Source of the DNA: Candidatus Bathyarchaeia archaeon
GTDB lineage: Bacteria; Patescibacteriota; Microgenomatia; PFEM01; JAFGMK01
Direction: 5' to 3'
Assembly (NCBI GenBank): GCA_035529595.1
Contig: DATKWK010000023.1
Coordinates: forward strand, 78,517-142,516
DNA: 64,000 bases
Part shown: positions 1 through 64,000 of the stretch, in pieces
Layout of the letters: every line of letters starts with the position of its first letter
Numbering within the stretch: the stretch's first letter is position 1
Notes under the pieces: model-generated
Seen by the model: the letters and a program-made list of their open reading frames with translations, nothing else
Databases searched by the model: none
What the model was told of the DNA's origin: nothing
Translations under genes and position numbers: made by a program

Positions 1-332
1 AGGAAGTCGGCCAGTGGCTTTACGTATCTACCCATAAACTATTTAAATATCCCGTTAGTCAAACTGAAGTTATTATGAGGTTTTTGAAATTTAATTCGCA
101 AATCCCACTGGTTAAATGGTTTACCAGGGATATTAAAGACGAAATCTTTATTAACATTGGCTTTGAAATCCACGTTGATGACTTTAATAAGGAAGTTCTG
201 TTTAAGAATTTAGACACGCTTTCTTATTATATTGATGACACCCTTGGTCTTTTAAAAAGAAAGGGCGTTTTGACTGAAAAAAATCTGACCAGAGTAGAAA
301 CGGTCACCAAAGACTCTCTGGAACTAGGCTAA
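1..332 (+). CDS. 3' part of a longer ORF entering from upstream of the window (frame 3 is open from position 3); hypothetical protein
   Basis: No stop in frame from window start to TAA at 330-332. No recognisable motif. Confidence 0.4.
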   Translation, partial: EVGQWLYVSTHKLFKYPVSQTEVIMRFLKFNSQIPLVKWFTRDIKDEIFINIGFEIHVDDFNKEVLFKNLDTLSYYIDDTLGLLKRKGVLTEKNLTRVETVTKDSLELG

Positions 333-483
333 TATTAATTTCCCGCACCTGACGTGCACATCGGTAAACCATTATGTTTGAAAATAAGCTTGTTTGATAG
401 AGAGAAGATCCAAGAATTCCTCAATTCCCAACCCGTCTATCCAATTTAGGAAAAATTTGAGAATATCTTTCTATTTTTCTTCC

Positions 484-756
484 TTACTCATTACTATTAT
501 TATTCTTCCTTTCGCACTGATAGATAATATCTGTAATTGCCATAGATAAGTTAGTAAACAATTTTTGTTTCACCTTTTTACTGTTTAATCTAAGTTTGTA
601 AACCCTTTCCAAAATAGGCCAAAATTGGTTTCTTTTAGAACTATAAAACCAGTCGTAGGCAGAGTCGTTAGCTTTCCTTTTTGCAGTAAAACTGCCTAGC
701 AATAAGAATTTTGCATTTGGAGGAGCAAAAAATTCAAAAGGATGTGTTTCTATCAT
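484..756 (-). pseudogene. Truncated uracil/hypoxanthine-DNA glycosylase family (UDG-like) N-terminal fragment, 90 aa
   Basis: FFAPPNAKFLLLGSFTAK...YDWFYSSKRNQFWPIL resembles the N-terminal motif block of UDG superfamily (family 4/6-like: ILILGSFPS...FYYGHPRNRFW). Ends after about 90 aa, versus about 160 aa for intact enzymes. Confidence 0.45.
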
Positions 757-874
757 GATTATTTATATCTTATCAAAATTGACAGGTGTATATTATGGCC
801 TTTAGATAAAATACAAACAAATGGCTAAAGCAATAAGATTCTTCTTTAATGTGGTTTATCAAGGTCAAATAAAT

Positions 875-900
875 GGCAGGGGCTGGTGAACTTTGTCAGG
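875..900 (+). repeat. Cassette-boundary repeat copy 1 (core only: GGCAGGGGCTGGTGAACTTTGTCAGG)
   Basis: Matches the core of the repeat found at 2516, 6478, 7643, 8255, 9471. Confidence 0.7.
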
Positions 901-1003
901 AATCTATTTTTTTAGAAAAAAAATTGTTATAGAATCCGACTTAGTCTTCTCCTGACGTAATTTACGTTGCGGTTTGACAATATTTTTAGTATTATAGGCG
1001 ATA

Positions 1004-2461
1004 ATGACTGAAACTGAGACAAGAAGAGACGTCTCGCAAATACCTTCCCGACCTGATTTTGTTTCTCTTTTGCAGCAATCGGGGCGATTTGAGCAAGCAG
1101 AAGGAGAAATAATCATTAATTCTATTAATGCGAGAATGGAGTTAGTAGAAAGAGAATATGGGGAGAACCCGCTTTTAGCTCGAGTAGCGACAATAATGAC
1201 GGGAGCGATTGATTATGCAAGGGCCTGTGCTCTAAAGTTGCAGCCAGAGAGAGTTGATGAACATGGGGATGCGCTTACTGTAGGTGATGTTACCACTAAA
1301 AGAGATATTGAGATTTATCGGAGAGTCGTTGAAGTCTTAGACAGTACCGGTATGAAATTTGTTATGCGGGGGGAAATTGAGGCTAAGTTGACTAAAACGG
1401 ACGGAGAATGGGAAATAGAGGATCTTAGGGCAGACAGCACAGGTAAAAAAATAACAAGTTCCGGTACTAGTAATTGCCCTGAAGGAGAAGCAGACTGGGT
1501 GTTTGTTATCGACCCTCTTGATGGAAGCGTTAATGAGACGCAAGGTAAAAAATCGGGGACAGTATTGGCTTGTGCTAAGTATGGTGGCAAGTTAAAGATG
1601 AGAGATCTCGAGATTGGTGTGGTAGCCGACTATTTGGCTGGCAGAAATGGAAATGAACGAGGGACTCAGAGATGTGTTGGGGTTAGGGGCTTAGGAGCCA
1701 GGCTTTTAAGAGCAAGAGAAATTGAAAGAATAACATTACCTGAACCTTCGCCACTTGACGAAGTACCCACATTTGGTGCCTATACAAAGTTTCCTTGGCA
1801 GGAAGAGCAACAGAAATTATTAGCGCGAGTTGTCTCTGAGGTTCTTGGGCAGAAGCAACAGAGAAGCACAGATGCCACTGCAGCCTGTTCAGTTGCCGTA
1901 GCTACCGGGGAGTTTCGGACTCATTGTGACGCAAGAGAAGCGACGAAGCTTTGGGATACGATTGCTTCTTGGGTAGTCATTAACGAAGTCACCGGGTTAA
2001 AGATGACAGATTTATTTGGTTTTTCCTTCGATGAGGCAGTACTTTATGATCCTGCTAACGAGAAATATGCGAAGGATGGGGGAATAAACAGAGCGATTGG
2101 GAAGCATTTTGTAATTGGTAGAGAAGAAGATAATTTGGCAATCACGCGGGGGTATTGTGAAGCGATTTTTTTTGGTCTAAGAGCTTCCTTATTACCTGCA
2201 AAGCGGCTAGAGTATTGGCATGATGCTGGAGAAATATTCGCTCGCATTTTGGAGCACAGAATTGATATGGCTGAAGAAGACTACGGAATTATAACAAGAT
2301 CCGATGTAGAAAGGTTTGTTTGTATAGTTAGAGATTTTTATTGCCGTGACTTTAAACCTCTGGCTGATACGGGTAGACCCGAGGTAGTTATTCCTTACCA
2401 GGGGGGGCTACGGGTGTTTGATCAGATAACTGGAGATCGTATAAAACGGATAAAAGGTTAA
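1004..2461 (+). CDS. Inositol-monophosphatase/FBPase-fold (IMPase superfamily) protein with about 150-aa N-terminal extension; GC clearly higher than flanks
   Basis: WVFVIDPLDGSVNET (DPxDG[ST] metal-binding motif) and downstream LWDTIASWVVINEVTG (WDxAA-like motif). About 48 % GC versus about 33 % in flanks. Confidence 0.5.
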   Translation: MTETETRRDVSQIPSRPDFVSLLQQSGRFEQAEGEIIINSINARMELVEREYGENPLLARVATIMTGAIDYARACALKLQPERVDEHGDALTVGDVTTKRDIEIYRRVVEVLDSTGMKFVMRGEIEAKLTKTDGEWEIEDLRADSTGKKITSSGTSNCPEGEADWVFVIDPLDGSVNETQGKKSGTVLACAKYGGKLKMRDLEIGVVADYLAGRNGNERGTQRCVGVRGLGARLLRAREIERITLPEPSPLDEVPTFGAYTKFPWQEEQQKLLARVVSEVLGQKQQRSTDATAACSVAVATGEFRTHCDAREATKLWDTIASWVVINEVTGLKMTDLFGFSFDEAVLYDPANEKYAKDGGINRAIGKHFVIGREEDNLAITRGYCEAIFFGLRASLLPAKRLEYWHDAGEIFARILEHRIDMAEEDYGIITRSDVERFVCIVRDFYCRDFKPLADTGRPEVVIPYQGGLRVFDQITGDRIKRIKG

Positions 2462-2515
2462 CAAATATACCAAAACCTCATTCAAAAACCAGATAATTAA
2501 TGAATTATTTTTCAT

Positions 2516-2560
2516 GTAGCAGGGGCTGGTGAACTTTGTTAGAACCTATTTTAGAGAATA
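2516..2560 (+). repeat. Cassette-boundary repeat copy 2
   Basis: GTAGCAGGGGCTGGTGAACTTTGTTAGAACCTATTTTAGAGAA. Confidence 0.8.
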
Positions 2561-2634
2561 AGCGCGTAGTTTATCAACTTCTTTGAGTCACAATGATTTT
2601 GCTTATGGTTAAATCTTCCTGATATAATCGTTTT

Positions 2635-3171
2635 ATGACTGGCAAGAGCGATAAATACCAGACGATTGATACTTATAATAAGACAGCAAAGATTCATTCT
2701 CAAAAGTTTGAGAATTACGGAGCAAGAATTGAAGATATTGAAAAGGCCTTTTCTTACATTGATAAATCAAATCCTAAAGTAATTGACATTGGTTGCGGTG
2801 ACGGCAGAGATGCAAAAGAGATTACTAAAAAAACTGATGATTATCTTGGCATTGATTTATCGGTTGAGCTGATTAAGATTGCCAGAAAAAAAGTTCCCCG
2901 AGGAAATTTTATAATAGCCGATTTTGAAACCTTTGAATATCCGCAGGGAGTAGATATAGTGTTTGCCTTTGCTGCCATACTCCATTCAGGCAGAGGAAGC
3001 GTAAAAAAATTACTGAAGAAAGTTTATCGATCCCTTACTCCTGGAGGAATTTTTTTTATCTCAACAAAATATGGTTCTTATCGTAGGAAGGTGATTGATA
3101 GAGACGGGCCGAAAGTAAATTTTCTTTATCGGCCTGAGGATATAATAAAAATGTCACCGGCTTGGGCTTGA
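2635..3171 (+). CDS. Class I SAM-dependent methyltransferase (small, 178 aa)
   Basis: VIDIGCGDGRDAKEI (motif I, GxGxG), followed by an acidic residue after beta-2 and the DIVFAFAAILH motif. Confidence 0.65.
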   Translation: MTGKSDKYQTIDTYNKTAKIHSQKFENYGARIEDIEKAFSYIDKSNPKVIDIGCGDGRDAKEITKKTDDYLGIDLSVELIKIARKKVPRGNFIIADFETFEYPQGVDIVFAFAAILHSGRGSVKKLLKKVYRSLTPGGIFFISTKYGSYRRKVIDRDGPKVNFLYRPEDIIKMSPAWA

Positions 3172-3391
3172 GGCAGTTTATCAAGATACTCGAATCTTGA
3201 GAGGCCAGAAATGGTTGACGATTATTCTTAAAAAGAGTCAGTTAAGATGAAGTTATTTTGATTATGAAGCAAAAAACATTTGATATAATAAATTTTAATG
3301 ACTGAAGATTTTGGGCAACTAAACATCTTTTTTAGAAATTTAAGGGTATTGATATTTGTGATACGATGATAACAATCTTGTCTCTTGAGAG

Positions 3392-3718
3392 ATGACCAAA
3401 AAACTGAAATATTTTACTATTATAGGAATAATTGCAATAGCGATGCTTTTAATCGTTGCTTACTTCTCAAACTCACTGAAAATATTTGGTTTATGTAAAC
3501 CGGGAATGGAACTGGGTACTATGCCTGCCGGCAGTTTCTGCTATAAGCCTAGCGGATATGACGGTAAACCCTGCAATAGGCAGACCGATTGCGGAACTGT
3601 AAGCTGTGTTTTGGTGGATAGATATAGCTTGAAAGGAAAATGTGAGGACATAGTTTTTGGTTGCCACCAATTAATTGATAAAGACGGTAATCTCGAGTCT
3701 TTAGTTTGTATTGATTAA
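3392..3718 (+). CDS. Small secreted/membrane-anchored cysteine-rich protein (108 aa), hypothetical
   Basis: N-terminal hydrophobic helix; 9 Cys in the mature part. Confidence 0.4.
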   Translation: MTKKLKYFTIIGIIAIAMLLIVAYFSNSLKIFGLCKPGMELGTMPAGSFCYKPSGYDGKPCNRQTDCGTVSCVLVDRYSLKGKCEDIVFGCHQLIDKDGNLESLVCID

Positions 3719-3783
3719 TAACGGGGGTAAATTATAATCCTGAGCGAGGTCGAAGGATTGAAAATAGTAAGCTTTACCGAACC

Positions 3784-3812
3784 ACTTTGTTGGAAACTGG
3801 TTTAGGGAGCAG
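3784..3812 (+). repeat. Degenerate copy of cassette-boundary repeat core (GAACCACTTTGTTGGAAACTGGTTTAGGGAG)
   Basis: Aligns with ...GTGAACTTTGTTAGAACCTATTTTAGAGAA of the full copies. Confidence 0.45.
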
Positions 3813-4225
3813 ATGAACAGCTTGGTAGTCTTTAATTCTTCCTCTTTAACTCAGCTTTTGACAGTTTATTCTCGAATAATTATACTAGTTTTAAATGATG
3901 GGGCAGTCAAAACAAAACCAAGATCAAAAAACAGAGCCTCAGAAAGTAAAAAGCTCGATAATTATTCCTTCTAAAGGGAAGGTTCTTGTTGGTATTGAAA
4001 CAGTCGGCAGTAGGGTTTAACTGCGAATAATAAAGATTTTCCTTGGCCCTTCTTCATCGAAACTGAGAATCGGTGTTTATCTTTTATTGATAATGGAAGA
4101 AGATCTAAGGCAATCTGGTCTCCTAACTGGTTTGCCATCAATTTAAGAGCTAAGGAAAGGTTCTTAAGGTAAAACGGAGATGGAAGCCAAAAGAAAGACT
4201 TAATTAACTATACAATTTTAACCAA

Positions 4226-6421
4226 ATGATTTTTTGGCCGCAGAAAAAAAGAGACCTTAAAAAGGTTATCATCATTATTTTCATGCTTCTAGTTATTGCC
4301 TTTTCTTTAATTGCCGTCCTTTTTAAAAGATTCAAAAACCTTGCACAATTTCCACCTTGTGACAATCTCTCAACTTTACACCTTGATTCTCAAGTACTAA
4401 CTTGCCCTCAAAGGGTTGATGAGACCGGTTGGATAGTCGAAAATGCCCAAGTAAAAGTGTTCCCCCATTGTTTAACAGTTATGAATTCTCGTTTCGGTTC
4501 GCGTTTCAATCTCGACTGGTATTTCTCAAATCAAAAAGTCACCTCAAGCACAATCGGTACTTTTGCCGATTATGATGTTAATTTAAATTTGGTTGTTCAA
4601 GAGCCGGATAAGGCCGAACAGCTTTTCCCATTATCAGCCAATAGTGATTTTCCCAGGCAATCAGTTGACCTTGGTCTGACTTATGAAAAGATCAATTTCG
4701 AGAGTGAAGACCTTCTGCTTTCATTTAATATCGTTTCTCCATTTTCGCCCAGTCAGTCAAGTCGTGACGATAATACCAAATTAAGTACAGCCCCTTTCTT
4801 CTATCTAGAACTATCCTTGGTTAATAAAACACCACTTTCCCAGGTCAAAAATATCTCTCTTTCTCTCGGTAATGCTCGAGAAATTAAAGATAAAAAAGAT
4901 TATTCGGTGGCATATTTCAATGACTATGCCCGAGAAGACGGGCAGCTTGCTTTAGCCAGTAGCAGAAAACAAACCGATATTGCCTCATTTATTAACAATA
5001 ACCGCGGTGGTTTTATTTGGAAAGTAAACCTTAAACCTTATTCTCAAGATACGGTAAGATTTATTTACGCTGGTTATCTCGAAGGTACCTCCCTTACTGA
5101 TAGTCGCCAAGAGAAAAAAAGAGAACTCAAATTTGCCTACCAACAGTGGTTTAATAACATTGATTCAGTTATTAATTTTGCCTTAGATCACGAGCCGGAA
5201 ATTGAAGATAAAAGAAATAAATTTGAGCAGAATGCGAAGAAACTTTCTAAGTCTCCGAAAATGTACTGGCTCCTTGCTCAATCATTCCATTCTTATATTG
5301 GTAATACCTGGCTGGTTTTTGATAAGGAAAAAGACGATTTAGAATATTATGTTTGGGAAGGAGAGTTTAAATATCTTAACACTCTAGATGTTGCTCACGA
5401 CTATGGGGTTTTAGAAGGTATATATTTTCCCTGGGTGTTAAAAGCAGAACTCAAATCTTGGCAAAAGAGTGCTAAAAAAGACGAAAAAGGCACTGTTATT
5501 CCCCATGACTTAGGATCGCGTTTTGTTATTAAATCATCTCAGGCCTACGGCATTGACGGTTGGGAAACCTCTGGGATGCCAGTGGAAGAAAATGCAAATT
5601 TCATCCTACTTACATATTGGTATTGGCATCAAACTAAAGACCATCAGTTTATTAGGGAAATCACGCCATTTTTAAAAGAATTGATAAACTCTCTTATGGC
5701 ACGTGACGGTAACCAAAATGGCTTGGCTGACCAACTGATCAGGATGACTACCTATGATAATGACGGCAACTCTGCCTTAAAAGAGGCTCCTGACGGAACA
5801 TACCTTGGTTTAAAGCAGTTGGCCGCTTACCTTTCTGTTGAGAAAATTTTTCAATTTCTAAAAGAAGATGAGTATCAAAAGATAGTTAATGAAGAGGCTA
5901 AACTAATCGTTCAAAGCCTAGAAAAGGCCCAATCAACCTATGGTTTTATACCCCTTACGATAGATCCTTCTTTTCAGGAAAAAAACCAATTTAACAACCG
6001 AACTGTTTTAGGCACCGAGGAACAGGGTTTTGTTTTTATCAGCGGGTTATTCTATCATGCTCTTACCAATTTTGACCATCCTTTACTAAAAGAAATTATC
6101 CCTCTACTTTCTAAGAACTATCCCACCGCCTATCAAAAAAGTCTGGTAAAAAATGAGAGCGACGAGATCATTGGACTGAGGCTTGCCGAAAATCAAGACT
6201 TAGCTTTGGGTTGGTTTTCCCATAGTGTCATTGCCGATTATATTGCGAAAAAACTCTTTAATCAGAATTATCAATCTACAGAAATTTTCTTTCCCCTTCT
6301 TTATGACAATCCCTTTAGTTTTGCTGATGGCCAATTTTTTAAGAAACCTTTTTATCCTCCTCAAAATACTCTCGTTTTTTATCCTCGGGGAGTTTCTCTT
6401 TTTGCCTATCTCAAGGAATAA
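4226..6421 (+). CDS. Large membrane-anchored extracytoplasmic protein (731 aa), hypothetical; possibly an (alpha/alpha)6-type glycosidase-like fold
   Basis: Single N-terminal TM helix. No catalytic motif recognised with confidence. Confidence 0.35.
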   Translation: MIFWPQKKRDLKKVIIIIFMLLVIAFSLIAVLFKRFKNLAQFPPCDNLSTLHLDSQVLTCPQRVDETGWIVENAQVKVFPHCLTVMNSRFGSRFNLDWYFSNQKVTSSTIGTFADYDVNLNLVVQEPDKAEQLFPLSANSDFPRQSVDLGLTYEKINFESEDLLLSFNIVSPFSPSQSSRDDNTKLSTAPFFYLELSLVNKTPLSQVKNISLSLGNAREIKDKKDYSVAYFNDYAREDGQLALASSRKQTDIASFINNNRGGFIWKVNLKPYSQDTVRFIYAGYLEGTSLTDSRQEKKRELKFAYQQWFNNIDSVINFALDHEPEIEDKRNKFEQNAKKLSKSPKMYWLLAQSFHSYIGNTWLVFDKEKDDLEYYVWEGEFKYLNTLDVAHDYGVLEGIYFPWVLKAELKSWQKSAKKDEKGTVIPHDLGSRFVIKSSQAYGIDGWETSGMPVEENANFILLTYWYWHQTKDHQFIREITPFLKELINSLMARDGNQNGLADQLIRMTTYDNDGNSALKEAPDGTYLGLKQLAAYLSVEKIFQFLKEDEYQKIVNEEAKLIVQSLEKAQSTYGFIPLTIDPSFQEKNQFNNRTVLGTEEQGFVFISGLFYHALTNFDHPLLKEIIPLLSKNYPTAYQKSLVKNESDEIIGLRLAENQDLALGWFSHSVIADYIAKKLFNQNYQSTEIFFPLLYDNPFSFADGQFFKKPFYPPQNTLVFYPRGVSLFAYLKE

Positions 6422-6429
6422 TTTATATT

Positions 6430-6535
6430 CCCACCTCAAGGTGGTTTTCTCCTTGCACCTGGGATATTTTTTCAATTTTTGAGCCTAAAAAGCAGGGGCT
6501 GGTAAACTTTGTTGGAACTTATTTTAGAGAAAGTT
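6430..6535 (+). repeat. Cassette-boundary repeat copy 3 (extended form: palindrome module CACCTCAAGGTGG + core)
   Basis: ...ATTTTTTCAATTTTTGAGCCTAAAAAGCAGGGGCTGGTAAACTTTGTTGGAACTTATTTTAGAGAAAG. The upstream module is shared with copy 4. Confidence 0.8.
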
Positions 6536-6652
6536 TTAATAATTCTTCAATGACAGTTAGTCAAGGATGCACTTAAGTTCCCACATCACCTCTTTATAAA
6601 GTTAATAAATTAGCTTAAACTGTGTTCTTGATACTTAATATTTTTTAGACAC

Positions 6653-6696
6653 TTGACATTGTGTGAAAATCTTTGCTAGTGTTTCTATGTATGAAG
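6653..6696 (+). promoter_or_regulatory. Promoter-like TTGACA...TAGTGT/TATGTAT upstream of the 6776 ORF
   Basis: TTGACA at 6653, AT-rich -10 candidates 18-25 nt downstream. Confidence 0.3.
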
Positions 6697-6728
6697 TTAA
6701 ACTGGGCTACCTATTTAACTTAGTTATT

Positions 6729-6754
6729 AAATCCGCTTATGGGCGGATTTTTTT
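6729..6754 (+). terminator. Intrinsic-terminator-like hairpin plus T-run in the 5' leader of the 6776 ORF (possible attenuator)
   Basis: AATCCGCttatgGGCGGATTTTTTTT immediately followed by RBS AGGAGGTG and the ATG. Confidence 0.5.
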
Positions 6755-6775
6755 ATGGAAAGGAGGTGAAAAAGA

Positions 6776-7537
6776 ATGAATTACAAGTTATTAATCAGTA
6801 TTTTTACAGCCTCGTTGGTATCAGTTTCTATATTTGTCATAGGATTTTTCATGGGTCAAACAAAAGTTTCTCCCCAGCCTCCTCAACAAGTCATTTTAGG
6901 AGAAAAAAATCAATCCGCAAGCAAGGACTGTATTACCATTCAAGACGGTAAACTGACTTATTCGCCGGGCCATTATCTTGACGAAACTCCGATTTCGACA
7001 GGTTATGATGAGTATGGATACAATTATCAAGCTCACATGTTTAATGGCTCATATGCCAATGTTTACCTTGGCGGAGGCGACTTTCCACCTTATAAAGGTA
7101 ACGATGTAGAATATTTGGCCGAAAATCCTGGGGCAGAAAATGAATGGTATTGGCCTTATCGAGATGTTGAATTGCTGATGAGATGGAACGATAGTTGGAT
7201 TGCCAATCAGGATTGTGACGACGATGGTTTATTGGACAGGCACTTTGGTAATACTAGCTATGTAGGTTCTGGGGCCTGGGAGACTAATCATCAATCAGGC
7301 GTTTATGAAGTTGAAGGCAGAACCTGTAAGTGGAATTATTTCGTCAAGATTGTAGCTGTCCCCGCTGATGCTATATTGGAAAATGGTATCTGGAAAACGG
7401 CCAACGGGGCCGAAATTGGCCTTGATATTTGGGGTCAGTTTGCCATAATTCAACAAATTTACAATGACCCGTGTGAAGGATCCCACGGGGTAGAATATCT
7501 CAGTCCTGCCGGACCTGGATTTGGCAAGTGGAAATAG
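6776..7537 (+). CDS. Secreted hypothetical protein (253 aa, signal/anchor helix)
   Basis: Strong RBS AGGAGGTG; N-terminal hydrophobic segment. No recognisable motifs. Confidence 0.45.
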   Translation: MNYKLLISIFTASLVSVSIFVIGFFMGQTKVSPQPPQQVILGEKNQSASKDCITIQDGKLTYSPGHYLDETPISTGYDEYGYNYQAHMFNGSYANVYLGGGDFPPYKGNDVEYLAENPGAENEWYWPYRDVELLMRWNDSWIANQDCDDDGLLDRHFGNTSYVGSGAWETNHQSGVYEVEGRTCKWNYFVKIVAVPADAILENGIWKTANGAEIGLDIWGQFAIIQQIYNDPCEGSHGVEYLSPAGPGFGKWK

Positions 7538-7596
7538 GAAACGCTGATTCAGCTTTCAGTGTCCAAAATATAGCCACTTTTCCTTAAAGTAAATAC

Positions 7597-7690
7597 ACCT
7601 TGGAGGTGTCTTTCCCTTGACACCTTGGAAATTTTTCAATTTCTGAGCCTAAAAAGCAGGGGCTAGTGAACTATGTTAGAACCTGGTTTA
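7597..7690 (+). repeat. Cassette-boundary repeat copy 4 (extended form with palindrome CACCTTGGAGGTG)
   Basis: ...GGAAATTTTTCAATTTCTGAGCCTAAAAAGCAGGGGCTAGTGAACTATGTTAGAACCTGG. Confidence 0.8.
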
Positions 7691-8197
7691 TTAACTCTTG
7701 ATATTATTTAAGCTGAAAAAGTGAAATTTATCTACACCCCAACCCGGGGGATACAATCCAAAGCCTTGAGGTTTGGCAATTTCCCGAGCACCAAGATTCT
7801 TGAAGTAGCGATATGAATTGATATTTGTTTTTCTGATAACGGCTACCAAGAGTGCTTTTTTATAAGTATGTTTAGCCGTAGATAACAGTTCATTAATCAT
7901 TTTCTTGGCAATGCCTTTCTTTCGGTATCCGGGATGGACGACTAGGGAACCGACTTCAAGAACTGGCGTGTTATCTTTCTTGCCATTTTCAAAGAACTTA
8001 GCAAAGCCGACAGTAATATTGTTGAATAAGGCAAGAACTCCCTGGTTTTCTTTCAAAATTCTTTCTATCTCTTGTTCTTCCAGAACTAACATGTGAGACT
8101 TTTCTTGCCGGAGAAGATTTCTGATCTGCCTTATGTGAGAACTATTATCTGTGTAGTGGAAAAGCTTAATTTCAGTTTTTTCTCTTTTCTGCATCAT
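7691..8197 (-). CDS. GNAT family N-acetyltransferase
   Basis: VHPGYRKKGIAKKMINELL = acetyl-CoA-binding motif A (R/Q-x-x-G-x-G/A). Confidence 0.7.
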   Translation of the reverse strand: MMQKREKTEIKLFHYTDNSSHIRQIRNLLRQEKSHMLVLEEQEIERILKENQGVLALFNNITVGFAKFFENGKKDNTPVLEVGSLVVHPGYRKKGIAKKMINELLSTAKHTYKKALLVAVIRKTNINSYRYFKNLGAREIAKPQGFGLYPPGWGVDKFHFFSLNNIKS

Positions 8198-8254
8198 GAC
8201 TAAAATTATACCCTTTTTATTAAATCTAGAGCGAGAAGTACGAAGAAGAAGGTT

Positions 8255-8295
8255 GCAACAGGGGCTAGTGAACTTTGTTAGAAACTACTTTGCGG
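8255..8295 (+). repeat. Cassette-boundary repeat copy 5
   Basis: GCAACAGGGGCTAGTGAACTTTGTTAGAAACTACTTTGCGG. Confidence 0.75.
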
Positions 8296-8323
8296 ATGTT
8301 CGCAATTCATGTAGAATATTATT

Positions 8324-8911
8324 ATGGCCGAAAAGTGTGTTGGTGAGATAAAAAAAGCTGGTTTGATTGGTGTGATCTATGAGGTGAGGATAAGACTCGA
8401 GCCTTTGGTTAAGGCTATTCAGGAGGGTGCCTTGGAACCTGATGATTTTCAGAAAGTGGCTGATTTTGGTGCTGGCTATGGTAATTCTGCAAGAGCGATT
8501 ATGATCGCCATGCCCGGAGCAGATATAACTGCACTAGAACAGAACGAGGAGCTTGCTGAAGTGATTATTAAGAGAGGCATACTGCCAGAAGAGAGAGTAA
8601 AAAGAGGTGATGGGATAGACTTTTTATCAGAAAGTAGGAACGCTCGAAAATTTACATTAGTTACCGCCTTTGGTTTGGAGCCGATTAAAGATAGCAGTTT
8701 GTTCAAAAAGTTCGTCATTGCTGCGGATAATGCCCTTAGAGATAAAGGAAAGCTACTAATAGAATCCGACGCTAAAAGCATGGGAGTTGTTCGTAGCGAA
8801 TTGAGAAAAGCTAGTGTGAATGCTTATTCGAGAGATGTCGGTCTGGGAGGTATGGTTGTTTTGACTCGTGACGAATGCGATAAGGTAGCTTCGTATTATA
8901 ACAGTATATAA
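8324..8911 (+). CDS. SAM-dependent methyltransferase-like protein (195 aa), GC higher than flanks
   Basis: VADFGAGYGNSARAI (motif I). Confidence 0.5.
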   Translation: MAEKCVGEIKKAGLIGVIYEVRIRLEPLVKAIQEGALEPDDFQKVADFGAGYGNSARAIMIAMPGADITALEQNEELAEVIIKRGILPEERVKRGDGIDFLSESRNARKFTLVTAFGLEPIKDSSLFKKFVIAADNALRDKGKLLIESDAKSMGVVRSELRKASVNAYSRDVGLGGMVVLTRDECDKVASYYNSI

Positions 8912-8950
8912 GCAAGATAGAATTTGGGTCTTTTTTTTGAATTAAGATAG

Positions 8951-9010
8951 TTTGGCAGAGGCTAAAGCCTGTCCGCCTCTGGAGGAAACTTTGTTAGTAA
9001 CTTCTATCAG
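8951..9010 (+). repeat. Cassette-boundary repeat copy 6 (variant: hairpin GGCAGAGGC...GCCTCTGG + GAAACTTTGTTAGTAAC)
   Basis: Shares the AACTTTGTTAG(A/T)AAC tail with the other copies. Confidence 0.55.
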
Positions 9011-9423
9011 GCTGAAAGATACTTATCGATAAACAAACCAACCTTTTCGTTTACTTGTTTAATAACGTCAGGGTAGAGGCGGTAATCGTGGGTACAATTA
9101 ATTTTGTGTAACTCTTTTGGCTCAGGAATTGTCTTATAAATTTCTCTGACCTGTTTAGGTGTAGTGAACTCATCTTTGGTGGCATAAAAAATAATTTTAG
9201 GTTTCATGCAAGTTTTTAAGACTTCTGCGTCATTATATTTACTTCCATCTTTGAAGTAGTTTAATGAAGCTGTAAACTTCTTTTTATTCTTAGTCCTTTT
9301 TGTGCCGGGAGGCAAATCTCTGTAATCAATATATAGACCAGCTTTTAAGGTTTTGGTATCAGGTGGCGAGGGAGTTCCTAATGATGGATTAATTAAAACT
9401 TTAGCATTAAAAGGGGACGGTTC
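9007..9423 (-). pseudogene. C-terminal fragment of an alpha/beta-hydrolase (about 100-138 aa; intact enzymes about 250-300 aa)
   Basis: ...IIFYATKDEFTTP...CTHDYRLYP: the Asp and His of the catalytic triad at the usual C-terminal spacing. No nucleophile-elbow region. The annotated start (9315) is TTG and the frame is open back to 9423, where it abuts repeat copy 7. Confidence 0.45.
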
Positions 9424-9470
9424 TCAATCAGGTACGAGATTAGTAACTTCCAATAATTTTTGGTTTATGT

Positions 9471-9550
9471 CTGAGGCTAAAAAGCAGGGGCTGGTGAACT
9501 ACAATCGTGTAAACCGATTTGTAGTAAACTATGTTGGAAACTATTTTCAG
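9471..9550 (+). repeat. Cassette-boundary repeat copy 7 with a 25-nt hairpin insertion (ACAATCG...CGATTTGT) inside the core
   Basis: CTGAGGCTAAAAAGCAGGGGCTGGTGAACT[acaatcgtgtaaaccgatttgtagta]AACTATGTTGGAAACTATTTTCAG. Confidence 0.75.
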
Positions 9551-10086
9551 ATTTGAGTTAGTTGATATGTCCAACCAGGTTGCCATTTCCAAGGGGCTGG
9601 AATGACTTCTTTTAAAGGTAAACCTTTAATTAAATGTTCTAATCCATATTGAGTAGCCCTGTGTCCAATTATCATTACCTTCTTATTATCATAATCTCTA
9701 AGCAAGTCCCGGAGAAAATTTTCCATTCTTTCTGAACATTGAGAATAGCTTTCTCCATTAGGAAAGGGGACATTAATTCTTTTTGGTTTTTCTGCATCAA
9801 CCTCACTACTTGGATGTTGGGTATAATCTCCGTAATCGCACTCTCTTAATCTTTTATCTTGAATGATTGGAAGGTTTCTGTTTGGAAATGCAATCTCTCC
9901 AGTTTTGTATGATCTTTGTAAGTCAGAACAGAAGATTGCATCAAAAGTGACATTCTTGTATCTTTCTCCCAGCTCTGCAGCTTGTTTTTCTCCAAGTGAG
10001 GAAAGTTCCACATCAAAATGTCCAGAAGAAAGATGTGTTTCGTTATCTTTAGTTGTTCCGTGTGATTCAAAAACTACTTCAACCAT
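9547..10086 (-). CDS. Histidine phosphatase (phosphoglycerate-mutase-like) family protein with atypical SHG instead of RHG
   Basis: VVFESHGTTKDNE (RHG-like motif, R replaced by S) and downstream IIGHRATQ (second conserved His). Confidence 0.6.
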   Translation of the reverse strand: MVEVVFESHGTTKDNETHLSSGHFDVELSSLGEKQAAELGERYKNVTFDAIFCSDLQRSYKTGEIAFPNRNLPIIQDKRLRECDYGDYTQHPSSEVDAEKPKRINVPFPNGESYSQCSERMENFLRDLLRDYDNKKVMIIGHRATQYGLEHLIKGLPLKEVIPAPWKWQPGWTYQLTQI

Positions 10087-10101
10087 ACGGGAATTCTAAC
10101 A

Positions 10102-10270
10102 CATTTGAGCCTAAAAAGCAGGCCTTAGTTGACGACATTCCCACCTCCAAGGTGTGTTTCCCCTTGCTGGTAAACACCTTCTTTCACTTCGGAGGTGCTT
10201 TTCTTCCTGTACCTTGGGAAGGTAAGGAATATCACCTTCAAGTTGTAAAAGTCCTGTTTCGAAGGGTATA
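10102..10270 (+). repeat. Cassette-boundary repeat copy 8 (5' core TTGAGCCTAAAAAGCAGG followed by a palindrome-rich module: CACCTCCAAGGTG, CACTTCGGAGGTG, CACCTTCAAGTTG)
   Basis: The core is truncated after AGCAGG. The downstream segment carries the same palindrome type as the upstream modules of copies 3 and 4. Confidence 0.55.
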
Positions 10271-10279
10271 TTTGGCGCC

Positions 10280-10549
10280 CTAATCTGTTTCAAGTGTGTT
10301 TTTAAGCATCTGCTTTATTCTTCGCCAACCAGCGGTTGTTTTAAAGTATTTTTCGCAGCTGATCGCGTCTTTTTGATTATTAAACGAACAATAGAAAATT
10401 AATTCGTAAGGAACATTAGGTTTAGTGGCTTTATTCTCGCCTTGATTATGTTCTTTTAGCCTGATTTTTAGGTCAGAAGTGAAGCCAATGTAAAGCTTAT
10501 TATTTCTCTTACTTCTGAGAATGTAAGTATAGAAGTACTGGCCGGCCAC
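10280..10549 (-). CDS. GIY-YIG nuclease domain protein (small stand-alone, 89 aa)
   Basis: YFYTYILRS..NKLYIGFTSDLKIRLKEHN = GIY...YIG motif with conserved R and E/N. Confidence 0.75.
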   Translation of the reverse strand: MAGQYFYTYILRSKRNNKLYIGFTSDLKIRLKEHNQGENKATKPNVPYELIFYCSFNNQKDAISCEKYFKTTAGWRRIKQMLKNTLETD

Positions 10550-10642
10550 GTTCAGTGTGATTTCTCCTTTCCGAATCGACTAGTCAAATCTTTTTAAATT
10601 AGTTGACATAAACTCGATACATATTTAGTTGACACATGAACG

Positions 10643-10716
10643 TGGCAGGGGCGGAGGGAATCGAACCCCCGATTGCTGTTTTGGAGACAGCAGTTATACC
10701 ACTTAACTACGCCCCT
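10643..10716 (-). tRNA. tRNA-Trp (anticodon CCA), 3'-CCA encoded
   Basis: rc = AGGGGCGTAGTTAAGTGGTATAACTGCTGTCTCCAAAACAGCAATCGGGGGTTCGATTCCCTCCGCCCCTGCCA. Anticodon loop CUCCAAA; 7-bp acceptor stem. Confidence 0.85.
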
Positions 10717-10803
10717 AGATATTTAAAAGCTATTATACATTGCTTCTGGCTCTTAAAACAGAGGAGTGTTTATTTGGTTGGCAATGGTGATCTTTCGGAA
10801 AAG

Positions 10804-10977
10804 CTACTTCAGCTTGCTGGTTTCCTTGTGAATAGTATGCTTGCGGCAACGTCGACAATATTTCTTAAGCTCCAGCTTGTCCGGGGTGTTAACTTTATTT
10901 TTTTCGGTCACGTAGTTTTGCGATTTGCAAACAGTGCAAACTAAAGCCGAGATTTGCCTTGGTCCTTTTTTCGCCAT
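10804..10977 (-). CDS. rpmG: 50S ribosomal protein L33 (57 aa), not in the supplied ORF track
   Basis: Translates to [57 protein letters not shown] with a CxxC...CxxC zinc ribbon. RBS GGAGG 9 nt upstream. Classic rpmG-tRNA-Trp linkage. Confidence 0.85.
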
Positions 10978-11086
10978 ATTTTTAGCCTCCTAAAGGAGAT
11001 TCTATCACGAAAAATGAAAAAAAGAAAATGAAATCTCTAGCTTCCGAAAGTGGGGAATTAATAAAGTTCTTCAAAACCTCGGAATT

Positions 11087-11539
11087 TCAGATTTTGATTC
11101 GGTAGGGCTTGCGGATAACTATACCTGATTTGAGTTTGGAATCGATAGTCAAACGGGCGTTTTGGATATTGCCATGCCAGCGGCAGTAGCTCCCCGAGCA
11201 GGTACCGAATAAAAGCTCCCGTTGTTGGCCGGCTGTTTCCTGTGTGGCGGTTCCCATCGCTCCCTGAGAAATTCCATTGCTGGTATAGGTTAGAGTGTAA
11301 GTTACAGAAACGGCATCGCCGAAATCCCCGAAATTGATTAATACCCCCAGGCGGTCGGGTCTTAATTTGACTGAAGACTTGACACCCCGGCTCCGGCTAT
11401 AATTTGTCGTAGTGGTAGCAGTAGTTTTGGTACCCCGAGACGGTCGAGCTTTGGCTGCCAAAGAGAAGTCAGCCGTTATCAGGGCTAATAACCAAAGCGA
11501 GAGTGAAAAGAAAATAATCAGCCTTTTTTTTCTATTCAT
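11087..11539 (-). CDS. Secreted hypothetical protein (150 aa)
   Basis: N-terminal signal-like hydrophobic segment; Thr-rich linker. Confidence 0.4.
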   Translation of the reverse strand: MNRKKRLIIFFSLSLWLLALITADFSLAAKARPSRGTKTTATTTTNYSRSRGVKSSVKLRPDRLGVLINFGDFGDAVSVTYTLTYTSNGISQGAMGTATQETAGQQRELLFGTCSGSYCRWHGNIQNARLTIDSKLKSGIVIRKPYRIKI

Positions 11540-11634
11540 ATTTCCGCTCTTGCCAACTTAGTTAAAAGAAGATAAACTGGCATTAGTAAAACAATAATAT
11601 ATTTAGCGCTATTTGGCAACCACTAAATAGAATA

Positions 11635-12288
11635 ATGTCGCAAACCAATCTCAAAAAAAACTTGATTATTTTAATCATTATTATCGCTGTTGCCGGTCTG
11701 GTGTCGGTGGGAATATTTCTGTCAAAAAAGATTTTTGAAAAGCCGGGCTTAGTCGAGCCTATTCTGCCAGAAGAACTGCCCCAGAAGGCGGTAACGATGT
11801 CAGTGTGGGAAGACCCGGCCGGTTTTACTTTTTCTTATCCGGCGGAAGTCAAGATTGACCCGCATGAAGAAGACGAAGAAAATTATGCCCATCTTGACTT
11901 AACGTCGCCTGATTACGAAGGCAACATTGTGATTTGGGTCAAAGACACGAAATATCGGACTATTGATAGTTGGTTAAAAGACGAAGGGACTGACGGCCAG
12001 GCAGTTGATACTGAGTTAGGAGGCGAGCCGGCCAAAAAAGTTGTCTACAGTAATCCGGAAAAGATAATTACGGCGGCCATCGATGTTGACGCTTTGGTAT
12101 TGATTGAAATGACTCCTGATCTACGCGGTTATTGGCAAGATGTTTACAGTAAAGTTCTCGATACTTTTGTATTTATTCCTATAGGACAGCAAAACGAAGG
12201 CACAAAATCTTCTCAGCCGGCCAGTGAAGAAAGCGGTACGGGTACGTCGGGCAATATTATCATGGAGCCTGAAGAAGTGATTGAATAG
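11635..12288 (+). CDS. Membrane-anchored hypothetical protein (217 aa)
   Basis: N-terminal TM helix; acidic C-terminus. Confidence 0.4.
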   Translation: MSQTNLKKNLIILIIIIAVAGLVSVGIFLSKKIFEKPGLVEPILPEELPQKAVTMSVWEDPAGFTFSYPAEVKIDPHEEDEENYAHLDLTSPDYEGNIVIWVKDTKYRTIDSWLKDEGTDGQAVDTELGGEPAKKVVYSNPEKIITAAIDVDALVLIEMTPDLRGYWQDVYSKVLDTFVFIPIGQQNEGTKSSQPASEESGTGTSGNIIMEPEEVIE

Positions 12289-12315
12289 GTCTTCAAAAGT
12301 TACCGCTTGGGATGA

Positions 12316-13665
12316 ATGAGATTTAAAAGGACCATTTGCAGTTTTTTGATTCCGTTCGCTATCTTTCTGGGTTTTATTTACCTCTCTTTTCGCTTAACCG
12401 CATTTCCCAGTTTGTTCAATAACCAAGCCGATGGTTTTGCTTATTATTTGCCGTTACGTTCTTTTTATTTTGATGGTGATTTTCGTTTTGCCGATGAAAA
12501 TTCATACTTTGAATCTCTGACCGGCTGCCTACCTTATGACTGGCGTCATGTGACTGAGACCGGACACTCCGTTTATCATTATTCAGTTGGCCCGTCTTTT
12601 CTTTGGCTGCCGTTTGCCAAGCTTTTTTCAACCGAATACCGGGTTGCACCTCACTTATTGCTTGAATCAAAACAGCTCAACAGACCGCCGCCAATCGGTT
12701 TTTTCGGCAGCTCCTTTAAAAGCTTAGTTTTGGGAACTTATTTTTACGGAATCGTCGGCTTGATATTAATTTATTTATTTTTAAAACAAGTTACCAAGGG
12801 AAGTGGGTATTTATACTGGTTGACGGTAGTATTGATCTTTGGCGCTACCCCGTTTGTCTATTATTTTTTATACCAACCCTTAATGCCCCATGTGATGTCG
12901 GCTTTCTCAAATAGCCTTTTTCTATATTTTTGGTCGCGACGGATTGCAAGCAAGAGAAACCTTGATTGGTTTCTGGCCGGTCTTATTCTCGGGTTGGCCG
13001 CTTTAATCAAATGGCCTAACTTTCTCTTAGTTTTTTTCTTGATGATCGAATTAATTTTTGACGTCAAAGATAAACGAACCGGTTTTGTTCACGGAGCAGC
13101 GGCTTTTTTATTATGCATGGTAGGGTTTTTGATTACCTTTTCACCTCAGCTGATATTTTGGAAACAGGTCTATAGACGTATTTTAGTTATCCCCCAGGGA
13201 GCCGGCTTTTTTTCTTTAAAGATCACCAATTTTTTTAAATTTTTATTTTCGTGGCACCATGGCCTTTTTAGCTGGCACCCGCTTTTTTTACTCGCGATTA
13301 TCGGATATCTTATTTCCATTTTTAAAAAAAAAGATATTCGCTTGGCCGGAAGCAATAAAATACTTCTCTGGTCGAGCGTTTTAACCTTGGCGGCGGCAGC
13401 CATGATTTCCGGTCTCAATATCGATTGGCACGGCAGCGATTCTTTCGGAGCCCGACGGATGGTTGATTTCAGTCCGCTTTTTGCTTTAGGTCTTTTTTGG
13501 TTTTTACGGCGGTTCAGGAAAAAGCTGACCTATGTTTTCCCGATTTTGGTTGTTCTTATAGTTTATAATCTGTTATTTGCTATCCAGTATGCTCAATGGA
13601 AACTGGGGCATTTCGGACCGGTGTCTCCGGTTCAGGTGATACAAAATACTTTGAAAAATATGTAA
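12316..13665 (+). CDS. Polytopic membrane protein (449 aa), possibly a GT-C-type glycosyltransferase
   Basis: About 10-12 predicted TM helices. No definitive motif. Confidence 0.4.
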   Translation: MRFKRTICSFLIPFAIFLGFIYLSFRLTAFPSLFNNQADGFAYYLPLRSFYFDGDFRFADENSYFESLTGCLPYDWRHVTETGHSVYHYSVGPSFLWLPFAKLFSTEYRVAPHLLLESKQLNRPPPIGFFGSSFKSLVLGTYFYGIVGLILIYLFLKQVTKGSGYLYWLTVVLIFGATPFVYYFLYQPLMPHVMSAFSNSLFLYFWSRRIASKRNLDWFLAGLILGLAALIKWPNFLLVFFLMIELIFDVKDKRTGFVHGAAAFLLCMVGFLITFSPQLIFWKQVYRRILVIPQGAGFFSLKITNFFKFLFSWHHGLFSWHPLFLLAIIGYLISIFKKKDIRLAGSNKILLWSSVLTLAAAAMISGLNIDWHGSDSFGARRMVDFSPLFALGLFWFLRRFRKKLTYVFPILVVLIVYNLLFAIQYAQWKLGHFGPVSPVQVIQNTLKNM

Positions 13666-13712
13666 TAATCCTATCAGGATGCTTATTAAAATTTGTTTTA
13701 GGAGAGTATAAA

Positions 13713-15170
13713 ATGGCTAACGGTGAAAGTAGAACTCCAAGTGCAATTTTTGAGCCAGTTGGCGGTTCGGCGATAAAGGTTGCTCCTACGCAGGATCTAA
13801 TTGGCATTCTTCGTGACCAAAAAGGGCTGCCTGATGTTGGCACAGAGCCTTTTAGGGTTAAAATGGGAACCTCCGGGGGTGGTTCAGTAACTAGCGCTGA
13901 AGGAAGATTTCATTCTTGGGTCTTTAACCCCTTAGGGACAGTGATTCTGGCTTTTGCCAAGGAAAACCGTGGAAAGCTTGAGATTATCGGCTTAGCAGTC
14001 GGCGGTGAACACTTTACTCTTACTCCGGAGGATGTTGGTACAATCGTCATGATCAATGATAAAGCGACTATGGTTTACCAAGGCCAGGAGGGGCGTGAGG
14101 CAGTTTTTACGCCAGTGCGGGCGCGTTCAGCTTTAGAATTTAAAGAAGAGCCGGCATTGCCGGTTCTTCTTCCGGAAGCCAACAAAGACAATTTCCCTCA
14201 AATTGTCAAATCATTAATCGGCATTGAAGGGATTAACCAGCCTCTAACCGATGATGAACTGGGAAGACTTCTGTGGCAGGCAGGGAGGTTAATTACTGGT
14301 CCCTTGGACAGAGGTGGTTATCCGCCGGAGATATCCATTCGGGCTTTGGCCGCAGCGGTAGTTGCTCATCGCTCTTATGTGGAGGTTAGTCGTCGTTTTG
14401 ACTGGCAGGTAGAGCAGATACTGCCGGCAGAAGTTTTATCGGAAAACCGGCAATTAATGCCCGTATTTAAGGCTTTGACCCGATTGGCGAATGAAGTTGG
14501 TAAAGTTCACCGGACTCCCGGAGTATCGGAAGCGGAAAGCAATATCTGGCAACCGCGGCAGAATCGTGTCGGCCGATTCCAATTGACGACCTTTGCTTTT
14601 CCGGCAATTCATATTAAAGATAGTCGTGGCCAAGAGACGTGCCAGCCTTTTTTGGTTGCTTGTGCTGACGAGGAATTGCCGGTGGCTCAGCAGGAGTTAC
14701 TGAAGAGAATGGCCGTTCTATTTGGGTTGTCGTCCCAGGGAAAGACAGCCCAGGCAGAAGTTCTTCTTACCAGCCAGATCTTACCCGCCGGGGTGATGGA
14801 GGAAGCTTTTGTCCATCTGCTGCCAGCCGATCAGACTGAAGGCAGTGATCAAGTTGATTTTAATTTAATCTTAAACTTGTTTGGCCAGGATTCAGGAAGC
14901 GTCAGCCTTCTCTTACCGCGGAATTCCCCATTTATTAAGGGGCTTATTAGCCGGGGATTGCTAGCCCAAGGCCGGCAATCCTCAGGAAAAAACATGACCG
15001 GTGATTGGGTCCTCTGTGATCGTTGTACGATGACTCAAGGTGATTCGGTTCAATTCATGGCGATGTATATTTCCGGAAAAAATGTTGAAAACGAGGTAGT
15101 GACGGTGAGTTCCAAATTAGCTTGCCCGGGTGCAATGGTGGTTGTTGTTGCCCGTCCTTTTCGGGATTGA
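13713..15170 (+). CDS. Hypothetical protein (about 485 aa), high-GC (about 50 %) relative to neighbours
   Basis: Start chosen at ATG 13713 (RBS AGGAGAG); the track ORF from 13596 overlaps the preceding gene. Confidence 0.45.
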   Translation: MANGESRTPSAIFEPVGGSAIKVAPTQDLIGILRDQKGLPDVGTEPFRVKMGTSGGGSVTSAEGRFHSWVFNPLGTVILAFAKENRGKLEIIGLAVGGEHFTLTPEDVGTIVMINDKATMVYQGQEGREAVFTPVRARSALEFKEEPALPVLLPEANKDNFPQIVKSLIGIEGINQPLTDDELGRLLWQAGRLITGPLDRGGYPPEISIRALAAAVVAHRSYVEVSRRFDWQVEQILPAEVLSENRQLMPVFKALTRLANEVGKVHRTPGVSEAESNIWQPRQNRVGRFQLTTFAFPAIHIKDSRGQETCQPFLVACADEELPVAQQELLKRMAVLFGLSSQGKTAQAEVLLTSQILPAGVMEEAFVHLLPADQTEGSDQVDFNLILNLFGQDSGSVSLLLPRNSPFIKGLISRGLLAQGRQSSGKNMTGDWVLCDRCTMTQGDSVQFMAMYISGKNVENEVVTVSSKLACPGAMVVVVARPFRD

Positions 15171-15229
15171 AAAAGATTCAGGACGAAGAGCTATTTTTCA
15201 TGTGAAGCAAAGCTTTTTGAGCCTGGAGT

Positions 15230-15302
15230 GGGGGTCGAACCCACGACCTCATTCTTACCAAGAATGTGCTCTGCCAACTGAGCTATCCAGGCTTTGGCTT
15301 TC
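15230..15302 (-). tRNA. tRNA-Thr (anticodon GGT)
   Basis: rc = GCCTGGATAGCTCAGTTGGCAGAGCACATTCTTGGTAAGAATGAGGTCGTGGGTTCGACCCCCACTCCAGGCT. Anticodon loop UUGGUAA. Confidence 0.85.
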
Positions 15303-15334
15303 TTAAAATATTATAGATTCCAAGTGCCGGGAGC

Positions 15335-15417
15335 AGGATTTGCACCTACGAAGGCTTGCGCCAGCGGTTTTACAGACCGCTCCGTTTGACTACTTCGGTA
15401 TCCCGGCAGGAATTTCT
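15335..15417 (-). tRNA. tRNA-Tyr (anticodon GTA), long variable arm
   Basis: rc = GCCGGGATACCGAAGTAGTC...GCGGTCTGTAAAACCGC...(long extra arm)...GGTGCAAATCCTGCTCCCGGCA. 83 nt. Confidence 0.8.
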
Positions 15418-15472
15418 TTTGCAAATTATACCAAATTATTTAGATTCTAACCCACACCTTAGCCTCTTTTAG

Positions 15473-15546
15473 AGCTGGAGGTGGGATTCGAACCCACGAC
15501 CGATGGTTTACAAAACCATTGCTCTGGCCAACTGAGCTACTCCAGC
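15473..15546 (-). tRNA. tRNA-Thr (anticodon TGT)
   Basis: rc = GCTGGAGTAGCTCAGTTGGCCAGAGCAATGGTTTTGTAAACCATCGGTCGTGGGTTCGAATCCCACCTCCAGC. Anticodon loop UUUGUAA. Confidence 0.8.
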
Positions 15547-15833
15547 AAAAAACTTTTATAGGGATAATTTTAGCAAAAGAAGGCATAAATAGAAAGATTA
15601 ATCTTTGGGGTAAAAGAAACCCGCCGTGCAGGTGACCCAAAGGTTTTTTCCCGTAAAAGGGAAAAAGTGGTTAGGCTGGTCCGATACCCACGGGTATCAT
15701 GACACTTTGCCCTACCATGCTATAAAGCTGTAAGGGAGAAAACGCCCTCAGATCAAATCCCATCACGGCAGGCTAACTTTTAGAATAGCAAATTTAACCT
15801 TTTAAGTCAATCAGATTTTATTGTTTTTTGAGG

Positions 15834-16481
15834 TTAAATTAGCGGGTAGGAAGGCAATAATAAGTTTAGGAAAAAATTAATTATCGGGGATAGCAGATAA
15901 GAAATCAGCGAGCGGCCAAAAAAGGGAAATATTAAAAAAATAAGCAGGATCTGTCCGTATTGGTTTAAGAACTCATCGATTTTGTAGGCTGTTTCTCTGG
16001 GCAAGAAGCCGACGATTGCTTTTCCGCCATCAAGTGGATGAATCGGAAGAAGGTTAAAAAACCCCAGAGAGACATTGTTAATAATTATCAGAAAGATTAC
16101 TTGGTAAACAATTGAACCGGCTGGATTAAGAGGTAAACGGGCAAGTCTTAAAAGAATGGCGAAAGCACCAGCTAAGCCGAAATTTGCCGCCGGTCCGGCT
16201 AAAGATACCAGGCCGGTGTCCCGCCTTAAATTACGGAAATTAAAGACATCAATCACCACCGGTTTAGCCCAGCCAAAAACGATCGGAGAGCCGGAAAGGA
16301 TCAGAAAAAGCGGTAAAACGACTGTTCCTAAGGGGTCCAGGTGAGCTAGGGGATTAAGGGTAAGTCGGCCGGCCAGCTTTGGATTGGGGTCGCCTAATTT
16401 ATCAGCCGTCCAAGCGTGAGCAAATTCATGAATAGTCAAAGCAACCAGAAAGCTTAAGGCAATTAAAACCAACTGAATCAT
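15834..16481 (-). CDS. Site-2 protease family (peptidase M50B) membrane metalloprotease
   Basis: HEFAHA (HExxH) and LLPIHPLDGG (LDG motif); multiple TM helices. Confidence 0.75.
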   Translation of the reverse strand: MIQLVLIALSFLVALTIHEFAHAWTADKLGDPNPKLAGRLTLNPLAHLDPLGTVVLPLFLILSGSPIVFGWAKPVVIDVFNFRNLRRDTGLVSLAGPAANFGLAGAFAILLRLARLPLNPAGSIVYQVIFLIIINNVSLGFFNLLPIHPLDGGKAIVGFLPRETAYKIDEFLNQYGQILLIFLIFPFFGRSLISYLLSPIINFFLNLLLPSYPLI

Positions 16482-16589
16482 AAAAGAGTCCTCTTTTATC
16501 CGAAAGCTAATTATGTTATAGTATATCGGATTATTTGATCATTGGGAAGCGCTTAATGCTATCGAAGATAGCAACAAGCGATTATAGAA

Positions 16590-17003
16590 ATGGCTAAGAC
16601 TCGTTGTCAACATTGCGGTAAAGGATCGTTGTACGGAAAAAAAATCGCCCGCGCCCGCCAGGGTTTAAATTACCGCAGCCCGAAAGTCTTTAAAGTAAAT
16701 TTGCATTCGTTAAAAATAGAGGTAAACGGTCGCAAGAAAAAACTTACCCTTTGTACTAAATGCTTGCGCAAGGTGAAGAAGGATTGGCAGGAGAGAAAAA
16801 AGAAGCAGGAGCTTCTCAAGACACGGGCGGAAGTAAAAAAGAAGCCGTCCAAAGGACGGTCGTCCTCCGGACGAAAAGGAGTCGGGAAACTAAAAAAGAC
16901 AGTCAAAAAAGAAAGAGTCAGTCGGAAAGAAGCGCGCGAAAAAAGAAAAAAAGAGAAAGAAGAAAAAGAAAAGAAAAAAACGGTTCCCCTTAACGAGTCC
17001 TGA
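16590..17003 (+). CDS. rpmB: 50S ribosomal protein L28 with long Lys/Glu-rich C-terminal extension
   Basis: MAKTRCQHCGKGSLYGKK...PKVFKVNLHS...LCTKCLRK pattern typical of bL28; the tail is low-complexity K/E-rich. Confidence 0.55.
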   Translation: MAKTRCQHCGKGSLYGKKIARARQGLNYRSPKVFKVNLHSLKIEVNGRKKKLTLCTKCLRKVKKDWQERKKKQELLKTRAEVKKKPSKGRSSSGRKGVGKLKKTVKKERVSRKEAREKRKKEKEEKEKKKTVPLNES

Positions 17004-17883
17004 TTATTTTTGCTTCCGGGTAGCCTTTTTGAAACTGGGCCCACCCGACAGGTTTTTTACCTTCTAATTGGATCTGGTCCAAAACTAATCTGTTCCTTTC
17101 CAAATGCGCCTTCAAGATTTTTAATCTTTTAATCTCTTTGATTTTTGTTTTTTGAGATTTGACTTTTACTTCCGTCCATGTTCCCGGCCAGGGAGACATC
17201 GCTCGAGTCAGACGCTCAATTTCGATATCCGGTCGCTGCCAGTTAATTTTCCCCGCTGATCGGGTTAATCTGATAGTGCAAGTTGCTTGAGAATGATTTT
17301 GAGATCGGAGCTTAAGTTTACCTCGAAGATAGTCAGACAATAATGCTATCAGCATTTCCGCCCCTAAAGAAAACAGTCTTTTCTGTAAGACAGGTGTCGT
17401 ATCGTCCGGTCTGATTTTTTCCTTACATTGGGCAAGAATCGGACCGTGGTCAAACAGTTTATCCATTTTAAAGATAGTAACTCCGGTTTCAGAGTCGCCG
17501 GCTAATATCGCCGCTTGGACGGGCGTCGTCCCGCGGTATTTAGGTAACAGAGATGGATGAATAACCAAAATCCCTTTAGGAAAAAGGTTAATTATTTCTT
17601 GGGGTATTTTGGCGCCGAATGAAGCTAAAATCCCTATATCTCCGCGGTACTTGCTTGTCATAATAGCCAAAGACAAGTCAGTAAGATTGAAAGTTGCTAA
17701 CCGATACTTATCCGCTAATCGACGAACCGGATTGGGAAGCGGCTTTTTTTCTCCTGTCCGGGATTTTTCCGGTAAAGTGATTACCGCTGTAATCCGACAA
17801 TTTTCAGACTTAAGAATTTTTGCTAAAATGATTGCCGAACGCCAATCTTGTCCGAAAAAAAAGATTGCCGATTTCTTGGTCAT
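16990..17883 (-). CDS. fmt: Methionyl-tRNA formyltransferase
   Basis: HPSLLPKYRGTTPVQAAILAGDSETGVTIFKMD...DHGPIL. The def gene is immediately downstream. Confidence 0.85.
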   Translation of the reverse strand: MTKKSAIFFFGQDWRSAIILAKILKSENCRITAVITLPEKSRTGEKKPLPNPVRRLADKYRLATFNLTDLSLAIMTSKYRGDIGILASFGAKIPQEIINLFPKGILVIHPSLLPKYRGTTPVQAAILAGDSETGVTIFKMDKLFDHGPILAQCKEKIRPDDTTPVLQKRLFSLGAEMLIALLSDYLRGKLKLRSQNHSQATCTIRLTRSAGKINWQRPDIEIERLTRAMSPWPGTWTEVKVKSQKTKIKEIKRLKILKAHLERNRLVLDQIQLEGKKPVGWAQFQKGYPEAKIIRTR

Positions 17884-17903
17884 TGATTATTAAATCAGTT
17901 TAA

Positions 17904-18473
17904 TTACCGGACCGGGAAAAGATAGGGAAAATCAATTTCTTTAAGCTCTTCTCCTTCGGCGGTCTTTTCCAATTGATAAATTTTCCCTCCTTGTTCAAAA
18001 ATTCTGTCAACAAAGAGAATTCCTTCCAGATGGTCGTATTCATGTTGGATGACGGTGGCCGCAAAACCCGTAAATTTTTCTTTTTTCCGTTCGCCTTGCA
18101 AATCCTGATAGTAAAGTTGTAGCCATTTGACCCGCTGAACTACCCCGTAGATACCGGGAATTGAAAGACAGCCCTCAAATTTATTCTTAGACTCGGGTAC
18201 TCCCTCGGTGAAGGTTTTTGACTTTTTAATGATTTCCGGATTGATTAAAACCCGGTATTGTTTTTTTTTCGGGTTAAAGACAACCAGAAGGCGCAGTAAT
18301 TTGCCTACTTGAACCGCCGAAAGACCGACGCCGACCGGTTTGCCCTGACGCCCCTCTTTTATTAGAAAAATCATTCTTTGGGATAACTTTTTGATCTGGC
18401 GATCAATTTTGACAATTGGTTTTGATTTCTGCCTCAGTATTGGATTGGATGCAGTAATAATCTTTAGTTTCAT
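17904..18473 (-). CDS. def: Peptide deformylase
   Basis: EGCLSIPG (motif 2) and QHEYDHLEG (HExxH motif 3). Confidence 0.85.
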   Translation of the reverse strand: MKLKIITASNPILRQKSKPIVKIDRQIKKLSQRMIFLIKEGRQGKPVGVGLSAVQVGKLLRLLVVFNPKKKQYRVLINPEIIKKSKTFTEGVPESKNKFEGCLSIPGIYGVVQRVKWLQLYYQDLQGERKKEKFTGFAATVIQHEYDHLEGILFVDRIFEQGGKIYQLEKTAEGEELKEIDFPYLFPVR

Positions 18474-18542
18474 CTGTTCTTTGAGAAATTATACCATTGT
18501 TAATGATTGACGATCTATCACGTACTTGTTTAGAATGTACTT

Positions 18543-21161
18543 ATGATTAAAAAAATCAGTAATCTCTTTTTCTTCGTCTTTCTTGCCTTCTTTATAATAA
18601 TGTTTCTGCCTCTATCCATATACGGTCAAGATTCAAAAAAAGTTTTCTCTTCAAGGAACTTTTCGCTGAGAGAGACGGGCAATAAATTCGCCCCAAATCA
18701 GCTGCTGGTTCAGTTTAAAGATTCTCCTCAGGTTGTTTACGATCAAGAGGTTTCCTTTTCATTGCCGATTCTTAGGCAAAAGGTGTTAGTCCGTCGGGCA
18801 GGTTGGGCAGTAAAAGGAATGAGCGGCGTTACTAAATTAAATAAGAACTATCGAGTCGGTTCAGTCCAAAAATTGGGAGACCGGGGAGTTATGGGGAAAA
18901 TGGTACAAATTTATTTGCCGGAAGGAACCGATCTCGCCAGCGCCATGAGTGACTATTTTCAGGATAAGGATGTCGTCTCAGTTGAACCAAATTATTTCAC
19001 CCAAGCGGCGTGGATACCCAATGATCCTTATTTTTCTCAAAACCCTCTGGACTTTTACCAATGGAACCTTGGTCAAATCAATATGCCACTGGCTTGGGAT
19101 TATCAACCCCGAGGCGGAGCCAGCCCGATAATTGTGGCGGTAATCGATACCGGGATTGCCTTTCAAAATTCAGGGTCTTATCATCAAGCACCGGAACTGG
19201 CTCAAGTTCCCTTTGTTGCTCCTCAGAATTTCAATTCGACTGTCAGTTGTCCTGTGACTTGTGATGACGGTACCGACGGCGATCCTTATGATGACGATTG
19301 TACTTATGCTCCAACACCCTTTCCTCCCAATAGCCAGGCTTTTGACGATAATGGTCATGGAACCCACGTTGCGGGAACGATTGCTCAGCGGACTGACAAT
19401 GCAACCCACGCAGCCGGAATTGCCTTTAATGTTTCACTGATGCCGGTCAAAGTTCTAAATCATTGCGGCAGCGGTACAGCCACGGATATCATTAGGGGAA
19501 TCAATTATATCGTGTCATATCTTAGTACGAATCCGGGGAAAAAAGTTGTCGTCAATATGAGCCTGACTGTTTCCGGTGACTCCGGATTTTTGCATCAGGC
19601 AATTCAGGATGCGGTAACCGGCGGAGCGGTCGTTGTAGCCGCCAGCGGCAATAATGGCTCGTCCAGTGTCAGCTATCCGGCAGTTTATCCTGAAGTGATT
19701 GCGGTCGGGGCGACCCGGCTAGCCAAAACCGGAGCAGTTTATAATAACCTCCGAGCCAACTATTCTCAATACGGACCGGGTCTGGATATCGTCGCGCCCG
19801 GTGGCCAGACCATTAATGATAGCTTTAATGCGTTTCTGGATGTAAATAATGATCTTTTACCTGACGGAATTGTCCAACAGACGATTTATCCGACTGATTT
19901 TACCCGTTTTACACAGGTGAAAAGCGGTCTTCATCCGGTGTTCGGTCTTCAATGTATCAAGGAAATTCAGACCGACCAAGGAACCGGTTATATGATTGAT
20001 GATGAATGCGGAGTTTATCAGGGAACTTCGATGGCCACGCCGCATGTCAGTGCCGCCGTCGCCTTGATGTTAAGCATTAACCCCAATTTAAATCCTGATT
20101 CGATTGTCAGTATGCTTAAAAATACGGCCTCAAAGAGTCTGATACCCGGCTATAATCAGAATGAACACGGAGCCGGTCTTTTAGATGTGGCTGCTGTTTT
20201 GGGTCAGGTAATGACGACGGTAACATCCACTCCCACTCCATCGCTTACTCCGACTTTGAGCCCAACGCCGATATCTACACCGACAACCACTCCGGTTCAT
20301 AGCCCGACACCAACACCAACTTCCGGTTTAACGCCGACGCCGACTGCGACTAAAACTCCAACTCCATCTATTACGATAACCCCGACACAATCTATCTCGC
20401 CAACGCCCAGTACGACACCCACATCGACTCCGGTCCTAACGCCGACGGTAACCCCGACGCCGACAATAACACCCTCGCCAACCCAGACGCCGACGCCGAC
20501 ACCGACCCCGGATCCCGACCATCCGAATTTACGGATTAACTTAAAATTGCAAAATCGCAATAATCATTCCTGTGAGATAGAACTTAAGATTTACAGTGCT
20601 GATAAGCAGGAAATATATGCTCTGGATAATCTTGAAATCAATCAAGACGGCCTATCGTCATCATTCGTCCTGCCGGCTGACGAATCCTTGGTTAATGTTT
20701 CGGTTTGGATTAAAGAATTAACTCATTTAAGCAAGGTAATCAGTGATGTTAATTTGGATCGGGGGGTAGTGACGTCTTTGGATTTCGACAATCTTTTGGC
20801 TGGTGACGTTGCCAGCAATAACAAAGTCGATATTTACGATTATTCCCGTTTAGTTGAGGACTTCGGCTTGACTGAGCAAACGGCCGCCGACTTGGATGGT
20901 GATGGAGAAGTTGATATCTATGATTATGCCTTGTTGGTAGAAAATTTCGGCCAGGTTGGCCAAGTGATTGTTCCGTCATTAACTCCGACCCCGGTTTTAA
21001 CCCCGACTCCTACCCCCACCCCAACTCTCACCCCGACCCCCAGTGTTAGTCCAACTCCAACAGCCACGCTGACTTTGACACCGACACCTACCCAAGTACT
21101 GACGCCCAGTCCGACAATTACGATAGTACCGACTTTATCACCAACACCGACGCCGGTTTAG
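18543..21161 (+). CDS. Secreted subtilisin-like serine protease (peptidase S8) with Pro/Thr-rich linkers and a C-terminal dockerin-like repeat pair
   Basis: Catalytic triad contexts VIDTGI (Asp), [13 protein letters not shown] (His), [15 protein letters not shown] (Ser); signal peptide. Near the C-terminus there are duplicated [17 protein letters not shown] calcium-loop segments ([14 protein letters not shown] / [21 protein letters not shown]) typical of dockerins, flanked by (T/S)P repeats. Confidence 0.8.
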
Positions 21162-21194
21162 AACTCTTATAATGAAATAGCCCAGGAGGTATAA

Positions 21195-21794
21195 ATGAAA
21201 GGAGAAAAACAAGATTTTCAACCAACGGTTGCTTCCGAAAGAAGGAAACGACTTATTTTGCTGTTGTTTGTTTTCCTGATTTTACTTTTATTAATCGGCT
21301 GGCAGAAAGCACGATCGGCAAGATATGTTCCGCCCCCGATTAAATTTGAAAAAGAAGTTTCTCCCCGGGCTGATAGCCGTTTGTGGTTTGAACCGGAAAA
21401 TATTGAGGTAAAAATAAATTCTATTTTCCCCTTGATGATAAAAGTTGACACCGGACAAAATACCGCTGCCGCTGTCAAAATTGCCTTAAAATTTGATCCG
21501 GAAGTTTTGGAAGTAATTGATCTCATCCCCAGTGATTTTTTTCAACCGCCGCTGATTCTGGAAAAAAAGACCAATAATGTTGCCGGCACTATTTTTGTAA
21601 CCTTGGCTTGTCCGCCCGAACAGCCCAAACAGGGCAGCGGTAATTTATTTCTGGTTAACTATAAGGTTAAAGAAATCAGCAGTAAAAAGACGACTACAGT
21701 TGAGTTTCTGCCTCAAACTGAAATTGCCGCAATTAAAGAGCAGGGTAGCGTTTTAAAATTTCCCGAGAAGGCTACTATTGCCGTGGTTGAATAA
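21195..21794 (+). CDS. Membrane-anchored cohesin-like domain protein (199 aa)
   Basis: N-terminal TM. A beta-rich domain (...AAAVKIALKFDPEVLEVIDLIPSDFF...GNLFLVNYKVKEI...) is paralogous to the next gene and resembles cohesin modules. Confidence 0.45.
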   Translation: MKGEKQDFQPTVASERRKRLILLLFVFLILLLLIGWQKARSARYVPPPIKFEKEVSPRADSRLWFEPENIEVKINSIFPLMIKVDTGQNTAAAVKIALKFDPEVLEVIDLIPSDFFQPPLILEKKTNNVAGTIFVTLACPPEQPKQGSGNLFLVNYKVKEISSKKTTTVEFLPQTEIAAIKEQGSVLKFPEKATIAVVE

Positions 21795-22711
21795 TGAGTA
21801 AAGTCAAACTTTTTCTGGTAGTCATTGGTTTGATTCTGGTTTTGGCCGGGGTAGTTATCGGCGTTATTTTGGTCCGTCGGCGCCAGGAAGCCAGACTTAA
21901 GGCAGCGCCGGCGACGACACTCTCTTTCAGGCCGGCTGCCGTAACTGCAGAACAGGGGGGGAGTTTTGCTCTCGAAATCGTCGTTGATAGCGGCGAAAAT
22001 ACTCTGGCCGCAGTTGAGCTTCATCTAGCTTATGATCCTGAATATTTTGAGGTTTCCTCGATTATACCCGGTTCTTTTTTCGACTCACCGGTAGAGCTTA
22101 AGAAGGATACTGGTACTCTTGGTAGGATTGTTTATATTCTCGGTTGCCGTCCGGAGGGAGCTCAACAGGGTCAGGGTACTTTGGCAAGTCTGACTTTTTC
22201 GGTTAAACCTGATGCTGCTTCAGGAGTACCTTCGGAAATTAGTTTTTTGGCTTCGAGCCAGGCAGCCGGAATCAGTGAGGGCCAGGAAAATGTCGTCGTT
22301 GGTACTACTTCCTGTTTGGTGACGGTGGCCCAGGTTCAGCCTAGCGTGACACCAACTATAGCGCCAAGTTTAACACCGACTTTAGCGTCAACACCTACCT
22401 TAGTGCCATCAGCAACACCGACGCCAACGACACCTCCTTTACCGCCAACGGCTACCCCGACCCAGGCAGCCAGCTCGACTCCGACAGTTCCTGCTCCGAC
22501 TGCCACACCCACTCGCCAGCCGACTACCGTCCCGTCCAACACGCCGACTCCTCGTCCGACCGCCACACCAGTGCCGACTTCAGCGCCGGGCTTGACGGCA
22601 ACTCCGACTCCTCATTCAACAGTGCCGGTAACCGGTGGATTATGGCCAACCGCGGGTTTGTTTTTGGGAGCTTTACTGCTGGTATTTTTTGGTGTTGTTT
22701 ATACCTGGTGA
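21794..22711 (+). CDS. Cohesin-like domain protein with Pro/Thr-rich stalk and C-terminal hydrophobic anchor (305 aa)
   Basis: N-terminal TM/signal. Cohesin-like domain (...LAAVELHLAYDPEYFEVSSIIPGSFF...GTLASLTFSVKP...). Long TP(T/S) linker. C-terminal VPVTGGLWPTAGLFLGALLLVFFGVVYTW, a sorting-signal-like anchor lacking a basic tail. Confidence 0.5.
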   Translation: MSKVKLFLVVIGLILVLAGVVIGVILVRRRQEARLKAAPATTLSFRPAAVTAEQGGSFALEIVVDSGENTLAAVELHLAYDPEYFEVSSIIPGSFFDSPVELKKDTGTLGRIVYILGCRPEGAQQGQGTLASLTFSVKPDAASGVPSEISFLASSQAAGISEGQENVVVGTTSCLVTVAQVQPSVTPTIAPSLTPTLASTPTLVPSATPTPTTPPLPPTATPTQAASSTPTVPAPTATPTRQPTTVPSNTPTPRPTATPVPTSAPGLTATPTPHSTVPVTGGLWPTAGLFLGALLLVFFGVVYTW

Positions 22712-23265
22712 TTTTGATGCCTTTCAACTTTGAAAATCTCCAGTTTAACCGTTTCGTGAGGGAAAAGGCCGGCTTTTTGATAGCAAATTTTGATTTGTTC
22801 AGAAGCAGAGTTTACTTCCGGAATATCAGGTAAGAGTAGCCCCTTCCGTCCGCCTTGACCGGTTACAATCAGGCCGTATTTTCTCGGATCTAAAATTTCA
22901 GGCCGGCGATTACCAATCCTGAAATTTTGAGTTACCGGCTGAGGTTCTGAAAGGACATCAACCGAAATGTCCAACTTTGGTAGTTCGTTTGAGCTGACTG
23001 CTGGAAATCGCGGATCCTGGGTGGCGGCACCGATAGCATTGGCGATAATTTCTTCGGCGATATTTCTTTGGATTGGTAAAATTGTGCCGATACAACCCCG
23101 CAATGTTCCGTCTTTTCGATGAATCGAGACAAAAACTCCACTTCGTTTCCGAGTCATTTCCCCGGGCAGTGACGCCGGGATACTTATTATTTGGTGGCTT
23201 TGGAGATATTGGCTTATTGCTTCTCTGGCCAGCCGGCGATAGGGGTCTTTATTTTTTTTATTCAT
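22699..23265 (-). CDS. AMMECR1 domain protein (AmmeMemoRadiSam system protein A)
   Basis: ...RSGVFVSIHRKDGTLRGCIGTILP... (GCIG motif). Confidence 0.75.
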   Translation of the reverse strand: MNKKNKDPYRRLAREAISQYLQSHQIISIPASLPGEMTRKRSGVFVSIHRKDGTLRGCIGTILPIQRNIAEEIIANAIGAATQDPRFPAVSSNELPKLDISVDVLSEPQPVTQNFRIGNRRPEILDPRKYGLIVTGQGGRKGLLLPDIPEVNSASEQIKICYQKAGLFPHETVKLEIFKVERHQNHQV

Positions 23266-23275
23266 GGCAGTTTTT

Positions 23276-24013
23276 TTAAAGCAGCCGGGCGACTAGGTAA
23301 CCAACCCCAAACGGCCCTTCGTAGGAGAGAATTTTCGGTTGCCAATTAATATTTTTCTCTTCTAAAGCACCCAATAGCAGGCAGAAAGAACGCAGGCCGC
23401 ATTCACCGGCTTCTTCAATTAAATTTGAATTAAGGCTTAAGATAGCCTCAATATTCTTCTTTTTCAACAAACCGATGAATTTTTGATCGAATTTCGGTCC
23501 CGAGGGGTGAAGTCCGTAGGGACCGTCTTTCTTCAATCGATGGCTCATGTCGCCTGAGGCAATCCAGGCGACTCGTTTTTCCTTCGGTAAGTTGGCAGTA
23601 ATTTCTTTTCCCCATCCAAAATGCTTCTTGGGTGAATCAAGAGTTGTTAATATAGGTTGGACGGTTAGTTTATCAGGTTCGATAAGTTTAAAGTCAGCCG
23701 GATTCTGATAATCTAAAATTTTGATTTGAGTTTTAAGCTTTGAGACTAAGAAGAAAAGCGGCACTTCAATGCCCCAGTCAGGATGAGGAGAGGAGACAAT
23801 AATCAAATCCGGCTTGGTTTTGGCTAATTCCGGGGCTAATTTTTCCAAACTGGAAATTGTTTCTTTGACTCTGGCCCGGTCAGTCTCTCCGCCGATATGG
23901 GGCAGAAGTAAAGGCGGATGAGGCGAAATACAGGCAAAAACAAGCATATCTTGGCTATCAGTATAGCGGTTAATTTTCAACAAGACAAGAATCAAGCTTG
24001 ATTCTTGAGTCAA
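23276..24013 (-). CDS. MEMO1-like protein (AmmeMemoRadiSam system protein B; class III extradiol dioxygenase B-subunit-like fold)
   Basis: ACISPHPPLLLPHIGG and SPHPDWG His-containing motifs. Adjacent to AMMECR1 and the radical SAM partner. Confidence 0.65.
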   Translation of the reverse strand: MTQESSLILVLLKINRYTDSQDMLVFACISPHPPLLLPHIGGETDRARVKETISSLEKLAPELAKTKPDLIIVSSPHPDWGIEVPLFFLVSKLKTQIKILDYQNPADFKLIEPDKLTVQPILTTLDSPKKHFGWGKEITANLPKEKRVAWIASGDMSHRLKKDGPYGLHPSGPKFDQKFIGLLKKKNIEAILSLNSNLIEEAGECGLRSFCLLLGALEEKNINWQPKILSYEGPFGVGYLVARLL

Positions 24014-24058
24014 AAATTGTTATAAGCTAATCTTATTTTTGAAAAAGGAGTCTTATCA

Positions 24059-24493
24059 ATGAATCAGATAGAAGCGACTGAAGCACATTTTCTCAGAATG
24101 GCAGCTATTTCAGAGGAACTAATACTGGATCCTGTACCGTTGGTAACTGGTGAGGAATTAGAAGCAAGAAGAAAAGATGCTAGGGCTTGTAGCTGTTTAA
24201 TTTCACCAGATGAAATGGATCGTCTTATAGCGGCGGGAAAAGCAATTTACGGTTCGTCATTTGGTGGCGCCCTTGTCTTAAAAGTACAGGCAGGTAATGG
24301 AGAGGAACGATCTTACATGCAATGTAAGGACTGTGGTTGGGTGTCTAATACAAGAGCAGGTAATGCCGTTCCCCATTTATCTCTGGGAATAGATGGCTCT
24401 AGCCCGGTTGTTACAATTCATTGTTCAGTATGTTATGGTGAGATAGGCAGCTTCCTCCTAGCATGTCGGGAAGGTGTGGCTATCTCAAAATGA
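24059..24493 (+). CDS. Hypothetical Cys-containing protein (144 aa) on the opposite strand, inside the AmmeMemoRadiSam locus
   Basis: CKDCGW...HCSVCYGE zinc-ribbon-like Cys pairs. No known motif. Confidence 0.35.
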   Translation: MNQIEATEAHFLRMAAISEELILDPVPLVTGEELEARRKDARACSCLISPDEMDRLIAAGKAIYGSSFGGALVLKVQAGNGEERSYMQCKDCGWVSNTRAGNAVPHLSLGIDGSSPVVTIHCSVCYGEIGSFLLACREGVAISK

Positions 24494-25553
24494 GATTTAA
24501 GCTCTCAGTACATTTTTTACAGTTGCCTTTTTTATCAACCGCTAAAATTTTCGGTTGCCAAAGGCTTCTTTTAATTGCCAGAGTTTTACATTTGGGACAA
24601 TAAGTATCGCCTTTGGCAAAAACGCCGCCGTTAAAATCAATTCCCGGTGCCCAAATATAGACAAATTCCAGGCCCGCTTGACGGCCGATTTTTTCCGCTT
24701 TCAGTAATTGCTCACGGCTCGGCGCTGGAATTTTAGCAAACTCCTGATCCGGAGCCATATCCGGGGAATAACGCGACAGGTGCCAGGGAACTTTGGGGCT
24801 TAAATTACGAGCGATCCAGTCGGCCATGGCTTTGAGTTCTTTCGGATCGTCATTAACGCCGGGAATCAGAACAGTTGTGATTTCAAGATGGATACCGTAT
24901 TTTTTATAAGCATATTTGGTCATTTCTAAAAGCTGCCCCCAATAAGCATCCATACGGTTGTAGGTTTTTTGAGAAAAGCCCTTAAAGTCAATGTTGGCGG
25001 CGTCAATATAAGGCCCGATGGTATCAAGGGCTTCTTTGCTCCAACAGCCGTTAGTGACAAAAAGCGTTTTTAAACCTTTAATTTTTGCTAGTCTTGCGGT
25101 CTCCAGGACAAACTCAAGCCACAAAGTCGGCTCATTATAGGTAAAAGCGATACTGGGCAGATGAGCATTGAGGCAAAGTTTAACTATTTGCTCCGGTTTA
25201 ACAGCTTCTTGCTCTTTTTCCTGACGGCGCTTTTTTAAAATTGACGACGACGGTTCGCCCCAGGAACACCACCAGTTGAGGCATTGTTTGCAGCGGTAAT
25301 TACAGCCGAAAGAGCCGACAGAGAGAGTCTGGGTGCCGGGAAGAAAGTGGTAAAACGGTTTTTTCTCAACCGGGTCGGCAGAAGGCGCACCGTTTAATAA
25401 ACCGTAATTCAGGCTGTAAAGAAGACCATTTTTATTAAGTCTGGTGAGGCAAAAACCAACTTGGTCGGGTGCAATTCGGCAATAGCGCTGGCAAGTCAAA
25501 CATTGGACCTGGCCTTTGGTCAAATTTTTATAAAGAAGTGCTTTCTTCATCAA
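24480..25553 (-). CDS. Radical SAM enzyme (AmmeMemoRadiSam system radical SAM protein, PFL-activase-like)
   Basis: CNYRCKQC (CxxxCxxC). Additional C-terminal Cys cluster CPKCK...CKKC. Confidence 0.8.
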   Translation of the reverse strand: MMKKALLYKNLTKGQVQCLTCQRYCRIAPDQVGFCLTRLNKNGLLYSLNYGLLNGAPSADPVEKKPFYHFLPGTQTLSVGSFGCNYRCKQCLNWWCSWGEPSSSILKKRRQEKEQEAVKPEQIVKLCLNAHLPSIAFTYNEPTLWLEFVLETARLAKIKGLKTLFVTNGCWSKEALDTIGPYIDAANIDFKGFSQKTYNRMDAYWGQLLEMTKYAYKKYGIHLEITTVLIPGVNDDPKELKAMADWIARNLSPKVPWHLSRYSPDMAPDQEFAKIPAPSREQLLKAEKIGRQAGLEFVYIWAPGIDFNGGVFAKGDTYCPKCKTLAIKRSLWQPKILAVDKKGNCKKCTESLNLILR

Positions 25554-25588
25554 GTAGAGTTTAGCAAAAGACCGGCAAATTTTCTATT

Positions 25589-27772
25589 TTAATTATAAAT
25601 CTTTTGCCAGTTATCAATTAATTTCTTAATTTCTTCATCTTGCGGGTCGATTTTTTCAATAATATATTCCAACTGTTCCAGGGCTTCTTTCTTCTTCCCT
25701 TGTTCCTGCAAATAAAGAGCTAAGGCAAAGCGAGCTTCTTTATAATTCGGCTTCATTTGAATCGTTTTCTGAAGAGTGGCCAGGGCAGTTTGCGTTTGGT
25801 CCAATTGCTTATATAGAAGAGCCAGATTATAAAAGATTTTGGCATCAGTTGGCGCCAGTTCACTGGTTTTAATTAAAGTTTTGAGAGCTTCCAGGTGAAA
25901 ACCGGGGTCAATCTCTGCCAGCCGCAGGAATATCCGGGTCCGGTTTTTCCAAAAGTTAAGATGATACGGACTAATTGTCAGTGCTTTGTCAGACTGTTTG
26001 ATTGCCAGCAGCGCCATTTGGGCGGCAAGGGTAGCTTCTTTTTGAAGAAATGACGCTTCGGCTAAAGCCGCCGCTTCAAGAGCTAACTCATCATGGTATA
26101 CCGGCTCGTCCGGTCTCAGATTAACTGCTTTTTGGGCGGCGTCAAATGCCTGTTGATAATAATTGGCCGAATGATACTGGTCGGCTTTAGCCAGCCAATA
26201 GTCGGCATACCATGATTGAAGAATGAAAAGTAAAGAGGTAAGGGTGAAGAGAATAACCACGCCTATTAGCAGATGTTGGCTAAGATTGATTTTGTTTGGC
26301 AGTTTGATTTTTTTTCGCTGGTGAATTTCAGTCGTGGCAAAACTGATTGCCGGAAAAAGAAAGAAAAAAAGGCCAACGGAAACCACCGAAAAACCCAAGA
26401 AGTTTGTGATCAGAATACTGGTAAAGCCAGAAAGGAGCGCCAAATGCAAATTACGGTTTAAAGTGAATGGTTTTTTATCAGGAACTTTTAATTTTTTCAG
26501 GCTCCAGTAAATAAAAGATCCGATTAATAACAAATAACTGCCTAAGCCAACTATTCCACTAGTGGCCAGGAAATTCAGGAATTCATTGTGAGCTTTGTTA
26601 TAAAGGAAGTCCCATTCGGAAACCAGATTATGCTCAACCGGCCGGTAATTGTAATAGGAATAAGCAAAGGTCTCCACGCCCGAGCCAAGCAGGGGATAAT
26701 GGCGCCAGATCTCAACTGCTCCTTGCCAGACAATTTTCCGGATATCACCGGACGAGCTAATTTGCACCCATTCAGGTTTTTCCACTGGCCGGGCAATGTT
26801 TAATTTAATCAATAACCAGTCTTTAGCCGGGTTGTTGGTTACTGAAGTTAAAGCCAGAACGATAAAGGAAAAAATGAGCAGTTGTCTGATTTTTATTATA
26901 GTATTAGACTTGGTTTTTACGAGGAAAATAAGCACCCAGAAGACTAAATAGGCAACGCCAAAAGCCAACAAACCCGATCTTGATTTAGTAAAAATCAGGC
27001 AAAGATAAAAGATAGTAAATAACAAATAATAAACCGCCGTTAAAGGTAAATGAGACTTTTTCCTCGTATTCCCGGTCTGGTTTTGACTTAAAACCAGGCT
27101 AATTGGAATGAAAATTAAGGCTGTTAAGTAGGCTGCCAACCAATTAGGTTGGCCGAGGGTCGAAAAAACCCGGTTTTGCACATCCTGAACCCAGTAATTT
27201 TTATCAATACCGAAGTGTTCAAGAACCCCGTAACCGGCAACCAATAAGGCCGAAATAAGAATTATTCTGATACAGTGAACCCATCTTGGAGGAGTTATGA
27301 CTTTCGTTCCGTCTGCGCTTCGCTTCAGCCTGACGCCATTCGAAGTGTTTATCTCCGCCATATTGTTTGTAAATGCCCAGTAAAGCAACAGATAACAGAT
27401 CGTTGAAGCCAATCCGCCGTGAGCGCGAGTATAATAGCCCCAAATTGAAGTATGAGGATCGAGGGAAAAGATGGTTGAAAGTAATTGAGAAAAGAAAAAG
27501 ATTAGCAGGGGAATATCCCAGAAACTGCGCCGGAAAATAAATTTTCTGCTGGTAATCATCTTCATTAACCAGGCGGCAACGATGATCGTAGTCAGGCAGT
27601 AAACGGAGATCATTTTGCTGAACTCAAAAAGTTCGTAATTCCAGGGAGTCAGGATTAAAGGGACAAGGAGAAAAAGCAGGTAAAAACCGGCTTTGATAAT
27701 TTTATCGCTTAGGTTAAAGATTTTTTCGGCCACTGATTTTTTATTGTAATTCATCAGTATTAAAATTACCAC
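25589..27772 (-). CDS. O-antigen ligase/polymerase-like polytopic membrane protein fused to C-terminal TPR repeats
   Basis: About 12 TM helices in the N-terminal 500 aa. C-terminal 200 aa are TPR-like repeats (YYQQAFDAAQKAV..., ALKTLIKTSELAP..., YNLALLYKQLDQTQTAL...). Confidence 0.6.
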   Translation of the reverse strand: MVILILMNYNKKSVAEKIFNLSDKIIKAGFYLLFLLVPLILTPWNYELFEFSKMISVYCLTTIIVAAWLMKMITSRKFIFRRSFWDIPLLIFFFSQLLSTIFSLDPHTSIWGYYTRAHGGLASTICYLLLYWAFTNNMAEINTSNGVRLKRSADGTKVITPPRWVHCIRIILISALLVAGYGVLEHFGIDKNYWVQDVQNRVFSTLGQPNWLAAYLTALIFIPISLVLSQNQTGNTRKKSHLPLTAVYYLLFTIFYLCLIFTKSRSGLLAFGVAYLVFWVLIFLVKTKSNTIIKIRQLLIFSFIVLALTSVTNNPAKDWLLIKLNIARPVEKPEWVQISSSGDIRKIVWQGAVEIWRHYPLLGSGVETFAYSYYNYRPVEHNLVSEWDFLYNKAHNEFLNFLATSGIVGLGSYLLLIGSFIYWSLKKLKVPDKKPFTLNRNLHLALLSGFTSILITNFLGFSVVSVGLFFFLFPAISFATTEIHQRKKIKLPNKINLSQHLLIGVVILFTLTSLLFILQSWYADYWLAKADQYHSANYYQQAFDAAQKAVNLRPDEPVYHDELALEAAALAEASFLQKEATLAAQMALLAIKQSDKALTISPYHLNFWKNRTRIFLRLAEIDPGFHLEALKTLIKTSELAPTDAKIFYNLALLYKQLDQTQTALATLQKTIQMKPNYKEARFALALYLQEQGKKKEALEQLEYIIEKIDPQDEEIKKLIDNWQKIYN

Positions 27773-27792
27773 CGAATCCTGGGGCGTAAGGG

Positions 27793-27893
27793 TTCAGATT
27801 TCTTGACACACTTTATCATCCTGAACTTAATTCAGGATCTATATAGATTCCGTGTCAAGCACGGAATGACGGGATTGTGTCAAAGAATCTGAG
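27793..27893 (+). mobile_element. MITE-like structured repeat, copy A (about 100 bp, terminal inverted repeats TCAGATTTCTTGACACAC / GTGTCAAAGAATCTGA, two internal hairpins)
   Basis: Near-identical copies at 49242-49342 (+) and 58197-58296 (-). Confidence 0.75.
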
Positions 27894-28018
27894 TAATCAC
27901 CCTGATGTTCCTGAAATTGAAGGTTACTGTTAAAAGACAACTTAAAGTGGAATCCTATAGTAATTGATATTAGTAATATTTTATGATATAGTAACTTTGC
28001 TTTAGAGACCTTGTTGCT

Positions 28019-28041
28019 AAGCCTCTAAAAGAGGTTTTTTG
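28019..28041 (+). terminator. Intrinsic terminator-like hairpin + T-run
   Basis: AAGCCTCTaaaAGAGGTTTTTTG. Confidence 0.5.
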
Positions 28042-28082
28042 TTCTTTAAAAATCCGGGATAATGATAAATTACCGCCTTTGC

Positions 28083-28142
28083 TTCTGCCGCAAAAAAGAG
28101 TCGGCAATTAATTTGCCGGCTGCTTCTTTTTTGCGGCAGAAA
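28083..28142. promoter_or_regulatory. About 60-bp imperfect palindrome (CTGCCGCAAAAAAGAG...GGCAATTAATTTGCC...CTTCTTTTTTGCGGCAG)
   Basis: The arms are reverse complements of each other, centred on AATTAATT. Lies in a roughly 500-bp non-coding gap. Confidence 0.5.
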
Positions 28143-28292
28143 ATCCCTCTTGCTTATTTTTTCTCCTGTCTGTTGGGTCACTTGCGACCCATGCCGGACT
28201 AGCTTTTTTGTTGTTTCCGAAACTTCGGAACGAGCGGACAGAAAGCGAAAAGAGAAAGATAAGTAAGGGGATCAAAAAGGGGGTGAAAAAAA

Positions 28293-28589
28293 GTGCAAAA
28301 GATCGGTCGGATTCTCTGGTGGTCCGTCGTAGTCGGCAGCTGTCTCGGCATAGTCATTTTCGCCAGCCTTCTGGCGAAAAGTTGTCGAGGTGAGGCTGTC
28401 GTTCAGCCACCGACCTCGGTCCCAACCGAGGCGTCGACTCCTCTGCCCGGGGCAGAAGTTTTACCTCAAGAGGTGCCAGTCGCGGCGCCTTCGGACGGGA
28501 GCGGAGAAGTCTTTCTAATCTGCGGAGCGACACTCCTCTTACTAATAGCAGTAGGAGTCCCGAAGCTCCGCAAATCGCTTAAAGGCTAA
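28293..28589 (+). CDS. Small bitopic membrane protein (98 aa, GTG start), GC about 55 %
   Basis: Two hydrophobic helices flank a Pro/Ala-rich segment. Followed by the terminator at 28587-28609. Confidence 0.4.
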   Translation: MQKIGRILWWSVVVGSCLGIVIFASLLAKSCRGEAVVQPPTSVPTEASTPLPGAEVLPQEVPVAAPSDGSGEVFLICGATLLLLIAVGVPKLRKSLKG

Positions 28590-28609
28590 CCCCTCGCTCG
28601 GGGTTTTTC
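28587..28609 (+). terminator. Intrinsic terminator
   Basis: AACCCCTCGCTCGGGGTTTTT. Confidence 0.6.
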
Positions 28610-28929
28610 ACTTATCCTGGTTGGCGGTTGGAGCCTGATCTTTTAAAAGAGGAGGATTTTTTGCCTTCCTTATTTTTGAAAGACCAGATCTATTGTTTTT
28701 TTATTTTTATTGCTCCAACCGCCAAGTTTTATCCCTTTTTTAGTCTTAATAAATTGATAATTGATCCCTCTTCCAGTAGAAAACCCAGCAATATTTTTAA
28801 TCGTGATACTTCAGAGATGTTATTAATCTCTAAATATGCAAAATTTTACTGATTACAGATTTTGAATTAATGATTACCAATTACTCTTCCCTATGCTATA
28901 CTGCCGGCAGGAGGTAGCCTGAAAAGTAT

Positions 28930-29982
28930 TTGATGTTTTTTGATAAATTTTGGCAATTTTTTACCCACGATCTGGGGATAGATTTGGGGACCGCCAATAC
29001 TCTGGTTTATATTGTAGGCAAAGGGGTTGTAATCCGTGAATCTTCGGTAGTGGCACGGCATAAGAAAACTAAGGAAATTCTTGCCATTGGAGCTAGTGCC
29101 AAAAAGATGATGGGTAAAACTCCGGGGACAATTGAAGCGATTAGGCCGTTAAAGAATGGTGTGATCGCTGATTTCGACGCCTGCGAGGTAATGCTTAAGA
29201 AGTATATCCAGTTAGTTCATCAATCAGGCCGATTGGTGCCGATGATTGCCAAACCCCGGGTAGTGATCGGCATTCCTTCCGGAGTAACCGAAGTAGAAAG
29301 AAGAGCCGTTCAGGAAGTAGCCCTTTCTGCCGGAGCCAGACAAGCCTATTTAATTGAAGAACCGATGGCGGCGGCCATCGGCTTGGGATTAGCGGTTCAG
29401 GAAGCCGAGGGTATTTTAGTGGTTGATATTGGTGGCGGAACTACGGAAATTGCCGTTATTTCACTTGGAGGGATTGTTGTCTCCAAATGTTTGCGTATTG
29501 CCGGGGATGAAATGGACGAGGCGATTATCAACTATATCCGTCTTAAGTATTCCCTGCTTTTGGGGCTAGCGACAGCCGAGGAAGTAAAGATTCAGATCGG
29601 TTCCGCCTCGCCCCAGAAGAAGGAAAAACATATCGTCGTGCGCGGTCGGGATCTTGAAGCGGGTCTGCCGAAGTCAGTAAAGCTTTCCTCGACCGAGGTA
29701 AGAGAAGCATTAGCGCCGGTAGTGCGCCGGATCATTGACAGCATTTCGGCGGTGCTTGAGGAAACGCCGCCCGAATTAACCTCCGATATTATTAAAAGAG
29801 GAATTAGCCTCTGCGGTGGTGGATCATTACTGGCAGGAATTGACGAAGTGATCATTGAGGCGACTAAGATTCCGGTCTGGCGAACCGAAAATCCAATGGA
29901 TATGGTTGTCCTGGGTTGTAGTAAGGTTTTGGCCGATCCTGAGCTTTTACAAAAAGTGAAGGTTAGTGGAGGATTAAGGTGA
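28930..29982 (+). CDS. mreB: Rod shape-determining protein MreB (actin-like ATPase)
   Basis: GIDLGTANTLVYIVGKG... (phosphate-1), DIGGGTTEIAVIS (phosphate-2), ISLCGGGSLL (adenosine motif). Confidence 0.9.
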   Translation: MMFFDKFWQFFTHDLGIDLGTANTLVYIVGKGVVIRESSVVARHKKTKEILAIGASAKKMMGKTPGTIEAIRPLKNGVIADFDACEVMLKKYIQLVHQSGRLVPMIAKPRVVIGIPSGVTEVERRAVQEVALSAGARQAYLIEEPMAAAIGLGLAVQEAEGILVVDIGGGTTEIAVISLGGIVVSKCLRIAGDEMDEAIINYIRLKYSLLLGLATAEEVKIQIGSASPQKKEKHIVVRGRDLEAGLPKSVKLSSTEVREALAPVVRRIIDSISAVLEETPPELTSDIIKRGISLCGGGSLLAGIDEVIIEATKIPVWRTENPMDMVVLGCSKVLADPELLQKVKVSGGLR

Positions 29983-30566
29983 CTTATAATCGCCAAATTA
30001 TGATGGCAAAAATAATCTCGCTTGTTTTCAGCCCGGTGCTTACCGTTGGCATGGGAATGCAGCTGCTGCTTTATTTCACTTTCGATCAGGGATGGCTTGG
30101 TTGGTGGCAATTAATGATATTGTCGCTGGTAATTATTTATTTTCCGCTGACTTATTTTTTTATTTCGATCGCCAAAGGCAGGATCGATGCCGATTTGACC
30201 AAACGACAAGCGCGATTACGTTTTTTGGTTTTCGGATTGGCTTGTGGTTTCCTGGGTTTATTCTTAAGTTTTTACTTTTCTGCCTATCTTTTCCGAGTTT
30301 TTTTAGCCTTAACCATCACGGCTTTGGCTTTTGTTCTAGTTACCTTCTGGGACAGGGCAAGTATTCATGTTGGCGGGTCAACGTCATTTTATCTGGTTTT
30401 GAATCTATTATCGCAGTGGCGTTATTTTTATTTATTACCCATAATTCCTTTAGTAGGCTGGGCCCGGCTATTTTTGGGTAAACATGAAACCGCTCAGATT
30501 TTTGAGGGTTTTGTGATTCCCCTAATAGCAATCCCGGCCGGTTTTTACCTTTTACAAATTACTTAG
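29979..30566 (+). CDS. Polytopic membrane protein (195 aa) inserted between mreB and mreC; hypothetical
   Basis: 5-6 TM helices; start overlaps the mreB stop. Confidence 0.4.
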   Translation: MTYNRQIMMAKIISLVFSPVLTVGMGMQLLLYFTFDQGWLGWWQLMILSLVIIYFPLTYFFISIAKGRIDADLTKRQARLRFLVFGLACGFLGLFLSFYFSAYLFRVFLALTITALAFVLVTFWDRASIHVGGSTSFYLVLNLLSQWRYFYLLPIIPLVGWARLFLGKHETAQIFEGFVIPLIAIPAGFYLLQIT

Positions 30567-30568
30567 TA

Positions 30569-31405
30569 ATGAGTAATAAAGATATACGAAAAGCAGTAAA
30601 ACCTTTTTTAATTCTCTTTCTTTTAAGTTTAATAATTATGTATTCCACCAAGTTTGCCTTGGTTAAGAAAGCGCGTAGTTTATTAGATCGTCCGATTTTG
30701 TTTTTACAAAGAAGCGTTTTTTCCGCCAGGCAGAAACTTGGAGATTCGTTAGTTATTTTAAGAAGTGGGCAAGAAAAGTATCAAGAAAAAACATTACTTG
30801 AAGAAAAAACCCGTAATTTAGCCGTTACTTCAGGTCAGTTATCTGTTTGCCGTGAAGAAAGTGCGGCAATGCGTCGCCTTCTGGCAGCACCGCTGCCGCC
30901 GGCCTGGAATTTTATCCCGGCAAAAGTGATCGGTCGTTACCAACAGTTAAAGATTAATGTCGGAAAAAAAGCCGGGGTTGAGTCGGGAATGGTAGTAATT
31001 GCTGATGAGATTCTGGTTGGGAAAATCGACACTGCCGGAGACTATACCAGCAGCGTTATTCTGGTGACTGATTCGTCAGTAAAAATTCCGGTGGTAATTA
31101 GAACTCCCGGGAACCCGGGGATCAAAGCCCGGGGTCTGATAAATGGCTATTTTGACGAACGTTTAAGCCTTTCGGAGGTCTTAAAAAGCGAAGATATTAA
31201 AGAAGGGGACCTCGTTTTTTCCAGCGGCGAAGACAAATCGCCCGACAGTGAAATAGATTGGCTGCCTGATTTGCTAATTGGCAAGATAGACAAAGTTGAA
31301 GAAGGAAAAGAGAAAGTTTTTAAAAAAGCGTGGGCTTATTCTTTACTTGACTTGCAAAATCTGAGGTATGTTTTTGTGGTTAAGGTAGTTCAAATTAAGA
31401 AATGA
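30569..31405 (+). CDS. mreC: Rod shape-determining protein MreC
   Basis: N-terminal TM + coiled coil + beta-domain (...GMVVIADEILVGKIDTAGDYTSSVILVTDSS...). Position between mreB and mreD. Confidence 0.7.
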   Translation: MSNKDIRKAVKPFLILFLLSLIIMYSTKFALVKKARSLLDRPILFLQRSVFSARQKLGDSLVILRSGQEKYQEKTLLEEKTRNLAVTSGQLSVCREESAAMRRLLAAPLPPAWNFIPAKVIGRYQQLKINVGKKAGVESGMVVIADEILVGKIDTAGDYTSSVILVTDSSVKIPVVIRTPGNPGIKARGLINGYFDERLSLSEVLKSEDIKEGDLVFSSGEDKSPDSEIDWLPDLLIGKIDKVEEGKEKVFKKAWAYSLLDLQNLRYVFVVKVVQIKK

Positions 31406-31833
31406 GTTTCACCGTCTTGATATTAATTACATTTGTAATGCTTCTGGTACAGACTACCCTGATACCCTTTGACTGGGCTCTAGTTCTGGTTTTATCAGAA
31501 GCGCTGCTCGCGAAAGATAAGGAAATTGCCTGGCTGGCTTTTGTTACCGGTTTGCTTCTTGATCTTTTTTTAGGTAAACCCTGGGGACTTTCCAGCGCCG
31601 CTTTATTAATTATTGCTTTCTTGGTTTTTTCCGTTAGGCGTTATTTATTAACCCGGAAGCTTATAGTGGTTTATATGATAGCTTTTTTTGGCGAATTTTT
31701 CTTTAATTATTTATTGTTTCGCTCTTTTAATCTTCTCAGGGCTGGTTTTTTTGCTATGGTTTTTTCCCTGGTCTACTTTTTTTTCTCGGCCAAGGAAATC
31801 AAAGATAATCAGGAGCTGAAACTTAAAATTTAA
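31402..31833 (+). CDS. mreD: Rod shape-determining protein MreD (small polytopic membrane protein)
   Basis: 143 aa, 4-5 TM helices, translationally coupled to mreC, precedes PBP2. Confidence 0.55.
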   Translation: MSFTVLILITFVMLLVQTTLIPFDWALVLVLSEALLAKDKEIAWLAFVTGLLLDLFLGKPWGLSSAALLIIAFLVFSVRRYLLTRKLIVVYMIAFFGEFFFNYLLFRSFNLLRAGFFAMVFSLVYFFFSAKEIKDNQELKLKI

Positions 31834-31840
31834 GCAAAAA

Positions 31841-33457
31841 ATGACGGAAAAGAAAAACAGGGTTTTTTTCTTATCATGGCTGCAACTGCTTTTTTTCCTG
31901 GTGCTGGTTGCCCGATTAATCGAGCTTCAATTAATCGAAGGGGAGAAGAATCGGATTCTGGCTGATGAAAACCGAGTGAGGAGAAATATTCTACCGGCCG
32001 GCAGGGGAATCATTTTCGATCGGCAAGGTTTGCCTCTGGTTGAGAATATTCCTCTGTATCGTTATCAAGAAGGCAGCCAAGAAACAAGTTTTAAAAGTAT
32101 TGACCGGCAGACTGCTCTTAAAATTGAATCCCAAGGAGAGAGCGAGGCAAATAAGATCAAGGTTGGTGTTGGCAGAAAATATCTTTATGGAGAAATTCTT
32201 TCACACTTACTCGGCTACATCGGCCAGGTCTCCGAGGAGGAGATTTCATCAGCACATAATGTCCGGCAAGCAGGCGATCTGGTTGGCCGGGGAGGGATTG
32301 AGCAGCAATACGATGCTTTACTTAGAGGAAAGGCCGGCGCGGAAATTTCGGAGACCGATGCTATAGGTGAAAAAGTTAGAACCATTGGAAGAATTGAGCC
32401 GCAAGCCGGTCAGGACTTGCACCTGTCGGTTGATCTTAGGCTGGCTCAAATTGCTCACGAAGCATTAGGCGAACAAGCCGGTGCGATTATTGCTTCCGAA
32501 GTTAAAACCGGCCAGATTCTTTGCCTTGAATCTTTACCGTCTTTTGACCCGAACAAACTTTCCTTAGGAATCAGCACCGAAGAGTATCAGCAAATCCTTG
32601 AAGATCCGCGTAAACCTTTCTTTAACCGAGCCATCGGCGGTGCATATCCGCCCGGTTCGACTTTTAAAATTGTTACCGCCGCCGCCGGTTTAGAGGAAGA
32701 CAAGATTACCGGCAGTACTTTAATTGATGATCCGGGCGTAATAAATGTCGGCCCTTTCAGTTACCGGAATTGGTACTTCACCCAGTATGGCCGGACGGAA
32801 GGCGAGATTAATATCGTCCGGGCTCTTAAGCGTTCAACCGATACTTTCTTTTATCAGTTAGGGGAACGACTCGGTGCCGATCGCCTTTCTGCTTGGGCGA
32901 AGAATTTCGGTCTGGGACAGTTAACCCGGATCGACCTGCCGGGCGAAGTGACCGGTTTGGTGCCTAATCCTGATTGGAAGGAGAAAGTTCGGGGCGAACC
33001 TTGGTTCCTGGGTAACACCTACCATTTTGCCATCGGTCAGGCGGATCTTACGGTTACTCCTCTGCAAATAAATATGATGACTTCCGTGATTGCTGCTAAC
33101 GGTTTGCTTTGCCAACCCGGAATAATTAAGCAGAGCGATTTTAAGCAAGATAATTGCCGTGATTTGAAATTGAAAAAAGCAACACTTCAATTAATTAAGG
33201 AGGGAATGAAAGAAGCCTGTTCGTCTGGGGGGACGGCTTTTCCCTTGTTTGATTTTCGGCCGCAGGTAGCCTGCAAAACCGGTACCGCTGAGTTTGGCGA
33301 TCCTAAAGACCGGACTCATGCTTGGTTGACGGTCTTTGCTCCGGCGGATGATCCGGAAATCGTCATGACCGTTCTGGTTGAAGCCGGCGGCGAAGGATCT
33401 TCAGTCGCCGCCCCGATTGCCAAAAAAATTCTTGAGGCGTGGTTTAAAAAAGGCTAA
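31841..33457 (+). CDS. mrdA: Penicillin-binding protein 2 (class B transpeptidase)
   Basis: N-terminal TM; SxxK = PPGSTFKIV; SxN region; KTGTAE (KTG motif). Genomic context mreBCD-mrdA. Confidence 0.85.
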   Translation: MTEKKNRVFFLSWLQLLFFLVLVARLIELQLIEGEKNRILADENRVRRNILPAGRGIIFDRQGLPLVENIPLYRYQEGSQETSFKSIDRQTALKIESQGESEANKIKVGVGRKYLYGEILSHLLGYIGQVSEEEISSAHNVRQAGDLVGRGGIEQQYDALLRGKAGAEISETDAIGEKVRTIGRIEPQAGQDLHLSVDLRLAQIAHEALGEQAGAIIASEVKTGQILCLESLPSFDPNKLSLGISTEEYQQILEDPRKPFFNRAIGGAYPPGSTFKIVTAAAGLEEDKITGSTLIDDPGVINVGPFSYRNWYFTQYGRTEGEINIVRALKRSTDTFFYQLGERLGADRLSAWAKNFGLGQLTRIDLPGEVTGLVPNPDWKEKVRGEPWFLGNTYHFAIGQADLTVTPLQINMMTSVIAANGLLCQPGIIKQSDFKQDNCRDLKLKKATLQLIKEGMKEACSSGGTAFPLFDFRPQVACKTGTAEFGDPKDRTHAWLTVFAPADDPEIVMTVLVEAGGEGSSVAAPIAKKILEAWFKKG

Positions 33458-33502
33458 GTATCTTTTCTTGACCTTCTTTCTTTAATCCCTTAAAGTTAAG
33501 AA

Positions 33503-34612
33503 ATGCCCAACGGAAATTTTGACCTTGATGAAGAGCGGCTTTATTGGCTGGCTTTTTCGGTTTTTGTCGGTATCGGTCCGAAAAGATTTGCCCTTTTAAA
33601 AAATTATTTCGGCTCGGCTAAAAAAGCCTGGCAGGCAAATCCGAATGAGTTGACAAGGATAGGCCTTGGCTCTTTATTATCAAGGCAACTGGCAGAGTTC
33701 CGGAAAAAATTCGATCCTTTAATTTATTACAGAGATTTACGAAGGCAGGGTTTTAATTGTCTTTTCTTAGACCAGCTTGATTATCCGGAAAACCTTGTCA
33801 GAATCGAGAGTCCGCCTTTCGTTTTGTACGTCTGGGGGCAAATTGAGAAAAAAGACAGGCTGGCTCTGGCGGTTGTCGGAACACGCAAAATGACCGGTTA
33901 TGGCGGCCAGGTAACTGAAAGTTTGGTAACTGATCTAGCCGCTGCCGGTCTCACTATTGTTTCCGGGCTGGCTCGGGGAGTGGATTCGATGGCCCACCAA
34001 AGCGTTCTTTCTGCCGGCGGCCGGACTATCGCCGTTTTGGGTTCGTCTTTGGATTGGATTTATCCCCGGGAAAATCAAGATCTAGCCAGAAAAATTGCCG
34101 CTGGTCGGGGAGCGGTCATTTCTGAATATCCTCTTGGCACCCAACCCTATCTCGGTAATTTTCCGGCGCGTAATCGAATTATTTCCGGCTTAAGTCTGGG
34201 AACCTTAGTGGTCGAGGGTGGTGAGAAGTCCGGCAGTTTAATTACCGCCCGTTTGGCTGCCGAGCAGGGAAGGGAAGTTTTTGCTGTTCCCGGCCCGATT
34301 TATAATCCGGGGACCAAAGGGCCGGCTTATCTCGTTCGACTGGGAGCAAAATTGGTCTTGTCCGTGGATGATATACTTGAGGAATTAAATCTTGGTACCC
34401 GGAAAGGAACTTCGGAAAAACAGCCAATTCTTTCTGATTCGGCTGAAGAAAGTTTGCTTTTGACACTATTGGAGAAAGAAGCTAAACATATTGATCAACT
34501 GGTCAGAGAATCAGGATTGACAACGGCTCAAGTTACCAGTTTAATGACAATGATGGAAATTAAGGGCAAAATAAAAGATATGGGGGGACTGGTTTATATA
34601 ATCAAAAAATAA
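33503..34612 (+). CDS. dprA: DNA-processing protein DprA (Smf)
   Basis: Rossmann-like DprA core: VVGTRKMTGYGGQVTE...IVSGLARGVDSMAHQ...VLGSSLDWIYPREN...LVVEGGEKSGSLITA; C-terminal winged-helix-like region. Confidence 0.8.
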   Translation: MPNGNFDLDEERLYWLAFSVFVGIGPKRFALLKNYFGSAKKAWQANPNELTRIGLGSLLSRQLAEFRKKFDPLIYYRDLRRQGFNCLFLDQLDYPENLVRIESPPFVLYVWGQIEKKDRLALAVVGTRKMTGYGGQVTESLVTDLAAAGLTIVSGLARGVDSMAHQSVLSAGGRTIAVLGSSLDWIYPRENQDLARKIAAGRGAVISEYPLGTQPYLGNFPARNRIISGLSLGTLVVEGGEKSGSLITARLAAEQGREVFAVPGPIYNPGTKGPAYLVRLGAKLVLSVDDILEELNLGTRKGTSEKQPILSDSAEESLLLTLLEKEAKHIDQLVRESGLTTAQVTSLMTMMEIKGKIKDMGGLVYIIKK

Positions 34613-34624
34613 AAAAGAAAAATT

Positions 34625-36631
34625 ATGGATCTAATTATTGTTGAATCACCGACTAAAGCGCGCACTATCTCCCTTTTTATCAAGGGTGATTATTCTATTC
34701 TGGCGACAATGGGCCATATCCGGGATTTGCCGAAAAAAAAATTAGGCGTCGAAGTCGAAAAGGATTTCCAACCCCAATACGTTCAATTACCGGGCAAGAA
34801 AGCAGTCATTAGGAATTTGGAAGAAGCGATCGGCAGAGCAAAAAAAGTCTATCTGGCCACCGATCCGGATCGGGAAGGAGAGGCGATCGCCTATCACGTA
34901 ACGACGCTAGGACCAAAAACCAAATTTTTAAGGATTACCTTTCACGAAATAACCGGTACGGCAATTCAAAAAGCCTTAAGCGACCCGGGGGCGATTAATA
35001 TGCCGCTAGTGAATGCCCAGCAGGCACGTCGGATTCTGGATCGGTTAGTCGGCTACAAACTTTCTCCTCTTCTGTGGCGCAAAATCAGGATCGGTTTGTC
35101 AGCCGGCCGGGTGCAGTCGGTTGCCGTCAGGTTAATCGTTGATCGCGAGAGGGAAATTGAAAAATTTATTCCTGAAGAGTATTGGGAAATTGCCTGTCAA
35201 TTGCGGAAAAGATCCAAACGGAAGAAAGGCGATGAGCCCTCTTTTATAGCGAAGCTGGTTAAAAAGAACGGTAAATCGATTAAAGTAAAAAATAAAACGG
35301 CAGCCGAAGAGGTTGTCGAAGACTTAAATAAAGCCGGTTTTAGAGTCGAGAAGGTGGAACAAAAGGAAATTAAGAATTCACCCCCGCCTCCGTTTATAAC
35401 CTCGACTCTCCAGCGGACGGCTTTTGCCAAACTCGGTTTCACCAGTAAGCAAACAATGCAGCTGGCTCAATCGCTTTACGAAAAGGGTTTAATTACCTAC
35501 CACCGGACTGATTCGGTCGCTTTATCCGGTGAAGCGTTAGGGAAAATCAGGGAGTCTATTAAGCTGAAATACGGTGACCGGTACTTACCCGAAACTCCCC
35601 GGTATTATAAAACCAGGTCTAAAGTTGCCCAGGAAGCCCACGAGGCAATCAGGCCGACAGATTTTCAATCCCAAATTCCCGATAATAAATTTCAAAATGG
35701 GCAGGAAAAAAAGCTTTTTGGCCTGATTTTCAAGCGTACTGTCGCTTCACAAATAAAACCGTCAGTTTTTGATCAAACCAAGGTTTTTGTTAAGACAGAA
35801 AAACTCGCTAATCTTTATTTGCTTCTGGCTGAAGGCAAACTGGTCAAATTCGATGGTTGGCTGGTTGTTTATAGCCAAATTAAAAATGAAGCAGGTAAGG
35901 AATGCCTGCCACTTCTCAAGCCGAATGACGAACTGGTTTTGCTTAAGGTTTTGTCTGAACAAAAGTTTACCCAGCCCCCCGGTCGTTATAATGAGGCGAC
36001 TTTAATTAAAGCGCTTGAGGATAAAGACATCGGTCGGCCTTCTACCTATGCACCGATCATTGCCACCATCCAGCTAAGACAATATGTTGAAAAGGAAGAG
36101 AAAAAATTTAAACCGACGTCTTTAGGAATCACGGTTAATGATTTTTTACTTAAGTATTTTCCTCATGTTTTTGATTATAGTTTCACGGCTCAAATGGAAG
36201 ATGAGTTGGATGATATTGCCAGAGGCAAAAAAAATTGGGTGGTTACTGTGACTGATTTTTATCAGCCTTTTAGCCAGAAATTAACAGAAGTACTTGAGGT
36301 AGCGGAAAGAGTTAAGATTCCGGCCGAAGCAACCGGTCAAAAATGTCCTAAATGCCAAAGTACCCTGGCTGCCGGTGAGCAGGGAGAACTAGTTATCAAA
36401 GTCGGGAGATTTGGAAAATTCATTGCCTGCTCCCGGTTTCCAAAATGCGATTACCGGGCCAGTTATGTGGAAAAATTACCGGGGATAAAATGTCCGGAAT
36501 GCGGAGGAGAAATAGTAATTAAAAAAACCAAAAGAGGGAAGAAATTTTACGGTTGTTCCAATTATCCCAAATGTAAATGGGCCAGCTGGCGGAAACCAAT
36601 GATTGTGATCAACAACACCGGCAAGCGCTAG
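34625..36631 (+). CDS. topA: DNA topoisomerase I with C-terminal zinc-ribbon repeats
   Basis: Toprim start MDLIIVESPTKARTI; catalytic-Tyr region LITYHRTDS; C-terminal CPKC...C..C zinc fingers (x2). Confidence 0.9.
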   Translation: MDLIIVESPTKARTISLFIKGDYSILATMGHIRDLPKKKLGVEVEKDFQPQYVQLPGKKAVIRNLEEAIGRAKKVYLATDPDREGEAIAYHVTTLGPKTKFLRITFHEITGTAIQKALSDPGAINMPLVNAQQARRILDRLVGYKLSPLLWRKIRIGLSAGRVQSVAVRLIVDREREIEKFIPEEYWEIACQLRKRSKRKKGDEPSFIAKLVKKNGKSIKVKNKTAAEEVVEDLNKAGFRVEKVEQKEIKNSPPPPFITSTLQRTAFAKLGFTSKQTMQLAQSLYEKGLITYHRTDSVALSGEALGKIRESIKLKYGDRYLPETPRYYKTRSKVAQEAHEAIRPTDFQSQIPDNKFQNGQEKKLFGLIFKRTVASQIKPSVFDQTKVFVKTEKLANLYLLLAEGKLVKFDGWLVVYSQIKNEAGKECLPLLKPNDELVLLKVLSEQKFTQPPGRYNEATLIKALEDKDIGRPSTYAPIIATIQLRQYVEKEEKKFKPTSLGITVNDFLLKYFPHVFDYSFTAQMEDELDDIARGKKNWVVTVTDFYQPFSQKLTEVLEVAERVKIPAEATGQKCPKCQSTLAAGEQGELVIKVGRFGKFIACSRFPKCDYRASYVEKLPGIKCPECGGEIVIKKTKRGKKFYGCSNYPKCKWASWRKPMIVINNTGKR

Positions 36632-36648
36632 CAGGCTTTAAACACGGC

Positions 36649-37959
36649 ATGATCAAACGAATGAAAATTTCTCCTTTTATGTTTAGTCGGGAAGAAAAGA
36701 TCAAGGGTAAAATCTTAATTTTATCTCAGGAAATTTACCCGCAAGTTTGTATTGGCGGATTAGGAAAGTTCGTTGCTGGAATCAGTCACGGTATGCAAGA
36801 CCTCGGTTGGGAAACAACTGTTTTCTTGCCCGAAAATCAAAATCCGGTTTATCTTCCCTATTATTTACCGGAAGCAAAAGCAAGAAGTAGAACCTTGGTA
36901 AAAAAAGCTTTGAGCTGGTGCTGCAATCACCTTTGGTGGCCAAATTGGCTTTGGGTTCAAGATTGGGAAGGTGCTTATCAGGCCGAAGTGTGGCGGCAGC
37001 AAGCGAGGGGAGTTTCTCAATCGGAAACTAAGATAATTTGGACAATTCACAGTCCGCTGACAACCGCCGGTGCAGGCTATAATTATGGTTACCAAGATTT
37101 TAACCAGCCAGATGAGCCGATTGATTGGGGTGATGATTTCTTTGATTTTGCCGCTTTGATTGAAAAAGGCATCTCCAACGTTGACTTAATCAGCACTGTT
37201 TCGTTTTCGTTTGCCAGGAAATTAACCAGGTGTGAATTATTTTCTCAGGCAGATCAGATTTGTGGGATTAATAATGGAATCGATAGTCGGGAATGGGACC
37301 CGTATCACGATAAACAAATTAGCTTTTGCCTTAAAGACAGCTGGCCGGAATTTAAGTTGGTCAACAAAAGAGTCCTTCAGAGAATTTTCGGCTTGCCGCA
37401 GAGGAATGAGCCGGTTTTTGCCTTTGTTTCCCGGTTAGTACCGCAAAAAGGTATCGATCTATTGATAGAAGTTTTACCTGGAATATTGGCTAAAAATCGG
37501 ATTCAGTTGATAGTTGTTGGCCAAGGCTTAACCAGGTACCAATCCTTTTTTGCCCGATTGAAATCCGATTTTCCACAAAAACTTGGCTTATGTCTCCAAT
37601 CAGAATTTCGATTGCCTCATCAAGTTTTTGCGGGTGCAGATTTTCTGATTTTGCCTTCATTTTCTGAACCGTTTGGTATTGTTGTTGCTGAGGCGCGCCA
37701 ATACGGAGTTATCCCAATAGTAAGCGACGTCGACGGCTTAGCAGATCAAGTTCGAAATGATATTGACGGCTTAACCTTTGAAACAGGTAACGTTAATTTA
37801 TTAGCCGGTAAAATCTATGAAGCATTGAGGCTTTTTGGTAGTTCGTCTTATTGGACTCTAAGTAGTAATGGCCGGAATCGAGTTGAGGACTGGCTAGAAA
37901 TTGCGGCACGATATGAGTTTTACTTGGCAGGAGCAGATCAGCAAAGGTATCCCTCTTGA
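36649..37959 (+). CDS. GT4-family (GT-B) glycosyltransferase
   Basis: N-terminal ...EIYPQVCIGGLGKFVAGIS... (glycogen-synthase-like G-rich loop) and C-terminal LPSFSEPFGIVVAEARQYGVIPIVSDVDGLADQV (E-x7-E motif region). Start at the first ATG after the topA stop. Confidence 0.7.
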   Translation: MIKRMKISPFMFSREEKIKGKILILSQEIYPQVCIGGLGKFVAGISHGMQDLGWETTVFLPENQNPVYLPYYLPEAKARSRTLVKKALSWCCNHLWWPNWLWVQDWEGAYQAEVWRQQARGVSQSETKIIWTIHSPLTTAGAGYNYGYQDFNQPDEPIDWGDDFFDFAALIEKGISNVDLISTVSFSFARKLTRCELFSQADQICGINNGIDSREWDPYHDKQISFCLKDSWPEFKLVNKRVLQRIFGLPQRNEPVFAFVSRLVPQKGIDLLIEVLPGILAKNRIQLIVVGQGLTRYQSFFARLKSDFPQKLGLCLQSEFRLPHQVFAGADFLILPSFSEPFGIVVAEARQYGVIPIVSDVDGLADQVRNDIDGLTFETGNVNLLAGKIYEALRLFGSSSYWTLSSNGRNRVEDWLEIAARYEFYLAGADQQRYPS

Positions 37960-40204
37960 AGGCGGTCTCAGAAAACGTTGTTTTCTGGTTAAAGAAGGCC
38001 GTGAGAAACTGGTTTATTCACTTTGGCCCACGGACAGTTTGTCCGAAGAAAAAATTAAGCAGACGATTAAATGGGAGCTGATGGCAAGGGCGAGGGGTGT
38101 ACCGGCTAGGCATTGGCAGAAGCTAGACGGATCTTGGCTTAAAAAAATAAGATTTGAGAGGAAAATATATTGGTTAGGCATTGGGAATTACCTTCCGGGG
38201 CAAATATATTATGATTTAGCGCCGGGACAACTTTACGCTGCCGGTCGAAAGTTAGCTTTTCTTCATCAGTCTTTCCGCCGCTTAAATAATAAAACACTTC
38301 TCCATTTAGATTTTGCTCGGGGCAATTTGCTTTTTAATAAAAAAAAAGAAGTCGCCGGTATTTTAGATTTTGAAGAAGCCGGCTGGGGGATAGTCGAGAA
38401 AGATTTAGCTTGCAGTCTTTCTTTTTTCGTTGTTGATAACGGGCAATTGGCAGATAATCAAATTTGGGGAAATTTTTTAAAGGGCTATACTGATGGAGGT
38501 GGCGATTTTAATTATGATAAGATAAAAAGATTCTATTTTCATTATTTAAAAGTGAGAGCAGAGGAAAACAATCAGAAAGCCTTTTTGTTGCTGGCTCGTG
38601 AGCGCCTAAGGAAAATTCAAGAGCGAATTAAAGCTAAACTGCTGAAAAAAACTGACCTAGAACAGTTTTTGAAAAAACATCAGGACAAGAGAATAGTTTT
38701 TTTAGTGGGAGCGTTTGAGCTGCTTCATTGGGGACACCTTAAATTCTTGAAAAAAGCTAAATCTTTAGGAGATACTCTGGTAGTTGGAGTTGCTTCTGAC
38801 CAGTCAAGGCGGCGCCTCAAAGGAGAACCCTATCCTCTTATCAGTGAACGGACGCGAGCAGAAACATTGGCCTATTTTGACAGTGTCGATGCGGTGGTAA
38901 TAGTGACTGAGGATTCGGTAAGGAAAGAACTCCAATATCTAAAACCAAAGATTTTCTATGCGATTGCTGACGATTGGAAACAGGGAATTAGAAAAATGGA
39001 GGAAGCGGAATCCGTCAGAAGCTGGGGTGGAAAAGTTATCAAGACTCTTTATCTTTCCCCACGAATTTCTTCTTCTCAAATGACTGAAAAAGTCGCTCTT
39101 TTAAAAATAAAACAGGTTCTCTTTGGTAAAAAAATCCGTCAGCCAATGCTTAAACTGAGAAAAAATCGGCGAATTCCGAAAGAAGTCAAATTTCCAGACC
39201 TGGAAAAACTCGAAAAAAGACTGCATCAGCAAAATAAAACAATCGTTTTTGCGAGCTTAACAGCTGACCTTTTTCATTTAGGGCATGCTCGGTTTATTCA
39301 AAAAGCTAAAAGTTTAGCTGATTTTTTGGTAATTGGCGTTCCCAGCAATGAAAGCGTCACTGCCTTAAAAGGGCCTGGCCGGCCGATAATCGACGAGAGA
39401 GCGAGAGCACTGGTTTTATCAGAACTTAACTTTGTTAATAAAGTGGTTATATTTGATGAGCGGACGGTCTTTGGCTGTTTACAGAAACTCAAACCGGATG
39501 TTTTTTTTACAGTTAAGGAAGATTGGAATACCGGTTTGCTTAGCTCGCCTGAAGCACATCTGGTAAGATCTTATGGCGGTAAAATTGCCCGCTCTGAAAG
39601 GCAAGCGCCCTATCTCTCTGCTTCAAAAATGATTGACAAGGCGGCCGGAGAAATAATCCAAAAAAAGTTTTCCGCTTTAATTAAAACCGCGGCAGAAACG
39701 CCGATTCTTGATGCCGATGGTTTTGATCCTCATCATCCGCAAGTTCAGTTAGCAGCTAGGGAGAAAGGTTTTTATGATCAAGTTTTAGCTTCGGTAGCTA
39801 AAAGAGGTAAATGTGTTTTTTGTGACCTTAAAGAAAAATATATCATTGCTTCTCGGGATGGTATTGTTTTAACGGTAGCCCTTTTCCCCTATATTGACGG
39901 CCACCTTTTGGTTATTCCTCGCCGGCACCTATTGACTATTGACCAGCTTAACCCTGGAGAAATTAGCATGATTTTTGATATGGTGGGGAGAGGTAAAAAG
40001 ATTTTGAATCAAGGGTTGGGGATAGAAAATTATTGGATTATTCTTCGGGAAGGGAATGGCATTAAAGCTGGAAAGTCGGTTGATCATTTACATTTTCATC
40101 TGATTCCTTACAATTCGACTGTGGTTAAGATGGGCAATAAAAAGTTAACTTCAACGCCGCTTAAGATGGCTCAAACTTTAAAAAAACAATGGAAAAATAT
40201 TTAA
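37901..40204 (+). CDS. Four-domain fusion: choline/ethanolamine-kinase-like (APH fold) + tandem TagD/ECT-like cytidylyltransferase domains + C-terminal HIT domain
   Basis: Kinase-like: ...HLDFARGNLLFNKKKEVAGILDFEEAGWGIVEKDLA (Brenner/APH motif region). CT domain 1: VFLVGAFELLHWGHLKFLKKAK...ADDWK...RISSSQM (HxGH, RTEGISTT-like). CT domain 2: IVFASLTADLFHLGHARFIQKAK...KEDWN...LSASKM. HIT: DHLHFHLIP (HxHxHxx). Confidence 0.65.
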   Translation: MRHDMSFTWQEQISKGIPLEGGLRKRCFLVKEGREKLVYSLWPTDSLSEEKIKQTIKWELMARARGVPARHWQKLDGSWLKKIRFERKIYWLGIGNYLPGQIYYDLAPGQLYAAGRKLAFLHQSFRRLNNKTLLHLDFARGNLLFNKKKEVAGILDFEEAGWGIVEKDLACSLSFFVVDNGQLADNQIWGNFLKGYTDGGGDFNYDKIKRFYFHYLKVRAEENNQKAFLLLARERLRKIQERIKAKLLKKTDLEQFLKKHQDKRIVFLVGAFELLHWGHLKFLKKAKSLGDTLVVGVASDQSRRRLKGEPYPLISERTRAETLAYFDSVDAVVIVTEDSVRKELQYLKPKIFYAIADDWKQGIRKMEEAESVRSWGGKVIKTLYLSPRISSSQMTEKVALLKIKQVLFGKKIRQPMLKLRKNRRIPKEVKFPDLEKLEKRLHQQNKTIVFASLTADLFHLGHARFIQKAKSLADFLVIGVPSNESVTALKGPGRPIIDERARALVLSELNFVNKVVIFDERTVFGCLQKLKPDVFFTVKEDWNTGLLSSPEAHLVRSYGGKIARSERQAPYLSASKMIDKAAGEIIQKKFSALIKTAAETPILDADGFDPHHPQVQLAAREKGFYDQVLASVAKRGKCVFCDLKEKYIIASRDGIVLTVALFPYIDGHLLVIPRRHLLTIDQLNPGEISMIFDMVGRGKKILNQGLGIENYWIILREGNGIKAGKSVDHLHFHLIPYNSTVVKMGNKKLTSTPLKMAQTLKKQWKNI

Positions 40205-40662
40205 GATTAGCTATAAATGAGGCAGAGAAATCCGGTTGCCGCCGAGCTAAACGGGGTGCCGTGATTATCAAGAATGGTCAAATAGTAAGTCGAGCCCATA
40301 ACCTGGTTTTTCCCAAAAACAGCTTTTGCGAGAAACGCGGTTGCCTGCGGGACAAGTTACGTTTGGGTTTAGGTCAAAATCTTGAACGCTGCCGCTCAAT
40401 TCATGCTGAAGCTTTGGCAATTTGCCGGGCGGCCAGCAAAGGAATTTCTTTGTCTAAAACAGAAATCTTTATGACCGGCCAGCCGTGTATCAACTGCGCT
40501 AAGTTAATCTATGCTTCGGGGGTCAAAAAAGTTTATTATCTTGATGTTTACGGAGATCGAACCGGGGCTATCTTCTTAAACAAAATGGGCGTCTTATGCC
40601 AACGTACCGGAATAGAAAATGATCAGCCTAAAAGGAGAATCAGGGATATTACCAGCCAATAA
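40189..40662 (+). CDS. dCMP deaminase (ComEB-like cytidine/deoxycytidylate deaminase zinc-binding)
   Basis: HAEALAI (HAE) ... TGQPCINCAKLI (PCxxC). Confidence 0.8.
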   Translation: MEKYLRLAINEAEKSGCRRAKRGAVIIKNGQIVSRAHNLVFPKNSFCEKRGCLRDKLRLGLGQNLERCRSIHAEALAICRAASKGISLSKTEIFMTGQPCINCAKLIYASGVKKVYYLDVYGDRTGAIFLNKMGVLCQRTGIENDQPKRRIRDITSQ

Positions 40663-40689
40663 GATCACTTTTAGTCTGGAAAAGATTCT

Positions 40690-42126
40690 ATGAAAAAGAA
40701 ATGGCCGGCTTATTTCAACGAGAGACTTTGGTTGGTTAACCCCAGTCAGGGATATATCGGTATTGTTACCTGCTGGACCGCAAAAGAACAGGTTGCTCCC
40801 CGAATGCCCAGCCAAGTAGCTTTAGTCGGCCAGCTTTATACCAAAGCCGGGATCGAGTTTATCATCCGTAATCTTTGGGCAAATCCGCAAATTTCCTCTC
40901 TGGTAGTTTGCGGCCAGGACTTAACCGGAAGCGGGCAGGCTTTAGTTGAATTTTTTGAAAGAGGGACTATCGATAACCAAAGACCATTTTTTGAAGAGCA
41001 GATACCCAGGAGAGATCTCGTTCTTATCCGGAAAAAAGTCGGCTTGGTTTCTCTCTTGGGCGAGGTAGATCCTGACTTAATTGCGCGAAAAGTTGCTGGC
41101 TTGAAATTTTCTCCTCCTTTTGCTTCCCGGCCTAAATTTTTTCCGCAGTCTCAATTGATGGAGGCCTTTCCTTCCGAGCCTTCGCTGTTTCGGGTTGAAG
41201 CCAAAACAATCGGTGAAGCTTGGCTGCAAATTTTGGGATTGATTTTGAAATTCGGCCGCCGACTTCCGAGGATCTATGTTTACGGAGGCTATGAAAGGGT
41301 TCTCCTAAATTTATCGGTCTTAATAACTGATGAGGATATAAAAAAACCTAAATTATGGCCCTATTTTCAGTTTAATAAGGAACAGCTGAAAACGTATTTC
41401 CGGAGTTTCTTCTCTCCTGAGCGTGGTGGTGAGGCCTATACCTATGGGGAACGACTATTTGCTTATCCGTCAGAGGGGAATGTTGTTGACCAAGTGACTA
41501 AGATGGCTAACAAATTAAAAAGCTTTCCCTATAATAAGGGGGCGTTAGCGGTTCTTTGGCAACCGGCTATCGATAATTTTCCGATCCGTAAGCCCTGGCG
41601 AACACCATGTTTGACTTTAGTCCAGGGGATATGCCTGGGTGATGAACTCTGTTTGACGGCTTTTTTTCGTGCCAATGATATGTTTGCCGCCTGGCCTCAA
41701 AACTGCTTTGCTTTAAGGAAACTGCAAACAGAGATTGCCAAAAAAATCGGCAAAAAAATCGGCGCTTTGACGACGATATCTCATACTGCCTTTATTGATG
41801 AGGCTGATTTGCCTAAAGCACAAAAGGTTATTAATGACAACCAGCCGTTGTTCTGCCAATTAGATCCGCGGGGAAATATAGCGGTTACGGTTGAAGGGAA
41901 AATTATCGTTAGCCGTCATTTTTCGCCGGAAGGAAAACTCTTAGCAGAATACCGCCAGAATGGTTTGGTACCGAAGGCAGCCTTGAAATTGGAACGAAAG
42001 CTTATCTCAAGCCAGGTTATTTCCAGAGTTGACCATGCCCTGGATATCGGCGAACACCTGGGCCGGGCCGAGGATGCCGTTAAGTTAGGATTAAAGTTTG
42101 AACAAGATCGGCAACTAAAGAAATAA
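40690..42126 (+). CDS. Thymidylate synthase (ThyA)-family enzyme with about 170-aa N-terminal extension and C-terminal tail (478 aa); dUMP-utilising methylase or hydroxymethylase
   Basis: ThyA-like blocks: YGERL (cf. YGxQWR), VDQVTKMANKLKSFP...ALAVLWQP (cf. IDQ..LK.DP.SRR..SAWNP), PCLTLVQ (catalytic Cys in the PCH context), FRANDMFAAWPQN (cf. YQRSxDxxLGxPFN; Asn retained), SHTAFI (cf. GDxHxY). The phosphate-binding RR pair appears replaced (NK). Confidence 0.6.
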   Translation: MKKKWPAYFNERLWLVNPSQGYIGIVTCWTAKEQVAPRMPSQVALVGQLYTKAGIEFIIRNLWANPQISSLVVCGQDLTGSGQALVEFFERGTIDNQRPFFEEQIPRRDLVLIRKKVGLVSLLGEVDPDLIARKVAGLKFSPPFASRPKFFPQSQLMEAFPSEPSLFRVEAKTIGEAWLQILGLILKFGRRLPRIYVYGGYERVLLNLSVLITDEDIKKPKLWPYFQFNKEQLKTYFRSFFSPERGGEAYTYGERLFAYPSEGNVVDQVTKMANKLKSFPYNKGALAVLWQPAIDNFPIRKPWRTPCLTLVQGICLGDELCLTAFFRANDMFAAWPQNCFALRKLQTEIAKKIGKKIGALTTISHTAFIDEADLPKAQKVINDNQPLFCQLDPRGNIAVTVEGKIIVSRHFSPEGKLLAEYRQNGLVPKAALKLERKLISSQVISRVDHALDIGEHLGRAEDAVKLGLKFEQDRQLKK

Positions 42127-42299
42127 TCAACCAAAAAACAATAATCTGGTTATTTGCCAGTTGACGGGTTTTTAGTATAATGCTCTTGATTAAGTGGGTC
42201 TTACTCCTTTTTCTCCTGCCCGGAAAAGAAGAATAACAGGATTTTAAACAGTAAATCTAGTCGTTTTAATTTAAATAATTCCTTTTCGCGTCGGCTAAA

Positions 42300-43385
42300 A
42301 TGAATATTGTTGAAGTTTTAAGAAAACCGGAATTAACAACCGGTGGTGTTTATCGGTTAGAAGCTGGCATCTTGCCTGATCCAGTTCAAGTTCAAATTTT
42401 AGCTGATATTGAAACTTTCACTAATTCAAGATTTAATTGGCAGGAATTTGTTCAAGAAGCCGGAGAGAGATGGGCAGATTACATTCCTGTGGGGGATAGA
42501 TTTCGTACCGATCGGCCGACTGATACGGAGCTTGAAGAGATTACCTGGAGCCATTTGGTAAGCGGAGTCTATTCTAATCAACAAGCCACAATTGAGGTAA
42601 TAAAGAAAGCTTGGGATGTTCAAGCCGGTCATGAAACCGGTAGCCTAAGTCTAGGTCGCCATTTAGTAGTGATTGGATTAATGGGAACCGGAAAAACAGA
42701 GTTGGCTAAAGCCTTGCACGGCGGAAATCCTTTTTATTCAAAACTCTTGCTGGAACAATGGGAAGATAATAGTAGTCTTGCCTATTTCTATGATTTATTA
42801 GAGACATATTTAGATCCGCTTTGCGCTCAAGCCCCGGATTTCCAGGATTTAAATAGCTTATTAACTAATGTCCAAGGATCAGCTCAGGGCCATTTTGCCG
42901 CCTGTAAATTTATTCAAACATTAAATGGGATGTCTGATTTAGGTAATGGTTTTGATTTAGTTCAGGATACCAACTTGAGTGTTACTGATATGGTTTTTTT
43001 TAATAGCCAGGCGATGTTGAGATTAGCCAGTCAAGAAAACATAGAGGCTTATAAAAGAGACAATGCCTATCGGCAAAGATTGACTCCTCCCTATCTGCGG
43101 TTAGGGCATGACCGATCAATGATGGTTTACCTTTGGGCGCCACTGTCGGAAATTAGAGCCAGAATTGTTCATACTAGAGGCCGGGAAATCGAACGGCAGA
43201 TCCCTTGGGGATATCTTGAACTCTTATACTTAAATACCCTTCAATGCGTATTAGCAATGAGTCAGGCCGGAGCGCCGGTTTTAGTCGTCGATGCCCGGGC
43301 CGATTTTCGGTCGTTCAGAAGCGACCGGTCACTTATAGTCCGTGATATTTGGGAAAAAATGGGTGGTATCAGGGGCCAATCTTAG
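42300..43385 (+). CDS. Deoxynucleoside-kinase (dNK/dCK/dGK) family P-loop kinase with about 130-aa N-terminal extension
   Basis: P-loop VVIGLMGTGKTELAKAL; DRS motif (cf. ERS); Arg-rich lid IRARIVHTRGREIERQIPWGYLELL (cf. dCK RIYLRGRNEEQGIPLEYLEKL). Confidence 0.6.
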   Translation: MNIVEVLRKPELTTGGVYRLEAGILPDPVQVQILADIETFTNSRFNWQEFVQEAGERWADYIPVGDRFRTDRPTDTELEEITWSHLVSGVYSNQQATIEVIKKAWDVQAGHETGSLSLGRHLVVIGLMGTGKTELAKALHGGNPFYSKLLLEQWEDNSSLAYFYDLLETYLDPLCAQAPDFQDLNSLLTNVQGSAQGHFAACKFIQTLNGMSDLGNGFDLVQDTNLSVTDMVFFNSQAMLRLASQENIEAYKRDNAYRQRLTPPYLRLGHDRSMMVYLWAPLSEIRARIVHTRGREIERQIPWGYLELLYLNTLQCVLAMSQAGAPVLVVDARADFRSFRSDRSLIVRDIWEKMGGIRGQS

Positions 43386-43484
43386 TTTTTTTAATAATGC
43401 TGATTATAAATTCTTTAGGAAAATGATAAAATAGCTCCTAAAGGAAGATTTTGTTCCGGAAGCAGTATTTTAGATATCACCTTA

Positions 43485-44801
43485 ATGATTGATAAGGAAG
43501 TTTTTGATCTTATTCGTAAGGAAGAGAAGCGCCAAGAAGAGGGCTTGGAGCTGATTCCCTCTGAAAATTATGTCTCCAAAGAAGTCCGGCAAGCCTTGGG
43601 CTGCATTTTGACTAACAAATACTCCGAGGGTTATCCGCGCAAGCGCTATTATGGCGGTAACGAAGTTGTTGACGAAATCGAAAGCTTAGCTATAAAACGG
43701 GCTAAAAGACTTTTCAAAGTGCCCCACGTTAATGTTCAGCCCTATTCCGGATCGCCGGCTAACTGGGCGGTTCATGGTGCTCTTTGCCAACCGGGAGACA
43801 TAATTCTTTCACAACATCTCTCCCACGGCGGCCATCTCAGCATGGGCCAGGAAGCTAATCTTTCATCAAAATTTTTCCATGCTTATTATTATCATTTAAC
43901 TGCTGACGGCAGTGTTGATTTTAAGGAGTTGGAGAGTCTGGCCAAAAAAATTAAGCCCAAAGTTATTTGGTCTGGCGGAACTGCCTATACTATAAAGTTT
44001 AACTTCTTAAAATACGCCCAGATAGCCGATCAGGTAGGTGCTTATTTTGTGGCCGATATTGCTCATATTGCCGGTTTAATCATCGGCGGTATTCACCCCA
44101 GCCCGGTTCGTTATGCTCATCTGGTGACCACTACTACCCATAAAACCCTGCGCGGTCCGCGGGGAGGGATGATTATGGTGACCAAAAAAGGTTTGAAAAC
44201 TGATCCTGATTTAGCACGAAAAATTGACCGGGCGGTTTTTCCCGGCCTCCAAGGTGGGCCCCACGACAATCAGATAGCTGCTTTAGCCATTGCCCTAAAG
44301 GAGGCGTCGACTGTTAAATTCAAGGAATACACGCGGCAGGTTGTTGTTAATGCCCGAGCATTAGCGCGGATTCTCAAGAGAGCTGACTTAAAGTTAATTG
44401 GAAACGGTACCGAAAACCACATGATTTGGGTCGATTTAACCGATCAAGGAATTGATGGTTGGCAAGTTCAAGTTGCCTTAGACGTTCTCGGAATCTCAAT
44501 CAATCGCCAGACGATTCCTTTTGATCTGCGTCCGGCTTATTACCCAAGCGGTATCCGACTGGGTACGCCGGCAGTGACTACCCGGGGAATGAAAGAGGCG
44601 CAAATGAGACTGATCGGCGATTGGATTATCCAGGTAATTAATATTGTCCGAGAGATTAAATGCGTGGGGTTGGGAAGCTCCGACCGGGAGGAAGACCAGG
44701 CGGCGCGGAAAGAATTTAAGGAAAAAATTAAATTGCATCCCCATCTTCGGCATCTGCAAAAAGAAGTCAAGTCTTTTTGTTTAAACTTCCCGATTCCTTA
44801 A
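43485..44801 (+). CDS. glyA: Serine hydroxymethyltransferase
   Basis: LELIPSENYVSKEV..., TTTTHKTLRGPRGGMI (PLP-Lys region). Confidence 0.9.
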   Translation: MIDKEVFDLIRKEEKRQEEGLELIPSENYVSKEVRQALGCILTNKYSEGYPRKRYYGGNEVVDEIESLAIKRAKRLFKVPHVNVQPYSGSPANWAVHGALCQPGDIILSQHLSHGGHLSMGQEANLSSKFFHAYYYHLTADGSVDFKELESLAKKIKPKVIWSGGTAYTIKFNFLKYAQIADQVGAYFVADIAHIAGLIIGGIHPSPVRYAHLVTTTTHKTLRGPRGGMIMVTKKGLKTDPDLARKIDRAVFPGLQGGPHDNQIAALAIALKEASTVKFKEYTRQVVVNARALARILKRADLKLIGNGTENHMIWVDLTDQGIDGWQVQVALDVLGISINRQTIPFDLRPAYYPSGIRLGTPAVTTRGMKEAQMRLIGDWIIQVINIVREIKCVGLGSSDREEDQAARKEFKEKIKLHPHLRHLQKEVKSFCLNFPIP

Positions 44802-44809
44802 ACAATCCT

Positions 44810-45664
44810 ATGGTATATATTTTTGACGGTAAAAAAGAAGCCGGGGAAATTAAAGCTTCTTTAAAAAAGAAGATTTTTAAGCTTAAAAAAAAGCCGGTTT
44901 TGGAACTGGTTCTGGTCGGCGATGATTCGGTTAATGAGAGTTACTTAACACAACTGCAAAAAATAGCCCTAGAGTTAGAAGTTAGGCTTTCTATTCATCG
45001 ATTTGGAAACTGTGTCAGGTGGGAAAAAATGGCAGAATATTTTACCAGGAAAAATAATAATGAAGAGATTAAGGGGATTTTGGTCCAAATTTCACCCAGT
45101 TGTTCTCTTTTTAGTAAACGGGAGGAGGTTATTAATCTGCTAAAGCCGGAGAAAGACAGCGACTTTTTGGGAGAAATTTTTTTCAAGGATAAAAATCGTC
45201 TCCCCTCAGTTTGTCAGGCGGTACTTATTGCGATTAATAAGGCCAGTGAGGTTTTAAGCTTTCATTCGCAATGGGTAAATACTTTAGTTATCGGTAATCA
45301 GGGTTTTTGGGGCAGAAGAATTCAGCAAACACTAATTAATCAAGGATTTGAAAACGTTGCCGGTATTGACAAAGAGACAATCGATCTTAAACTTGCTTGT
45401 ACTGAAGCTGATATTATTATTTCCTGTACCGGTCAGCCGGGATTAATTAAGAGACCAATGGTCAAAAAAGGAGCGGTGGTTATTGATGTTGGTGTTTCTA
45501 TTCCGGAGCACCGGTATAATTCCGGTCCCAGAGCGGATCGGGTAATTGGAGATGTTGACTTTAGATCAGTTTCACGGGTGGCCGGCTTTATCACCCCTGT
45601 CCCCGGCGGCATCGGGCCATTGAGTACGATTTTGGCGTTTAAGAATTTAGTGGGAAGAAATTAA
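44810..45664 (+). CDS. folD: Bifunctional 5,10-methylene-THF dehydrogenase/cyclohydrolase
   Basis: N-terminal ...LVLVGDDSVNESYL...; C-terminal ADIIISCTGQPGLIK...GAVVIDVGV...GDVDF...ITPVPGGIGPLSTILAFKN. Start set at the MVYIFDG ATG just after the glyA stop. Confidence 0.8.
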   Translation: MVYIFDGKKEAGEIKASLKKKIFKLKKKPVLELVLVGDDSVNESYLTQLQKIALELEVRLSIHRFGNCVRWEKMAEYFTRKNNNEEIKGILVQISPSCSLFSKREEVINLLKPEKDSDFLGEIFFKDKNRLPSVCQAVLIAINKASEVLSFHSQWVNTLVIGNQGFWGRRIQQTLINQGFENVAGIDKETIDLKLACTEADIIISCTGQPGLIKRPMVKKGAVVIDVGVSIPEHRYNSGPRADRVIGDVDFRSVSRVAGFITPVPGGIGPLSTILAFKNLVGRN

Positions 45665-45761
45665 GTTAAAATAAAGCGAATTTAAACTCCTGCCCTGTCT
45701 ATAATTATAGAAAGAAATACCTTTTTTATAAAATTTTAAAGAAGAAGACATAATTACCGGG

Positions 45762-46253
45762 ATGGTAGAGAGAGATAATGGAGAGACAGAAGCAGTAGTT
45801 GGGAGAAGGGTTCGTTTGGCTGAAGATATATTTTGGGCTTGGGCACAAAGTGATCTTTACGGTGAGACTGTGTATCTGACCTTAACTGACGGACAGCGTC
45901 TCGCCCTTGATATTGAATATGGTCTTTGGGAGGACATACTGGATGATGTTTTGGATTGGGAAAGAGAAGAAGATGATGAAGATGAGTGGAAAACACTTGC
46001 TGAACGGGAAGGAATTGAAGCTAAATTACACGAGTTGGGTTTGAATAAAGATTTTTATTTTTTTTTCATTATTAGTGATCCGACGAGAGAGGAAGGAGAA
46101 GTTGGTCATTGTTTTGGCATTTATTCTGATCGGCAAACGGTTGGGGTTTTAAAAAGATTAGAAAAAAAATATGATTATTGTTTTGGAATCGATAAAGTGA
46201 TTCCTCGTGATATAGTAGATGCCTTTTGGCAAGCTTTAGCTAGCGCTGACTAG
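45762..46253 (+). CDS. Acidic hypothetical protein (163 aa), paralog of 47782-48237
   Basis: Shares LTLTDGQRLALDIEYGLWEDILDDVL / LALTDGRQLALEIGYVSWDDMLYSVL and C-terminal ...GIDKVIPRDIVDAFWQAL / ...GVDGVIPDEIALALEIAL blocks with the paralog. Confidence 0.5.
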   Translation: MVERDNGETEAVVGRRVRLAEDIFWAWAQSDLYGETVYLTLTDGQRLALDIEYGLWEDILDDVLDWEREEDDEDEWKTLAEREGIEAKLHELGLNKDFYFFFIISDPTREEGEVGHCFGIYSDRQTVGVLKRLEKKYDYCFGIDKVIPRDIVDAFWQALASAD

Positions 46254-46335
46254 AAAAATCTGCTCGAAAAAAAGTTGAATAGCCTTCATTAATTTAACCT
46301 GCCCAAAGAAAAAGTTAATAGTTTCTTAAATAAAC

Positions 46336-47745
46336 ATGCCAAGAAGTCTGGAGTTGCGTGATTTGTTTTGGCGGCAAGAATTTTTATATCCTAATGGAGA
46401 CTGCTTTGACTGGTTTGGAATAGGACCGTTAAGGCACAATGATGAGTCTGTTATAGCCGTTGAAACGCCTTTTGACACCGGAAGGCGATCAATCCTTGAT
46501 CTGCCGGTGGCGGCTGATTTGCATGCTTTACAAGAGGGATTAGATAGTTTTAAGCCAAGTCGGGAAGTATTAGGGAGGATAGCGAAACTTTACGGGCAGA
46601 TATTTGAACATTTAGAGAAAAACGGCCACGAAGTTCAACTAAAAACTGATTTATGTGCAAGATTATGGGATCTATACCATCAAATACATTACGAAGATTA
46701 TGCTTTTTCATACTCGGGCGCTCTTGGGTGTAGTACTTCTTATGCTTGGGGTTTAGTCCATGCTTGTGCTCAAAGGCGAGCCTTAATTAGATCAGCCGGT
46801 TTGAAAGACGATCAACTGGCAAAATTAGTCATTGATGAGTGGCTTCTTTACGAAAGACTTCATTTGCCTCCTTCAGCTGATGATGAAACTCAGGCTTGTG
46901 GAATTTTAGGCGGCCGAAGAGATAATTTAGCTCTTTGGCACCAAGCTTGGTTGCCGTCTATTTATTTTGACCAGACTTTAGGCCTTTATCGGGTTGAAGG
47001 ACTGAGTATTACTCAGGGTTTAATCGAAAGATGCTATCGAAATTTTCTGCCGATCCCCTGGATTGGTTTTGAAGGTCTTGACAAAAGCGGTAAAGATACC
47101 CAGGCTGATATTTTGGTGAAGTTTTTGGAGGATGTTTTAGGTTGGCAGGTTCTTCCTCAGAATTTTCCGACAAATTTAAAAATTGGACAGATGATTAAAG
47201 CGGCCTTAGGAGGCGAGATTACTTTTGATAACCGGGCGATGCAAAAACTATTTCAAGCTGATCGGGCTGATTGGCGCTGGCAGGCAGAAATGGGTAAAAT
47301 AACCGAAGGTCGAGCTTGTTTGGTCACCAAAAGACATTCGGCCTCCGGTATTGCTTATGGGGCTGAAGATTATGCCAGTTTACTAAGATATGTTGTTGAG
47401 CATTTCATGCTCGGCTGGGCCGATTTAACGATTTTTATTGATGTTCCTGAAGATGAATGTTTAAGAAGACTTAAAGGCCGGCCGGAAATGTACGAGAGGA
47501 GAGAAAAATTGGCAGGAGCAAGGACGAACTATTTGGCTCTTTTAGATATCTTACCGCATTTTGTCCGGCTTGAGGGGATGAATTCGGATGGTAGTCCGAA
47601 ATCGCCGGAGGTTATTTTCCGAGAAACAGTGGGAATCCTGGTTTCACAGATGCCTGCTGAGAAATTAACCCCAAAACAAAAAGAGAAAATAGTTGGTAGT
47701 CTTGATAGTTGGATTGCTGATAATAAAGACCGGTTCGTAGTTTAA
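46336..47745 (+). CDS. Two-domain protein: unknown N-terminal domain (about 250 aa) + C-terminal thymidylate-kinase-like domain with atypical P-loop (GLDKSGKD)
   Basis: IGFEGLDKSGKDTQADIL (cf. Tmk FEGIDGAGKTTQ) and downstream FQADRADW (cf. Tmk DR motif). Confidence 0.5.
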   Translation: MPRSLELRDLFWRQEFLYPNGDCFDWFGIGPLRHNDESVIAVETPFDTGRRSILDLPVAADLHALQEGLDSFKPSREVLGRIAKLYGQIFEHLEKNGHEVQLKTDLCARLWDLYHQIHYEDYAFSYSGALGCSTSYAWGLVHACAQRRALIRSAGLKDDQLAKLVIDEWLLYERLHLPPSADDETQACGILGGRRDNLALWHQAWLPSIYFDQTLGLYRVEGLSITQGLIERCYRNFLPIPWIGFEGLDKSGKDTQADILVKFLEDVLGWQVLPQNFPTNLKIGQMIKAALGGEITFDNRAMQKLFQADRADWRWQAEMGKITEGRACLVTKRHSASGIAYGAEDYASLLRYVVEHFMLGWADLTIFIDVPEDECLRRLKGRPEMYERREKLAGARTNYLALLDILPHFVRLEGMNSDGSPKSPEVIFRETVGILVSQMPAEKLTPKQKEKIVGSLDSWIADNKDRFVV

Positions 47746-47781
47746 TATTACTGTACTGATTAATATTTTTTATCATTATGG

Positions 47782-48237
47782 ATGATTTTTGAAAACGACC
47801 GGACAAATTATGATAAGTTGTCTACTGAAAGAAGAATACCCTTAGCCCAATACATGTTTCATATGTTAGCCCGAGATGGATTAACCGAAGAGATCTTTCC
47901 ATTAGCTTTAACTGACGGACGACAACTTGCTCTTGAGATTGGATATGTTAGTTGGGATGATATGCTGTATTCTGTTTTACAAGCGGGTGAGGAACGAGAT
48001 AGGCTTCTGATACAACTAGCTGAACTTGGTTTAGATCAACAATTTGTCTATTTAATTTTCGTGCAAGCTGCGCCAGAGGGAAGAGAACCACAGGAGGCAA
48101 CTTGTTACATCGATCGAGAAACCTTTAACGTTTTACATCCTTTTGAAAAAGAATATCAGTGGGATTTTGGAGTTGATGGGGTAATTCCTGATGAGATAGC
48201 TTTGGCTTTGGAAATAGCCTTGCAGTCCCGAATTTAA
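47782..48237 (+). CDS. Acidic hypothetical protein (151 aa), paralog of 45762-46253
   Basis: See paralog entry. Confidence 0.5.
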   Translation: MIFENDRTNYDKLSTERRIPLAQYMFHMLARDGLTEEIFPLALTDGRQLALEIGYVSWDDMLYSVLQAGEERDRLLIQLAELGLDQQFVYLIFVQAAPEGREPQEATCYIDRETFNVLHPFEKEYQWDFGVDGVIPDEIALALEIALQSRI

Positions 48238-48339
48238 TTCTGAGTTTAATGAAGCATAAATCTTTTTGCTACCATGACCTAGCGTCTGCTAGCAAAACAA
48301 ACTGGTAGTTTATAACCTAAGCGATATTATTTAACTGAA

Positions 48340-49224
48340 GTGGCCAAACAAGAAGCCGAATCAAGATTTGATTTCGTACCTAGCCCAGAAATTCTTTATC
48401 TCGAGAGCCCGGAGCAACTTCAGGACAGAGAGATTTTTGTCTATCGGGTACATGATCCTGAACCGATGTTTGCGCGCCAGGTAGTGGAGAGGCTTTGGGG
48501 AATAGCAGGTGAAGTAAATCCAGGAACTGAAATGCCTATTAAATTTTACCGGAGAATGCCTCATGGAATTAAAAGCGATTCGGTTCATGACGAGTTCAAT
48601 ATATCTTTGGCAGTGCCGATTGAAAATCAATTAGCGGAAGCATTAGGAATTTGTCAGGGATTAGCTTTTATTGATCGGAAGAATTCCGATCTTCCGTGGA
48701 ATTTAGTGGTTGAAAGCCCGGTGATCGCCTCAAGCGAAGGAGACGCTAGTCATTTTTTATTGATTGATCTTGATGGTAAGGTTAATAGCCTAGATCAGTT
48801 CGTAATCGAAAATAGTTTTAAAGCAGCCGGTTTTTCCGGGTTTTTATTGGTTAGCGGCGCCTCTTATCATTACTGGTCTGATTTTACTGTTTCGGCGGAT
48901 AGTCTGCCGGCTTTTTTGGGGACTGCGGCTGCGGCTTTAACACCGCAAGTTTCCGATAATGATCGTTTATTGTCGATTGCTTTTCGAATGTCAGTTTGCC
49001 AAAATTTGGCAGAAGGTCAGGAATTAGCTTCTCAAATTCTTAACCGGAACAGCGCTCTTTTTATTCCTTCTTCAGGCAGTGGTTTTAAAAGCGGGAGTTT
49101 TTTTGATTTTCGCTGGGCTTGTCACCGTTTATTAGCCGGGAAATTAGCTTTGAGGGTAAGTTCGGACCGATATCCGCAAGAACCGATATTGATTTCCGAA
49201 TTAACGGCCAGAAGCTTTTCATGA
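48340..49224 (+). CDS. Hypothetical protein (294 aa)
   Basis: No recognisable motif. Follows the acidic paralog in the same way the 469-aa protein does. Confidence 0.4.
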   Translation: MAKQEAESRFDFVPSPEILYLESPEQLQDREIFVYRVHDPEPMFARQVVERLWGIAGEVNPGTEMPIKFYRRMPHGIKSDSVHDEFNISLAVPIENQLAEALGICQGLAFIDRKNSDLPWNLVVESPVIASSEGDASHFLLIDLDGKVNSLDQFVIENSFKAAGFSGFLLVSGASYHYWSDFTVSADSLPAFLGTAAAALTPQVSDNDRLLSIAFRMSVCQNLAEGQELASQILNRNSALFIPSSGSGFKSGSFFDFRWACHRLLAGKLALRVSSDRYPQEPILISELTARSFS

Positions 49225-49241
49225 ATGACGAAAAGTAAGAG

Positions 49242-49342
49242 TTCAGATTTACTGGCACACTTGGTCATGCTGAACTTGATTCAGGATCTACATAGATTCC
49301 GTGTCAAGCACGGAATAACGGGATTGTGTCAAAGAATCTGAG
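49242..49342 (+). mobile_element. MITE-like structured repeat, copy B
   Basis: TTCAGATTTACTGGCACAC...GATTCCGTGTCAAGCACGGAATAACGGGATTGTGTCAAAGAATCTGAG; about 90 % identical to copy A. Confidence 0.75.
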
Positions 49343-49425
49343 CGGTTACGACGAAAACAGATTATGGTTAATATTCTCTTTATTTGATAAGATAAATAAT
49401 TAGAGTTTACTTGGAGGGCAGGCAG

Positions 49426-50043
49426 ATGAAACCAAATCCTTATCCCGGGTTTTTTGTTGTTATCGAGGGCCTTGACGGTTGCGGAGCTTCAAGCCAAATT
49501 GAGCCGGTCGCCGAAGCTTTGCGGATCGGGAATAAGGAGGTAACCACTACCAGTGAACCGACTGATAATATTTTAGGAGGTCTGCTTCGCGGTGCTTTGA
49601 CTGGTGTCTACCGCTTGCCGCCTGCTTCTCTTCAGCTTCTTTTTGTGGCCGATCGTCTTCATCATTTAGACCGTTTAATCGAGCCGGTTCTAAAAAAAGG
49701 CGAACTGGTTTTATGCGATCGTTATTTTTGGTCAACTATTGCTTATGGTTCGATTGATTTGGATTTCAACTGGTTGTTGGAAATTAACCAATACTGTTTA
49801 CTGCCTGATCTTTCGATATTTCTTAAAGTTGACCCCTTAACCTGTTTTCAACAAATCAAAAAAAGCCGGTTTGGATTAGAGCTTTTTGAAAACCGCCAGA
49901 AACTGGACCAAGTCTGGCGGATCTATGAAAAACTGGCTCGAAAATATCCCAGAGAGATTGTTTTTGTTGATGGTGAACGAGTTTCTTCTGAGGTTAAAAG
50001 TAACATTCTAAAAGCGATAAAACACCATCCGAAATTCTCCTGA
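49426..50043 (+). CDS. Thymidylate kinase-like protein with degenerate Walker A (GLDGCGASSQ; P-loop Lys and Thr absent)
   Basis: FFVVIEGLDGCGASSQ (cf. Tmk IEGLEGAGKTTQ); LLFVADRLHH (DR motif); CDRYFWSTIAYG (cf. DRYxxSSxAYQ). ATG 49426 preferred (RBS GGAGGG 7 nt upstream) over the TTG at 49411. Confidence 0.55.
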   Translation: MKPNPYPGFFVVIEGLDGCGASSQIEPVAEALRIGNKEVTTTSEPTDNILGGLLRGALTGVYRLPPASLQLLFVADRLHHLDRLIEPVLKKGELVLCDRYFWSTIAYGSIDLDFNWLLEINQYCLLPDLSIFLKVDPLTCFQQIKKSRFGLELFENRQKLDQVWRIYEKLARKYPREIVFVDGERVSSEVKSNILKAIKHHPKFS

Positions 50044-50113
50044 CTTTTGGCATCATGATACAAATCATGATATCAGGTTTTCAAGAAGAGAAATTTTTGT
50101 TACACTGCAAGGG

Positions 50114-50671
50114 ATGAAAATCAGAAAACAGACACTCGAGAAAATATGCAACTGTATTTCCAGCCGCTTGGTAATTCCGGGCGGAGGAGCGGCATCAGCT
50201 ATATGCGGAGCGTTAGCTGCCGGCCTGGTTGCCAAAGTGGCTGCTTTTTCGATTGACCGCCGGAATGAACAGCCAAATGAAATTCGTCTTAAAGAAATCC
50301 GCCAGAAAGCTAAGGAACTGGTGGTCGTTTTCCAGGAACTGGCTGAAGAAGATTGTCTTGCTTACGAGTCATTTTCAAAAGATAAAAAAGCTAAAAAAAG
50401 GATCAAAAAGGTTGTCGAAATACCGCTTGAAATTGCCCGAAATGCAGTCGAAATACTAGAATTGGCGAGTTTTTTAGTTGATCAAGGAAACCAGAGGTTG
50501 ATTTCTGACAGTCGCTGTGCTTTTGAGTTGGGGACGGCTGCTTTCTACGGAGCACTTGAAATAATCAAGATTAACTTGCCGCTTCTTGATAAGGGCTGCA
50601 AATTCGAAAGCGAAACGAGAGAAGAAATTGACCGGCTTCTTGACCGGGTGAAGAATTTGTTCAAAGCCTGA
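50114..50671 (+). CDS. Cyclodeaminase/cyclohydrolase family protein (FTCD C-terminal-domain-like; methenyl-THF cyclohydrolase-like)
   Basis: LVIPGGGAASAICGALAAGLVAKV (cf. PGGGSAAALSGALAAAL of formiminotransferase-cyclodeaminase C domain). Confidence 0.55.
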   Translation: MKIRKQTLEKICNCISSRLVIPGGGAASAICGALAAGLVAKVAAFSIDRRNEQPNEIRLKEIRQKAKELVVVFQELAEEDCLAYESFSKDKKAKKRIKKVVEIPLEIARNAVEILELASFLVDQGNQRLISDSRCAFELGTAAFYGALEIIKINLPLLDKGCKFESETREEIDRLLDRVKNLFKA

Positions 50672-50825
50672 GTTTCTTTTTTTCATCATTGCCAGATTCT
50701 GACCGGGATGTTAAAATAATCCCATATTTAATTAATCACGCACACCGGCTGGACTCCTTGCTGACTTCTTGGCCGGTGGAGGAGAAAAGGAGGCGACGTT
50801 ACTTGGGATACGTCGTAATTCATCT

Positions 50826-51689
50826 ATGATCGATAAACAAATATCTTTACAGGAATTACTTGAGGTCGGGGCTCATTTCGGTCATCAGCCGCGGCGTTGG
50901 AATCCAAGAATGAAGCCTTATTTATACGGTAACCGGGACGGAGTTCATATTTTTGATCTGGTGAAAACCAAAAAATTGCTTGAAGACGCCTGTGAATTCA
51001 TTAAAGAGCAGATTGTAGAAGGAAAAGTGATTGTTTTTGTCGGCACCAAAAGGCAAGCGGCCGATATTATCCGGGAAGAGGCTAAAAGAGCTGAGGTCCC
51101 CTATGTTAGCCAACGCTGGCTGGGTGGAACGATTACCAATTGGGAACAGATCAGAAAAAGCGTCAAGAAACTGGCGGACATGAAAGCTAAGAAGGAAACC
51201 GGAGGTTACGATAAATACACCAAAAAAGAAAATATTTTAATTGATCGGGAGATTGCCCGGCTGGATAAGTTTTTTGGCGGTCTGTCTGAATTGCATAAAA
51301 TTCCCGATGTTCTTTTTGTCGTTGATGTAAAAAGGGAAGAAGCAGCAATCAAGGAAGCTCTTAAAGTGAGCATTCCGATCGTAGCGATGGTTGACAGCAA
51401 CAGCGATCCGACCATGATTGACTGGGTGATTCCGATTAACGATGATGCCGTGCGTTCAGTGAAGCTGGTAGTTTCCCGGGTTGCCGATGCGGTAATCGAA
51501 GGCCGCCAAATTGGAAAGAAGCGAACAGAAAAAAGCGACAAAAGAAAATCTGCGCCCAAAAAAGAGCCTAAGGAAACGCCTGCTAAAGAGAGTAAAAAAA
51601 GTAAGGTTCAAGAAAGAAAAGCTAAAGAAACTAAAATCAAAAAAAACAGTAAAAAAACACCGACTACAAAGAAAATAAGCACCAAGTAG
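50826..51689 (+). CDS. rpsB: 30S ribosomal protein S2 with Lys-rich C-terminal extension
   Basis: ISLQELLEVGAHFGHQPRRWNPRMKPYLYG...; start set at MIDKQ (the track ORF begins 57 nt earlier). Confidence 0.85.
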   Translation: MIDKQISLQELLEVGAHFGHQPRRWNPRMKPYLYGNRDGVHIFDLVKTKKLLEDACEFIKEQIVEGKVIVFVGTKRQAADIIREEAKRAEVPYVSQRWLGGTITNWEQIRKSVKKLADMKAKKETGGYDKYTKKENILIDREIARLDKFFGGLSELHKIPDVLFVVDVKREEAAIKEALKVSIPIVAMVDSNSDPTMIDWVIPINDDAVRSVKLVVSRVADAVIEGRQIGKKRTEKSDKRKSAPKKEPKETPAKESKKSKVQERKAKETKIKKNSKKTPTTKKISTK

Positions 51690-51701
51690 CGGAGGAAGTG
51701 T

Positions 51702-52169
51702 ATGGCGGGAATCATAATCGATCAAATTAAAAACTTAAGAAAAAAAACCGGAGCTGGTGTTATGGATTGCCGTCGGGCTCTGGAGAATAGTGGCGGGGAC
51801 GAAAAAAAGGCGCTTGAATGGCTGAAGAAGAAAGGTATCGCTAAAGCCGCCGAAAAAGGGCAGCGGGAGGTAAAAAGCGGTCTGGTAGTTGCTTATACTC
51901 ATGGCGATGGTGATATCGTAGCGGTAGCGGAAATTGCCTGCGAAACCGATTTTGTGGCCAAGAATAAAGAATTTAAAAAACTGGCCAATGAAATTTGTCT
52001 GCAGGTGGCGGCGATGAAACCCAAAGATATTGACGAACTGATGAAACAACCTTATATTAGAGATGAAGCGAAATCAGTCAAAGAACTGGTTACCGAGGCA
52101 ATTGCCACGATCGGAGAAAACATTAAAGTGCGGCGGATTGCCCGGTTTGAACTGGGAGAAAAATTTTAG
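51702..52169 (+). CDS. tsf: Elongation factor Ts (short form, 155 aa)
   Basis: IKNLRKKTGAGVMDCRRALENSGGDEKKALEWLKKKGIAKAAEK (UBA-like N domain) ... Confidence 0.85.
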   Translation: MAGIIIDQIKNLRKKTGAGVMDCRRALENSGGDEKKALEWLKKKGIAKAAEKGQREVKSGLVVAYTHGDGDIVAVAEIACETDFVAKNKEFKKLANEICLQVAAMKPKDIDELMKQPYIRDEAKSVKELVTEAIATIGENIKVRRIARFELGEKF

Positions 52170-52277
52170 AAATTACTAATGAAATTTCAATCTTCAGAAA
52201 CATTGGCACTTCCAGGCGGAAAAGCGGAACTTTTATCCTTACCGGTTAAATAATTAAACTCAAAAAGGGAGGTTTAC

Positions 52278-52832
52278 ATGGATTTTGATTCTATCAGGCA
52301 GCGAATGCAGAAAACGCTTCAATTCTTAAAAGATGAGCTGGCTCAGATTAAAACCGGCCGGGCAACGCCGTCACTGGTGGAAAAAATTGTCGTTGACGCT
52401 TATGAGACCAGAATGCCGCTGGTAGAGCTGGCAACTATTGGCGCACCGGAACCAAATGAGCTGGTGATTACACCTTTTGATCAATCGATTATTAAAAACA
52501 TCGAAAGAGCTGTTTCCGAACGTCATGAATTAAGACTGTCTCCGGTCGTTGATGAGCAAGTGATCCGGATTAAAATTCCTCCGCTAACAGAGGAGAGAAG
52601 GAAAGAGCTGGCTCGAGTTTTAAGTCAAAAGCTGGAAGCAGGCCGGGTGGCAATCCGCCAAATCCGGCATGAAGAACGCTCCAATTTAAAGAAGCTGTCT
52701 GAAGACGGAGGAATCAATGAAGATGAAAAAAGAAAATACGAAGATGATTTGCAGAAATTGACAGAGGAGATGAACGGAGAAATCGAGACGGCAGGTGAAG
52801 TTAAGGAGAAAGAGATTAAAGGGGATTGGTAA
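52278..52832 (+). CDS. frr: Ribosome recycling factor
   Basis: ...ATPSLVEKIVVDAYETRMPLVELATIGAPEPNELVITPFDQS... Confidence 0.85.
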   Translation: MDFDSIRQRMQKTLQFLKDELAQIKTGRATPSLVEKIVVDAYETRMPLVELATIGAPEPNELVITPFDQSIIKNIERAVSERHELRLSPVVDEQVIRIKIPPLTEERRKELARVLSQKLEAGRVAIRQIRHEERSNLKKLSEDGGINEDEKRKYEDDLQKLTEEMNGEIETAGEVKEKEIKGDW

Positions 52833-53939
52833 ATGTTTTTGACAATATTCGTTACTCTGATTACTCTTTCGGTTTTGATTTTGGTTCACGAATTGGGCCA
52901 TTTCCTGGCGGCTAAAAAAGGGGGGATTAAAGTCGAGGAATTTGGCGTGGGCTATCCGCCCAGAATTTGGGGGAAAAAGGTCGGTAAAACGGTCTATTCG
53001 ATTAACTGGGTTCCCTTTGGCGGGTTCGTCCGTCTTTATGGCGAGGAGGAAATCAATGAAGGCAAGAAAGAAGGTGCTTTTTGGGCCCAAAGTAAGAAAG
53101 TGCGTTTGCTGGTAATTCTTGCCGGTGTCTTCGCCAACCTGCTTTTATCTTTTTCGCTTTTTTCGCTGATATATTACCTCTCAGGAATTCCGACTGAGAC
53201 TGACAAGGTGATAGTTGAAGCGGTGGCTAAAGACTCGCCGGCGGCCGCAGCGGGAATCAAGCCTGAAGATGTGATTATTGCTTCTGAAAGGCAAACGATT
53301 ACTTCGATTGATGATTTTATCAGTAAAATCGAAACCAAAAAGGGAGAAGAAATCAGTTTAGAGTTATCCAGGAATGGCGAAAATCTCAAGTTAACGGTTG
53401 TCCCCCGGAAAGATGAGGTTGAAGGACAGGGTCCCTTGGGAGTAATTGTCTCCAATTACCAAATGATTAAATATCCATTTTGGCAGATGCCGGTGCGAAG
53501 TATGATTGAGGGTGGTAAGGAAACCTATTCCTGGACGATAATGATTGTCGGCGAGTTAGTAAAGATGATTAAAAATCTGCTTCTTGCCGGTCAAGTGCCT
53601 CGGGATATCGCCGGCCCGATCGGAATTTTCCAGGTCACTTCGCAAGTTGCCAAATCGGGTATTGTGCCGATCCTGCAGTTTATTGGGATCCTCTCTATTA
53701 ACTTGGCGGTAATAAATATTTTTCCCTTTCCGGCGCTTGACGGCGGCCAGTTTTTTTTCCTGGTAATTGAAGCTCTAATTGGTCGGCGATCACCCCGAAA
53801 GCTAGAAAAATGGGCTCAGGCAGTCGGCATGGCTTTTCTATTGTTTTTAATGCTGCTCGTGACCGTCAACGACATCCGGCGGATTTTACTGACAACCCAG
53901 TTTGGAAGCCGCCTTAGGAATTTCTTACAGTTTTTATAA
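52833..53939 (+). CDS. rseP: RseP-type site-2 protease (M50 zinc metalloprotease with PDZ domain)
   Basis: HELGHFLAAKKGG (HExxH), PDZ-like middle region, C-terminal NLLPFPALDGG (LDG). Confidence 0.8.
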   Translation: MFLTIFVTLITLSVLILVHELGHFLAAKKGGIKVEEFGVGYPPRIWGKKVGKTVYSINWVPFGGFVRLYGEEEINEGKKEGAFWAQSKKVRLLVILAGVFANLLLSFSLFSLIYYLSGIPTETDKVIVEAVAKDSPAAAAGIKPEDVIIASERQTITSIDDFISKIETKKGEEISLELSRNGENLKLTVVPRKDEVEGQGPLGVIVSNYQMIKYPFWQMPVRSMIEGGKETYSWTIMIVGELVKMIKNLLLAGQVPRDIAGPIGIFQVTSQVAKSGIVPILQFIGILSINLAVINIFPFPALDGGQFFFLVIEALIGRRSPRKLEKWAQAVGMAFLLFLMLLVTVNDIRRILLTTQFGSRLRNFLQFL

Positions 53940-54021
53940 ATCTCCGGTCGTGGATAATCAGCGTGATCCCAATCTTGCCTGGCGTTTTGTCTTCCACAAA
54001 AGTTATGATATCATACGGGAG

Positions 54022-55263
54022 ATGAGATATTCAAAACTGTTCGGAAAAACCAAAAAAAGCGCTAAAAAGTTCGATACAGCCAATGCCACCCTGCTGGTTA
54101 AAGCCGGTTTTGTCGACCAGTTGATGGCCGGAGTATACAGTTACCTGCCTTTAGGATTACGGGTTTTGGAAAAAATTAAGCAGATTATCCGCGAAGAAAT
54201 GAATGCCATCGGCGGACAGGAAATTTTCCTGCCGGCGCTTCATCCGGCAGAAAATTGGAAAAAAACCGGCGGCTGGGATAACATCGATGTTTTATTTAAG
54301 TTAAAAAGCCGGACCGGTCGCGATTATGCCTTAGGCCAAAGCCATGAGGAAGTGGTCACACCTTTAGTTAAAGAATACGTGACTTCCTGGAAAGAGTTGC
54401 CGATCTTGGTTTATCAGATTCAAAATAAATTCCGTGACGAGCTCCGGGCGAAATCGGGTATTTTACGGGGGCGGGAGTTTGGTATGAAAGATCTTTATAG
54501 TTTTCATCTGAACCAGGCGGATTTTAATCACTATTATGCAGTAATCAAAAAGGCTTATTTGAAAATATTTTCCCGTTGCGGCTTGACCGCCAAAGTAACT
54601 GAGGCTTCAGGCGGGTCTTTCACTAAAAAAATATCTTATGAATTTATGGTTTTGACCGATGCCGGAGAAGACGATATTTTCTATTGTCCGGACTGTGATT
54701 ACTGCGTCAATGCCGAAATTGCCAAAGTAAAAGAGGTCGCTGCTTGTCCTTTATGCGCTAAAGCCAATCTAAAAAAGGCTCGTGCATCAGAAGTGGGCAA
54801 TGTCTTTGACTTGGGACGTAAATATACCAAGGATTTTGATTTTTATGTTCTGGATAAAAGTAGCCGCAAAGTCTATCCGATTATGGGCTGTTACGGTATC
54901 GGTGTAACCCGGCTGATGGGGGTAATCGTTGAGAGATATCATGATCAGGACGGTATCGTTTGGCCGGATTCGGTGGCGCCTTTCTTGGCTTATATTTTGC
55001 CGATTGGCAAGGAAGAAAAGACGGTCAGCTTTGCTGAAATGGTTTATCAAGCACTACTTGATAAGGGGATTGAAGTTTTATTGGATGATCGGTCGGATGT
55101 TTCTGCCGGAGAAAAATTTGCCGACAGCGATTTAATCGGCCTTCCTTACCGGTTGGTAATTTCTGACAAAACTACCGCCAAAGAAATGATTGAAGTAAAA
55201 AGAAGAGATAAAGATCAAAGTAAACTGGTCAGTTTAACTCAGCTTTTAGCCAAGCTTTCCTAA
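54022..55263 (+). CDS. proS: Prolyl-tRNA synthetase (compact form)
   Basis: Class II aaRS motifs; ...FLPALHPAENWKKTGGWD..., ...ILRGREFGMKDLYSFH..., ...GCYGIGVTRLMG...; start at MRYSKLFG. Confidence 0.8.
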   Translation: MRYSKLFGKTKKSAKKFDTANATLLVKAGFVDQLMAGVYSYLPLGLRVLEKIKQIIREEMNAIGGQEIFLPALHPAENWKKTGGWDNIDVLFKLKSRTGRDYALGQSHEEVVTPLVKEYVTSWKELPILVYQIQNKFRDELRAKSGILRGREFGMKDLYSFHLNQADFNHYYAVIKKAYLKIFSRCGLTAKVTEASGGSFTKKISYEFMVLTDAGEDDIFYCPDCDYCVNAEIAKVKEVAACPLCAKANLKKARASEVGNVFDLGRKYTKDFDFYVLDKSSRKVYPIMGCYGIGVTRLMGVIVERYHDQDGIVWPDSVAPFLAYILPIGKEEKTVSFAEMVYQALLDKGIEVLLDDRSDVSAGEKFADSDLIGLPYRLVISDKTTAKEMIEVKRRDKDQSKLVSLTQLLAKLS

Positions 55264-55324
55264 CAAAGGTAGATATTTAAAAAGAGATATAAAAATTACT
55301 CAATGTGTCAGGACTGGGTCGCAA

Positions 55325-56164
55325 ATGAACAAAATTATCACTCATGTAAATCCCGATCTGGACGCGATTTTCTCCGTTTGGCTGGTAAAGCGTTTTTTGC
55401 CCGGCTGGGAGAAAGCCAAAGTCTGTTTCGTGCGAGCCGGCCAAACTCTGGATAACCTGGCGGCAGATAGCGTTCCCGGTGTCTTACACGTGGACGTGGG
55501 GATGGGAGAACTTGACCATCATCAGTTTATCGGTTTAACTTCGGCAACTCAATTGACCTGGGATTATATTCTAATCAAAAGAAAAGGTCAGCCGTTGAGT
55601 CCTTTGGAAACCGAGGCACTCAACCGTTTGGTTCCGGTGGTGACGGAGGTTGATAACGGTCGAACGGTCGCCTGGCCGGAAATTACCCTCGATCGCTCCC
55701 AACTCTATTTGGATAATTTGATTTACGGTCTTAAAAAAGTTATTACCGATGACGAAGTCGTCGTTAAAGAAGGCCTGATGATCCTTGATAGTTTGCTTAA
55801 AGCCTTCAAGGATAAAATCCGGGCCGAAGAGATGATTGAGAACGAATCAATCATTTTTCAATCGCCTTGGGGAAAAGCCATTGCCTGCAAGACTGGTAAT
55901 GAAATGATCTTATGGGAAGCAGAGTATCGTGGTTATGCCCTGGTTTTAAAATACGATTCGACGTATAGGAACCGGGTTAAAATTTATGCCCGGTTCGACA
56001 GCAAGGTTGATTTGACTAAAGTTTACCGCCAGCTTAGTAAAATTGATTCCCAGGCTGATTGGTTCTTGCATGCTTCCAAAAAATTGCTCTTAATCAGTAG
56101 CCGGCCGGAGGCTCGGGGGACCAGTCTTTCTTTTGAAGAGATAGTAGCGCTTTTAAAAAAATAA
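55325..56164 (+). CDS. DHH-family phosphoesterase (NrnA-like), short form
   Basis: ITHVNPDLDAIFSVWL (motif I) and GMGELDHHQ (DHH motif). Confidence 0.55.
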   Translation: MNKIITHVNPDLDAIFSVWLVKRFLPGWEKAKVCFVRAGQTLDNLAADSVPGVLHVDVGMGELDHHQFIGLTSATQLTWDYILIKRKGQPLSPLETEALNRLVPVVTEVDNGRTVAWPEITLDRSQLYLDNLIYGLKKVITDDEVVVKEGLMILDSLLKAFKDKIRAEEMIENESIIFQSPWGKAIACKTGNEMILWEAEYRGYALVLKYDSTYRNRVKIYARFDSKVDLTKVYRQLSKIDSQADWFLHASKKLLLISSRPEARGTSLSFEEIVALLKK

Positions 56165-56214
56165 TGCGGCAATTGATCCTCTTGTGCTGGAATTGATAAA
56201 GCTGAAAGTACCGA

Positions 56215-56826
56215 TTAAAGCAGTTCTTTATTATCATCATCAGGCTGAACAGTGCCAAGATTATCAACTGTTATGCTATTATCTGGTCTAAGTTTAATTT
56301 GATAATATGTTTGATCATCAGCAAATATAAATACATACCAGCAAAATTGATCGTTTCCTGTTTTTACCCCCTGATACGTCAGTGTCCCTTGTTGGAAATC
56401 AGCTGCCGTAACAGTTAATCCGCCACTAGCAAAGGGAACAGTTTGATCAAAGTAGGTCTCTCCCTCTTCGGGTTCGCGACCAATGCCAACGTCGAGTCGA
56501 TCACCTTCGCGAAGATGGACGGCTGCTGTAATATCTATAGTTTCTGGATTATGATCATCGTCAATCACGATTCGAAAGCCATAGTAAGCAACCTGACTCC
56601 CTTCCGAATAAACCGGAGTGCCTTTGAAAGTAATTGTTCCTTGATCATAGTTAGCGCCAGCAATAAAATCATATTCCGGTGCTGGTTGAACTTCCGGTCT
56701 AACCGGAGCTGGCGGCTGTGGTTGCTGGGGAAGACATCCTGAGATAAGAGCGGCCGCTGCGGCTATTTTTAAAAAATGTCTTCTTGATAGTGACGGCGGT
56801 TCTCTGTTTTCCGGTGTTCTGCTCAT
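56215..56826 (-). CDS. Tat-signal lipoprotein, hypothetical (203 aa)
   Basis: SRRHFLKIAAAAALISGC: twin-Arg motif followed by lipobox LISGC. Confidence 0.5.
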   Translation of the reverse strand: MSRTPENREPPSLSRRHFLKIAAAAALISGCLPQQPQPPAPVRPEVQPAPEYDFIAGANYDQGTITFKGTPVYSEGSQVAYYGFRIVIDDDHNPETIDITAAVHLREGDRLDVGIGREPEEGETYFDQTVPFASGGLTVTAADFQQGTLTYQGVKTGNDQFCWYVFIFADDQTYYQIKLRPDNSITVDNLGTVQPDDDNKELL

Positions 56827-57299
56827 TTTCTTAAGTAACTTTGGCTCCTTTATTTATAGAGTTGATTATATCAGCTTATAGTTATATTTGCAAGGTAGTT
56901 TAGCAGCGTTTTAAGGTTCTTCGGTCCGGTATCGGAAATGATGCGATCAGTTTCCGTCTTTATGGAGTTCCAGCGATAGAATCTGGTTTTTGCTGCCATG
57001 CACTAGATCATGGTAGCAAAGAAAAACCACCCGATTTTTACCAGATGCCAGATAACAGGAAACATTTGAAATTTGAAAATAGTTTTTTTTTAAAAATTTA
57101 AGGATTAAAGAATCCGGGGACTGTCAGGTTGTTTTCTGGGTTTGAAAAGAGTGCGAGAGAAGACGGGGTTTATATATAGTCGATGAAAGTTTTTTTAATT
57201 GCAGCAAAAAGAATTGCAATTACTTTCGACGACCAAACCCCGTCTTCCGCGCGGATGAGACCGTACTCCCGGAGGCCCGGTTCCGGGAGTGCTAGGAGG

Positions 57300-57890
57300 T
57301 CAGTAGAGTTTGACCTCAATCCGATTACCTTCGAAAAGTCGCACTTCCGCCCTCGTGTAAGGAGGGTAAGGCAGCATGAAGATGAAGTAGTAGAATGAGC
57401 CTTCTCTGCGACCCTTGATAGTCATTGTGTAGTTAGTTGTGTCAATCTCTTCGACTAAGCGGAAGTCTCCGAGATAGGACCACTTACCAACGTACACTTC
57501 GGAGAAGTCTTCACTTCCGAAGAAGGTTTTCCACTCGAGACTTGCCGATTGCGTGACCGTGTTGTACACGATTGATCCGTACCAGTTACCTCTTTCATCG
57601 GGTATCTCGATTCTGTATGCTGTTACATCTTCAATCTCATCACTTGTTGTATTGTAGTACGGAACGGTAGATTGGATTAGCTTGATCGTAATCCTTCCTT
57701 CTCCGAAATTTGCGGCCGAGAAGACGAAATTCTCAGCCGTGACCTCGCCTTCTCCGGTAAAGTCCGGCGACCACGGTTTTGGCGTGGGCGTCGGCGTGGG
57801 GGTAACATTGTAGACTACCCCTACTGGAGTGCACGATAAGGTGGCTGCCGCTAGAACAAGCGCCACCACGATCCATCTTCTAGTGTTCAT
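57300..57890 (-). CDS. Secreted hypothetical protein (196 aa), GC about 55 %
   Basis: Signal peptide MNTRRWIVVALVLAAATLSC; beta-rich; strong RBS GGAGGAG. Confidence 0.45.
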   Translation of the reverse strand: MNTRRWIVVALVLAAATLSCTPVGVVYNVTPTPTPTPKPWSPDFTGEGEVTAENFVFSAANFGEGRITIKLIQSTVPYYNTTSDEIEDVTAYRIEIPDERGNWYGSIVYNTVTQSASLEWKTFFGSEDFSEVYVGKWSYLGDFRLVEEIDTTNYTMTIKGRREGSFYYFIFMLPYPPYTRAEVRLFEGNRIEVKLY

Positions 57891-58196
57891 TATTTTCTCC
57901 TCCGGGCCCTCAGAGGACGGGCTTTTTCTAAGATATATTCACCTCGGAGGAGTCAAATCCGCCTGTCGGCGGGTTGACACCATCCGAGGTGCCAAAAAAA
58001 GTCAAAAAGTCCGTCTTGTGAAGGTCCGGAAAGGAAACGGGCTAACCGCTTTGGCCTTATCCGCGATTTTAAAGAGCATTAACTTAAAAAAGCTTGACTC
58101 CGAAAAGGCAAATTCTTTTGGGCAAGCTTTAAATAAATTAAGCTGATTATAACGAAATGGAATTTGATAATCAAGCTATAGGATAGGGGTGGCTAA

Positions 58197-58296
58197 TCGA
58201 ATTATTTGCACCAATTCCGTCATTCCGTGCTTGACAGGGAATCTATATAGATCCTGAATCAAGTTCAGGATGACAGAGTGTGTTAAGAAATCTGAA
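58197..58296 (-). mobile_element. MITE-like structured repeat, copy C (inverted orientation, one TIR degraded)
   Basis: rc = ...TTCAGATTTCTTAACACACTCTGTCATCCTGAACTTGATTCAGGATCTATATAGATTCCCTGTCAAGCACGGAATGACGGAATTGGTGCAAA. Confidence 0.7.
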
Positions 58297-58342
58297 TAGT
58301 CGCGATAGGGGTGTTATATTTCAGTAGATCTTAAAATCCGTC

Positions 58343-58903
58343 TTGCTTTTAATACTACAAAACGATAAACTAAAAAAAATGCAAAAATCAAAACCTAAAA
58401 TTCAAAAAGATAAAGATTCAGTTGAGATTAGCTTGGTAAAAGTAAAAAAACCAGATGAAGTGAACCTCATTTTCGGCCAGGCGCATTTTATTAAAACAGT
58501 CGAAGATCTTTATGAAACTTTAGTGACTGCAATTCCCGGGATTAAATTCGGGCTGGCTTTTTGCGAGTCGTCCGGCCCGGCTCTGGTTAGAACTAGCGGT
58601 ACGGACAAAGACTTAGAGAAGTTGGCGGCGTCAAATGCCGCCAACCTTCGTTGCGGACACAGTTTTGTGATTTTCCTTAAGGATTGCTATCCGATCAATA
58701 TCTTAAACCGGATAAAAATGGTGGACGAAGTGGCCACCATTTTTTGTGCCACTGCCAATTCGGTCGAGGTAATCGTCGCCGAAACTGAAACCGGCCGAGG
58801 AGTACTCGGGGTAATTGACGGAGCGGCCAGTAAAGGAATTGAAGTAATAAAAGATAAGGAAGACAGAAGGGGGTTTTTAAGAAAAATCGGGTACAAATTA
58901 TAG
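58343..58903 (+). CDS. Conserved hypothetical protein (186 aa; Lys-rich N-terminus, Gly-rich C-terminal half)
   Basis: No confident family assignment. Confidence 0.4.
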   Translation: MLLILQNDKLKKMQKSKPKIQKDKDSVEISLVKVKKPDEVNLIFGQAHFIKTVEDLYETLVTAIPGIKFGLAFCESSGPALVRTSGTDKDLEKLAASNAANLRCGHSFVIFLKDCYPINILNRIKMVDEVATIFCATANSVEVIVAETETGRGVLGVIDGAASKGIEVIKDKEDRRGFLRKIGYKL

Positions 58904-59007
58904 GAAATATCAAATATCAAAAATAAAATATTAAATATAAGAATATTCTTAAAACACGTCTGAGGTGTAGGGGCGTTTTTTAATGAGGGGAGGTGTAATG
59001 AATTTAT

Positions 59008-59214
59008 ATGGCGATTATTGTCAAGAAAGAACCGGGCGAAAGCGAGGACCGATTAATCTCTAAATTCAGAAAGAAAGTTCAACTAGAGCAAATTTTGACT
59101 TTAATTAAAGAAAGACAGCATTATAAAAAACCTTCGGTTCTGAAAAAAGAAAGATTGTCCCGCTTTCGGAAAAAGGGAAGAAAAAAGCCGAAGAAAAGAA
59201 TCGGCAATTATTAA
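59008..59214 (+). CDS. rpsU: 30S ribosomal protein S21
   Basis: MAIIVKKEPGESEDRLISKFRKKVQLEQIL...KKPSVLKKERLSRFRKKGRKK: size, basic composition and RFKR-like block as in bS21. Confidence 0.55.
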   Translation: MAIIVKKEPGESEDRLISKFRKKVQLEQILTLIKERQHYKKPSVLKKERLSRFRKKGRKKPKKRIGNY

Positions 59215-59358
59215 AGAAATGACAAAAGGCTTCCGGCTTCAGAAAGAAGTTGCGCAACTTTGCCTATGAAAGCTTGTTTTTGGTAAGACTCACCGATTAG
59301 TAAATTGAAATAGTGCTGACTTATTTTGATTATGATAAGTGATAGTTGACAGGTAGAG

Positions 59359-59742
59359 ATGTATTCGATTTTAATTAGATCAGAATCCCGATTTCCCGTC
59401 AACCGCAAGCGGATTAAAAGACAGGTTGAGAAGTTACTGACAATAAACGGTTTGACTTTTGATGTTGAGGTAAGTTTGGCCTTTGTCGGTGAAAGAAGGA
59501 TGATCAAGTTAAACCGTGAGTATCGGGATTTAGATCAGGCAGCAGCGGTACTTTCGTTTTCTCAGCTGGAAGAAAAGGCAGGCGAACGATTCATTTCGTC
59601 TCCACCTGACACCTTATATTTAGGTGATATAGTTATTTGTTATCCACTGGCTCAGAAACTGGCTAATGAGGAAAATATTCTGATTGATGAGGAGATAGAG
59701 GCGCTGGTTGAACACGGTCTTTTAAATTTAATAAAAATTTAA
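59359..59742 (+). CDS. ybeY: YbeY-like rRNA maturation factor with incomplete metal-binding motif
   Basis: EVSLAFVGERRMIKLNREYRDLDQAAAVLSF (YbeY N-terminal block); the C-terminus ends ...LVEHGLLNLIKI, so the H-x3-H-x5-H triad is reduced to one His. Confidence 0.5.
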   Translation: MYSILIRSESRFPVNRKRIKRQVEKLLTINGLTFDVEVSLAFVGERRMIKLNREYRDLDQAAAVLSFSQLEEKAGERFISSPPDTLYLGDIVICYPLAQKLANEENILIDEEIEALVEHGLLNLIKI

Positions 59743-59802
59743 GGCCTTGGGTATGGTGACAAAAACCGGTCCGGTTTTTGCCCGACTGCTCAATGTACTA
59801 AC

Positions 59803-61356
59803 TTGGTTTTTTATCTAAAATATCGGCCGCAGAGAATCGCTGATTTGGATCTGCCCGAGATTAGTCAAGGTTTAAAGAAATTGGTCGATAGCGGCAAAGT
59901 GCCTCATGCGCTTCTTTTCAGTGGTCCTCGCGGGGCGGGAAAAACTTCAGCCGCCAGAATTATCGCCAAAGCTCTCTCTTGTTTGAATAATAACGGTCGC
60001 GGTGAACCCTGCAATCATTGTTCCAATTGTAATGAAATTGCTTCCGGAAGTTTCCTTGACTTAATTGAGATTGATGGCGCTAGCAACCGCGGCATTGATG
60101 ATGTCCGGAGGCTGCGCGAGAACATTAAGCTGGCTCCGGCCCGAGGTAAACTTAAGATATATATTATCGATGAAGCCCATATGCTAACGACTGAGGCCTT
60201 TAACGCCCTTTTAAAGACGCTCGAAGAACCGCCGGCACATGCAATTTTTATTCTCTGCACGACCGAGCCGGAGAAACTGCCCGGGACAATTATTTCCCGC
60301 TGTACCCAGTTTCGTTTGCGAAAAGCCAAGCCGTCTGAAGTAGAAACAGCTCTTAAAAGAGTGGCTAAAGGTGAAAAATTAACAATCGAGGAGGGAGTTC
60401 TTGAGTTGATTGCCAAAAATGTTGACGGTAGTTTTCGGGATGGAGAGAAGATTCTCGACCAGCTGGCGGCTGGTAATGAGAAAATTACTTTGGTTGAGGC
60501 CCGACAACTTTTAGGTCAGGTTGAGGCCTTATCTCCGGAAAGGTTAATCGAGGCCTTAGCCGGAAGCGATGCCAAGGAGGGACTGCTGGAAATCAGCCGC
60601 TTGGTTGAGGTAGGGGCCGATCTTAAAATTTACCTGCAAAACTTGCTTGAAGCATTGCGCTTAATTTTGATGAGCCGGATCGGGGTTGAGGAATACGAAG
60701 AAACGGAGACGACGAAGAAATTGTCATTTACCGATCTGAAGAAACTGATTGAAAATTTTTCCCAGCGCGCAGCCGAACTTAAGAATGCGGTAATTCCTCA
60801 GTTACCGCTTGAACTGGCGGTAATTGAATGGACCCAAGAAGCCGGTCGAGATCGACCCTTGCCGCCGGTTCAAACTCAACCAAAGGGTAAAGGAGAGAAA
60901 GCGGTCAGGAATGAAGTGAAGACTGCTTTACCGGTGGCAAATAAGCCCGGATCATCTGATTTGGAAAATCAAGGCAACGGTCAGTTGCTGCTTGAAAAAA
61001 TCCGCTCCGGCTGGAATGAGATACTTTCCCGGGTCCGGCCAATGAATCATTCGGTTGAGGCTTTGCTTCGAGCCTGCCGGCCGCTTAAAGTGGACAGAGA
61101 TATTTTAACTCTTGAGGTCTTTTATGTCTTTCATAAAGAGAGATTGGAAACAGAGAAATGTCGCTTGATTGTCGAAGAAGCAGCCACCGAAGTAGTTGGG
61201 TCGCCGGTAAAAGTCAAATGCCTGTTAGGAAAAAGACAAACAAAATCATCAACTGCCGTTAAAGAAGAAATAATAGAAAAAGTAATCCCAGATGATTTAG
61301 CTCAAGATTCACTGGCGGCCGCCGAGCAGATATTCTCGGGAAAAATTGTTGAATAA
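59803..61356 (+). CDS. dnaX: DNA polymerase III subunit gamma/tau (TTG start)
   Basis: HALLFSGPRGAGKTSAARIIAKAL (Walker A), Zn module CNHCSNC, IIDEAHML (Walker B), SRC motif region. Confidence 0.85.
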   Translation: MVFYLKYRPQRIADLDLPEISQGLKKLVDSGKVPHALLFSGPRGAGKTSAARIIAKALSCLNNNGRGEPCNHCSNCNEIASGSFLDLIEIDGASNRGIDDVRRLRENIKLAPARGKLKIYIIDEAHMLTTEAFNALLKTLEEPPAHAIFILCTTEPEKLPGTIISRCTQFRLRKAKPSEVETALKRVAKGEKLTIEEGVLELIAKNVDGSFRDGEKILDQLAAGNEKITLVEARQLLGQVEALSPERLIEALAGSDAKEGLLEISRLVEVGADLKIYLQNLLEALRLILMSRIGVEEYEETETTKKLSFTDLKKLIENFSQRAAELKNAVIPQLPLELAVIEWTQEAGRDRPLPPVQTQPKGKGEKAVRNEVKTALPVANKPGSSDLENQGNGQLLLEKIRSGWNEILSRVRPMNHSVEALLRACRPLKVDRDILTLEVFYVFHKERLETEKCRLIVEEAATEVVGSPVKVKCLLGKRQTKSSTAVKEEIIEKVIPDDLAQDSLAAAEQIFSGKIVE

Positions 61357-61445
61357 ACTGAGAAATAGAAAATGCAGGTAGCGGATTTTTAAAGAATCAG
61401 ATATAATGCCTTTTTAGTTTTATTTATTTTTTATTTATCTACGAT

Positions 61446-61724
61446 ATGTTTGATAAATTAAAACAGCTTAATGATTTAAGAAAATTGCGTTCCCAGGCAC
61501 TGCAGATGCAGCAGGCTTTAGCGCAGGAAATAATTGAAATCGAAGAAGCCGGAATCAAGGTCGTGGTTAGAGGCGACCAAAGAATTGAGGCCGTAGAAAT
61601 CGCCGGTCAAACTCAGGACCGTTTAGTTGAGATTCTCAATAAAGCCATCAAGCAAGCCCAGCAAAAAGCGGCGGCCAAGCTGACCCAGATGAGCGGCGGT
61701 TTAGGCGGTCTTTTGGGTCAATAA
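61446..61724 (+). CDS. ybaB: Nucleoid-associated protein YbaB/EbfC
   Basis: 92 aa, MFDKLKQLNDLRKLRSQALQMQ...; conserved dnaX-ybaB-recR order. Confidence 0.8.
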   Translation: MFDKLKQLNDLRKLRSQALQMQQALAQEIIEIEEAGIKVVVRGDQRIEAVEIAGQTQDRLVEILNKAIKQAQQKAAAKLTQMSGGLGGLLGQ

Positions 61725-61730
61725 CCTCTT

Positions 61731-62351
61731 ATGAAACTACCGCGGCCACTGCAAAAACTGATTGATTCGTTTGAACAGCTGCCGGGAATCGGGCCCAAGA
61801 CTGCCTCCCGATTAGCCTTTTATCTTTTGCATGTACCCCAATCTTATCTTGATGATTTCGCCCGGAACTTAAAAGAATTAAAGACAAATACCGTCCGCTG
61901 CTCGATCTGTTTTAACGTGGCCGAATCGGATCCCTGTCCGGTTTGCAACGATCAAAATCGGAATAAGACGCTTCTTTGTGTAGTGGAGGCGCCTTTGGAT
62001 GTTTTGGCGCTTGAAAAAACCGGCCAATTTAAGGGGCTTTACCATGTGCTGCATGGCGCGATCTCGCCTCTGAATAATATCGGCCCGGAGGAGCTCTATA
62101 TTGCCCAGTTACTTGAGCGAGTCAAGGAAGGTGATTTCAAAGAAATTATGATTGCCACTAACCCGAATATGGAAGGCGAAGCGACGGCGATGTATATTTC
62201 TAATAAAATTAGCAAACTCAAAACTCAAATCTCAAAACTCAAATCTCTAAAAGTGACCCGGATTGGTTTAGGCTTACCAACAGGAGCCGACTTAGAGTAT
62301 GCCGATGAAGTAACTTTAACCAGAGCAATTGAAGGCAGGAGAGAATACTGA
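61731..62351 (+). CDS. recR: Recombination protein RecR (contains a short internal tandem repeat)
   Basis: HhH LPGIGPKTASRLAFYLL; C4 zinc finger CSICFNVAESDPCPVCND; Toprim ...KVTRIGLGLPTGADLEYADEVTL. Confidence 0.85.
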   Translation: MKLPRPLQKLIDSFEQLPGIGPKTASRLAFYLLHVPQSYLDDFARNLKELKTNTVRCSICFNVAESDPCPVCNDQNRNKTLLCVVEAPLDVLALEKTGQFKGLYHVLHGAISPLNNIGPEELYIAQLLERVKEGDFKEIMIATNPNMEGEATAMYISNKISKLKTQISKLKSLKVTRIGLGLPTGADLEYADEVTLTRAIEGRREY

Positions 62352-62354
62352 TTT

Positions 62355-62813
62355 ATGGCTTCCTTACCGAAACAGATTGCCCAACAGATAGCCCGGATTG
62401 TTAAACAGACCGGCGAAGCAGTGGTCAAAGAACCGTTGGAAATTGTCAAAACTGCCGGCCAGCAAACCGGATTGACAAAAAAAGAGGAAGGGGTCGAAAG
62501 ACCGCCGGGAGGTGGCCCATCGTCTCAACAGGTAGCCAAGTTACAAAAGAAACAACAAGAGGACCAAAAAAAACTGGAATTTTTTCGCCGCCGGTTACGG
62601 GAACTGGCTGAAGAGACGCAAAAGCCGCATCAACCAACGCCTGAAGAAATAGAGGAATACCAAAAGAAAATGCAGGCCGAGGAAACCGCTAAAAGAGAAA
62701 AGGAAAAGGGATCGATCACTGCCCCCGGCGGGCCCAGTAAACGGGGAACCGCTCTCATTGGCGGCAAAAGAAAAAAAGGCGGTAGTGAAATGATGCCGGC
62801 TAAGTCAAGGTAA
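62355..62813 (+). CDS. Lys/Glu/Gln-rich hypothetical protein (152 aa)
   Basis: Low-complexity charged protein; start overlaps the recR stop region. Confidence 0.4.
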   Translation: MASLPKQIAQQIARIVKQTGEAVVKEPLEIVKTAGQQTGLTKKEEGVERPPGGGPSSQQVAKLQKKQQEDQKKLEFFRRRLRELAEETQKPHQPTPEEIEEYQKKMQAEETAKREKEKGSITAPGGPSKRGTALIGGKRKKGGSEMMPAKSR

Positions 62814-62871
62814 GGAAATTGTTATTCTTCGGCTCAAATAATCTTGAAACCCTCAGATAACTGCGAGAACA

Positions 62872-62900
62872 TTGACAACTTCTGGTATACCGTTTAGAAT
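62872..62900 (+). promoter_or_regulatory. Near-consensus sigma70-type promoter TTGACA-17 nt-TAGAAT
   Basis: TTGACAacttctggtataccgttTAGAAT. Confidence 0.5.
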
Positions 62901-63016
62901 TACCGACAATGATTAGAAACACCTTTACGATCTGTTTGAGCTGTTGCCAGTTACGGTTGGAGGGGTGTTTGATTCGGAAACGCTGAAACATTGTTAAAAT
63001 AATCGGCAAAAACACC

Positions 63017-63039
63017 GCCTCCTAACCGGAGGCTTTTTA
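63017..63039 (+). terminator. Intrinsic terminator (GCCTCCtaaccGGAGGC + TTTTT) about 110 nt upstream of cysS start
   Basis: Perfect 6-bp GC-rich stem, 5-nt loop, T5. Confidence 0.65.
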
Positions 63040-63149
63040 ATTATATTTAGGAGGCCCTGAACAAATCGGGCCGGATAGATTCAAAGAGTGTATGTTTTTA
63101 AATTGACGATTCGTTATTTGAATTGCGGAGTCAGTTGAGGGATGATAAG

Positions 63150-64000
63150 ATGATAAACAAGATGACAATGGTCAAATTATATAATACTTTAACTCGGAAG
63201 CGGGAGGAATTCAAACCGATTAAAACAGGTAAGGTGGGGATTTATTCCTGCGGTCCGACGGTGTACTGGAACCAGCATATTGGCCACATGTACGCCTATG
63301 TCCAATGGGACATTTTAGTTCGTTTCCTGCGCTATCTGGGTTTTGAGGTTAGTTGGGTGATGAATATTACCGACGTCGGCCACCTGACTTCGGATCAGGA
63401 TACGGGCGAGGATAAGATGGAAAAAGGCGCCAAAAGAGAAGGATTGACGGTTTGGCAGATTGCCGATAAATACCTTGGCCAGTTTTTGGAAAGTATTGAT
63501 CTTTTGAATATTAAGCGGCCGGATGTTTTATGCCGGGCGACCGAGCACCTTCAGCAACAGATCGATCTGATTAAGAAAATAGAGAATCGGGGTTTCGCTT
63601 ATAAAACGGCGACCGGTTTGGTTTTTGATACCACCAAATATAAAAATTATGCCGCTTTTGCCCGACTGAAGTTAGAAAAACAACAGACAGGGCAACGACT
63701 GGAGATTGATCCGGAGAGAAAAAATCCTTGGGATTTTCTCCTTTGGGTAACCAACCAACCCGGTCACGTGATGCAATGGGATAGCCCCTGGGGCCGGGGA
63801 TTTCCCGGTTGGCATATTGAATGCACGGCGATGTCGACTAAATATTTGGGAGAAAGCTTTGATATCCACACCGGCGGTATTGATCATATTTCGGTTCACC
63901 ATACCAACGAAGTTGCTCAAGGATACGGTGCTTTCGGCCACCAAACCGCTGCTTTTTGGCTCCATAACGGCTGGTTGAAATTTAAAGGCGAAAAAATCAG
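63150..64000 (+). CDS. cysS: Cysteinyl-tRNA synthetase, 5' part (continues past window end)
   Basis: [46 protein letters not shown] (HIGH motif)...; no stop before 64000. RBS GAGGG 9 nt upstream of ATG 63150. Confidence 0.85.

Follow-up and report, generated by a model that had tools for sequence, protein, structure and literature searches.

The stand-alone methanogen-type thymidylate synthases (TSs) (TIGR03283), whose prototype we take to be MJ0757 of M. jannaschii, consist of a short core of about 200 aa without the canonical folate-binding insert or C-terminal tail, and their hosts have tetrahydromethanopterin (H4MPT) metabolism. Other comparators are canonical ThyA of E. coli and L. casei (PF00303 and TIGR03284); the bifunctional DHFR-TS proteins of protozoa and plants, in which, as in the enzyme described here, a single chain combines a TS core with a further pterin-related domain; and phage-type homologues, comprising the dCMP hydroxymethylase T4 gp42, the CMP hydroxymethylase MilA, the 5-hydroxy-dCMP synthase RB69 gp48/HY126 (PDB 9iqc), and viral short dUMP-hydroxymethylase-like proteins. 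The biochemistry of archaeal ThyA has been called poorly known (PMC9012536 and PMC9931769).

We analyzed a stretch of 64,000 nt (the window), part of a genome of about 0.85 Mb, in which a 478-aa ThyA-family protein is encoded among genes of nucleotide and one-carbon metabolism (Table 1). We suggest, with a probability of roughly 0.75, that the interval is an everyday dTMP/folate one-carbon operon of an ultra-small bacterium of the Patescibacteria (CPR, Microgenomates/Shapirobacteria-like) and that the product of the 478-aa enzyme is dTMP, formed by methylation of dUMP. A preliminary description of the cluster, made from the sequence, was borne out with respect to the positions of the ORFs, their common forward strand, the length and location of the ThyA-family protein, and, by Pfam and NCBIfam, the presence of dCMP deaminase, ThyA-family, N-terminally extended dNK, glyA, folD-like, and FTCD_C genes. 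Of the three Tmk-like modules that it listed, only two belong to the Tmk family, the third kinase being the dNK, and it omitted three ORFs within the interval, those for the two acidic proteins and the AEP-like protein.

Table 1. Features of the TS cluster, in window coordinates
Feature	Coordinates	Strand	Evidence or remark
767-aa multidomain protein: APH-like kinase, two cytidylyltransferase-like domains, HIT	37901-40204	+	Pfam
dCMP deaminase (ComEB-like), putative dUMP supplier	40189-40662	+	PF00383 2.3e-19; PHROG dCMP deaminase 1e-31
ThyA-family protein (TS), 478 aa	40690-42126	+	PF00303, 38.5 bits (cut-off 24.3)
TS domain 1, aa 1-150: MtrA-like, Rossmann-type	40690-41139	+	without cobalamin ligands
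TS domain 2, aa 165-390: short methanogen-type TS core	41182-41859	+	
TS domain 3, aa 391-478: PterinBD-DUF4346	41860-42126	+	PF14251 2e-10
Promoter-like site of the dNK gene	42154-42181		11/12 match
dNK-family deoxynucleoside kinase	42300-43385	+	PF01712 40 bits, aa 122-350
Serine hydroxymethyltransferase GlyA, predicted to make 5,10-methylene-THF	43485-44801	+	PF00464 2e-146, 488 bits; NF000586 508 bits (cut-off 335)
Divergent FolD-like methylene-THF dehydrogenase	44777-45664	+	PF00763, PF02882; NCBIfam scores far under cut-offs
Acidic 163-aa protein, function unassigned	45762-46253	+	paralogue of 47782-48237
469-aa fusion: helical N-terminal domain (aa 1-240) and Tmk domain (aa 245-404)	46336-47745	+	GKDTQ P-loop
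Acidic 151-aa protein, function unassigned	47782-48237	+	paralogue of 45762-46253
AEP-like (archaeo-eukaryotic primase superfamily) protein, 294 aa	48340-49224	+	PF24387 38.5 bits
Short dTMP kinase (Tmk), 210 aa	49411-50043	+	TIGR00041 128 bits (cut-off 83)
FTCD_C/FchA-like methenyl-THF cyclohydrolase	50114-50671	+	PF04961 1.4e-30
rpsB and tsf, conserved downstream operon end	50769-52169	+	Pfam on called genes; downstream of TS cluster in relatives

The three-domain synthase and its relatives

With its three domains, the enzyme belongs to the "methanogen-type" lineage of archaeal ThyA. Its best family match is TIGR03283, spanned from profile positions 3 to 199 of 201 with a score of 111.7, under the curated cut-off of 174.55, and it has the YTYGER, PC[LM], and FRSND...N motifs of the methanogen enzymes as well as their short core. 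Unlike them, it has flanking MtrA-like and PterinBD/DUF4346 domains, its clade has N-K-G in place of S-R-R and F and D at the positions of H207 and Y209, and it comes from a bacterium whose GlyA, FolD, and Fmt are of the THF type. Identity to canonical ThyA is about 24% over some 120 residues; both retain the catalytic Cys, R166, D169, N177, and Y94 and are paired with a dUMP supplier and Tmk, but the window enzyme lacks the folate-binding segment around E58, W80, and W83 and the C-terminal tail and has two additional domains. The first shares the motif NPxI..L[VI].CG with MtrA, the cobalamin-binding subunit of methyl-H4MPT:CoM methyltransferase (PDB 5laa and 5l8x), from which it differs in the replacement of the cobalt ligand His84 by Ser and of Glu54 by Lys, in a truncated GAIPF-x-EN meander, and in having no membrane anchor. 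The last, joined to the core at an invariant DPRG motif, also matches the C terminus of TIGR00284, an archaeal dihydropteroate-synthase-like protein.

This architecture recurs in hundreds of sequences from CPR, DPANN, Chloroflexales, and cyanobacteria, the groups represented among the 80 genome loci compared, and TS-only versions are present in methanogens. At an E value of ≤1e-10, 411 clusters (50% identity) match the core, and the same Pfam domains were found in all of the matches listed, 120 of 194 homologues, mostly of 440 to 550 aa, the MtrA domain being scored in some but not every one. Four phyla share the accessory domains, whose invariant residues include W29, G47-Q48, N61, G75, and R394. 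Several homologues have already been named thymidylate synthase by NCBI or JGI. The family is widespread, biochemically unstudied, and moderately interesting; dTMP formation in vitro has no demonstrated case within it and arguably none for methanogen-type ThyA, which weighs against dTMP as the product.

The flanking domains invite the suggestion that dTMP is made by a distinct mechanism, in which their role goes beyond pterin binding: they might carry a reductant or a C1 carrier of another kind, or else restore the tetrahydro form, and a separate DHFR would then be unnecessary. Such a route, if true, would be logically analogous to DHFR-TS fusions or ThyX. The loss of the folate-binding insert and tail, the invariant residues of both extra domains in four phyla, and the occurrence of DUF4346 in TIGR00284 are in keeping with this idea, as is the AF2 model (pLDDT 93.7), whose pTM of 0.81 suggests a fixed interdomain arrangement. 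We consider it unlikely, however, as no motif for the binding of NAD(P)H, flavin, or Fe-S clusters is recognizable in the protein, the cobalamin ligands of MtrA are missing, and the stand-alone methanogen cores have no adjacent accessory-domain genes. In the reading that we prefer, the core retains the nucleophilic Cys and the residues that recognize uracil and pterin, and the MtrA-like and PterinBD/DUF4346 domains may provide the binding site for the C1 carrier.

Active-site residues and the nature of the product

The catalytic Cys in its PCL context (C307), the YGERL and VLWQP blocks, and the Asn of the pyrimidine loop (N338) are all present, as had been reported, and vary little or not at all among 264 family members; the other key residues are R327, D330, Y252, K283-G284, R304, F368, and D370. 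In canonical numbering, C146 and R166 are each conserved in 263/264 sequences, Y94 in 264/264, D169 in 248/264, and N177 in 259/264. The claim that the RR pair had been replaced by NK holds in that one Arg is lost, but its register was off by one: N282, K283, and G284 correspond to S125, R126, and R127 in the family alignment, with independent support from HMMER comparison with L. casei TS, so that the pair is really K-G and one basic residue is kept. The N-K-G state is common to the whole clade and is not peculiar to the window enzyme.

The preliminary description also noted a likeness to phage hydroxymethylases and raised the possibility that a non-canonical deoxynucleotide is synthesized. 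The enzyme would then hydroxymethylate dUMP at C5, or modify C5 in another way as some TS homologues do, and together with the unusual kinases would feed a non-canonical deoxynucleotide into DNA. In E. coli TS, L143 has been proposed to exclude water and thereby to favor methyl over hydroxymethyl, and H207 and Y209 contact the 3'-OH. The window enzyme has R127G, L143R, H207F, and Y209D, all of which weigh against dTMP formation, and the L143 position is polar or charged throughout the 264 sequences (D or E in 31), not bulky and hydrophobic. An acidic residue at this site has been linked to hydroxymethyl products (PMC13326640). Phage homologues likewise have an incomplete RR pair and a non-hydrophobic residue at L143, which in the viral short proteins is Asp; the best structural matches of the window enzyme are a hydroxylase and a hydroxymethylase; several kinases of the cluster have odd P-loops; and the neighboring dUMP-producing enzymes would suit a dUMP hydroxymethylase equally well.

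We nevertheless regard hydroxymethylation as very unlikely. The residues by which dUMP methylation can be told apart from dCMP use or 5-hydroxylation (C146, R166, D169, N177, and Y94) are canonical: Asn at position 177 marks dUMP rather than dCMP as the substrate, and Asp at position 169 excludes a 5-hydroxy-dCMP synthase (PMC13326640), so that dCMP is probably not the substrate and the signature of the flavin-dependent 5-hydroxy-dCMP synthase is absent. The phage homologues, in contrast, have Asp at N177, Asn at D169, and Asp or Glu where the window enzyme has Arg at L143. Among the stand-alone methanogen relatives, which are to our knowledge the only TS candidates in those organisms, there are some in which D, E, or H takes the place of L143; the L143 rule therefore appears inapplicable to the methanogen-type lineage. 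The family is cellular and ancient, spanning four phyla that include cultured Chloroflexales and cyanobacteria, and in a neighbor-joining tree the window enzyme sits inside the CPR clade, apart from viral sequences, which are at most 29% identical to it; in searches of phage and IMG/VR sequences, identity did not exceed about 29%. The cluster contains none of the transferases (glycosyl-, amino-, or other) that are typical of hypermodification clusters, and it has no downstream modification genes. In addition, tmk is the conserved neighbor downstream of the TS gene, and organisms without another TS would have no route to dTMP.

dUMP supply, one-carbon genes, and the folate carrier

The order 767-aa gene, dCMP deaminase, TS, tmk, glyA, folD, rpsB, and tsf recurs in related CPR contigs, tmk being the conserved downstream neighbor of the TS gene. 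The dCMP deaminase, in whose translation the HAE and PCxxC zinc motifs are legible, adjoins the TS in 33/80 genome loci and in seven of eight close relatives, and the 767-aa gene, which runs 16 nt into the deaminase gene, is conserved upstream of the pair (28 of the 80 genome loci; 7/8 close metagenome loci). In cyanobacteria the dCMP deaminase gene lies downstream of the three-domain TS, in 10 Chloroflexales loci a dCTP deaminase gene follows immediately, and in P0193 a single polypeptide comprises MtrA, TS, DUF4346, and dCMP deaminase domains. In three phyla the TS gene adjoins genes for non-homologous enzymes that produce dUMP. The recurrent core order and the pairing or fusion with dUMP suppliers support the simpler of the earlier proposals, a streamlined dTTP-synthesis and one-carbon regulon of a salvage-dependent symbiont.

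In the pathway that we envisage, the dNK-like kinase would phosphorylate salvaged deoxynucleosides, the deaminase would convert dCMP to dUMP, GlyA would transfer a methylene group from serine to THF, dTMP would arise from dUMP through methylation by the 478-aa enzyme, and the Tmk-family kinases would make dTDP. Aligned with FolD of E. coli and with three relatives, the FolD-like dehydrogenase has Leu in place of the Lys that is catalytic for cyclohydrolase activity. This dehydrogenase and the FchA-like cyclohydrolase, whose gene among all loci examined occurs only in this genome and sister contigs L085 and L086, may together take methylene-THF to 10-formyl-THF for Fmt. Since GlyA is of the bacterial type and fmt and def are also encoded in the window, THF is the probable carrier.

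Dihydrofolate is a product of reactions of the ThyA type. The window was found to contain no thyX, canonical thyA, or folA, and DHFR was detected neither by Pfam on its ORFs nor, with E. coli FolA as the sole query, in about 90 related loci. The absence of DHFR from these loci weighs against dTMP formation of the usual kind; it fits both the distinct mechanism considered above and a hydroxymethylase, which would need no DHFR. DHFR may, however, simply be encoded elsewhere in the genome, and folA genes have been reported in CPR (PMC11974145).

Lineage-specific insertions and the Tmk-family kinases

The dNK gene and the block from 45.7 to 49.2 kb are compositionally odd, lineage-specific insertions without phage relatives. 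Their five genes (dNK, the two acidic paralogues, the Tmk fusion, and the AEP-like gene) encode net acidic proteins with 1 to 5% Lys versus 7 to 15% in neighbors and a K/(K+R) of 0.17 to 0.40, and GC3 is 0.27 to 0.36 versus 0.42 to 0.49. The dNK, with an N-terminal extension of about 120 aa, was absent from all related TS loci examined and had no viral or metagenome relatives in our searches. The acidic proteins are 38% identical (E value, 1e-24), and their genes share a 71-nt repeat, D1; the 163-aa protein matched nothing in Pfam, NCBIfam, PHROG, or PADLOC. The AEP-like protein, in which DxD (LIDLD) and SGxxxH (SGASYH) motifs can be read, is a near orphan. We suggest that the ancestral order later gained two insertions, one being the dNK gene and the other the block in which the gene for the N-extended Tmk lies between those for the two acidic paralogues and the AEP-like gene comes last.

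These five genes might be what is left of a mobile element or of a virus-derived nucleotide-metabolism module inserted into the operon, a view of their origin that is compatible with a housekeeping operon. AEP-family proteins are typical of mobile elements, and the composition of the genes, their absence from all related TS loci, and the scarcity of homologues (four for the Tmk fusion and one for the AEP-like protein) lend this origin some plausibility. We hold it to be rather doubtful: no integrase, flanking repeats, or tRNA target was found, and none of the five had PHROG, PADLOC, phage, or IMG/VR relatives. Moreover, in L085/L086 the gene for the single homologue of the AEP-like protein (70% identity) likewise occupies the folD-fchA position, with a different Tmk-like gene next to it, which points to vertical inheritance within the lineage, and varied kinase genes occupy the same slot among relatives.

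The altered P-loops noted earlier are present in both Tmk-family proteins, the 469-aa fusion having GLDKSGKD and the 210-aa Tmk having GLDGCGAS; that of the dNK is normal (GLMGTGKT). The missing Walker-A lysine of the 210-aa Tmk weighs against the housekeeping reading of the operon; Lys-less P-loops also occur in relatives L061, L074, L024, and L145.

The gene run and its host

ORF listing together with Pfam and NCBIfam scans placed the genes of the cluster in a single same-strand run that opens with a dCMP deaminase and closes with an FTCD_C (FchA-like) cyclohydrolase, after which come rpsB, tsf, and frr; the gene order was identical on one ENA contig of 274,886 bp. The gene list of the preliminary description was largely right, although only two of its three Tmk-like modules are Tmk-family ORFs, the third kinase being of the dNK family, and three ORFs within the interval had been missed. 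We regard the cluster as an ordinary, neatly consolidated dTMP and one-carbon operon, in keeping with the earlier suggestion of a streamlined dTTP regulon, and its core order is kept in relatives. It is a tidy case of a genome-reduced, salvage-dependent bacterium packing the supply of dUMP and methylene-THF, the thymidylate synthase (TS), and subsequent phosphorylation beside rpsB-tsf, useful for the metabolic reconstruction of CPR organisms but not surprising; what interest it has is moderate and comes from the TS enzyme family, less from the locus as such.

Features of the gene cluster, its surroundings, and related loci
Feature	Location	Positions	Strand	Remarks
Subtilase and cohesin genes	Window	18543-22711		872-aa subtilase with dockerin domain, then two cohesin-domain proteins
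767-aa fusion	Window	37901-40204		APH-like kinase, two cytidylyltransferase-like domains, HIT domain
Same-strand gene run	Window	40189-50671	+
dCMP deaminase	Window		+
Three-domain TS (ThyA family)	Window	40690-42126	+	478 aa
Best sigma-70-like match in region	Window	42154-42181		TTGCCA-16-TATAAT, 11/12, in the 173-nt gap before the dNK-like gene
dNK-family kinase	Window	42300-43385	+	~120-aa N-terminal extension
GlyA	Window		+
Divergent FolD	Window	44777-45664	+
First acidic ORF	Window	45762-46253	+	163 aa
Tmk fusion	Window	46336-47745	+	469 aa, Tmk domain as C-terminal half
Second acidic ORF	Window	47782-48237	+	151 aa
AEP-like protein	Window	48340-49224	+	294 aa
Short Tmk	Window	49411-50043	+	210 aa
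FTCD_C (FchA-like) cyclohydrolase	Window	50114-50671	+
Second TS-like ORF	L037 (Patescibacteria RA.bin104)	11847-12797	-	317 aa
AEP-like homologue	L085 (sister contig)	1588-2472
ORF with two Tmk modules	L052 (Woesearchaeota)	5409-8423		~1000 aa
dCTP deaminase matches in two pieces	L063 (Chloroflexales)	11528-13216
dCTP deaminase matches in two pieces	L075 (Chloroflexales)	9298-10500

The genes around the cluster are bacterial (mreBCD, PBP2, dprA, topA, fmt/def, dnaX, and recR), and the closest homologues found by protein search and genome scan belong to Patescibacteria, above all Shapirobacteria; the Bathyarchaeia label is therefore probably a binning or taxonomy error attached to a misassigned MAG. 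P0001 and P0270, which are identical to proteins of the window, carry the name "Candidatus Bathyarchaeia archaeon" at NCBI (locus tags VMW41_...). The gene for the 767-aa fusion overlaps the start of the dCMP deaminase gene by 16 nt and stays in synteny with the deaminase and TS genes in 28 of 80 genome loci and in 7 of 8 close relatives. Elsewhere in the window, the dockerin of the subtilase and the cohesins encoded after it make a cellulosome-like pair, here in a CPR genome.

Architecture and active site of the three-domain ThyA-family protein

The N-terminal extension described earlier for the ThyA-family protein is present, but a C-terminal domain had been overlooked: Pfam and NCBIfam models resolve an MtrA-like domain (about aa 1 to 150), a short TS core (about aa 165 to 390), and a PterinBD-DUF4346 domain (aa 391 to 478). 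The PF00303 score exceeds the gathering threshold and the fold is that of TS, as in the ThyA superfamily, and the best family for the core is the methanogen-type TS model TIGR03283, covered over its full profile at 111.7 bits, short of the curated cutoff of 174.55, against about 25 bits for canonical ThyA models. Structural matches were led by 9iqc, a flavin-dependent dCMP hydroxylase (23.3), and the CMP hydroxymethylase MilA (22.0), followed by bacterial ThyA (18.8 to 19.8), T4 dCMP hydroxymethylase (18.1), and MtrA (5laa; 17.6). All 120 listed of 194 homologues, mostly of 440 to 550 aa, have the same Pfam domains, with MtrA not scoring in every one, and some of those listed already bear the name "thymidylate synthase (methanogen type)." A scan limited to one genome per species gave 80 loci, spread over many classes of CPR, DPANN archaea, cyanobacteria, and Chloroflexales, the last with the cultured Oscillochloris and Viridilinea among them; methanogens have TS-only versions, variants with TS and DUF4346 but no MtrA exist, P0193 is a 733-aa fusion of MtrA, TS, DUF4346, and dCMP deaminase, and the TS core alone retrieved 411 clusters (50% identity) at an E value of ≤1e-10. 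The protein is a new member of a database-recognized, uncharacterized three-domain family, with clade-specific changes in its nucleotide contacts. Three longer homologues (P0177, P0211, and P0147; 733 to 837 aa) have two PterinBD-DUF4346 copies separated by a region of about 300 aa without assignment. In L037, a second, different TS-like ORF with the motifs DYTYHER, PPCL, and RSRD...N lies directly after the three-domain TS and adjoins a dCMP deaminase gene, which shows that one CPR genome can carry more than one TS paralogue.

The searchable literature contained no published biochemistry for the three-domain family, and no papers turned up for DUF4346, PterinBD, or MJ0757; two papers describe the enzymology of archaeal or archaeal-type ThyA as poorly characterized (PMC9012536, PMC9931769), and papers on CPR organisms treat thyA and folA only generically, with CPR folA genes having been reported (PMC11974145).

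The MtrA-like domain is a true MtrA homologue (family profile against 5laa, E value of 2e-15). Cobalamin binding by MtrA involves the cobalt ligand His84, a relay through Glu54, and a GAIPF-x-EN meander (PMC4915002). In contrast, the domain in the window has a near-invariant Ser (S81) in place of His84 and Lys (K52) in place of Glu54, and the meander is truncated by an 8-residue deletion; these replacements make it unlikely that the N-terminal domain would bind cobalamin in the manner of MtrA. Cobalamin-dependent methyl transfer through this domain was rejected because the His ligand and meander motif are missing.

For the active site, 264 family TS domains were aligned to the family HMM and the register was checked in two ways, by HMMER alignments to L. 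casei TS, which are based on PDB entries, and by aligning the domains with E. coli ThyA in MAFFT. The input sequences for T4 gp42 and for ThyA, FolA, and FolD of E. coli should be taken as approximate.

Active-site positions of E. coli ThyA and their equivalents in the window TS and its family
E. coli ThyA	Window TS	Family (264 domains)
C146	C307, catalytic nucleophile in P-C context	263
R166	R327	263
Y94	Y252	264
D169	D330	248
N177	N338	259
R126	K283	R in 148, K in 96
R127	G284	G in 136, R in 87
L143	R304	Variable, polar across the family, stand-alone methanogen enzymes included
H207	F368	H in 162; the ~50 closest sequences have F
Y209	D370	Y in 200; the ~50 closest sequences have D

The residues that contact phosphate, pterin, and uracil (R166, D169, N177, and Y94) are all present. 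The partner-subunit phosphate pair R126'/R127' is incomplete: the preliminary description had read NK for RR, a register off by one, and the residues are K283-G284, so that one basic residue is kept and the pair is half-retained within a family consensus of [R/K]-[G/R]. This is a feature of the clade, and it sets the protein apart from stand-alone methanogen enzymes, which keep S-R-R. The deoxyribose 3'-OH contacts H207 and Y209 are missing from all of the ~50 close-clade sequences and are H and Y elsewhere; the family alignment was used at these sites because the pairwise alignment with L. casei TS was ambiguous there. Also missing is the bulky hydrophobic residue at the L143 site, for which water exclusion has been proposed. 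Alignment with E. coli ThyA further indicates that the folate-binding insert (E58, W80, and W83) and the C-terminal closing tail are absent from the core, which ends at about aa 390 and passes directly into DUF4346.

Evidence on substrate, product, and origin

Discriminators of chemistry are available from work on TS homologues of phages published in 2026, with N177D marking dCMP use, L143D/E marking hydroxymethyl products, and D169N marking flavin-dependent 5-hydroxy-dCMP synthases (PMC13326640). At N177, L143, and D169, the window TS has N, R, and D, whereas the dCMP and CMP hydroxymethylases T4 gp42 and MilA have Asp at N177 and Asp or Glu at L143, and the flavin-dependent 5-hydroxy-dCMP synthases RB69 gp48 and HY126 combine D169N with N177D. 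The unaltered N177 and D169 argue for a pterin-dependent enzyme that would act on dUMP. Stand-alone methanogen-type enzymes, the only TS candidates known in methanogens, vary among D, E, H, N, and Y at the L143 site, and because of this variation the L143 criterion is uninformative here and may not transfer to this TS lineage.

Genomic context points in the same direction. A dCMP deaminase gene lies immediately upstream of the TS gene in CPR loci (33 of 80 genomes and 7 of 8 close metagenomic relatives) and immediately downstream in cyanobacteria, and in ten Chloroflexales loci the downstream neighbor is instead a dCTP deaminase; that three phyla have recruited nonhomologous enzymes which produce dUMP is a strong indication that the substrate would be dUMP. 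In relatives, tmk, glyA, folD, and rpsB-tsf are found downstream of TS, and the ancestral order is the 767-aa gene, dCMP deaminase, TS, a variable kinase slot, tmk, glyA, folD, rpsB, and tsf. The one-carbon carrier is most likely THF: GlyA belongs to the bacterial type (508 bits), and the window encodes Fmt, which consumes 10-formyl-THF. No DHFR, thyX, or second thyA was detected within the 64-kb window, and no DHFR was detected in the flanks of related loci with an approximate E. coli FolA sequence as the query. The dCTP deaminase matches of L063 and L075, whose two pieces lie about 0.6 to 1.1 kb apart, could reflect an intein or other insertion.

We consider it probable, at roughly three chances in four, that the protein is a housekeeping synthase that forms dTMP within a conserved operon. 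A more novel reading, which we think unlikely, would make the MtrA-like/short-TS/PterinBD protein a third, mechanistically distinct build of TS, present in much of CPR and DPANN as well as in some Chloroflexales and cyanobacteria, in which the accessory domains would replace the canonical folate-binding elements and might change the one-carbon carrier or the redox accounting, making DHFR dispensable, for instance; the window clade would also have rewired its nucleotide contacts (K-G, R304, F368, and D370). What the accessory domains would do is inferred from domain names and co-occurrence only, and an extension of the proposal, that the product in the window clade is not plain dTMP, is less likely. 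A mechanistically unusual version of an otherwise dTMP-forming reaction is likewise unlikely. Across a very large share of the diversity of uncultivated prokaryotes, the TS is a three-domain protein that databases label by homology, and showing how it binds its one-carbon donor, and whether dihydrofolate is released, would fill a gap in an otherwise textbook pathway.

A noncanonical product, as proposed earlier by analogy with phage hydroxymethylases, would be in line with the altered phosphate pair and 3'-OH contacts, but we hold it to be very improbable given the canonical N177 and D169, the placement of the protein in a CPR clade, and the failure of Pfam and PHROG scans to detect glycosyl- or other hypermodification transferases in the cluster. 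Hypermodification clusters combine a TS homologue, a dedicated dNMP kinase, and transferases in a viral setting; the present context is housekeeping (mreBCD, topA, rpsB, and tsf), and close viral relatives are lacking. When 50,697 phage records were searched by tblastn, only weak matches appeared, to the TS core, all below 60% identity (26 to 28% for those listed), the best being a "methanogen-type TS" of a methanogen virus; IMG/VR yielded mostly TS-only proteins of 220 to 290 aa at 21 to 29% identity, with three distant multidomain ones, and BFVD viral structures matched the core alone. A phage origin of the TS was therefore rejected. In a rough neighbor-joining tree, which has no support values, relies on an HMM made from the family's own sequences, and has the T4 sequence as a rough outgroup only, the window TS nests in a Shapirobacteria-like CPR clade apart from viral proteins. 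The resemblance noted earlier holds, as regards loss of the RR pair, for short viral proteins, but it does not place the window protein among them: about 45 viral contigs from IMG/VR (L090 to L137) encode short TS homologues that have Asn at N177 and Asp at the L143 site and lack the RR pair, and these look like candidate dUMP hydroxymethylases. Two of these contigs, L109 and L110, encode two TS homologues each, one with N177D.

Inserted genes and altered kinase and folate enzymes

Five genes of the cluster, those for the dNK-like protein, both acidic paralogues, the Tmk fusion, and the AEP-like protein, are compositional outliers (Lys, 1 to 5%; K/(K+R), 0.17 to 0.40; GC3, 0.27 to 0.36; net acidic charge) and do not occur at any related TS locus examined. 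Relatives of them were not found in PHROG, phages, IMG/VR, or JGI metagenomes, and flanking repeats marking mobile-element boundaries were absent, the sole repeat in the region being the paralogy of the two acidic ORFs (38% identity; E value of 1e-24). A defense-system reading was discarded, PADLOC matches being trivial ones to P-loop, HIT, and deaminase domains. The Tmk fusion has four homologues among 5.8 billion proteins, in unrelated CPR contexts, and together these five members (L082 to L084 included) share an invariant GSGKDTQ P-loop. Its helical N-terminal region of about 240 aa, with the motifs AWGLxHAxAQRxAL and WHSxW, had no detected structural or sequence relatives, and an AF2 model from five sequences was mediocre (pLDDT of 73.9). 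The AEP-like protein, a near-orphan of the primase-polymerase fold with its DxD and SGxxxH motifs intact, has one homologue, at 70% identity (on L085); on the sister contigs, which stand for two sister genomes, the gene occupies the same folD-fchA position, directly after a different 350-aa Tmk-like gene. Relatives fill the kinase slot variously, with a DPCK-like protein or N-extended Tmk fusions bearing GSGKATQ. We read the slot as a lineage-specific, fast-turnover place for nucleotide kinases in a salvage-dependent organism, and the inserted genes do not look like any modification pathway.

Two other enzymes of the run are also altered. The short Tmk scores 128 bits against the TIGR00041 cutoff of 83, but its P-loop, GLDGCGAS, has no Walker A Lys; the same loss is seen in L061, L074, L024, and L145 (GSGAN, GSGQT, GAGVE, and GSGSD among the four, against GCGAS in the window), other relatives having GSGKS, and in both the window and L145 a Lys-bearing Tmk fusion lies near the Lys-less Tmk. 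The FolD-like protein has both Pfam domains but DSDFL in place of DVDGF and Leu in place of the catalytic Lys of YxxxK (K54 in E. coli, K56 in humans; YLTQL against YVASK in E. coli), which three relatives' FolD proteins keep. The FTCD_C/FchA-like gene, located just upstream of rpsB, was found only in this genome and in L085 and L086 among the loci examined, and it may be a nonorthologous replacement of the cyclohydrolase half of FolD. The Lys-less Tmk and the pairing of a FolD lacking its cyclohydrolase Lys with an FchA-like gene both offer hypotheses that are cheap to test. In the Woesearchaeota locus L052, a single ORF about 2 kb downstream of the three-domain TS combines two Tmk modules, one with GSGKETQ and the other with GSGKSTQ.

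Follow-up and report, generated by a model that had tools for sequence, protein, structure and literature searches.

In P-loop kinases, the lysine of the Walker-A motif is regarded as essential, and natural P-loops in which this residue is missing usually mark non-catalytic subunits. In the WNK ("with no lysine") protein kinases, the catalytic lysine is found at another position in the protein, and this relocation has been demonstrated. In Sulfolobus acidocaldarius, the neighboring genes Saci_2019 (cPPK3) and Saci_2020 (rPPK3), both annotated as Tmk, encode an alpha2beta2 complex called PPK3, in which an inactive regulatory subunit activates the catalytic one (bioRxiv 10.1101/2024.08.28.610084). 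The TMP-binding EP motif is lost in the PPK3 proteins and rPPK3 lacks the DRX Arg; the system is further characterized by a polyphosphate cleft and an adjacent exopolyphosphatase gene (bioRxiv 10.1101/2024.08.28.610084).

The locus described here also harbors paired Tmk-family genes, one of them with degenerate catalytic equipment. It is part of a thymidine-nucleotide island of an uncultured ultra-small bacterium and is found in the window, i.e., the whole stretch of 64,000 nucleotides that was analyzed. The features of the island are the following:

40189-40662, + strand: dCMP deaminase, in the upstream part of the dTTP-synthesis island (Pfam/NCBIfam)
40690-42126, + strand: MtrA-ThyA-pterin-binding fusion (ThyA-like), also in the upstream part (Pfam/NCBIfam)
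42300-43385, + strand: dNK-like kinase with an N-terminal extension (Pfam/NCBIfam)
43485-44801, + strand: SHMT (Pfam/NCBIfam)
44777-45664, + strand: FolD (Pfam/NCBIfam)
45762-46253, + strand: acid1, 163 aa, an acidic alpha/beta domain, upstream of X-Tmk
46336-47745, + strand: X-Tmk open reading frame, 469 aa (gene callers start at 46363, i.e., 460 aa)
46336-47037, + strand: N-terminal orphan helical domain of X-Tmk, 235 aa, fused to the Tmk domain
47038-47745, + strand: Tmk domain of X-Tmk, type-I-like (PF02223)
47782-48237, + strand: acid2, 151 aa, a paralog of acid1, 36 nt downstream of X-Tmk
48340-49224, + strand: AEP-like protein, 294 aa (PF24387)
49411/49426-50043, + strand: Tmk210, 210/205 aa (gene callers start at 49426), a syntenic dTMP-kinase ortholog
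50114-50671, + strand: FTCD_C cyclodeaminase, the last gene of the island (Pfam and synteny)

On the 3' side of FTCD_C the genes rpsB-tsf-frr-rseP-proS follow. The upstream part of the island (40189-45664) is syntenic with more than 20 related loci, and the common order in relatives is dprA-topA, then dCMP deaminase, ThyA-like or ThyX, dNK, TK, dUTPase or dCTP deaminase, Tmk, SHMT, FolD and FTCD_C, and finally rpsB-tsf-frr-rseP-proS. The ThyA-like gene encodes three fused parts, an unusual arrangement, and falls below the cut-off of TIGR03283; because in relatives this place in the island is taken by either a ThyA-like gene or ThyX, the ThyA-like gene behaves as a thymidylate synthase. The view that the dTTP-synthesis island located between dprA-topA and rpsB-tsf-frr in CPR-type bacteria underwent a lineage-specific expansion here, and that its thymidylate chemistry is ordinary while three of its protein parts (Tmk210, X-Tmk and acid1/acid2) are unusual, falls just short of an even chance. 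What is unusual in this otherwise ordinary thymidylate pathway is, in the best reading, a Tmk clade that lacks the Walker-A lysine together with a new, kinase-associated acidic subunit.

Sequencing or frameshift errors, which the original prediction had named as a possible cause of the degenerate P-loops, do not account for them. Two assemblies built from other runs, one from ENA and one from Logan, match the window with 100% identity over 20.5 and 13.5 kb, respectively, i.e., three independent assemblies agree, and the P-loop variants of both X-Tmk and Tmk210 recur in homologs from other organisms.

Tmk210 exceeds the curated cut-off of TIGR00041 (128.2 bits vs 83.25), matches PF02223 with 119 bits (vs 27) and aligns end to end with the T. 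maritima TMPK (3hjn, E = 5.6e-20) without a gap in the P-loop. In this alignment, Ala26 of the P-loop GLDGCGASSQ (49468-49497) occupies the position of the invariant Lys of the Walker-A motif GxxGxGK[ST]T, and the following Thr is replaced by Ser. Otherwise, the protein resembles the canonical Tmk of PF02223 and TIGR00041: the gene is located in a dTTP operon, the C-terminal adenine loop is present, and the dTMP-site and catalytic motifs SEPT, FVADR and CDRYFWS as well as the lid KKSR153FGLELFE are retained and conserved throughout the clade. The alignment to 3hjn thereby bears out the earlier description of a stand-alone Tmk-like protein without the P-loop lysine but with conserved DR and DRY blocks.

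Orthologs of Tmk210 were retrieved using patterns of the DRY and WLLEIN blocks, so that the sample is unbiased with respect to the P-loop. The Walker-A lysine is absent in 13 of the 21 orthologous loci, where the residue at this position is S, A, L, C, E or T, and three more lysine-less cases are found beyond these 13, i.e., in locus L013, in the Peribacteria locus L012 and in the window. The remaining Tmk motifs are conserved in the lysine-less orthologs, for which dN/dS is 0.06-0.11. Lid position 153 is basic (Arg or Lys) in all 14 lysine-less sequences vs 3 of 11 lysine-bearing ones, a correlation that draws on few clades and is phylogenetically non-independent. The overall pattern is one in which the lysine position drifts while the glycines of the P-loop, the motifs of the dTMP site (EPT, DR and DRY), the lid and the adenine loop remain in place.

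From its sequence, Tmk210 most likely still binds nucleotides and phosphorylates dTMP, a non-catalytic role being nearly as likely. In the active enzyme, the lid arginine R153 would take over phosphate binding in lieu of the Walker-A lysine. The situation would be similar to that in WNK kinases in that a supposedly indispensable lysine is absent from its canonical motif while the remaining active site is conserved; it differs in that fold and chemistry are unrelated and in that the substitute, R153, is suggested by a sequence correlation, only. The more comprehensive proposal is that the lysine-less Tmk clade is active, such that the only dTMP-to-dTDP step of the CPR would be run without a Walker-A lysine, the ATP phosphates being held by a remodeled lid with its invariant Arg/Lys153, and that the acidic domain would be a hitherto unrecognized subunit that regulates thymidine and thymidylate kinases. 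As a whole, this proposal is tentative and rather unlikely. If true, it would amount to a novel way of catalysis within an enzyme fold that is among the best studied, and to a new layer of control on the dTTP supply.

A genuine possibility, even if well below an even chance, is that Tmk210 lacks catalytic activity and serves as a regulatory or scaffold subunit, binding dTMP and forming a hetero-oligomer with a live paralog, here X-Tmk, the acidic proteins being further subunits. The lysine position appears unconstrained, accommodating six different residues, strong purifying selection fits a regulatory role just as well, and the Sulfolobus PPK3 with its inactive, activating subunit offers a published precedent. 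Furthermore, in the window, L013 and L025 the lysine-less Tmk has a lysine-bearing second Tmk as its direct neighbor, which fits a dead subunit in need of a live partner, and a lysine-bearing Tmk is likewise adjacent in L009 and L027, two loci in which the P-loop lies beyond the available sequence. No adjacent second Tmk is seen within ~6 kb on each side in any of the eight loci with a lysine-bearing ortholog, but the contrast (3 of ~11 lysine-less vs 0 of 8 lysine-bearing) is statistically non-significant, and a second Tmk may be located farther away at loci viewed over ~6 kb on each side. In most loci the Tmk210 ortholog is the sole Tmk within ~6 kb, also where it is lysine-less and surrounded by TK, dNK and ThyX genes, as exemplified by L028/29 with the order topA, TK, dNK, Tmk (GLDGSGSSTQ), rpsB; this arrangement argues against a subunit that depends on a live paralog. 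Also the sequence itself speaks against a dead enzyme: pseudo-enzymes normally erode several catalytic motifs, whereas here the loss is confined to the lysine, and the adenine loop, the lid Arg, DR and DRY persist together with the P-loop glycines and Thr (Ser in Tmk210). Moreover, Tmk210 retains EP as well as the DRX Arg, both lost in rPPK3. The original prediction had offered regulatory or pseudo-kinase subunits as well as non-canonical phosphate coordination; for Tmk210, both are compatible with the data.

A polyphosphate kinase of the PPK3 type was considered for the Tmk210/X-Tmk pair and rejected, because Tmk210 keeps EPT and DRY, having lost the P-loop Lys instead, X-Tmk keeps the DRX Arg, and no exopolyphosphatase gene is found beside the pair in the window, where the neighbors are folate and thymidylate genes.

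The putative live partner, X-Tmk, is Tmk-like in its C-terminal half, as predicted: residues 245-404 match PF02223 (E = 1.8e-21, 77 bits vs a cut-off of 27), the score for TIGR00041 is below the cut-off (75 bits vs 83.25), and the best PDB matches of the domain are TMPKs. The P-loop GLDKSGKDT (47074-47100) contains the Walker-A lysine, Lys253, while Asp254 replaces Ser/Thr; FPT replaces EP, and KRH replaces DRY, such that the Asp of the latter is gone. The GKDT sequence is invariant in the X-Tmk family (five or six members), in which G, K or R occupies position 4 of the P-loop (R in P0003 and L009). The sequence GKDTQ is also found in phage Tmk-like proteins, and among the closest stand-alone relatives of X-Tmk are phage Tmk-like proteins that share its GKDT and VRS motifs; X-Tmk homologs are also found alone, in unrelated contexts. 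A type-I TMPK, that of P. falciparum (2wwf, GLDRSGKSTQ and YFPNR), has a basic P-loop position 4 and FP in place of EP as well, and the human and yeast TMPKs belong to type I, too. X-Tmk differs from this type by the family-invariant Asp right after the Lys, by KRH in place of DRY, and by the 235-aa orphan helical N-domain, in which W138, L140, H142, A145 and Q146 as well as R194, L198, W201, H202 and W205 are conserved. The original prediction of altered Walker-A motifs in both Tmk-like proteins is correct for Tmk210, with Ala for Lys, and was overstated for the 469-aa protein, in which the GK(D)T P-loop is intact; the latter would be a second Tmk of type-I-like character and is probably an active kinase.

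The two small proteins acid1 and acid2 were predicted to be very acidic paralogs, and they are: they display 38% identity over 148 aa (BLASTP, E = 1e-24), share the blocks L-T-D-G-x-x-L-A-L-x-I-x-Y-x-x-W and G-x-D-x-V-I-P, and with pI values of 4.28 and 4.29 and net charges of -22 and -16, respectively, are the most acidic two among the 55 open reading frames of the window. They were not found to belong to a well-known family, i.e., the acid1 domain, for which an AF2 model has a pLDDT of 84.9, yields no match in Pfam, NCBIfam, PHROG, PADLOC, PDB or BFVD, and an exhaustive profile search of 1.84e9 representative proteins identified only 11 relatives. Within the family the pI is 4.0-5.2 and the net charge is as low as -28; in P0008 the domain is found as a tandem double copy in one protein. 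As judged from these comparisons, the acidic domain is a new, very rare orphan family.

A duplicated two-gene module, in which each acidic gene is followed by a large gene, was originally proposed for this region. It is only the acidic gene that is duplicated; the two downstream genes are dissimilar (hhalign probability 0.05%), and in relatives the conserved unit is a kinase followed by the acidic domain rather than an acidic gene followed by a large one. In five of the seven family members with usable context, among which most contigs are shorter than 3.3 kb, the acidic domain adjoins a dT/dTMP kinase or is fused to one, in four organisms and with three types of kinase: X-Tmk (window and L009), a plain Tmk (L013) and TK, the latter as a TK::acidic fusion in one polypeptide (P0015 in L007). 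These kinases bear the Walker-A lysine and in three organisms are located directly upstream of the acidic gene, with gaps of 36 nt (acid2 in the window), 1 nt (L009) and 8 nt (L013). The two members without an adjacent kinase (L008 and L014) adjoin folate or purine genes. The genes downstream of the acidic members all differ (X-Tmk, the AEP-like gene, a gene for an unknown 266-aa protein, rpsB, FTCD_N and a PurD-like gene).

The association with kinases is observed, and from it we infer that acid1 and acid2 would be accessory subunits, regulators or adaptors, that bind lysine-bearing thymidine or thymidylate kinases; acid1 and acid2 probably flank X-Tmk as a hetero-pair. Counting against a kinase subunit, acid2 directly precedes the AEP-like gene and could serve the AEP-like protein instead. 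The earlier suggestion that the acidic proteins are DNA-mimic or inhibitor partners survives in the sense that they look like protein partners, with a thymidine or thymidylate kinase rather than a DNA-binding protein as the partner and no phage or DNA-mimic signal.

It is improbable that the inserted genes (dNK-like, acid1, X-Tmk, acid2 and AEP-like) constitute a pathway for a modified pyrimidine nucleotide, in which X-Tmk would phosphorylate a modified dNMP, thereby supplying the AEP-like enzyme. The non-canonical dTMP-site motifs of X-Tmk (FPT for EP and KRH for DRY) and its phage relatives are consistent with such a pathway, but FP and a basic P-loop position 4 are normal features of type-I TMPKs such as PfTMPK, and X-Tmk homologs occur solitary in unrelated contexts. 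Similarly, the ThyA-like fusion scores below the TIGR03283 cut-off, but in relatives its place may also be taken by ThyX. The five inserted proteins have pI values of 4.3-5.6 while those of most immediate neighbors exceed 8.8, but a run of four acidic proteins is statistically ordinary in the window. The AEP-like gene is found in L010 and L011 without acidic genes or X-Tmk, and the island holds neither glycosyl, amino-acyl or other transferases of hypermodification clusters nor phage matches. The modified-dNMP part of the original prediction is not favored, considering the ThyA-like/ThyX alternation and an island that holds the ordinary dTTP pathway. Phage-type thymidine hypermodification was rejected as well, because the same alternation identifies the ThyA-like protein as a thymidylate synthase, transferases are absent, and PHROG matches are limited to generic Tmk and ThyA.

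Equally improbable are DNA mimics or inhibitors of a DNA-binding protein, e.g., of the adjacent AEP-like enzyme, with an incidental proximity to kinases: the small size, the high acidity, a fold without known counterpart and the position of acid2 immediately upstream of the AEP-like gene would fit, but the AEP-like ortholog in L010 and L011 lacks an acidic neighbor, the downstream genes vary while four family members directly follow a dT/dTMP kinase or, in the case of TK, are joined to it in one polypeptide, there is no viral or defense-system signal, and acid1 and acid2 neither associate with a DNA-binding target or mobile element nor resemble a known mimic.

The genes downstream of acid1 and acid2 were both predicted to be unknown, which holds for the N-domain of the 469-aa protein, an orphan, and not for the 294-aa protein, which matches PF24387 over residues 124-277 (38.5 bits vs a gathering threshold of 27, E = 1.2e-9). 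A putative DxD motif, an SGxxxH motif and a later acidic motif follow one another in the order usual for the archaeo-eukaryotic primase superfamily; the candidate catalytic motifs, read by eye, are LIDLDG (D143 and D145), SGASYH (S172-H177) and FFDFRW (D256), and are conserved in both known members. A comparison with solved AEPs in the PDB detected no sequence similarity. The protein differs from archaeo-eukaryotic primases in being linked to Tmk-like genes in a nucleotide-metabolism island, which to our knowledge is not a known AEP context. Its only close homolog (70% identity) also adjoins a Tmk-like gene, between FolD and FTCD_C-rpsB and with no acidic gene present, i.e., the AEP-like protein is a separate, recurrent neighbor of Tmk-like genes, outside any duplicated module.

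Every gene between 37.9 and 55.3 kb of the window is found on the + strand. What is new in this region is a clade of Tmk proteins without the Walker-A lysine and an acidic domain associated with kinases; the pathway itself is ordinary. The genes, assigned using Pfam and NCBIfam, are listed below.

Features of the region, in order along the window (Pfam and NCBIfam assignments unless another basis is given)
37901-40204, +, APH / two cytidylyltransferase / HIT fusion, 767 aa
from 40189, +, dCMP deaminase
40690-42126, +, MtrA-ThyA-pterin-binding fusion, 478 aa
42300-43385, +, dNK-like kinase (PF01712, E=3e-10)
from 43485, +, SHMT
from 44777, +, FolD
from 45762, +, acid1, between FolD and X-Tmk
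from 46336, +, X-Tmk, 469 aa, PF02223 at residues 245-404
from 47782, +, acid2, between X-Tmk and the 294-aa protein
from 48340, +, 294-aa AEP-like protein, PF24387 above threshold
from 49411, +, Tmk210, passes the dTMP-kinase equivalog cut-off
from 50114, +, FTCD_C cyclodeaminase, followed by rpsB, tsf, frr, rseP and proS

A promoter/terminator scan for operon boundaries in the window gave no more signal than shuffled sequence. The NCBI label of the MAG is "Candidatus Bathyarchaeia archaeon" (records HUW21648-HUW21662). The window encodes bacterial S2, EF-Ts, RRF, RseP, TopA and DprA, and the contigs that share its synteny are of CPR type, with one named Peribacteria; the archaeal label therefore looks wrong. 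The EF-Ts (51702-52169) is composed of only 155 aa, i.e., about half the usual bacterial length, and that of the relatives is likewise short (about 150 aa in L024-L029).

The loci that harbor Tmk orthologues are syntenic, with an island located between dprA-topA and rpsB-tsf-frr-rseP-proS. In varying combination, this island contains dCMP deaminase, dCTP deaminase, dUTPase, ThyX or a ThyA-like protein, TK, dNK, SHMT, FolD, FTCD_C and Tmk, and it makes dTTP. At one island position, a tandem-fused ThyX and the ThyA-like gene are interchangeable, which argues that the ThyA-like fusion is a thymidylate synthase and counts against a modified-base pathway. The 478-aa fusion combines an MtrA-like domain, an archaeal-type ThyA (TIGR03283, 112 bits, under the 175-bit cut-off) and a pterin-binding DUF4346; it appears to serve as an alternative thymidylate synthase that may carry its own module for handling pterins. 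The original prediction had included kinases for a modified dNMP as well as a DNA-mimic or inhibitor role for the acidic proteins; the context supports neither a hypermodification pathway nor DNA mimicry, and both are given low weight. The ThyX proteins of the L017-L025 islands (460-615 aa) each show two PF02511 matches and are therefore tandem fusions (e.g., L018 4572-5999 and L025 3585-5429).

The 767-aa fusion, encoded directly 5' of dCMP deaminase, is composed of an APH-type kinase, two cytidylyl/adenylyl-transferase domains (RfaE domain II-like) and HIT; at this place in the related locus L007, the transferase, which there has an ATP-cone, and HIT are encoded by two distinct genes. In many islands dCMP deaminase adjoins a small P-loop kinase of ~185 aa (AAA_17/18; GLSGTFGAGKDT), found at L018 2290-2835 with equivalents in L019-L021, L023, L026 and L034. 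Its P-loop presumably resembles that of the T4 gp1 dNMP kinase. This protein might supply dNMP kinase activity, and it belongs in any Tmk census.

The 210-aa Tmk of the window, Tmk210, is indeed Tmk-like without a P-loop lysine, as originally noted: it scores 128 bits against an equivalog cut-off of 83, has the P-loop GLDGCGASSQ, and in an ungapped alignment to T. maritima TMPK an Ala sits at the Walker-A Lys position. Tmk210 is the island's orthologous Tmk. Orthologues were retrieved independently of the P-loop by scanning JGI metagenomes with DRY- and WLLEIN-block patterns (26 loci). Among the 21 loci in which the P-loop is visible and identity reaches 35%, the lysine was absent in 13 (replaced by S, A, L, C, E or T) and present in 8; three further lysine-less cases are the window, L013 and L012, the last a Peribacteria locus. 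Conserved with and without the lysine are EGLDGxG, [ST]TQ, EPT, ADR, DRY, the PD block, the lid ELFE and the DGER loop, and dN/dS for four lysine-less orthologues is 0.06-0.11. The loss of the lysine is thus clade-wide, in a protein that is strongly constrained. A sequencing or frameshift error was rejected because the P-loop variants recur in homologues and assemblies from other runs are 100% identical over 20.5 and 13.5 kb. These proteins are annotated in the sources as "dTMP kinase" or "hypothetical protein", and no literature was found on lysine-less Tmks or on the acidic family.

In P-loop kinases the Walker-A lysine is regarded as a defining, indispensable residue. The lysine-less Tmk would either still be catalytic by means of a remodeled lid, or bind dTMP without catalysis as the partner of a live paralogue. 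Column statistics show Arg/Lys at lid position 153 in 14 of 14 lysine-less vs 3 of 11 lysine-bearing sequences; in the latter, basic residues tend to occupy positions 141 and 156 instead. Because there are few independent clades, and the two states interleave on a rough NJ tree, this link is a lead rather than proof. A second, lysine-bearing Tmk adjoins the lysine-less one in the window, L013 and L025, and L009 and L027, in which the P-loop of the first Tmk is cut off, likewise have such a neighbor; none of the 8 lysine-bearing loci has an adjacent second Tmk. At the remaining lysine-less loci the lysine-less protein is the sole Tmk within ~6 kb, as in L028/29 (topA-TK-dNK-Tmk-rpsB).

Residual or compensated catalysis is slightly favored, because all other catalytic motifs are kept and most islands have no local Tmk apart from the lysine-less one. 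The same two observations weigh against a close rival, a dead subunit that binds dTMP beside a live paralogue, which draws support from the adjacent live Tmk paralogues, from the generalization that P-loops without the lysine belong to dead subunits, and from a published precedent. In this precedent, Sulfolobus PPK3, neighboring "Tmk" genes encode one catalytic and one inactive, activating subunit (bioRxiv 10.1101/2024.08.28.610084). Tmk210 itself is not a PPK3 member since it retains EP and DRY and, in contrast to PPK3, has no exopolyphosphatase gene nearby.

Annotation pipelines label these proteins "dTMP kinase" and overlook the missing lysine, and a clade of operon-embedded, strongly constrained Tmks without it leads to one of two conclusions. 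If they are catalytic, the Tmk fold can transfer phosphoryl groups without this residue, a point of interest for enzymology and kinase design. If not, dTTP synthesis in many ultra-small bacteria would either contain a hidden gap or be arranged in hetero-oligomers, which bears on host dependence and metabolic reconstructions.

The C-terminal half of the 469-aa protein X-Tmk is Tmk-like, as predicted (PF02223 at residues 245-404, P-loop GLDKSGKDT). Five homologues share both the 235-aa N-domain and the kinase domain; in this family the S-G-K-D-T-Q block never varies, and G, K or R occupies P-loop position 4. P. falciparum TMPK similarly has a basic position 4 (GLDRSGKSTQ) and FP for EP (YFPNR), and stand-alone Tmk-like proteins on IMG/VR contigs have the same GLDGSGKDTQ without the DRY Asp. 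The Walker A variant described originally is therefore a subfamily signature in which the lysine is kept, and the domain is probably an active kinase. Its occurrence in putative phage proteins points to an uncharacterised Tmk subfamily common to phages and CPR bacteria. The IMG/VR proteins (L042-L048) have V-R-S where DRY is expected. A scan of GTDB species representatives with X-Tmk returned one distant Peribacteria Tmk.

The acidic proteins acid1 and acid2 are clear paralogues (38% identity, E=1e-24) that share the motif blocks first quoted for them, and with pI 4.28 and 4.29 they are the two most acidic of the window's 55 ORFs. A word-indexed search with an acidic protein matched only the query itself; by exhaustive profile search, 11 relatives turned up among 1.84 billion representative proteins, all of them acidic (family pI range 4.0-5.2). 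Horizontal transfer read from acidity was discarded, because 16 of the 55 window ORFs have pI<5.7 and a run of four acidic proteins is ordinary.

Genomic context links the family to dT and dTMP kinases. In one member, P0015, the acidic domain forms the C-terminal part of a fusion with a thymidine kinase (PF00265), encoded in the syntenic locus dprA-topA-cytidylyltransferase-HIT-dCMP deaminase-MtrA/ThyA/PterinBD-TK::acid-rpsB (L007). In L009, a Tmk210-like gene is followed by an X-Tmk (50% identity) and, after a 1-nt gap, an acidic gene; in L013 the order is lysine-less Tmk, small ORF, canonical Tmk, 8-nt gap, acidic gene. In the window, acid2 starts 36 nt after X-Tmk and acid1 lies upstream of it. 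Two other members adjoin a formiminotransferase (L008) and a PurD-like gene (L014), respectively. A dT or dTMP kinase thus adjoins or is fused to five of the seven members with context, involving four organisms and three types of kinase, and the conserved order is kinase, then acidic domain. On the basis of the TK fusion and the conserved adjacency, we infer that the acidic domain binds dT/dTMP kinases as a regulator or adaptor. The tandem double copy in the family member P0008, together with the two window copies, suggests that it works as a pair. The domain is thus a concrete candidate for a new regulator of thymidine-nucleotide kinases, for which the fusion and gene order point to exact candidate partners; like the lysine-less clade, it is directly testable.

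The dNK-like kinase of the window (pI 5.2) holds the position of the TK::acidic-domain fusion in L007. Its unexplained N-terminal extension of ~120 aa shows no similarity to the acidic family, and neither the acidic domain nor the X-Tmk N-domain was found in this extension of dNK361, in the C-extension of the L010 Tmk350 or in the 134-140-aa ORF of L013. Orphan ORFs without a Pfam match flank the acidic gene in L009 (2412-3209, >266 aa, 3') and L008 (3-458, C-terminal fragment >151 aa, 5'); they are unrelated to each other and show no similarity to the AEP-like protein. The L009 ORF was accordingly rejected as a divergent AEP-like protein, and also as kin to the ORF after the L004 X-Tmk, to which it shows no similarity.

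The 294-aa protein, originally described as unknown, is not wholly so, since it matches PF24387 ("AEP-like") above threshold; its candidate motifs LIDLDG, SGASYH and FFDFRW, read from the sequence, follow the archaeo-eukaryotic primase order. No paper on PF24387 was found. In L010 and L011 the orthologue of the 294-aa protein (70% identity) lacks an acidic neighbor, but it too adjoins a Tmk-like gene. The two window genes that follow the acidic copies are unrelated to each other, and the genes 3' of acidic copies all differ from one another. Given these varied 3' genes and the AEP-like orthologue without an acidic neighbor, the proposed duplicated two-gene module fails; the duplicated element is a kinase-associated accessory domain. 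The Tmk-like protein of L010 (524-1576) and L011 (214-1266) is composed of 350 aa, with a canonical P-loop (GPDGTGKTTQ) and a C-terminal extension of ~150 aa of no known identity. Its gene is located directly 5' of that of the AEP-like protein's only close homologue, i.e., a second Tmk/AEP-like pairing.

Follow-up and report, generated by a model that had tools for sequence, protein, structure and literature searches.

The leader of cysS in the window, the whole stretch of 64,000 nt that was analysed, is best explained as a ribosome-mediated transcription attenuator in which a leaderless leader peptide carrying Cys codons would sense charged tRNA-Cys. A probability of about 0.8 is attached to this reading, which draws on sequence, folding and comparative evidence. 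The leader lies downstream of a dnaX-ybaB-recR-orf152 operon, and the gene it precedes encodes a class-I cysteinyl-tRNA synthetase (CysRS; Pfam tRNA-synt_1e), the enzyme that charges tRNA with the same amino acid, Cys, that is specified by the characteristic codons of the leader.

Organization of the cysS leader

The features of the leader are listed in Table 1. The promoter, TTGACA-17-TAGAAT, matches the consensus at 11 of 12 positions. Matches of this quality occur 6 times in the window when both strands are counted, compared with approximately 2.5 times in shuffled sequence, and the match by itself is not significant. It is credible because of its position, and the promoter scan of the + strand found no other such site in the interval from recR to cysS; there was thus no second cysS promoter between the terminator and cysS. 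From the promoter geometry, transcription is predicted to start at approximately 62907-62909, either at the ATG of a short open reading frame (ORF) or 1-2 nt upstream of it.

Table 1. Predicted elements of the cysS leader and of the start of cysS, numbered by position in the window.
Feature	Position	Strand	Details
-35 hexamer, TTGACA	62872-62877	+	Sequence reading and promoter scan
-10 hexamer, TAGAAT	62895-62900	+	17-nt spacer from TTGACA
Leader ORF, 25 codons and TGA	62909-62986	+	Peptide MIRNTFTICLSCCQLRLEGCLIRKR; ORF reading
Segment 1, putative anti-antiterminator arm	62917-62925	+	AAACACCTT (RNA AAACACCUU); pairs with 62962-62970 in MFE and centroid folds
Putative sensing Cys codons	62933-62947	+	TGT codon 9 (62933-35), TGT codon 12 (62942-44), TGC codon 13 (62945-47); inside hairpin 1:2
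Segment 2	62955-62970	+	GGTTGGAGGGGTGTTT (RNA GGUUGGAGGGGUGUUU); alternative partners segment 1 or segment 3
Fourth Cys codon, TGT	62966-62968	+	Codon 20; inside segment 2
Segment 3	63010-63027	+	AAACACCGCCTCCTAACC (RNA AAACACCGCCUCCUAACC); includes terminator 5′ arm (63017-22) and loop (63023-27); predicted antiterminator with segment 2
Intrinsic terminator	63017-63038	+	GCCTCC (63017-22), TAACC loop, GGAGGC (63028-33), TTTTT (63034-38)
Segment 4, terminator 3′ arm	63028-63033	+	GGAGGC, then U5
cysS ribosome-binding site (RBS), GAGGGA	63137-63142	+	7 nt upstream of ATG
cysS, cysteinyl-tRNA synthetase	63150-64000	+	ATG at 63150; Pfam tRNA-synt_1e, E = 1.6e-78; extends past the window end

The leader ORF begins 8 nt past the -10 hexamer, in the arrangement TAGAAT-TACCGACA-ATG, and four of its 25 codons (starting at 62933, 62942, 62945 and 62966) specify Cys. 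Among the 454 ATG-initiated small ORFs (sORFs) of 8-40 aa found in all six frames of the window, it is one of only 2 with at least 3 Cys residues and a Cys content of at least 16%. The ATG is preceded by TACCGACA and no Shine-Dalgarno sequence was found upstream of it, whereas cysS has one of its own, GAGGGA. Since the expected transcription start is at the AUG or 1-2 nt before it and no Shine-Dalgarno is present, translation of the leader ORF is predicted to be leaderless, a prediction made from promoter geometry. Pfam searches returned no significant match for the 25-aa peptide, nor for the two minus-strand ORFs (71 aa and 43 aa) that span the region. The Cys ORF at the predicted transcription start had been overlooked in the earlier note on this DNA.

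The intrinsic terminator has a G+C-rich stem that is free of mismatches but is short, with 6 bp, a predicted energy of -10.2 kcal/mol and a tract of five U residues. From its end to the cysS RBS there are 99 nt. The interval from the terminator to the RBS region (63034-63175) is not unusually structured (z = -0.8). In the identical contig described below, where cysS is complete, its product is 479 aa.

Alternative pairings and the proposed switch

Four segments of the leader are predicted to form mutually exclusive helices. In the free leader RNA, segments 1 and 2 form a hairpin that encloses Cys codons 9, 12 and 13, and segments 3 and 4 form the terminator. Segment 2 can instead pair with segment 3, GGTTGGAGGGGTGTTT (62955-70) being matched to AAACACC-g-CCTCC-t-AACC (63010-27) in a duplex of 16 Watson-Crick pairs with two 1-nt bulges and an energy of -23.7 kcal/mol. 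When the upstream leader was shuffled with dinucleotide composition retained (n=2000), the mean duplex energy was -10.9 +/- 2.5 and only 1 of the 2000 shuffles reached the real value. The leader as a whole also folds better than its shuffled counterparts (z = -2.5), with 4 of 200 shuffles doing as well.

The effect of a ribosome on these pairings was modelled in silico by placing it at several positions along the leader and folding the RNA downstream. Placing the A site at Cys9, or at Cys12 if a +12 leading edge is used, lets the downstream RNA adopt the 2:3 antiterminator, and none of the 6 terminator pairs forms. In the nascent RNA, before segment 4 has been made, the corresponding folds with the ribosome at Cys9 or Cys12 have energies of -21 to -25 kcal/mol, and 5 of the 6 nt in the terminator 5′ arm are occupied. 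When the ribosome is at the UGA stop, or is absent, hairpin 1:2 and the terminator are both present (6 of 6 terminator pairs). An A site at Cys13 combined with a long footprint is borderline, the equilibrium fold retaining the terminator, and stalling at the fourth Cys codon, which lies inside segment 2, would favour termination. In silico, then, the antiterminator excludes the terminator and its formation depends on where the ribosome stands.

These elements suggest a switch of the following form. A transcript initiated from TTGACA-17-TAGAAT would begin at or beside the AUG of the four-Cys ORF, and a ribosome would load onto this 5′-terminal AUG without the help of a Shine-Dalgarno sequence. 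When Cys-tRNA is scarce, the ribosome would stall at Cys codon 9, 12 or 13 and thereby cover or separate segment 1, leaving segment 2 free to pair with segment 3 (16 bp) once that has been transcribed. With its 5′ arm and loop sequestered in this pairing, the terminator would not form, and RNA polymerase would read through into cysS, so that more CysRS would be produced. When Cys-tRNA is ample, the ribosome would reach the UGA stop, hairpin 1:2 would re-form behind it, the 3:4 terminator would follow and transcription would end approximately 110 nt upstream of cysS. Transcripts that are not translated in the leader would likewise terminate. These would include transcripts reading in from the dnaX-ybaB-recR operon, because the AUG is internal to them and would not be translated there, and the leader terminator would therefore double as the end of the upstream operon. 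Coupling of the ribosome to RNA polymerase and a response to cysteine in vivo are inferred parts of this model.

The earlier note had drawn attention to a near-consensus promoter at 62872-62900, to a perfect terminator and to a segment able to pair with the terminator 5′ arm. The first two are present as described, allowing for the shortness of the terminator stem, and the alternative pairing is real and longer than had been seen. Its general idea, that cysS is controlled by a cis-acting terminator/antiterminator attenuator with a promoter of its own, is supported. Among the mechanisms it put forward, the fallback of an attenuation mechanism different from the T-box is the one that fits, in the form of a leader-peptide attenuator.

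The leader might instead be unregulated, with the terminator serving to end the dnaX-ybaB-recR-orf152 operon, cysS depending on a leaky promoter, and both the Cys ORF and the pairing being coincidental. The frequency of equally good promoter matches in the window, the shortness of the terminator and the absence of the leader from the nearest relatives are all in keeping with such an arrangement. However, the promoter is upstream of the terminator, so that any transcript it initiates must cross the terminator to reach cysS. Furthermore, the joint occurrence by chance of such a Cys-rich sORF, a duplex of this strength and a -10-to-ATG geometry found at 10.5% of ATGs is improbable, and this combination is met again in 12 further loci. 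Coincidence is thus an unlikely explanation.

Recurrence of the layout in Microgenomates

A search with the N-terminus of CysS against genome contigs and metagenome contigs recovered 160 loci. The best CysS matches, with 66-80% identity, are from Microgenomates (Woesebacteria, Gottesmanbacteria, Shapirobacteria and Amesbacteria), and in most Microgenomates loci cysS adjoins the preceding gene with a gap of <60 nt. The only other copy of the exact leader, located with an exact-match look-up of RecR, is in an identical Logan contig (L161), and covariation is therefore not informative for the window helices. The contig is found in Logan assembly SRR8554643. The contigs of the nearest CysS proteins (81-82% identity; P0002, P0003, P0005 and P0007) stop immediately upstream of the gene or do not contain the leader, which is absent from L162, L164 and L167.

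The architecture, consisting of a promoter, an ATG approximately 7 nt later, an sORF with clustered Cys codons and a terminator, recurs in 12 other distinct Microgenomates loci. The comparison of cysS upstream regions that the earlier note had called for thus has two sides, in that the layout is found repeatedly while the leader sequence itself is confined to the identical contig. In three loci the arrangement is directly before cysS. L003 (identical to L085) has the promoter TTGATT-18-TATCAT, a gap of 6 nt between the -10 hexamer and the ATG, and the peptide MHKEKVISCSCSLCE; L095 has TTGACA-16-TAGAAT, a 7-nt gap and MTKSQTISCCCSL; and L117 has TTGAAA-17-TATCAT, an 8-nt gap and MTNKICCLYIRS. 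Hairpins and a terminator follow the sORF in all three, 40-80 nt upstream of cysS. The layout precedes a PALP gene (cysteine-synthase-like, cysK-like) that is followed by cysS in L102, L107, L159 and L066, and a PIG-L deacetylase gene followed by cysS in the same orientation in L017, L019 and L136. Two further examples, L012 before a methyltransferase gene and L151 before a RidA gene, have the ATG 10-12 nt past a TATAAT or TACAAT hexamer and were found when the -10 filter was omitted.

A composite scan was made of both strands of 1.76 Mb, comprising the window and the approximately 160 cysS loci. An ATG-initiated sORF of 6-40 aa containing C.{0,2}C was required, together with a TAnnnT hexamer whose end is 4-9 nt from the ATG and a terminator no more than approximately 110 nt away. 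Under these criteria, which were set after the window layout had been seen, there are 12 distinct hits, and 11 of the 12 are upstream of cysS and on its strand. Beyond the loci in which the layout directly precedes cysS, the additional hits are 0.8-2.7 kb upstream of it. As a specificity control, only the -10 and terminator filters, which are blind to composition, were applied, and 93 sORFs passed, including the 12 with clustered Cys. The position upstream of cysS on its strand is shared by 11 of these 12 and by only 13 of the remaining 81. Among the 93 filtered sORFs no other amino acid has such an association with cysS, except for residues that co-occur in the same peptides. For 11 of the 13 Cys sORFs, TAnnnT is found 4-9 nt upstream of the ATG, compared with 10.5% of all ATGs.

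What is conserved between loci is the architecture and not the sequence. The sORF peptides of the 13 loci range from 12 to 25 aa and have little in common beyond the Cys cluster. The helices also differ, AAACACC/GGUGUUU and CCUCC/GGAGG in the window being replaced elsewhere by CUCCCC/GGGGAG. An alignment of six leaders of the CUCCCC type (MAFFT with RNAalifold) placed the terminator out of register and gave a poor consensus. Nevertheless, the ribosome-position folds give the same switch in 9 of the 13 loci (the window, L003, L095, L102, L107, L159, L066, L012 and L151). In nascent-RNA folds of seven loci, the energy of the antiterminator is -17 to -25 kcal/mol when the ribosome is at Cys codons but 0 to -4 when it is at the stop codon, and 1:2, 2:3 and 3:4 segments as in the window are seen in L012 and L151. 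No antiterminator is predicted in L117, L017, L019 and L136, where a long hairpin adjoins the terminator, and the family is therefore mechanistically heterogeneous. This subclass may use a mechanism that is not yet described.

The recurrence bears on the possibility of an independent transcript, raised in the earlier note as a stand-alone sRNA. The region would then produce an approximately 130-nt trans-acting sRNA, or a functional 25-aa Cys-rich micro-protein, without control of cysS. It does contain a complete unit running from promoter to terminator. Downstream of the terminator in L117 and L019 there is a promoter-like sequence, from which the next gene could be expressed independently. 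In the window, however, there is no such site between the terminator and cysS, an antiterminator of 16 bp that overlaps the terminator would have no purpose in a plain sRNA, and the units share the strand of cysS and precede Cys-related genes, as described above for 11 of the 12 clustered-Cys sORFs. The poor conservation of the peptides outside the Cys cluster and the lack of a Pfam match for the window peptide also speak against a functional micro-protein. With the sORF and terminator repeated before cysS and cysK-like genes in 12 other Microgenomates loci, a transcript unconnected with cysS is judged quite unlikely.

The window element may well belong to a set of attenuators, as yet undescribed, in which leaderless sORFs with Cys codons precede Cys-related units in Microgenomates (cysS, cysK-like, PIG-L deacetylase and RidA genes) and that would amount to a 'Cys ribulon' of the CPR, although this wider proposal is held with considerably less assurance than the reading of the window itself. 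Few recognisable regulators are encoded in the tiny genomes of the CPR (Patescibacteria), and to our knowledge almost nothing has been established about how they control gene expression. For a Cys-sensing attenuator of this type a 130-nt leader would suffice, and neither a dedicated protein nor an RNA-binding factor would be required. That it recurs before cysS and genes of Cys metabolism would mean that several Microgenomates lineages monitor the charging of tRNA-Cys, and also that leaderless initiation and coupled transcription-translation operate in this group. If correct, this would be the first hint that amino-acid sensing in these ultra-small bacteria, which are poor in regulators, makes use of leaderless translation and of coupling between ribosome and polymerase. 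The pattern of a -10 hexamer, an ATG approximately 7 nt later, a codon run and a terminator may also be used to search uncultured genomes for regulated genes.

Comparison with known systems

The closest system for which there is experimental proof is that of the mycobacteria, where leaderless polycysteine sORFs are translational attenuators of Cys operons, forming a 'Cys ribulon' (Canestrari et al. 2020, bioRxiv 10.1101/834739) that had been anticipated by Seliverstov et al. (PMC1262725). The mycobacterial sORFs have a leaderless 5′-AUG and Cys runs and sense Cys-tRNA through ribosome stalling (bioRxiv 10.1101/834739), which resembles what is predicted for the window ORF. Several Cys-related operons each have their own sORF, as do the cysS, cysK-like and PIG-L loci of Microgenomates. 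In mycobacteria, however, it is translation that is controlled, by unmasking of a downstream Shine-Dalgarno sequence, and there is no intrinsic terminator (bioRxiv 10.1101/834739; PMC1262725), whereas the window has a canonical terminator/antiterminator pair located 99 nt upstream of the RBS. Control of the mycobacterial type, with a ribosome stalled on the poly-Cys sORF unmasking the cysS RBS and termination playing no part, would have this proven precedent (bioRxiv 10.1101/834739). It is nonetheless very unlikely in the window. The cysS RBS is well beyond the U-tract and outside the alternative pairings, the RNA between the two has no unusual structure, and the terminator is a canonical hairpin followed by a U-tract, which in 9 of the 13 loci competes with an antiterminator.

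In Firmicutes, cysS belongs to the classic targets of T-box control, and a T-box had been the first proposal in the earlier note. The Rfam 15 models found only four tRNAs in the whole window at gathering scores, and the T-box model RF00230 was not among the families matched. In 62750-63250 neither RF00230 nor any other leader family gave a hit at E<=10, so that the scan for this and other leaders that the note had outlined yielded no leader family. The best Rfam match in this region, AaHKsRNA82 (E = 1.6), is at chance level and covers the terminator alone. A motif search that tolerated up to 3 mismatches did not find the T-box core GGGTGGNACCGCG in the leader; in the note a consensus had been described as not clearly present by eye. 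For the core GGGUGGNACCGCG, the same tolerance gave 13 matches in the window, fewer than expected by chance and all of them outside 62814-63149. Rfam searches of the flanks of three cysS loci from Firmicutes (L028, L061 and L064; Clostridium and Bacilli) also found no T-box, and the scan is thus one with no positive control. None of the related leaders matched any Rfam family. A T-box riboswitch, in which uncharged tRNA-Cys would bind at a specifier Cys codon and, at the T-box bulge, stabilise the antiterminator, has in its favour the nature of the target gene, the terminator/antiterminator pair and the UGU and UGC triplets of the leader, yet with neither the model nor the core found and a leader of approximately 130 nt that is short for Stem I, Stem III and an antiterminator, it is extremely unlikely. 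The window element and the T-box of cysS and cysES in Firmicutes (RF00230) would have in common the gene and a terminator/antiterminator switch that answers the charging of tRNA-Cys; the sensor in the T-box is binding of the RNA to tRNA and not a translating ribosome.

The classical leader-peptide attenuators are trpL, hisL and pheM-pheST of Escherichia coli, and pheM-pheST is a precedent for an aminoacyl-tRNA synthetase under this form of control. The proposed switch follows the trp and pheM logic, with four segments pairing as 1:2, 2:3 and 3:4 and with the regulatory codons in or near segment 1. Two differences are apparent. The E. coli leader ORFs have a Shine-Dalgarno sequence and a 5′ UTR, whereas in the window the AUG is at the predicted 5′ end of the transcript. 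In the classical attenuators the ribosome masks segment 2, whereas termination in the window would result from re-formation of 1:2 behind the ribosome.

Cys leader peptides have also been predicted directly before cysS in two other phyla. The uORFC-8-2 motif, for which Brewer et al. 2021 (PMC8632094; computational prediction) give 145 examples from Rhodobacterales, all upstream of cysS, has tandem Cys codons and a terminator and is read there as ribosome-mediated attenuation. It resembles the window leader in having a clustered-Cys uORF within the first stem and then a stem with a U-run, directly before cysS, and in its proposed logic of stalling at Cys codons leading to read-through (PMC8632094). 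It differs in being described there for alpha-proteobacteria only and in having two tandem Cys codons, at positions 14-15 (PMC8632094). The two were compared by description, and no Rfam 15 family matches the window leader. In Deinococcus deserti, dRNA-seq mapped the start of the cysS mRNA to the AUG that opens a 10-aa leader peptide with two Cys residues (de Groot et al. 2014, PMC4007540). Like the element proposed here, this is a Cys leader peptide before cysS; it is leaderless and transcription attenuation is proposed for it, though the peptide is shorter, the phylum is another one, and the start is mapped there but only predicted in the window (PMC4007540).

Leader peptides with Cys codons are thus already known. 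Because the mechanism is textbook and cysS cases have been predicted in two other phyla, the advance would be one of distribution and not of principle. A full-text literature search found no account of leader-peptide attenuators or of leaderless translation in Patescibacteria (CPR), and regulation of this kind is unreported in that phylum. In the window element, a leaderless start like those of Deinococcus and mycobacteria is predicted to be joined to a canonical terminator/antiterminator of four segments.

Taxonomic origin of the cysS locus

In NCBI, the window's CysS protein carries the label 'Candidatus Bathyarchaeia archaeon' (MAG TPA). The cysS locus is bacterial (CPR/Microgenomates) despite this archaeal label, because it shows dnaX-ybaB-recR synteny and a sigma-70-type promoter, and the closest CysS relatives are from Woesebacteria and Shapirobacteria. 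The contig has probably been mis-binned. 'Uncultured Gammaproteobacteria' is the label on many related 'binchicken' MAGs.

Other small ORFs in the window

A further unit laid out like the cysS leader was found at the opposite end of the window. Its 10-aa sORF, which begins 8 nt after TAGTGT, has no amino-acid bias, and it is followed by a terminator, an AGGAGG RBS and the gene for a 253-aa protein that looks secreted. Besides the sORF of the cysS leader, the window contains only one other strongly Cys-rich sORF. The Lys/Glu/Gln-rich 152-aa ORF located between recR and the cysS leader has no match in Pfam; many relatives carry a gene of similar size at the same position after recR, directly adjoining cysS.

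Features of the window and of relatives' cysS loci (L-numbers)
Feature	Locus	Position	Strand	Detail
CysS (P0001)	window	63150-64000		
Second unit	window	6654-6760	+	promoter TTGACA-18-TAGTGT
sORF	window	ATG 6691	+	MKLNWATYLT
Terminator	window	6733-6755	+	TCCGCTTATGGGCGGA+T7
RBS	window		+	between terminator and gene start
253-aa protein gene	window	starts 6776	+	
Cys-rich sORF	window	36609-36650	-	MPCLKPASACRCC
152-aa ORF	window	62355-62813	+	
Cys-sORF leader	L117	2346-2431		
Cys-sORF leader	L017	1923-2013		
Cys-sORF leader	L019	2067-2162		
Cys-sORF leader	L136	1671-1765		
Mini-ORF	L022	2825-2881		MCVIALVTLIYAKSKKWV
Mini-ORF	L152	2059-2115		MFAVALCTLIYARHKKWI
Mini-ORF	L153	211-270		MMCAVAICTLVYARHKKWI
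Deacetylase gene	L017	2034-2753		
Deacetylase gene	L019	2252-2974		
Deacetylase gene	L136	1770-2522		

Leader variants and associated genes in relatives

The four tabulated Cys-sORF leaders of relatives form a subtype in which the 5′ arm of a long hairpin, itself adjoining the terminator, overlaps the sORF stop codon, and folding predicts no alternative pairing with the terminator. Promoter-like sequences directly follow the terminator in L117 (TGTATAAT) and L019 (TTGACC-17-TACATT). The mini-ORF that lies directly 5′ of cysS in three other relatives is conserved, encodes a hydrophobic peptide of 18-19 aa and is not a leader of the Cys-cluster type.

In L017, L019 and L136, the Cys-codon leader precedes a gene for a PIG-L/LmbE-family deacetylase, with cysS directly downstream. 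The position of the deacetylase gene is occupied by a cysK-like PALP gene in L102, L107, L159 and L066, a methyltransferase gene in L012 and a RidA gene in L151. In mycothiol synthesis, a deacetylase (MshB) is paired with a CysRS-type enzyme (MshC), and the predicted deacetylase and CysRS gene pair in the three relatives recalls this arrangement.
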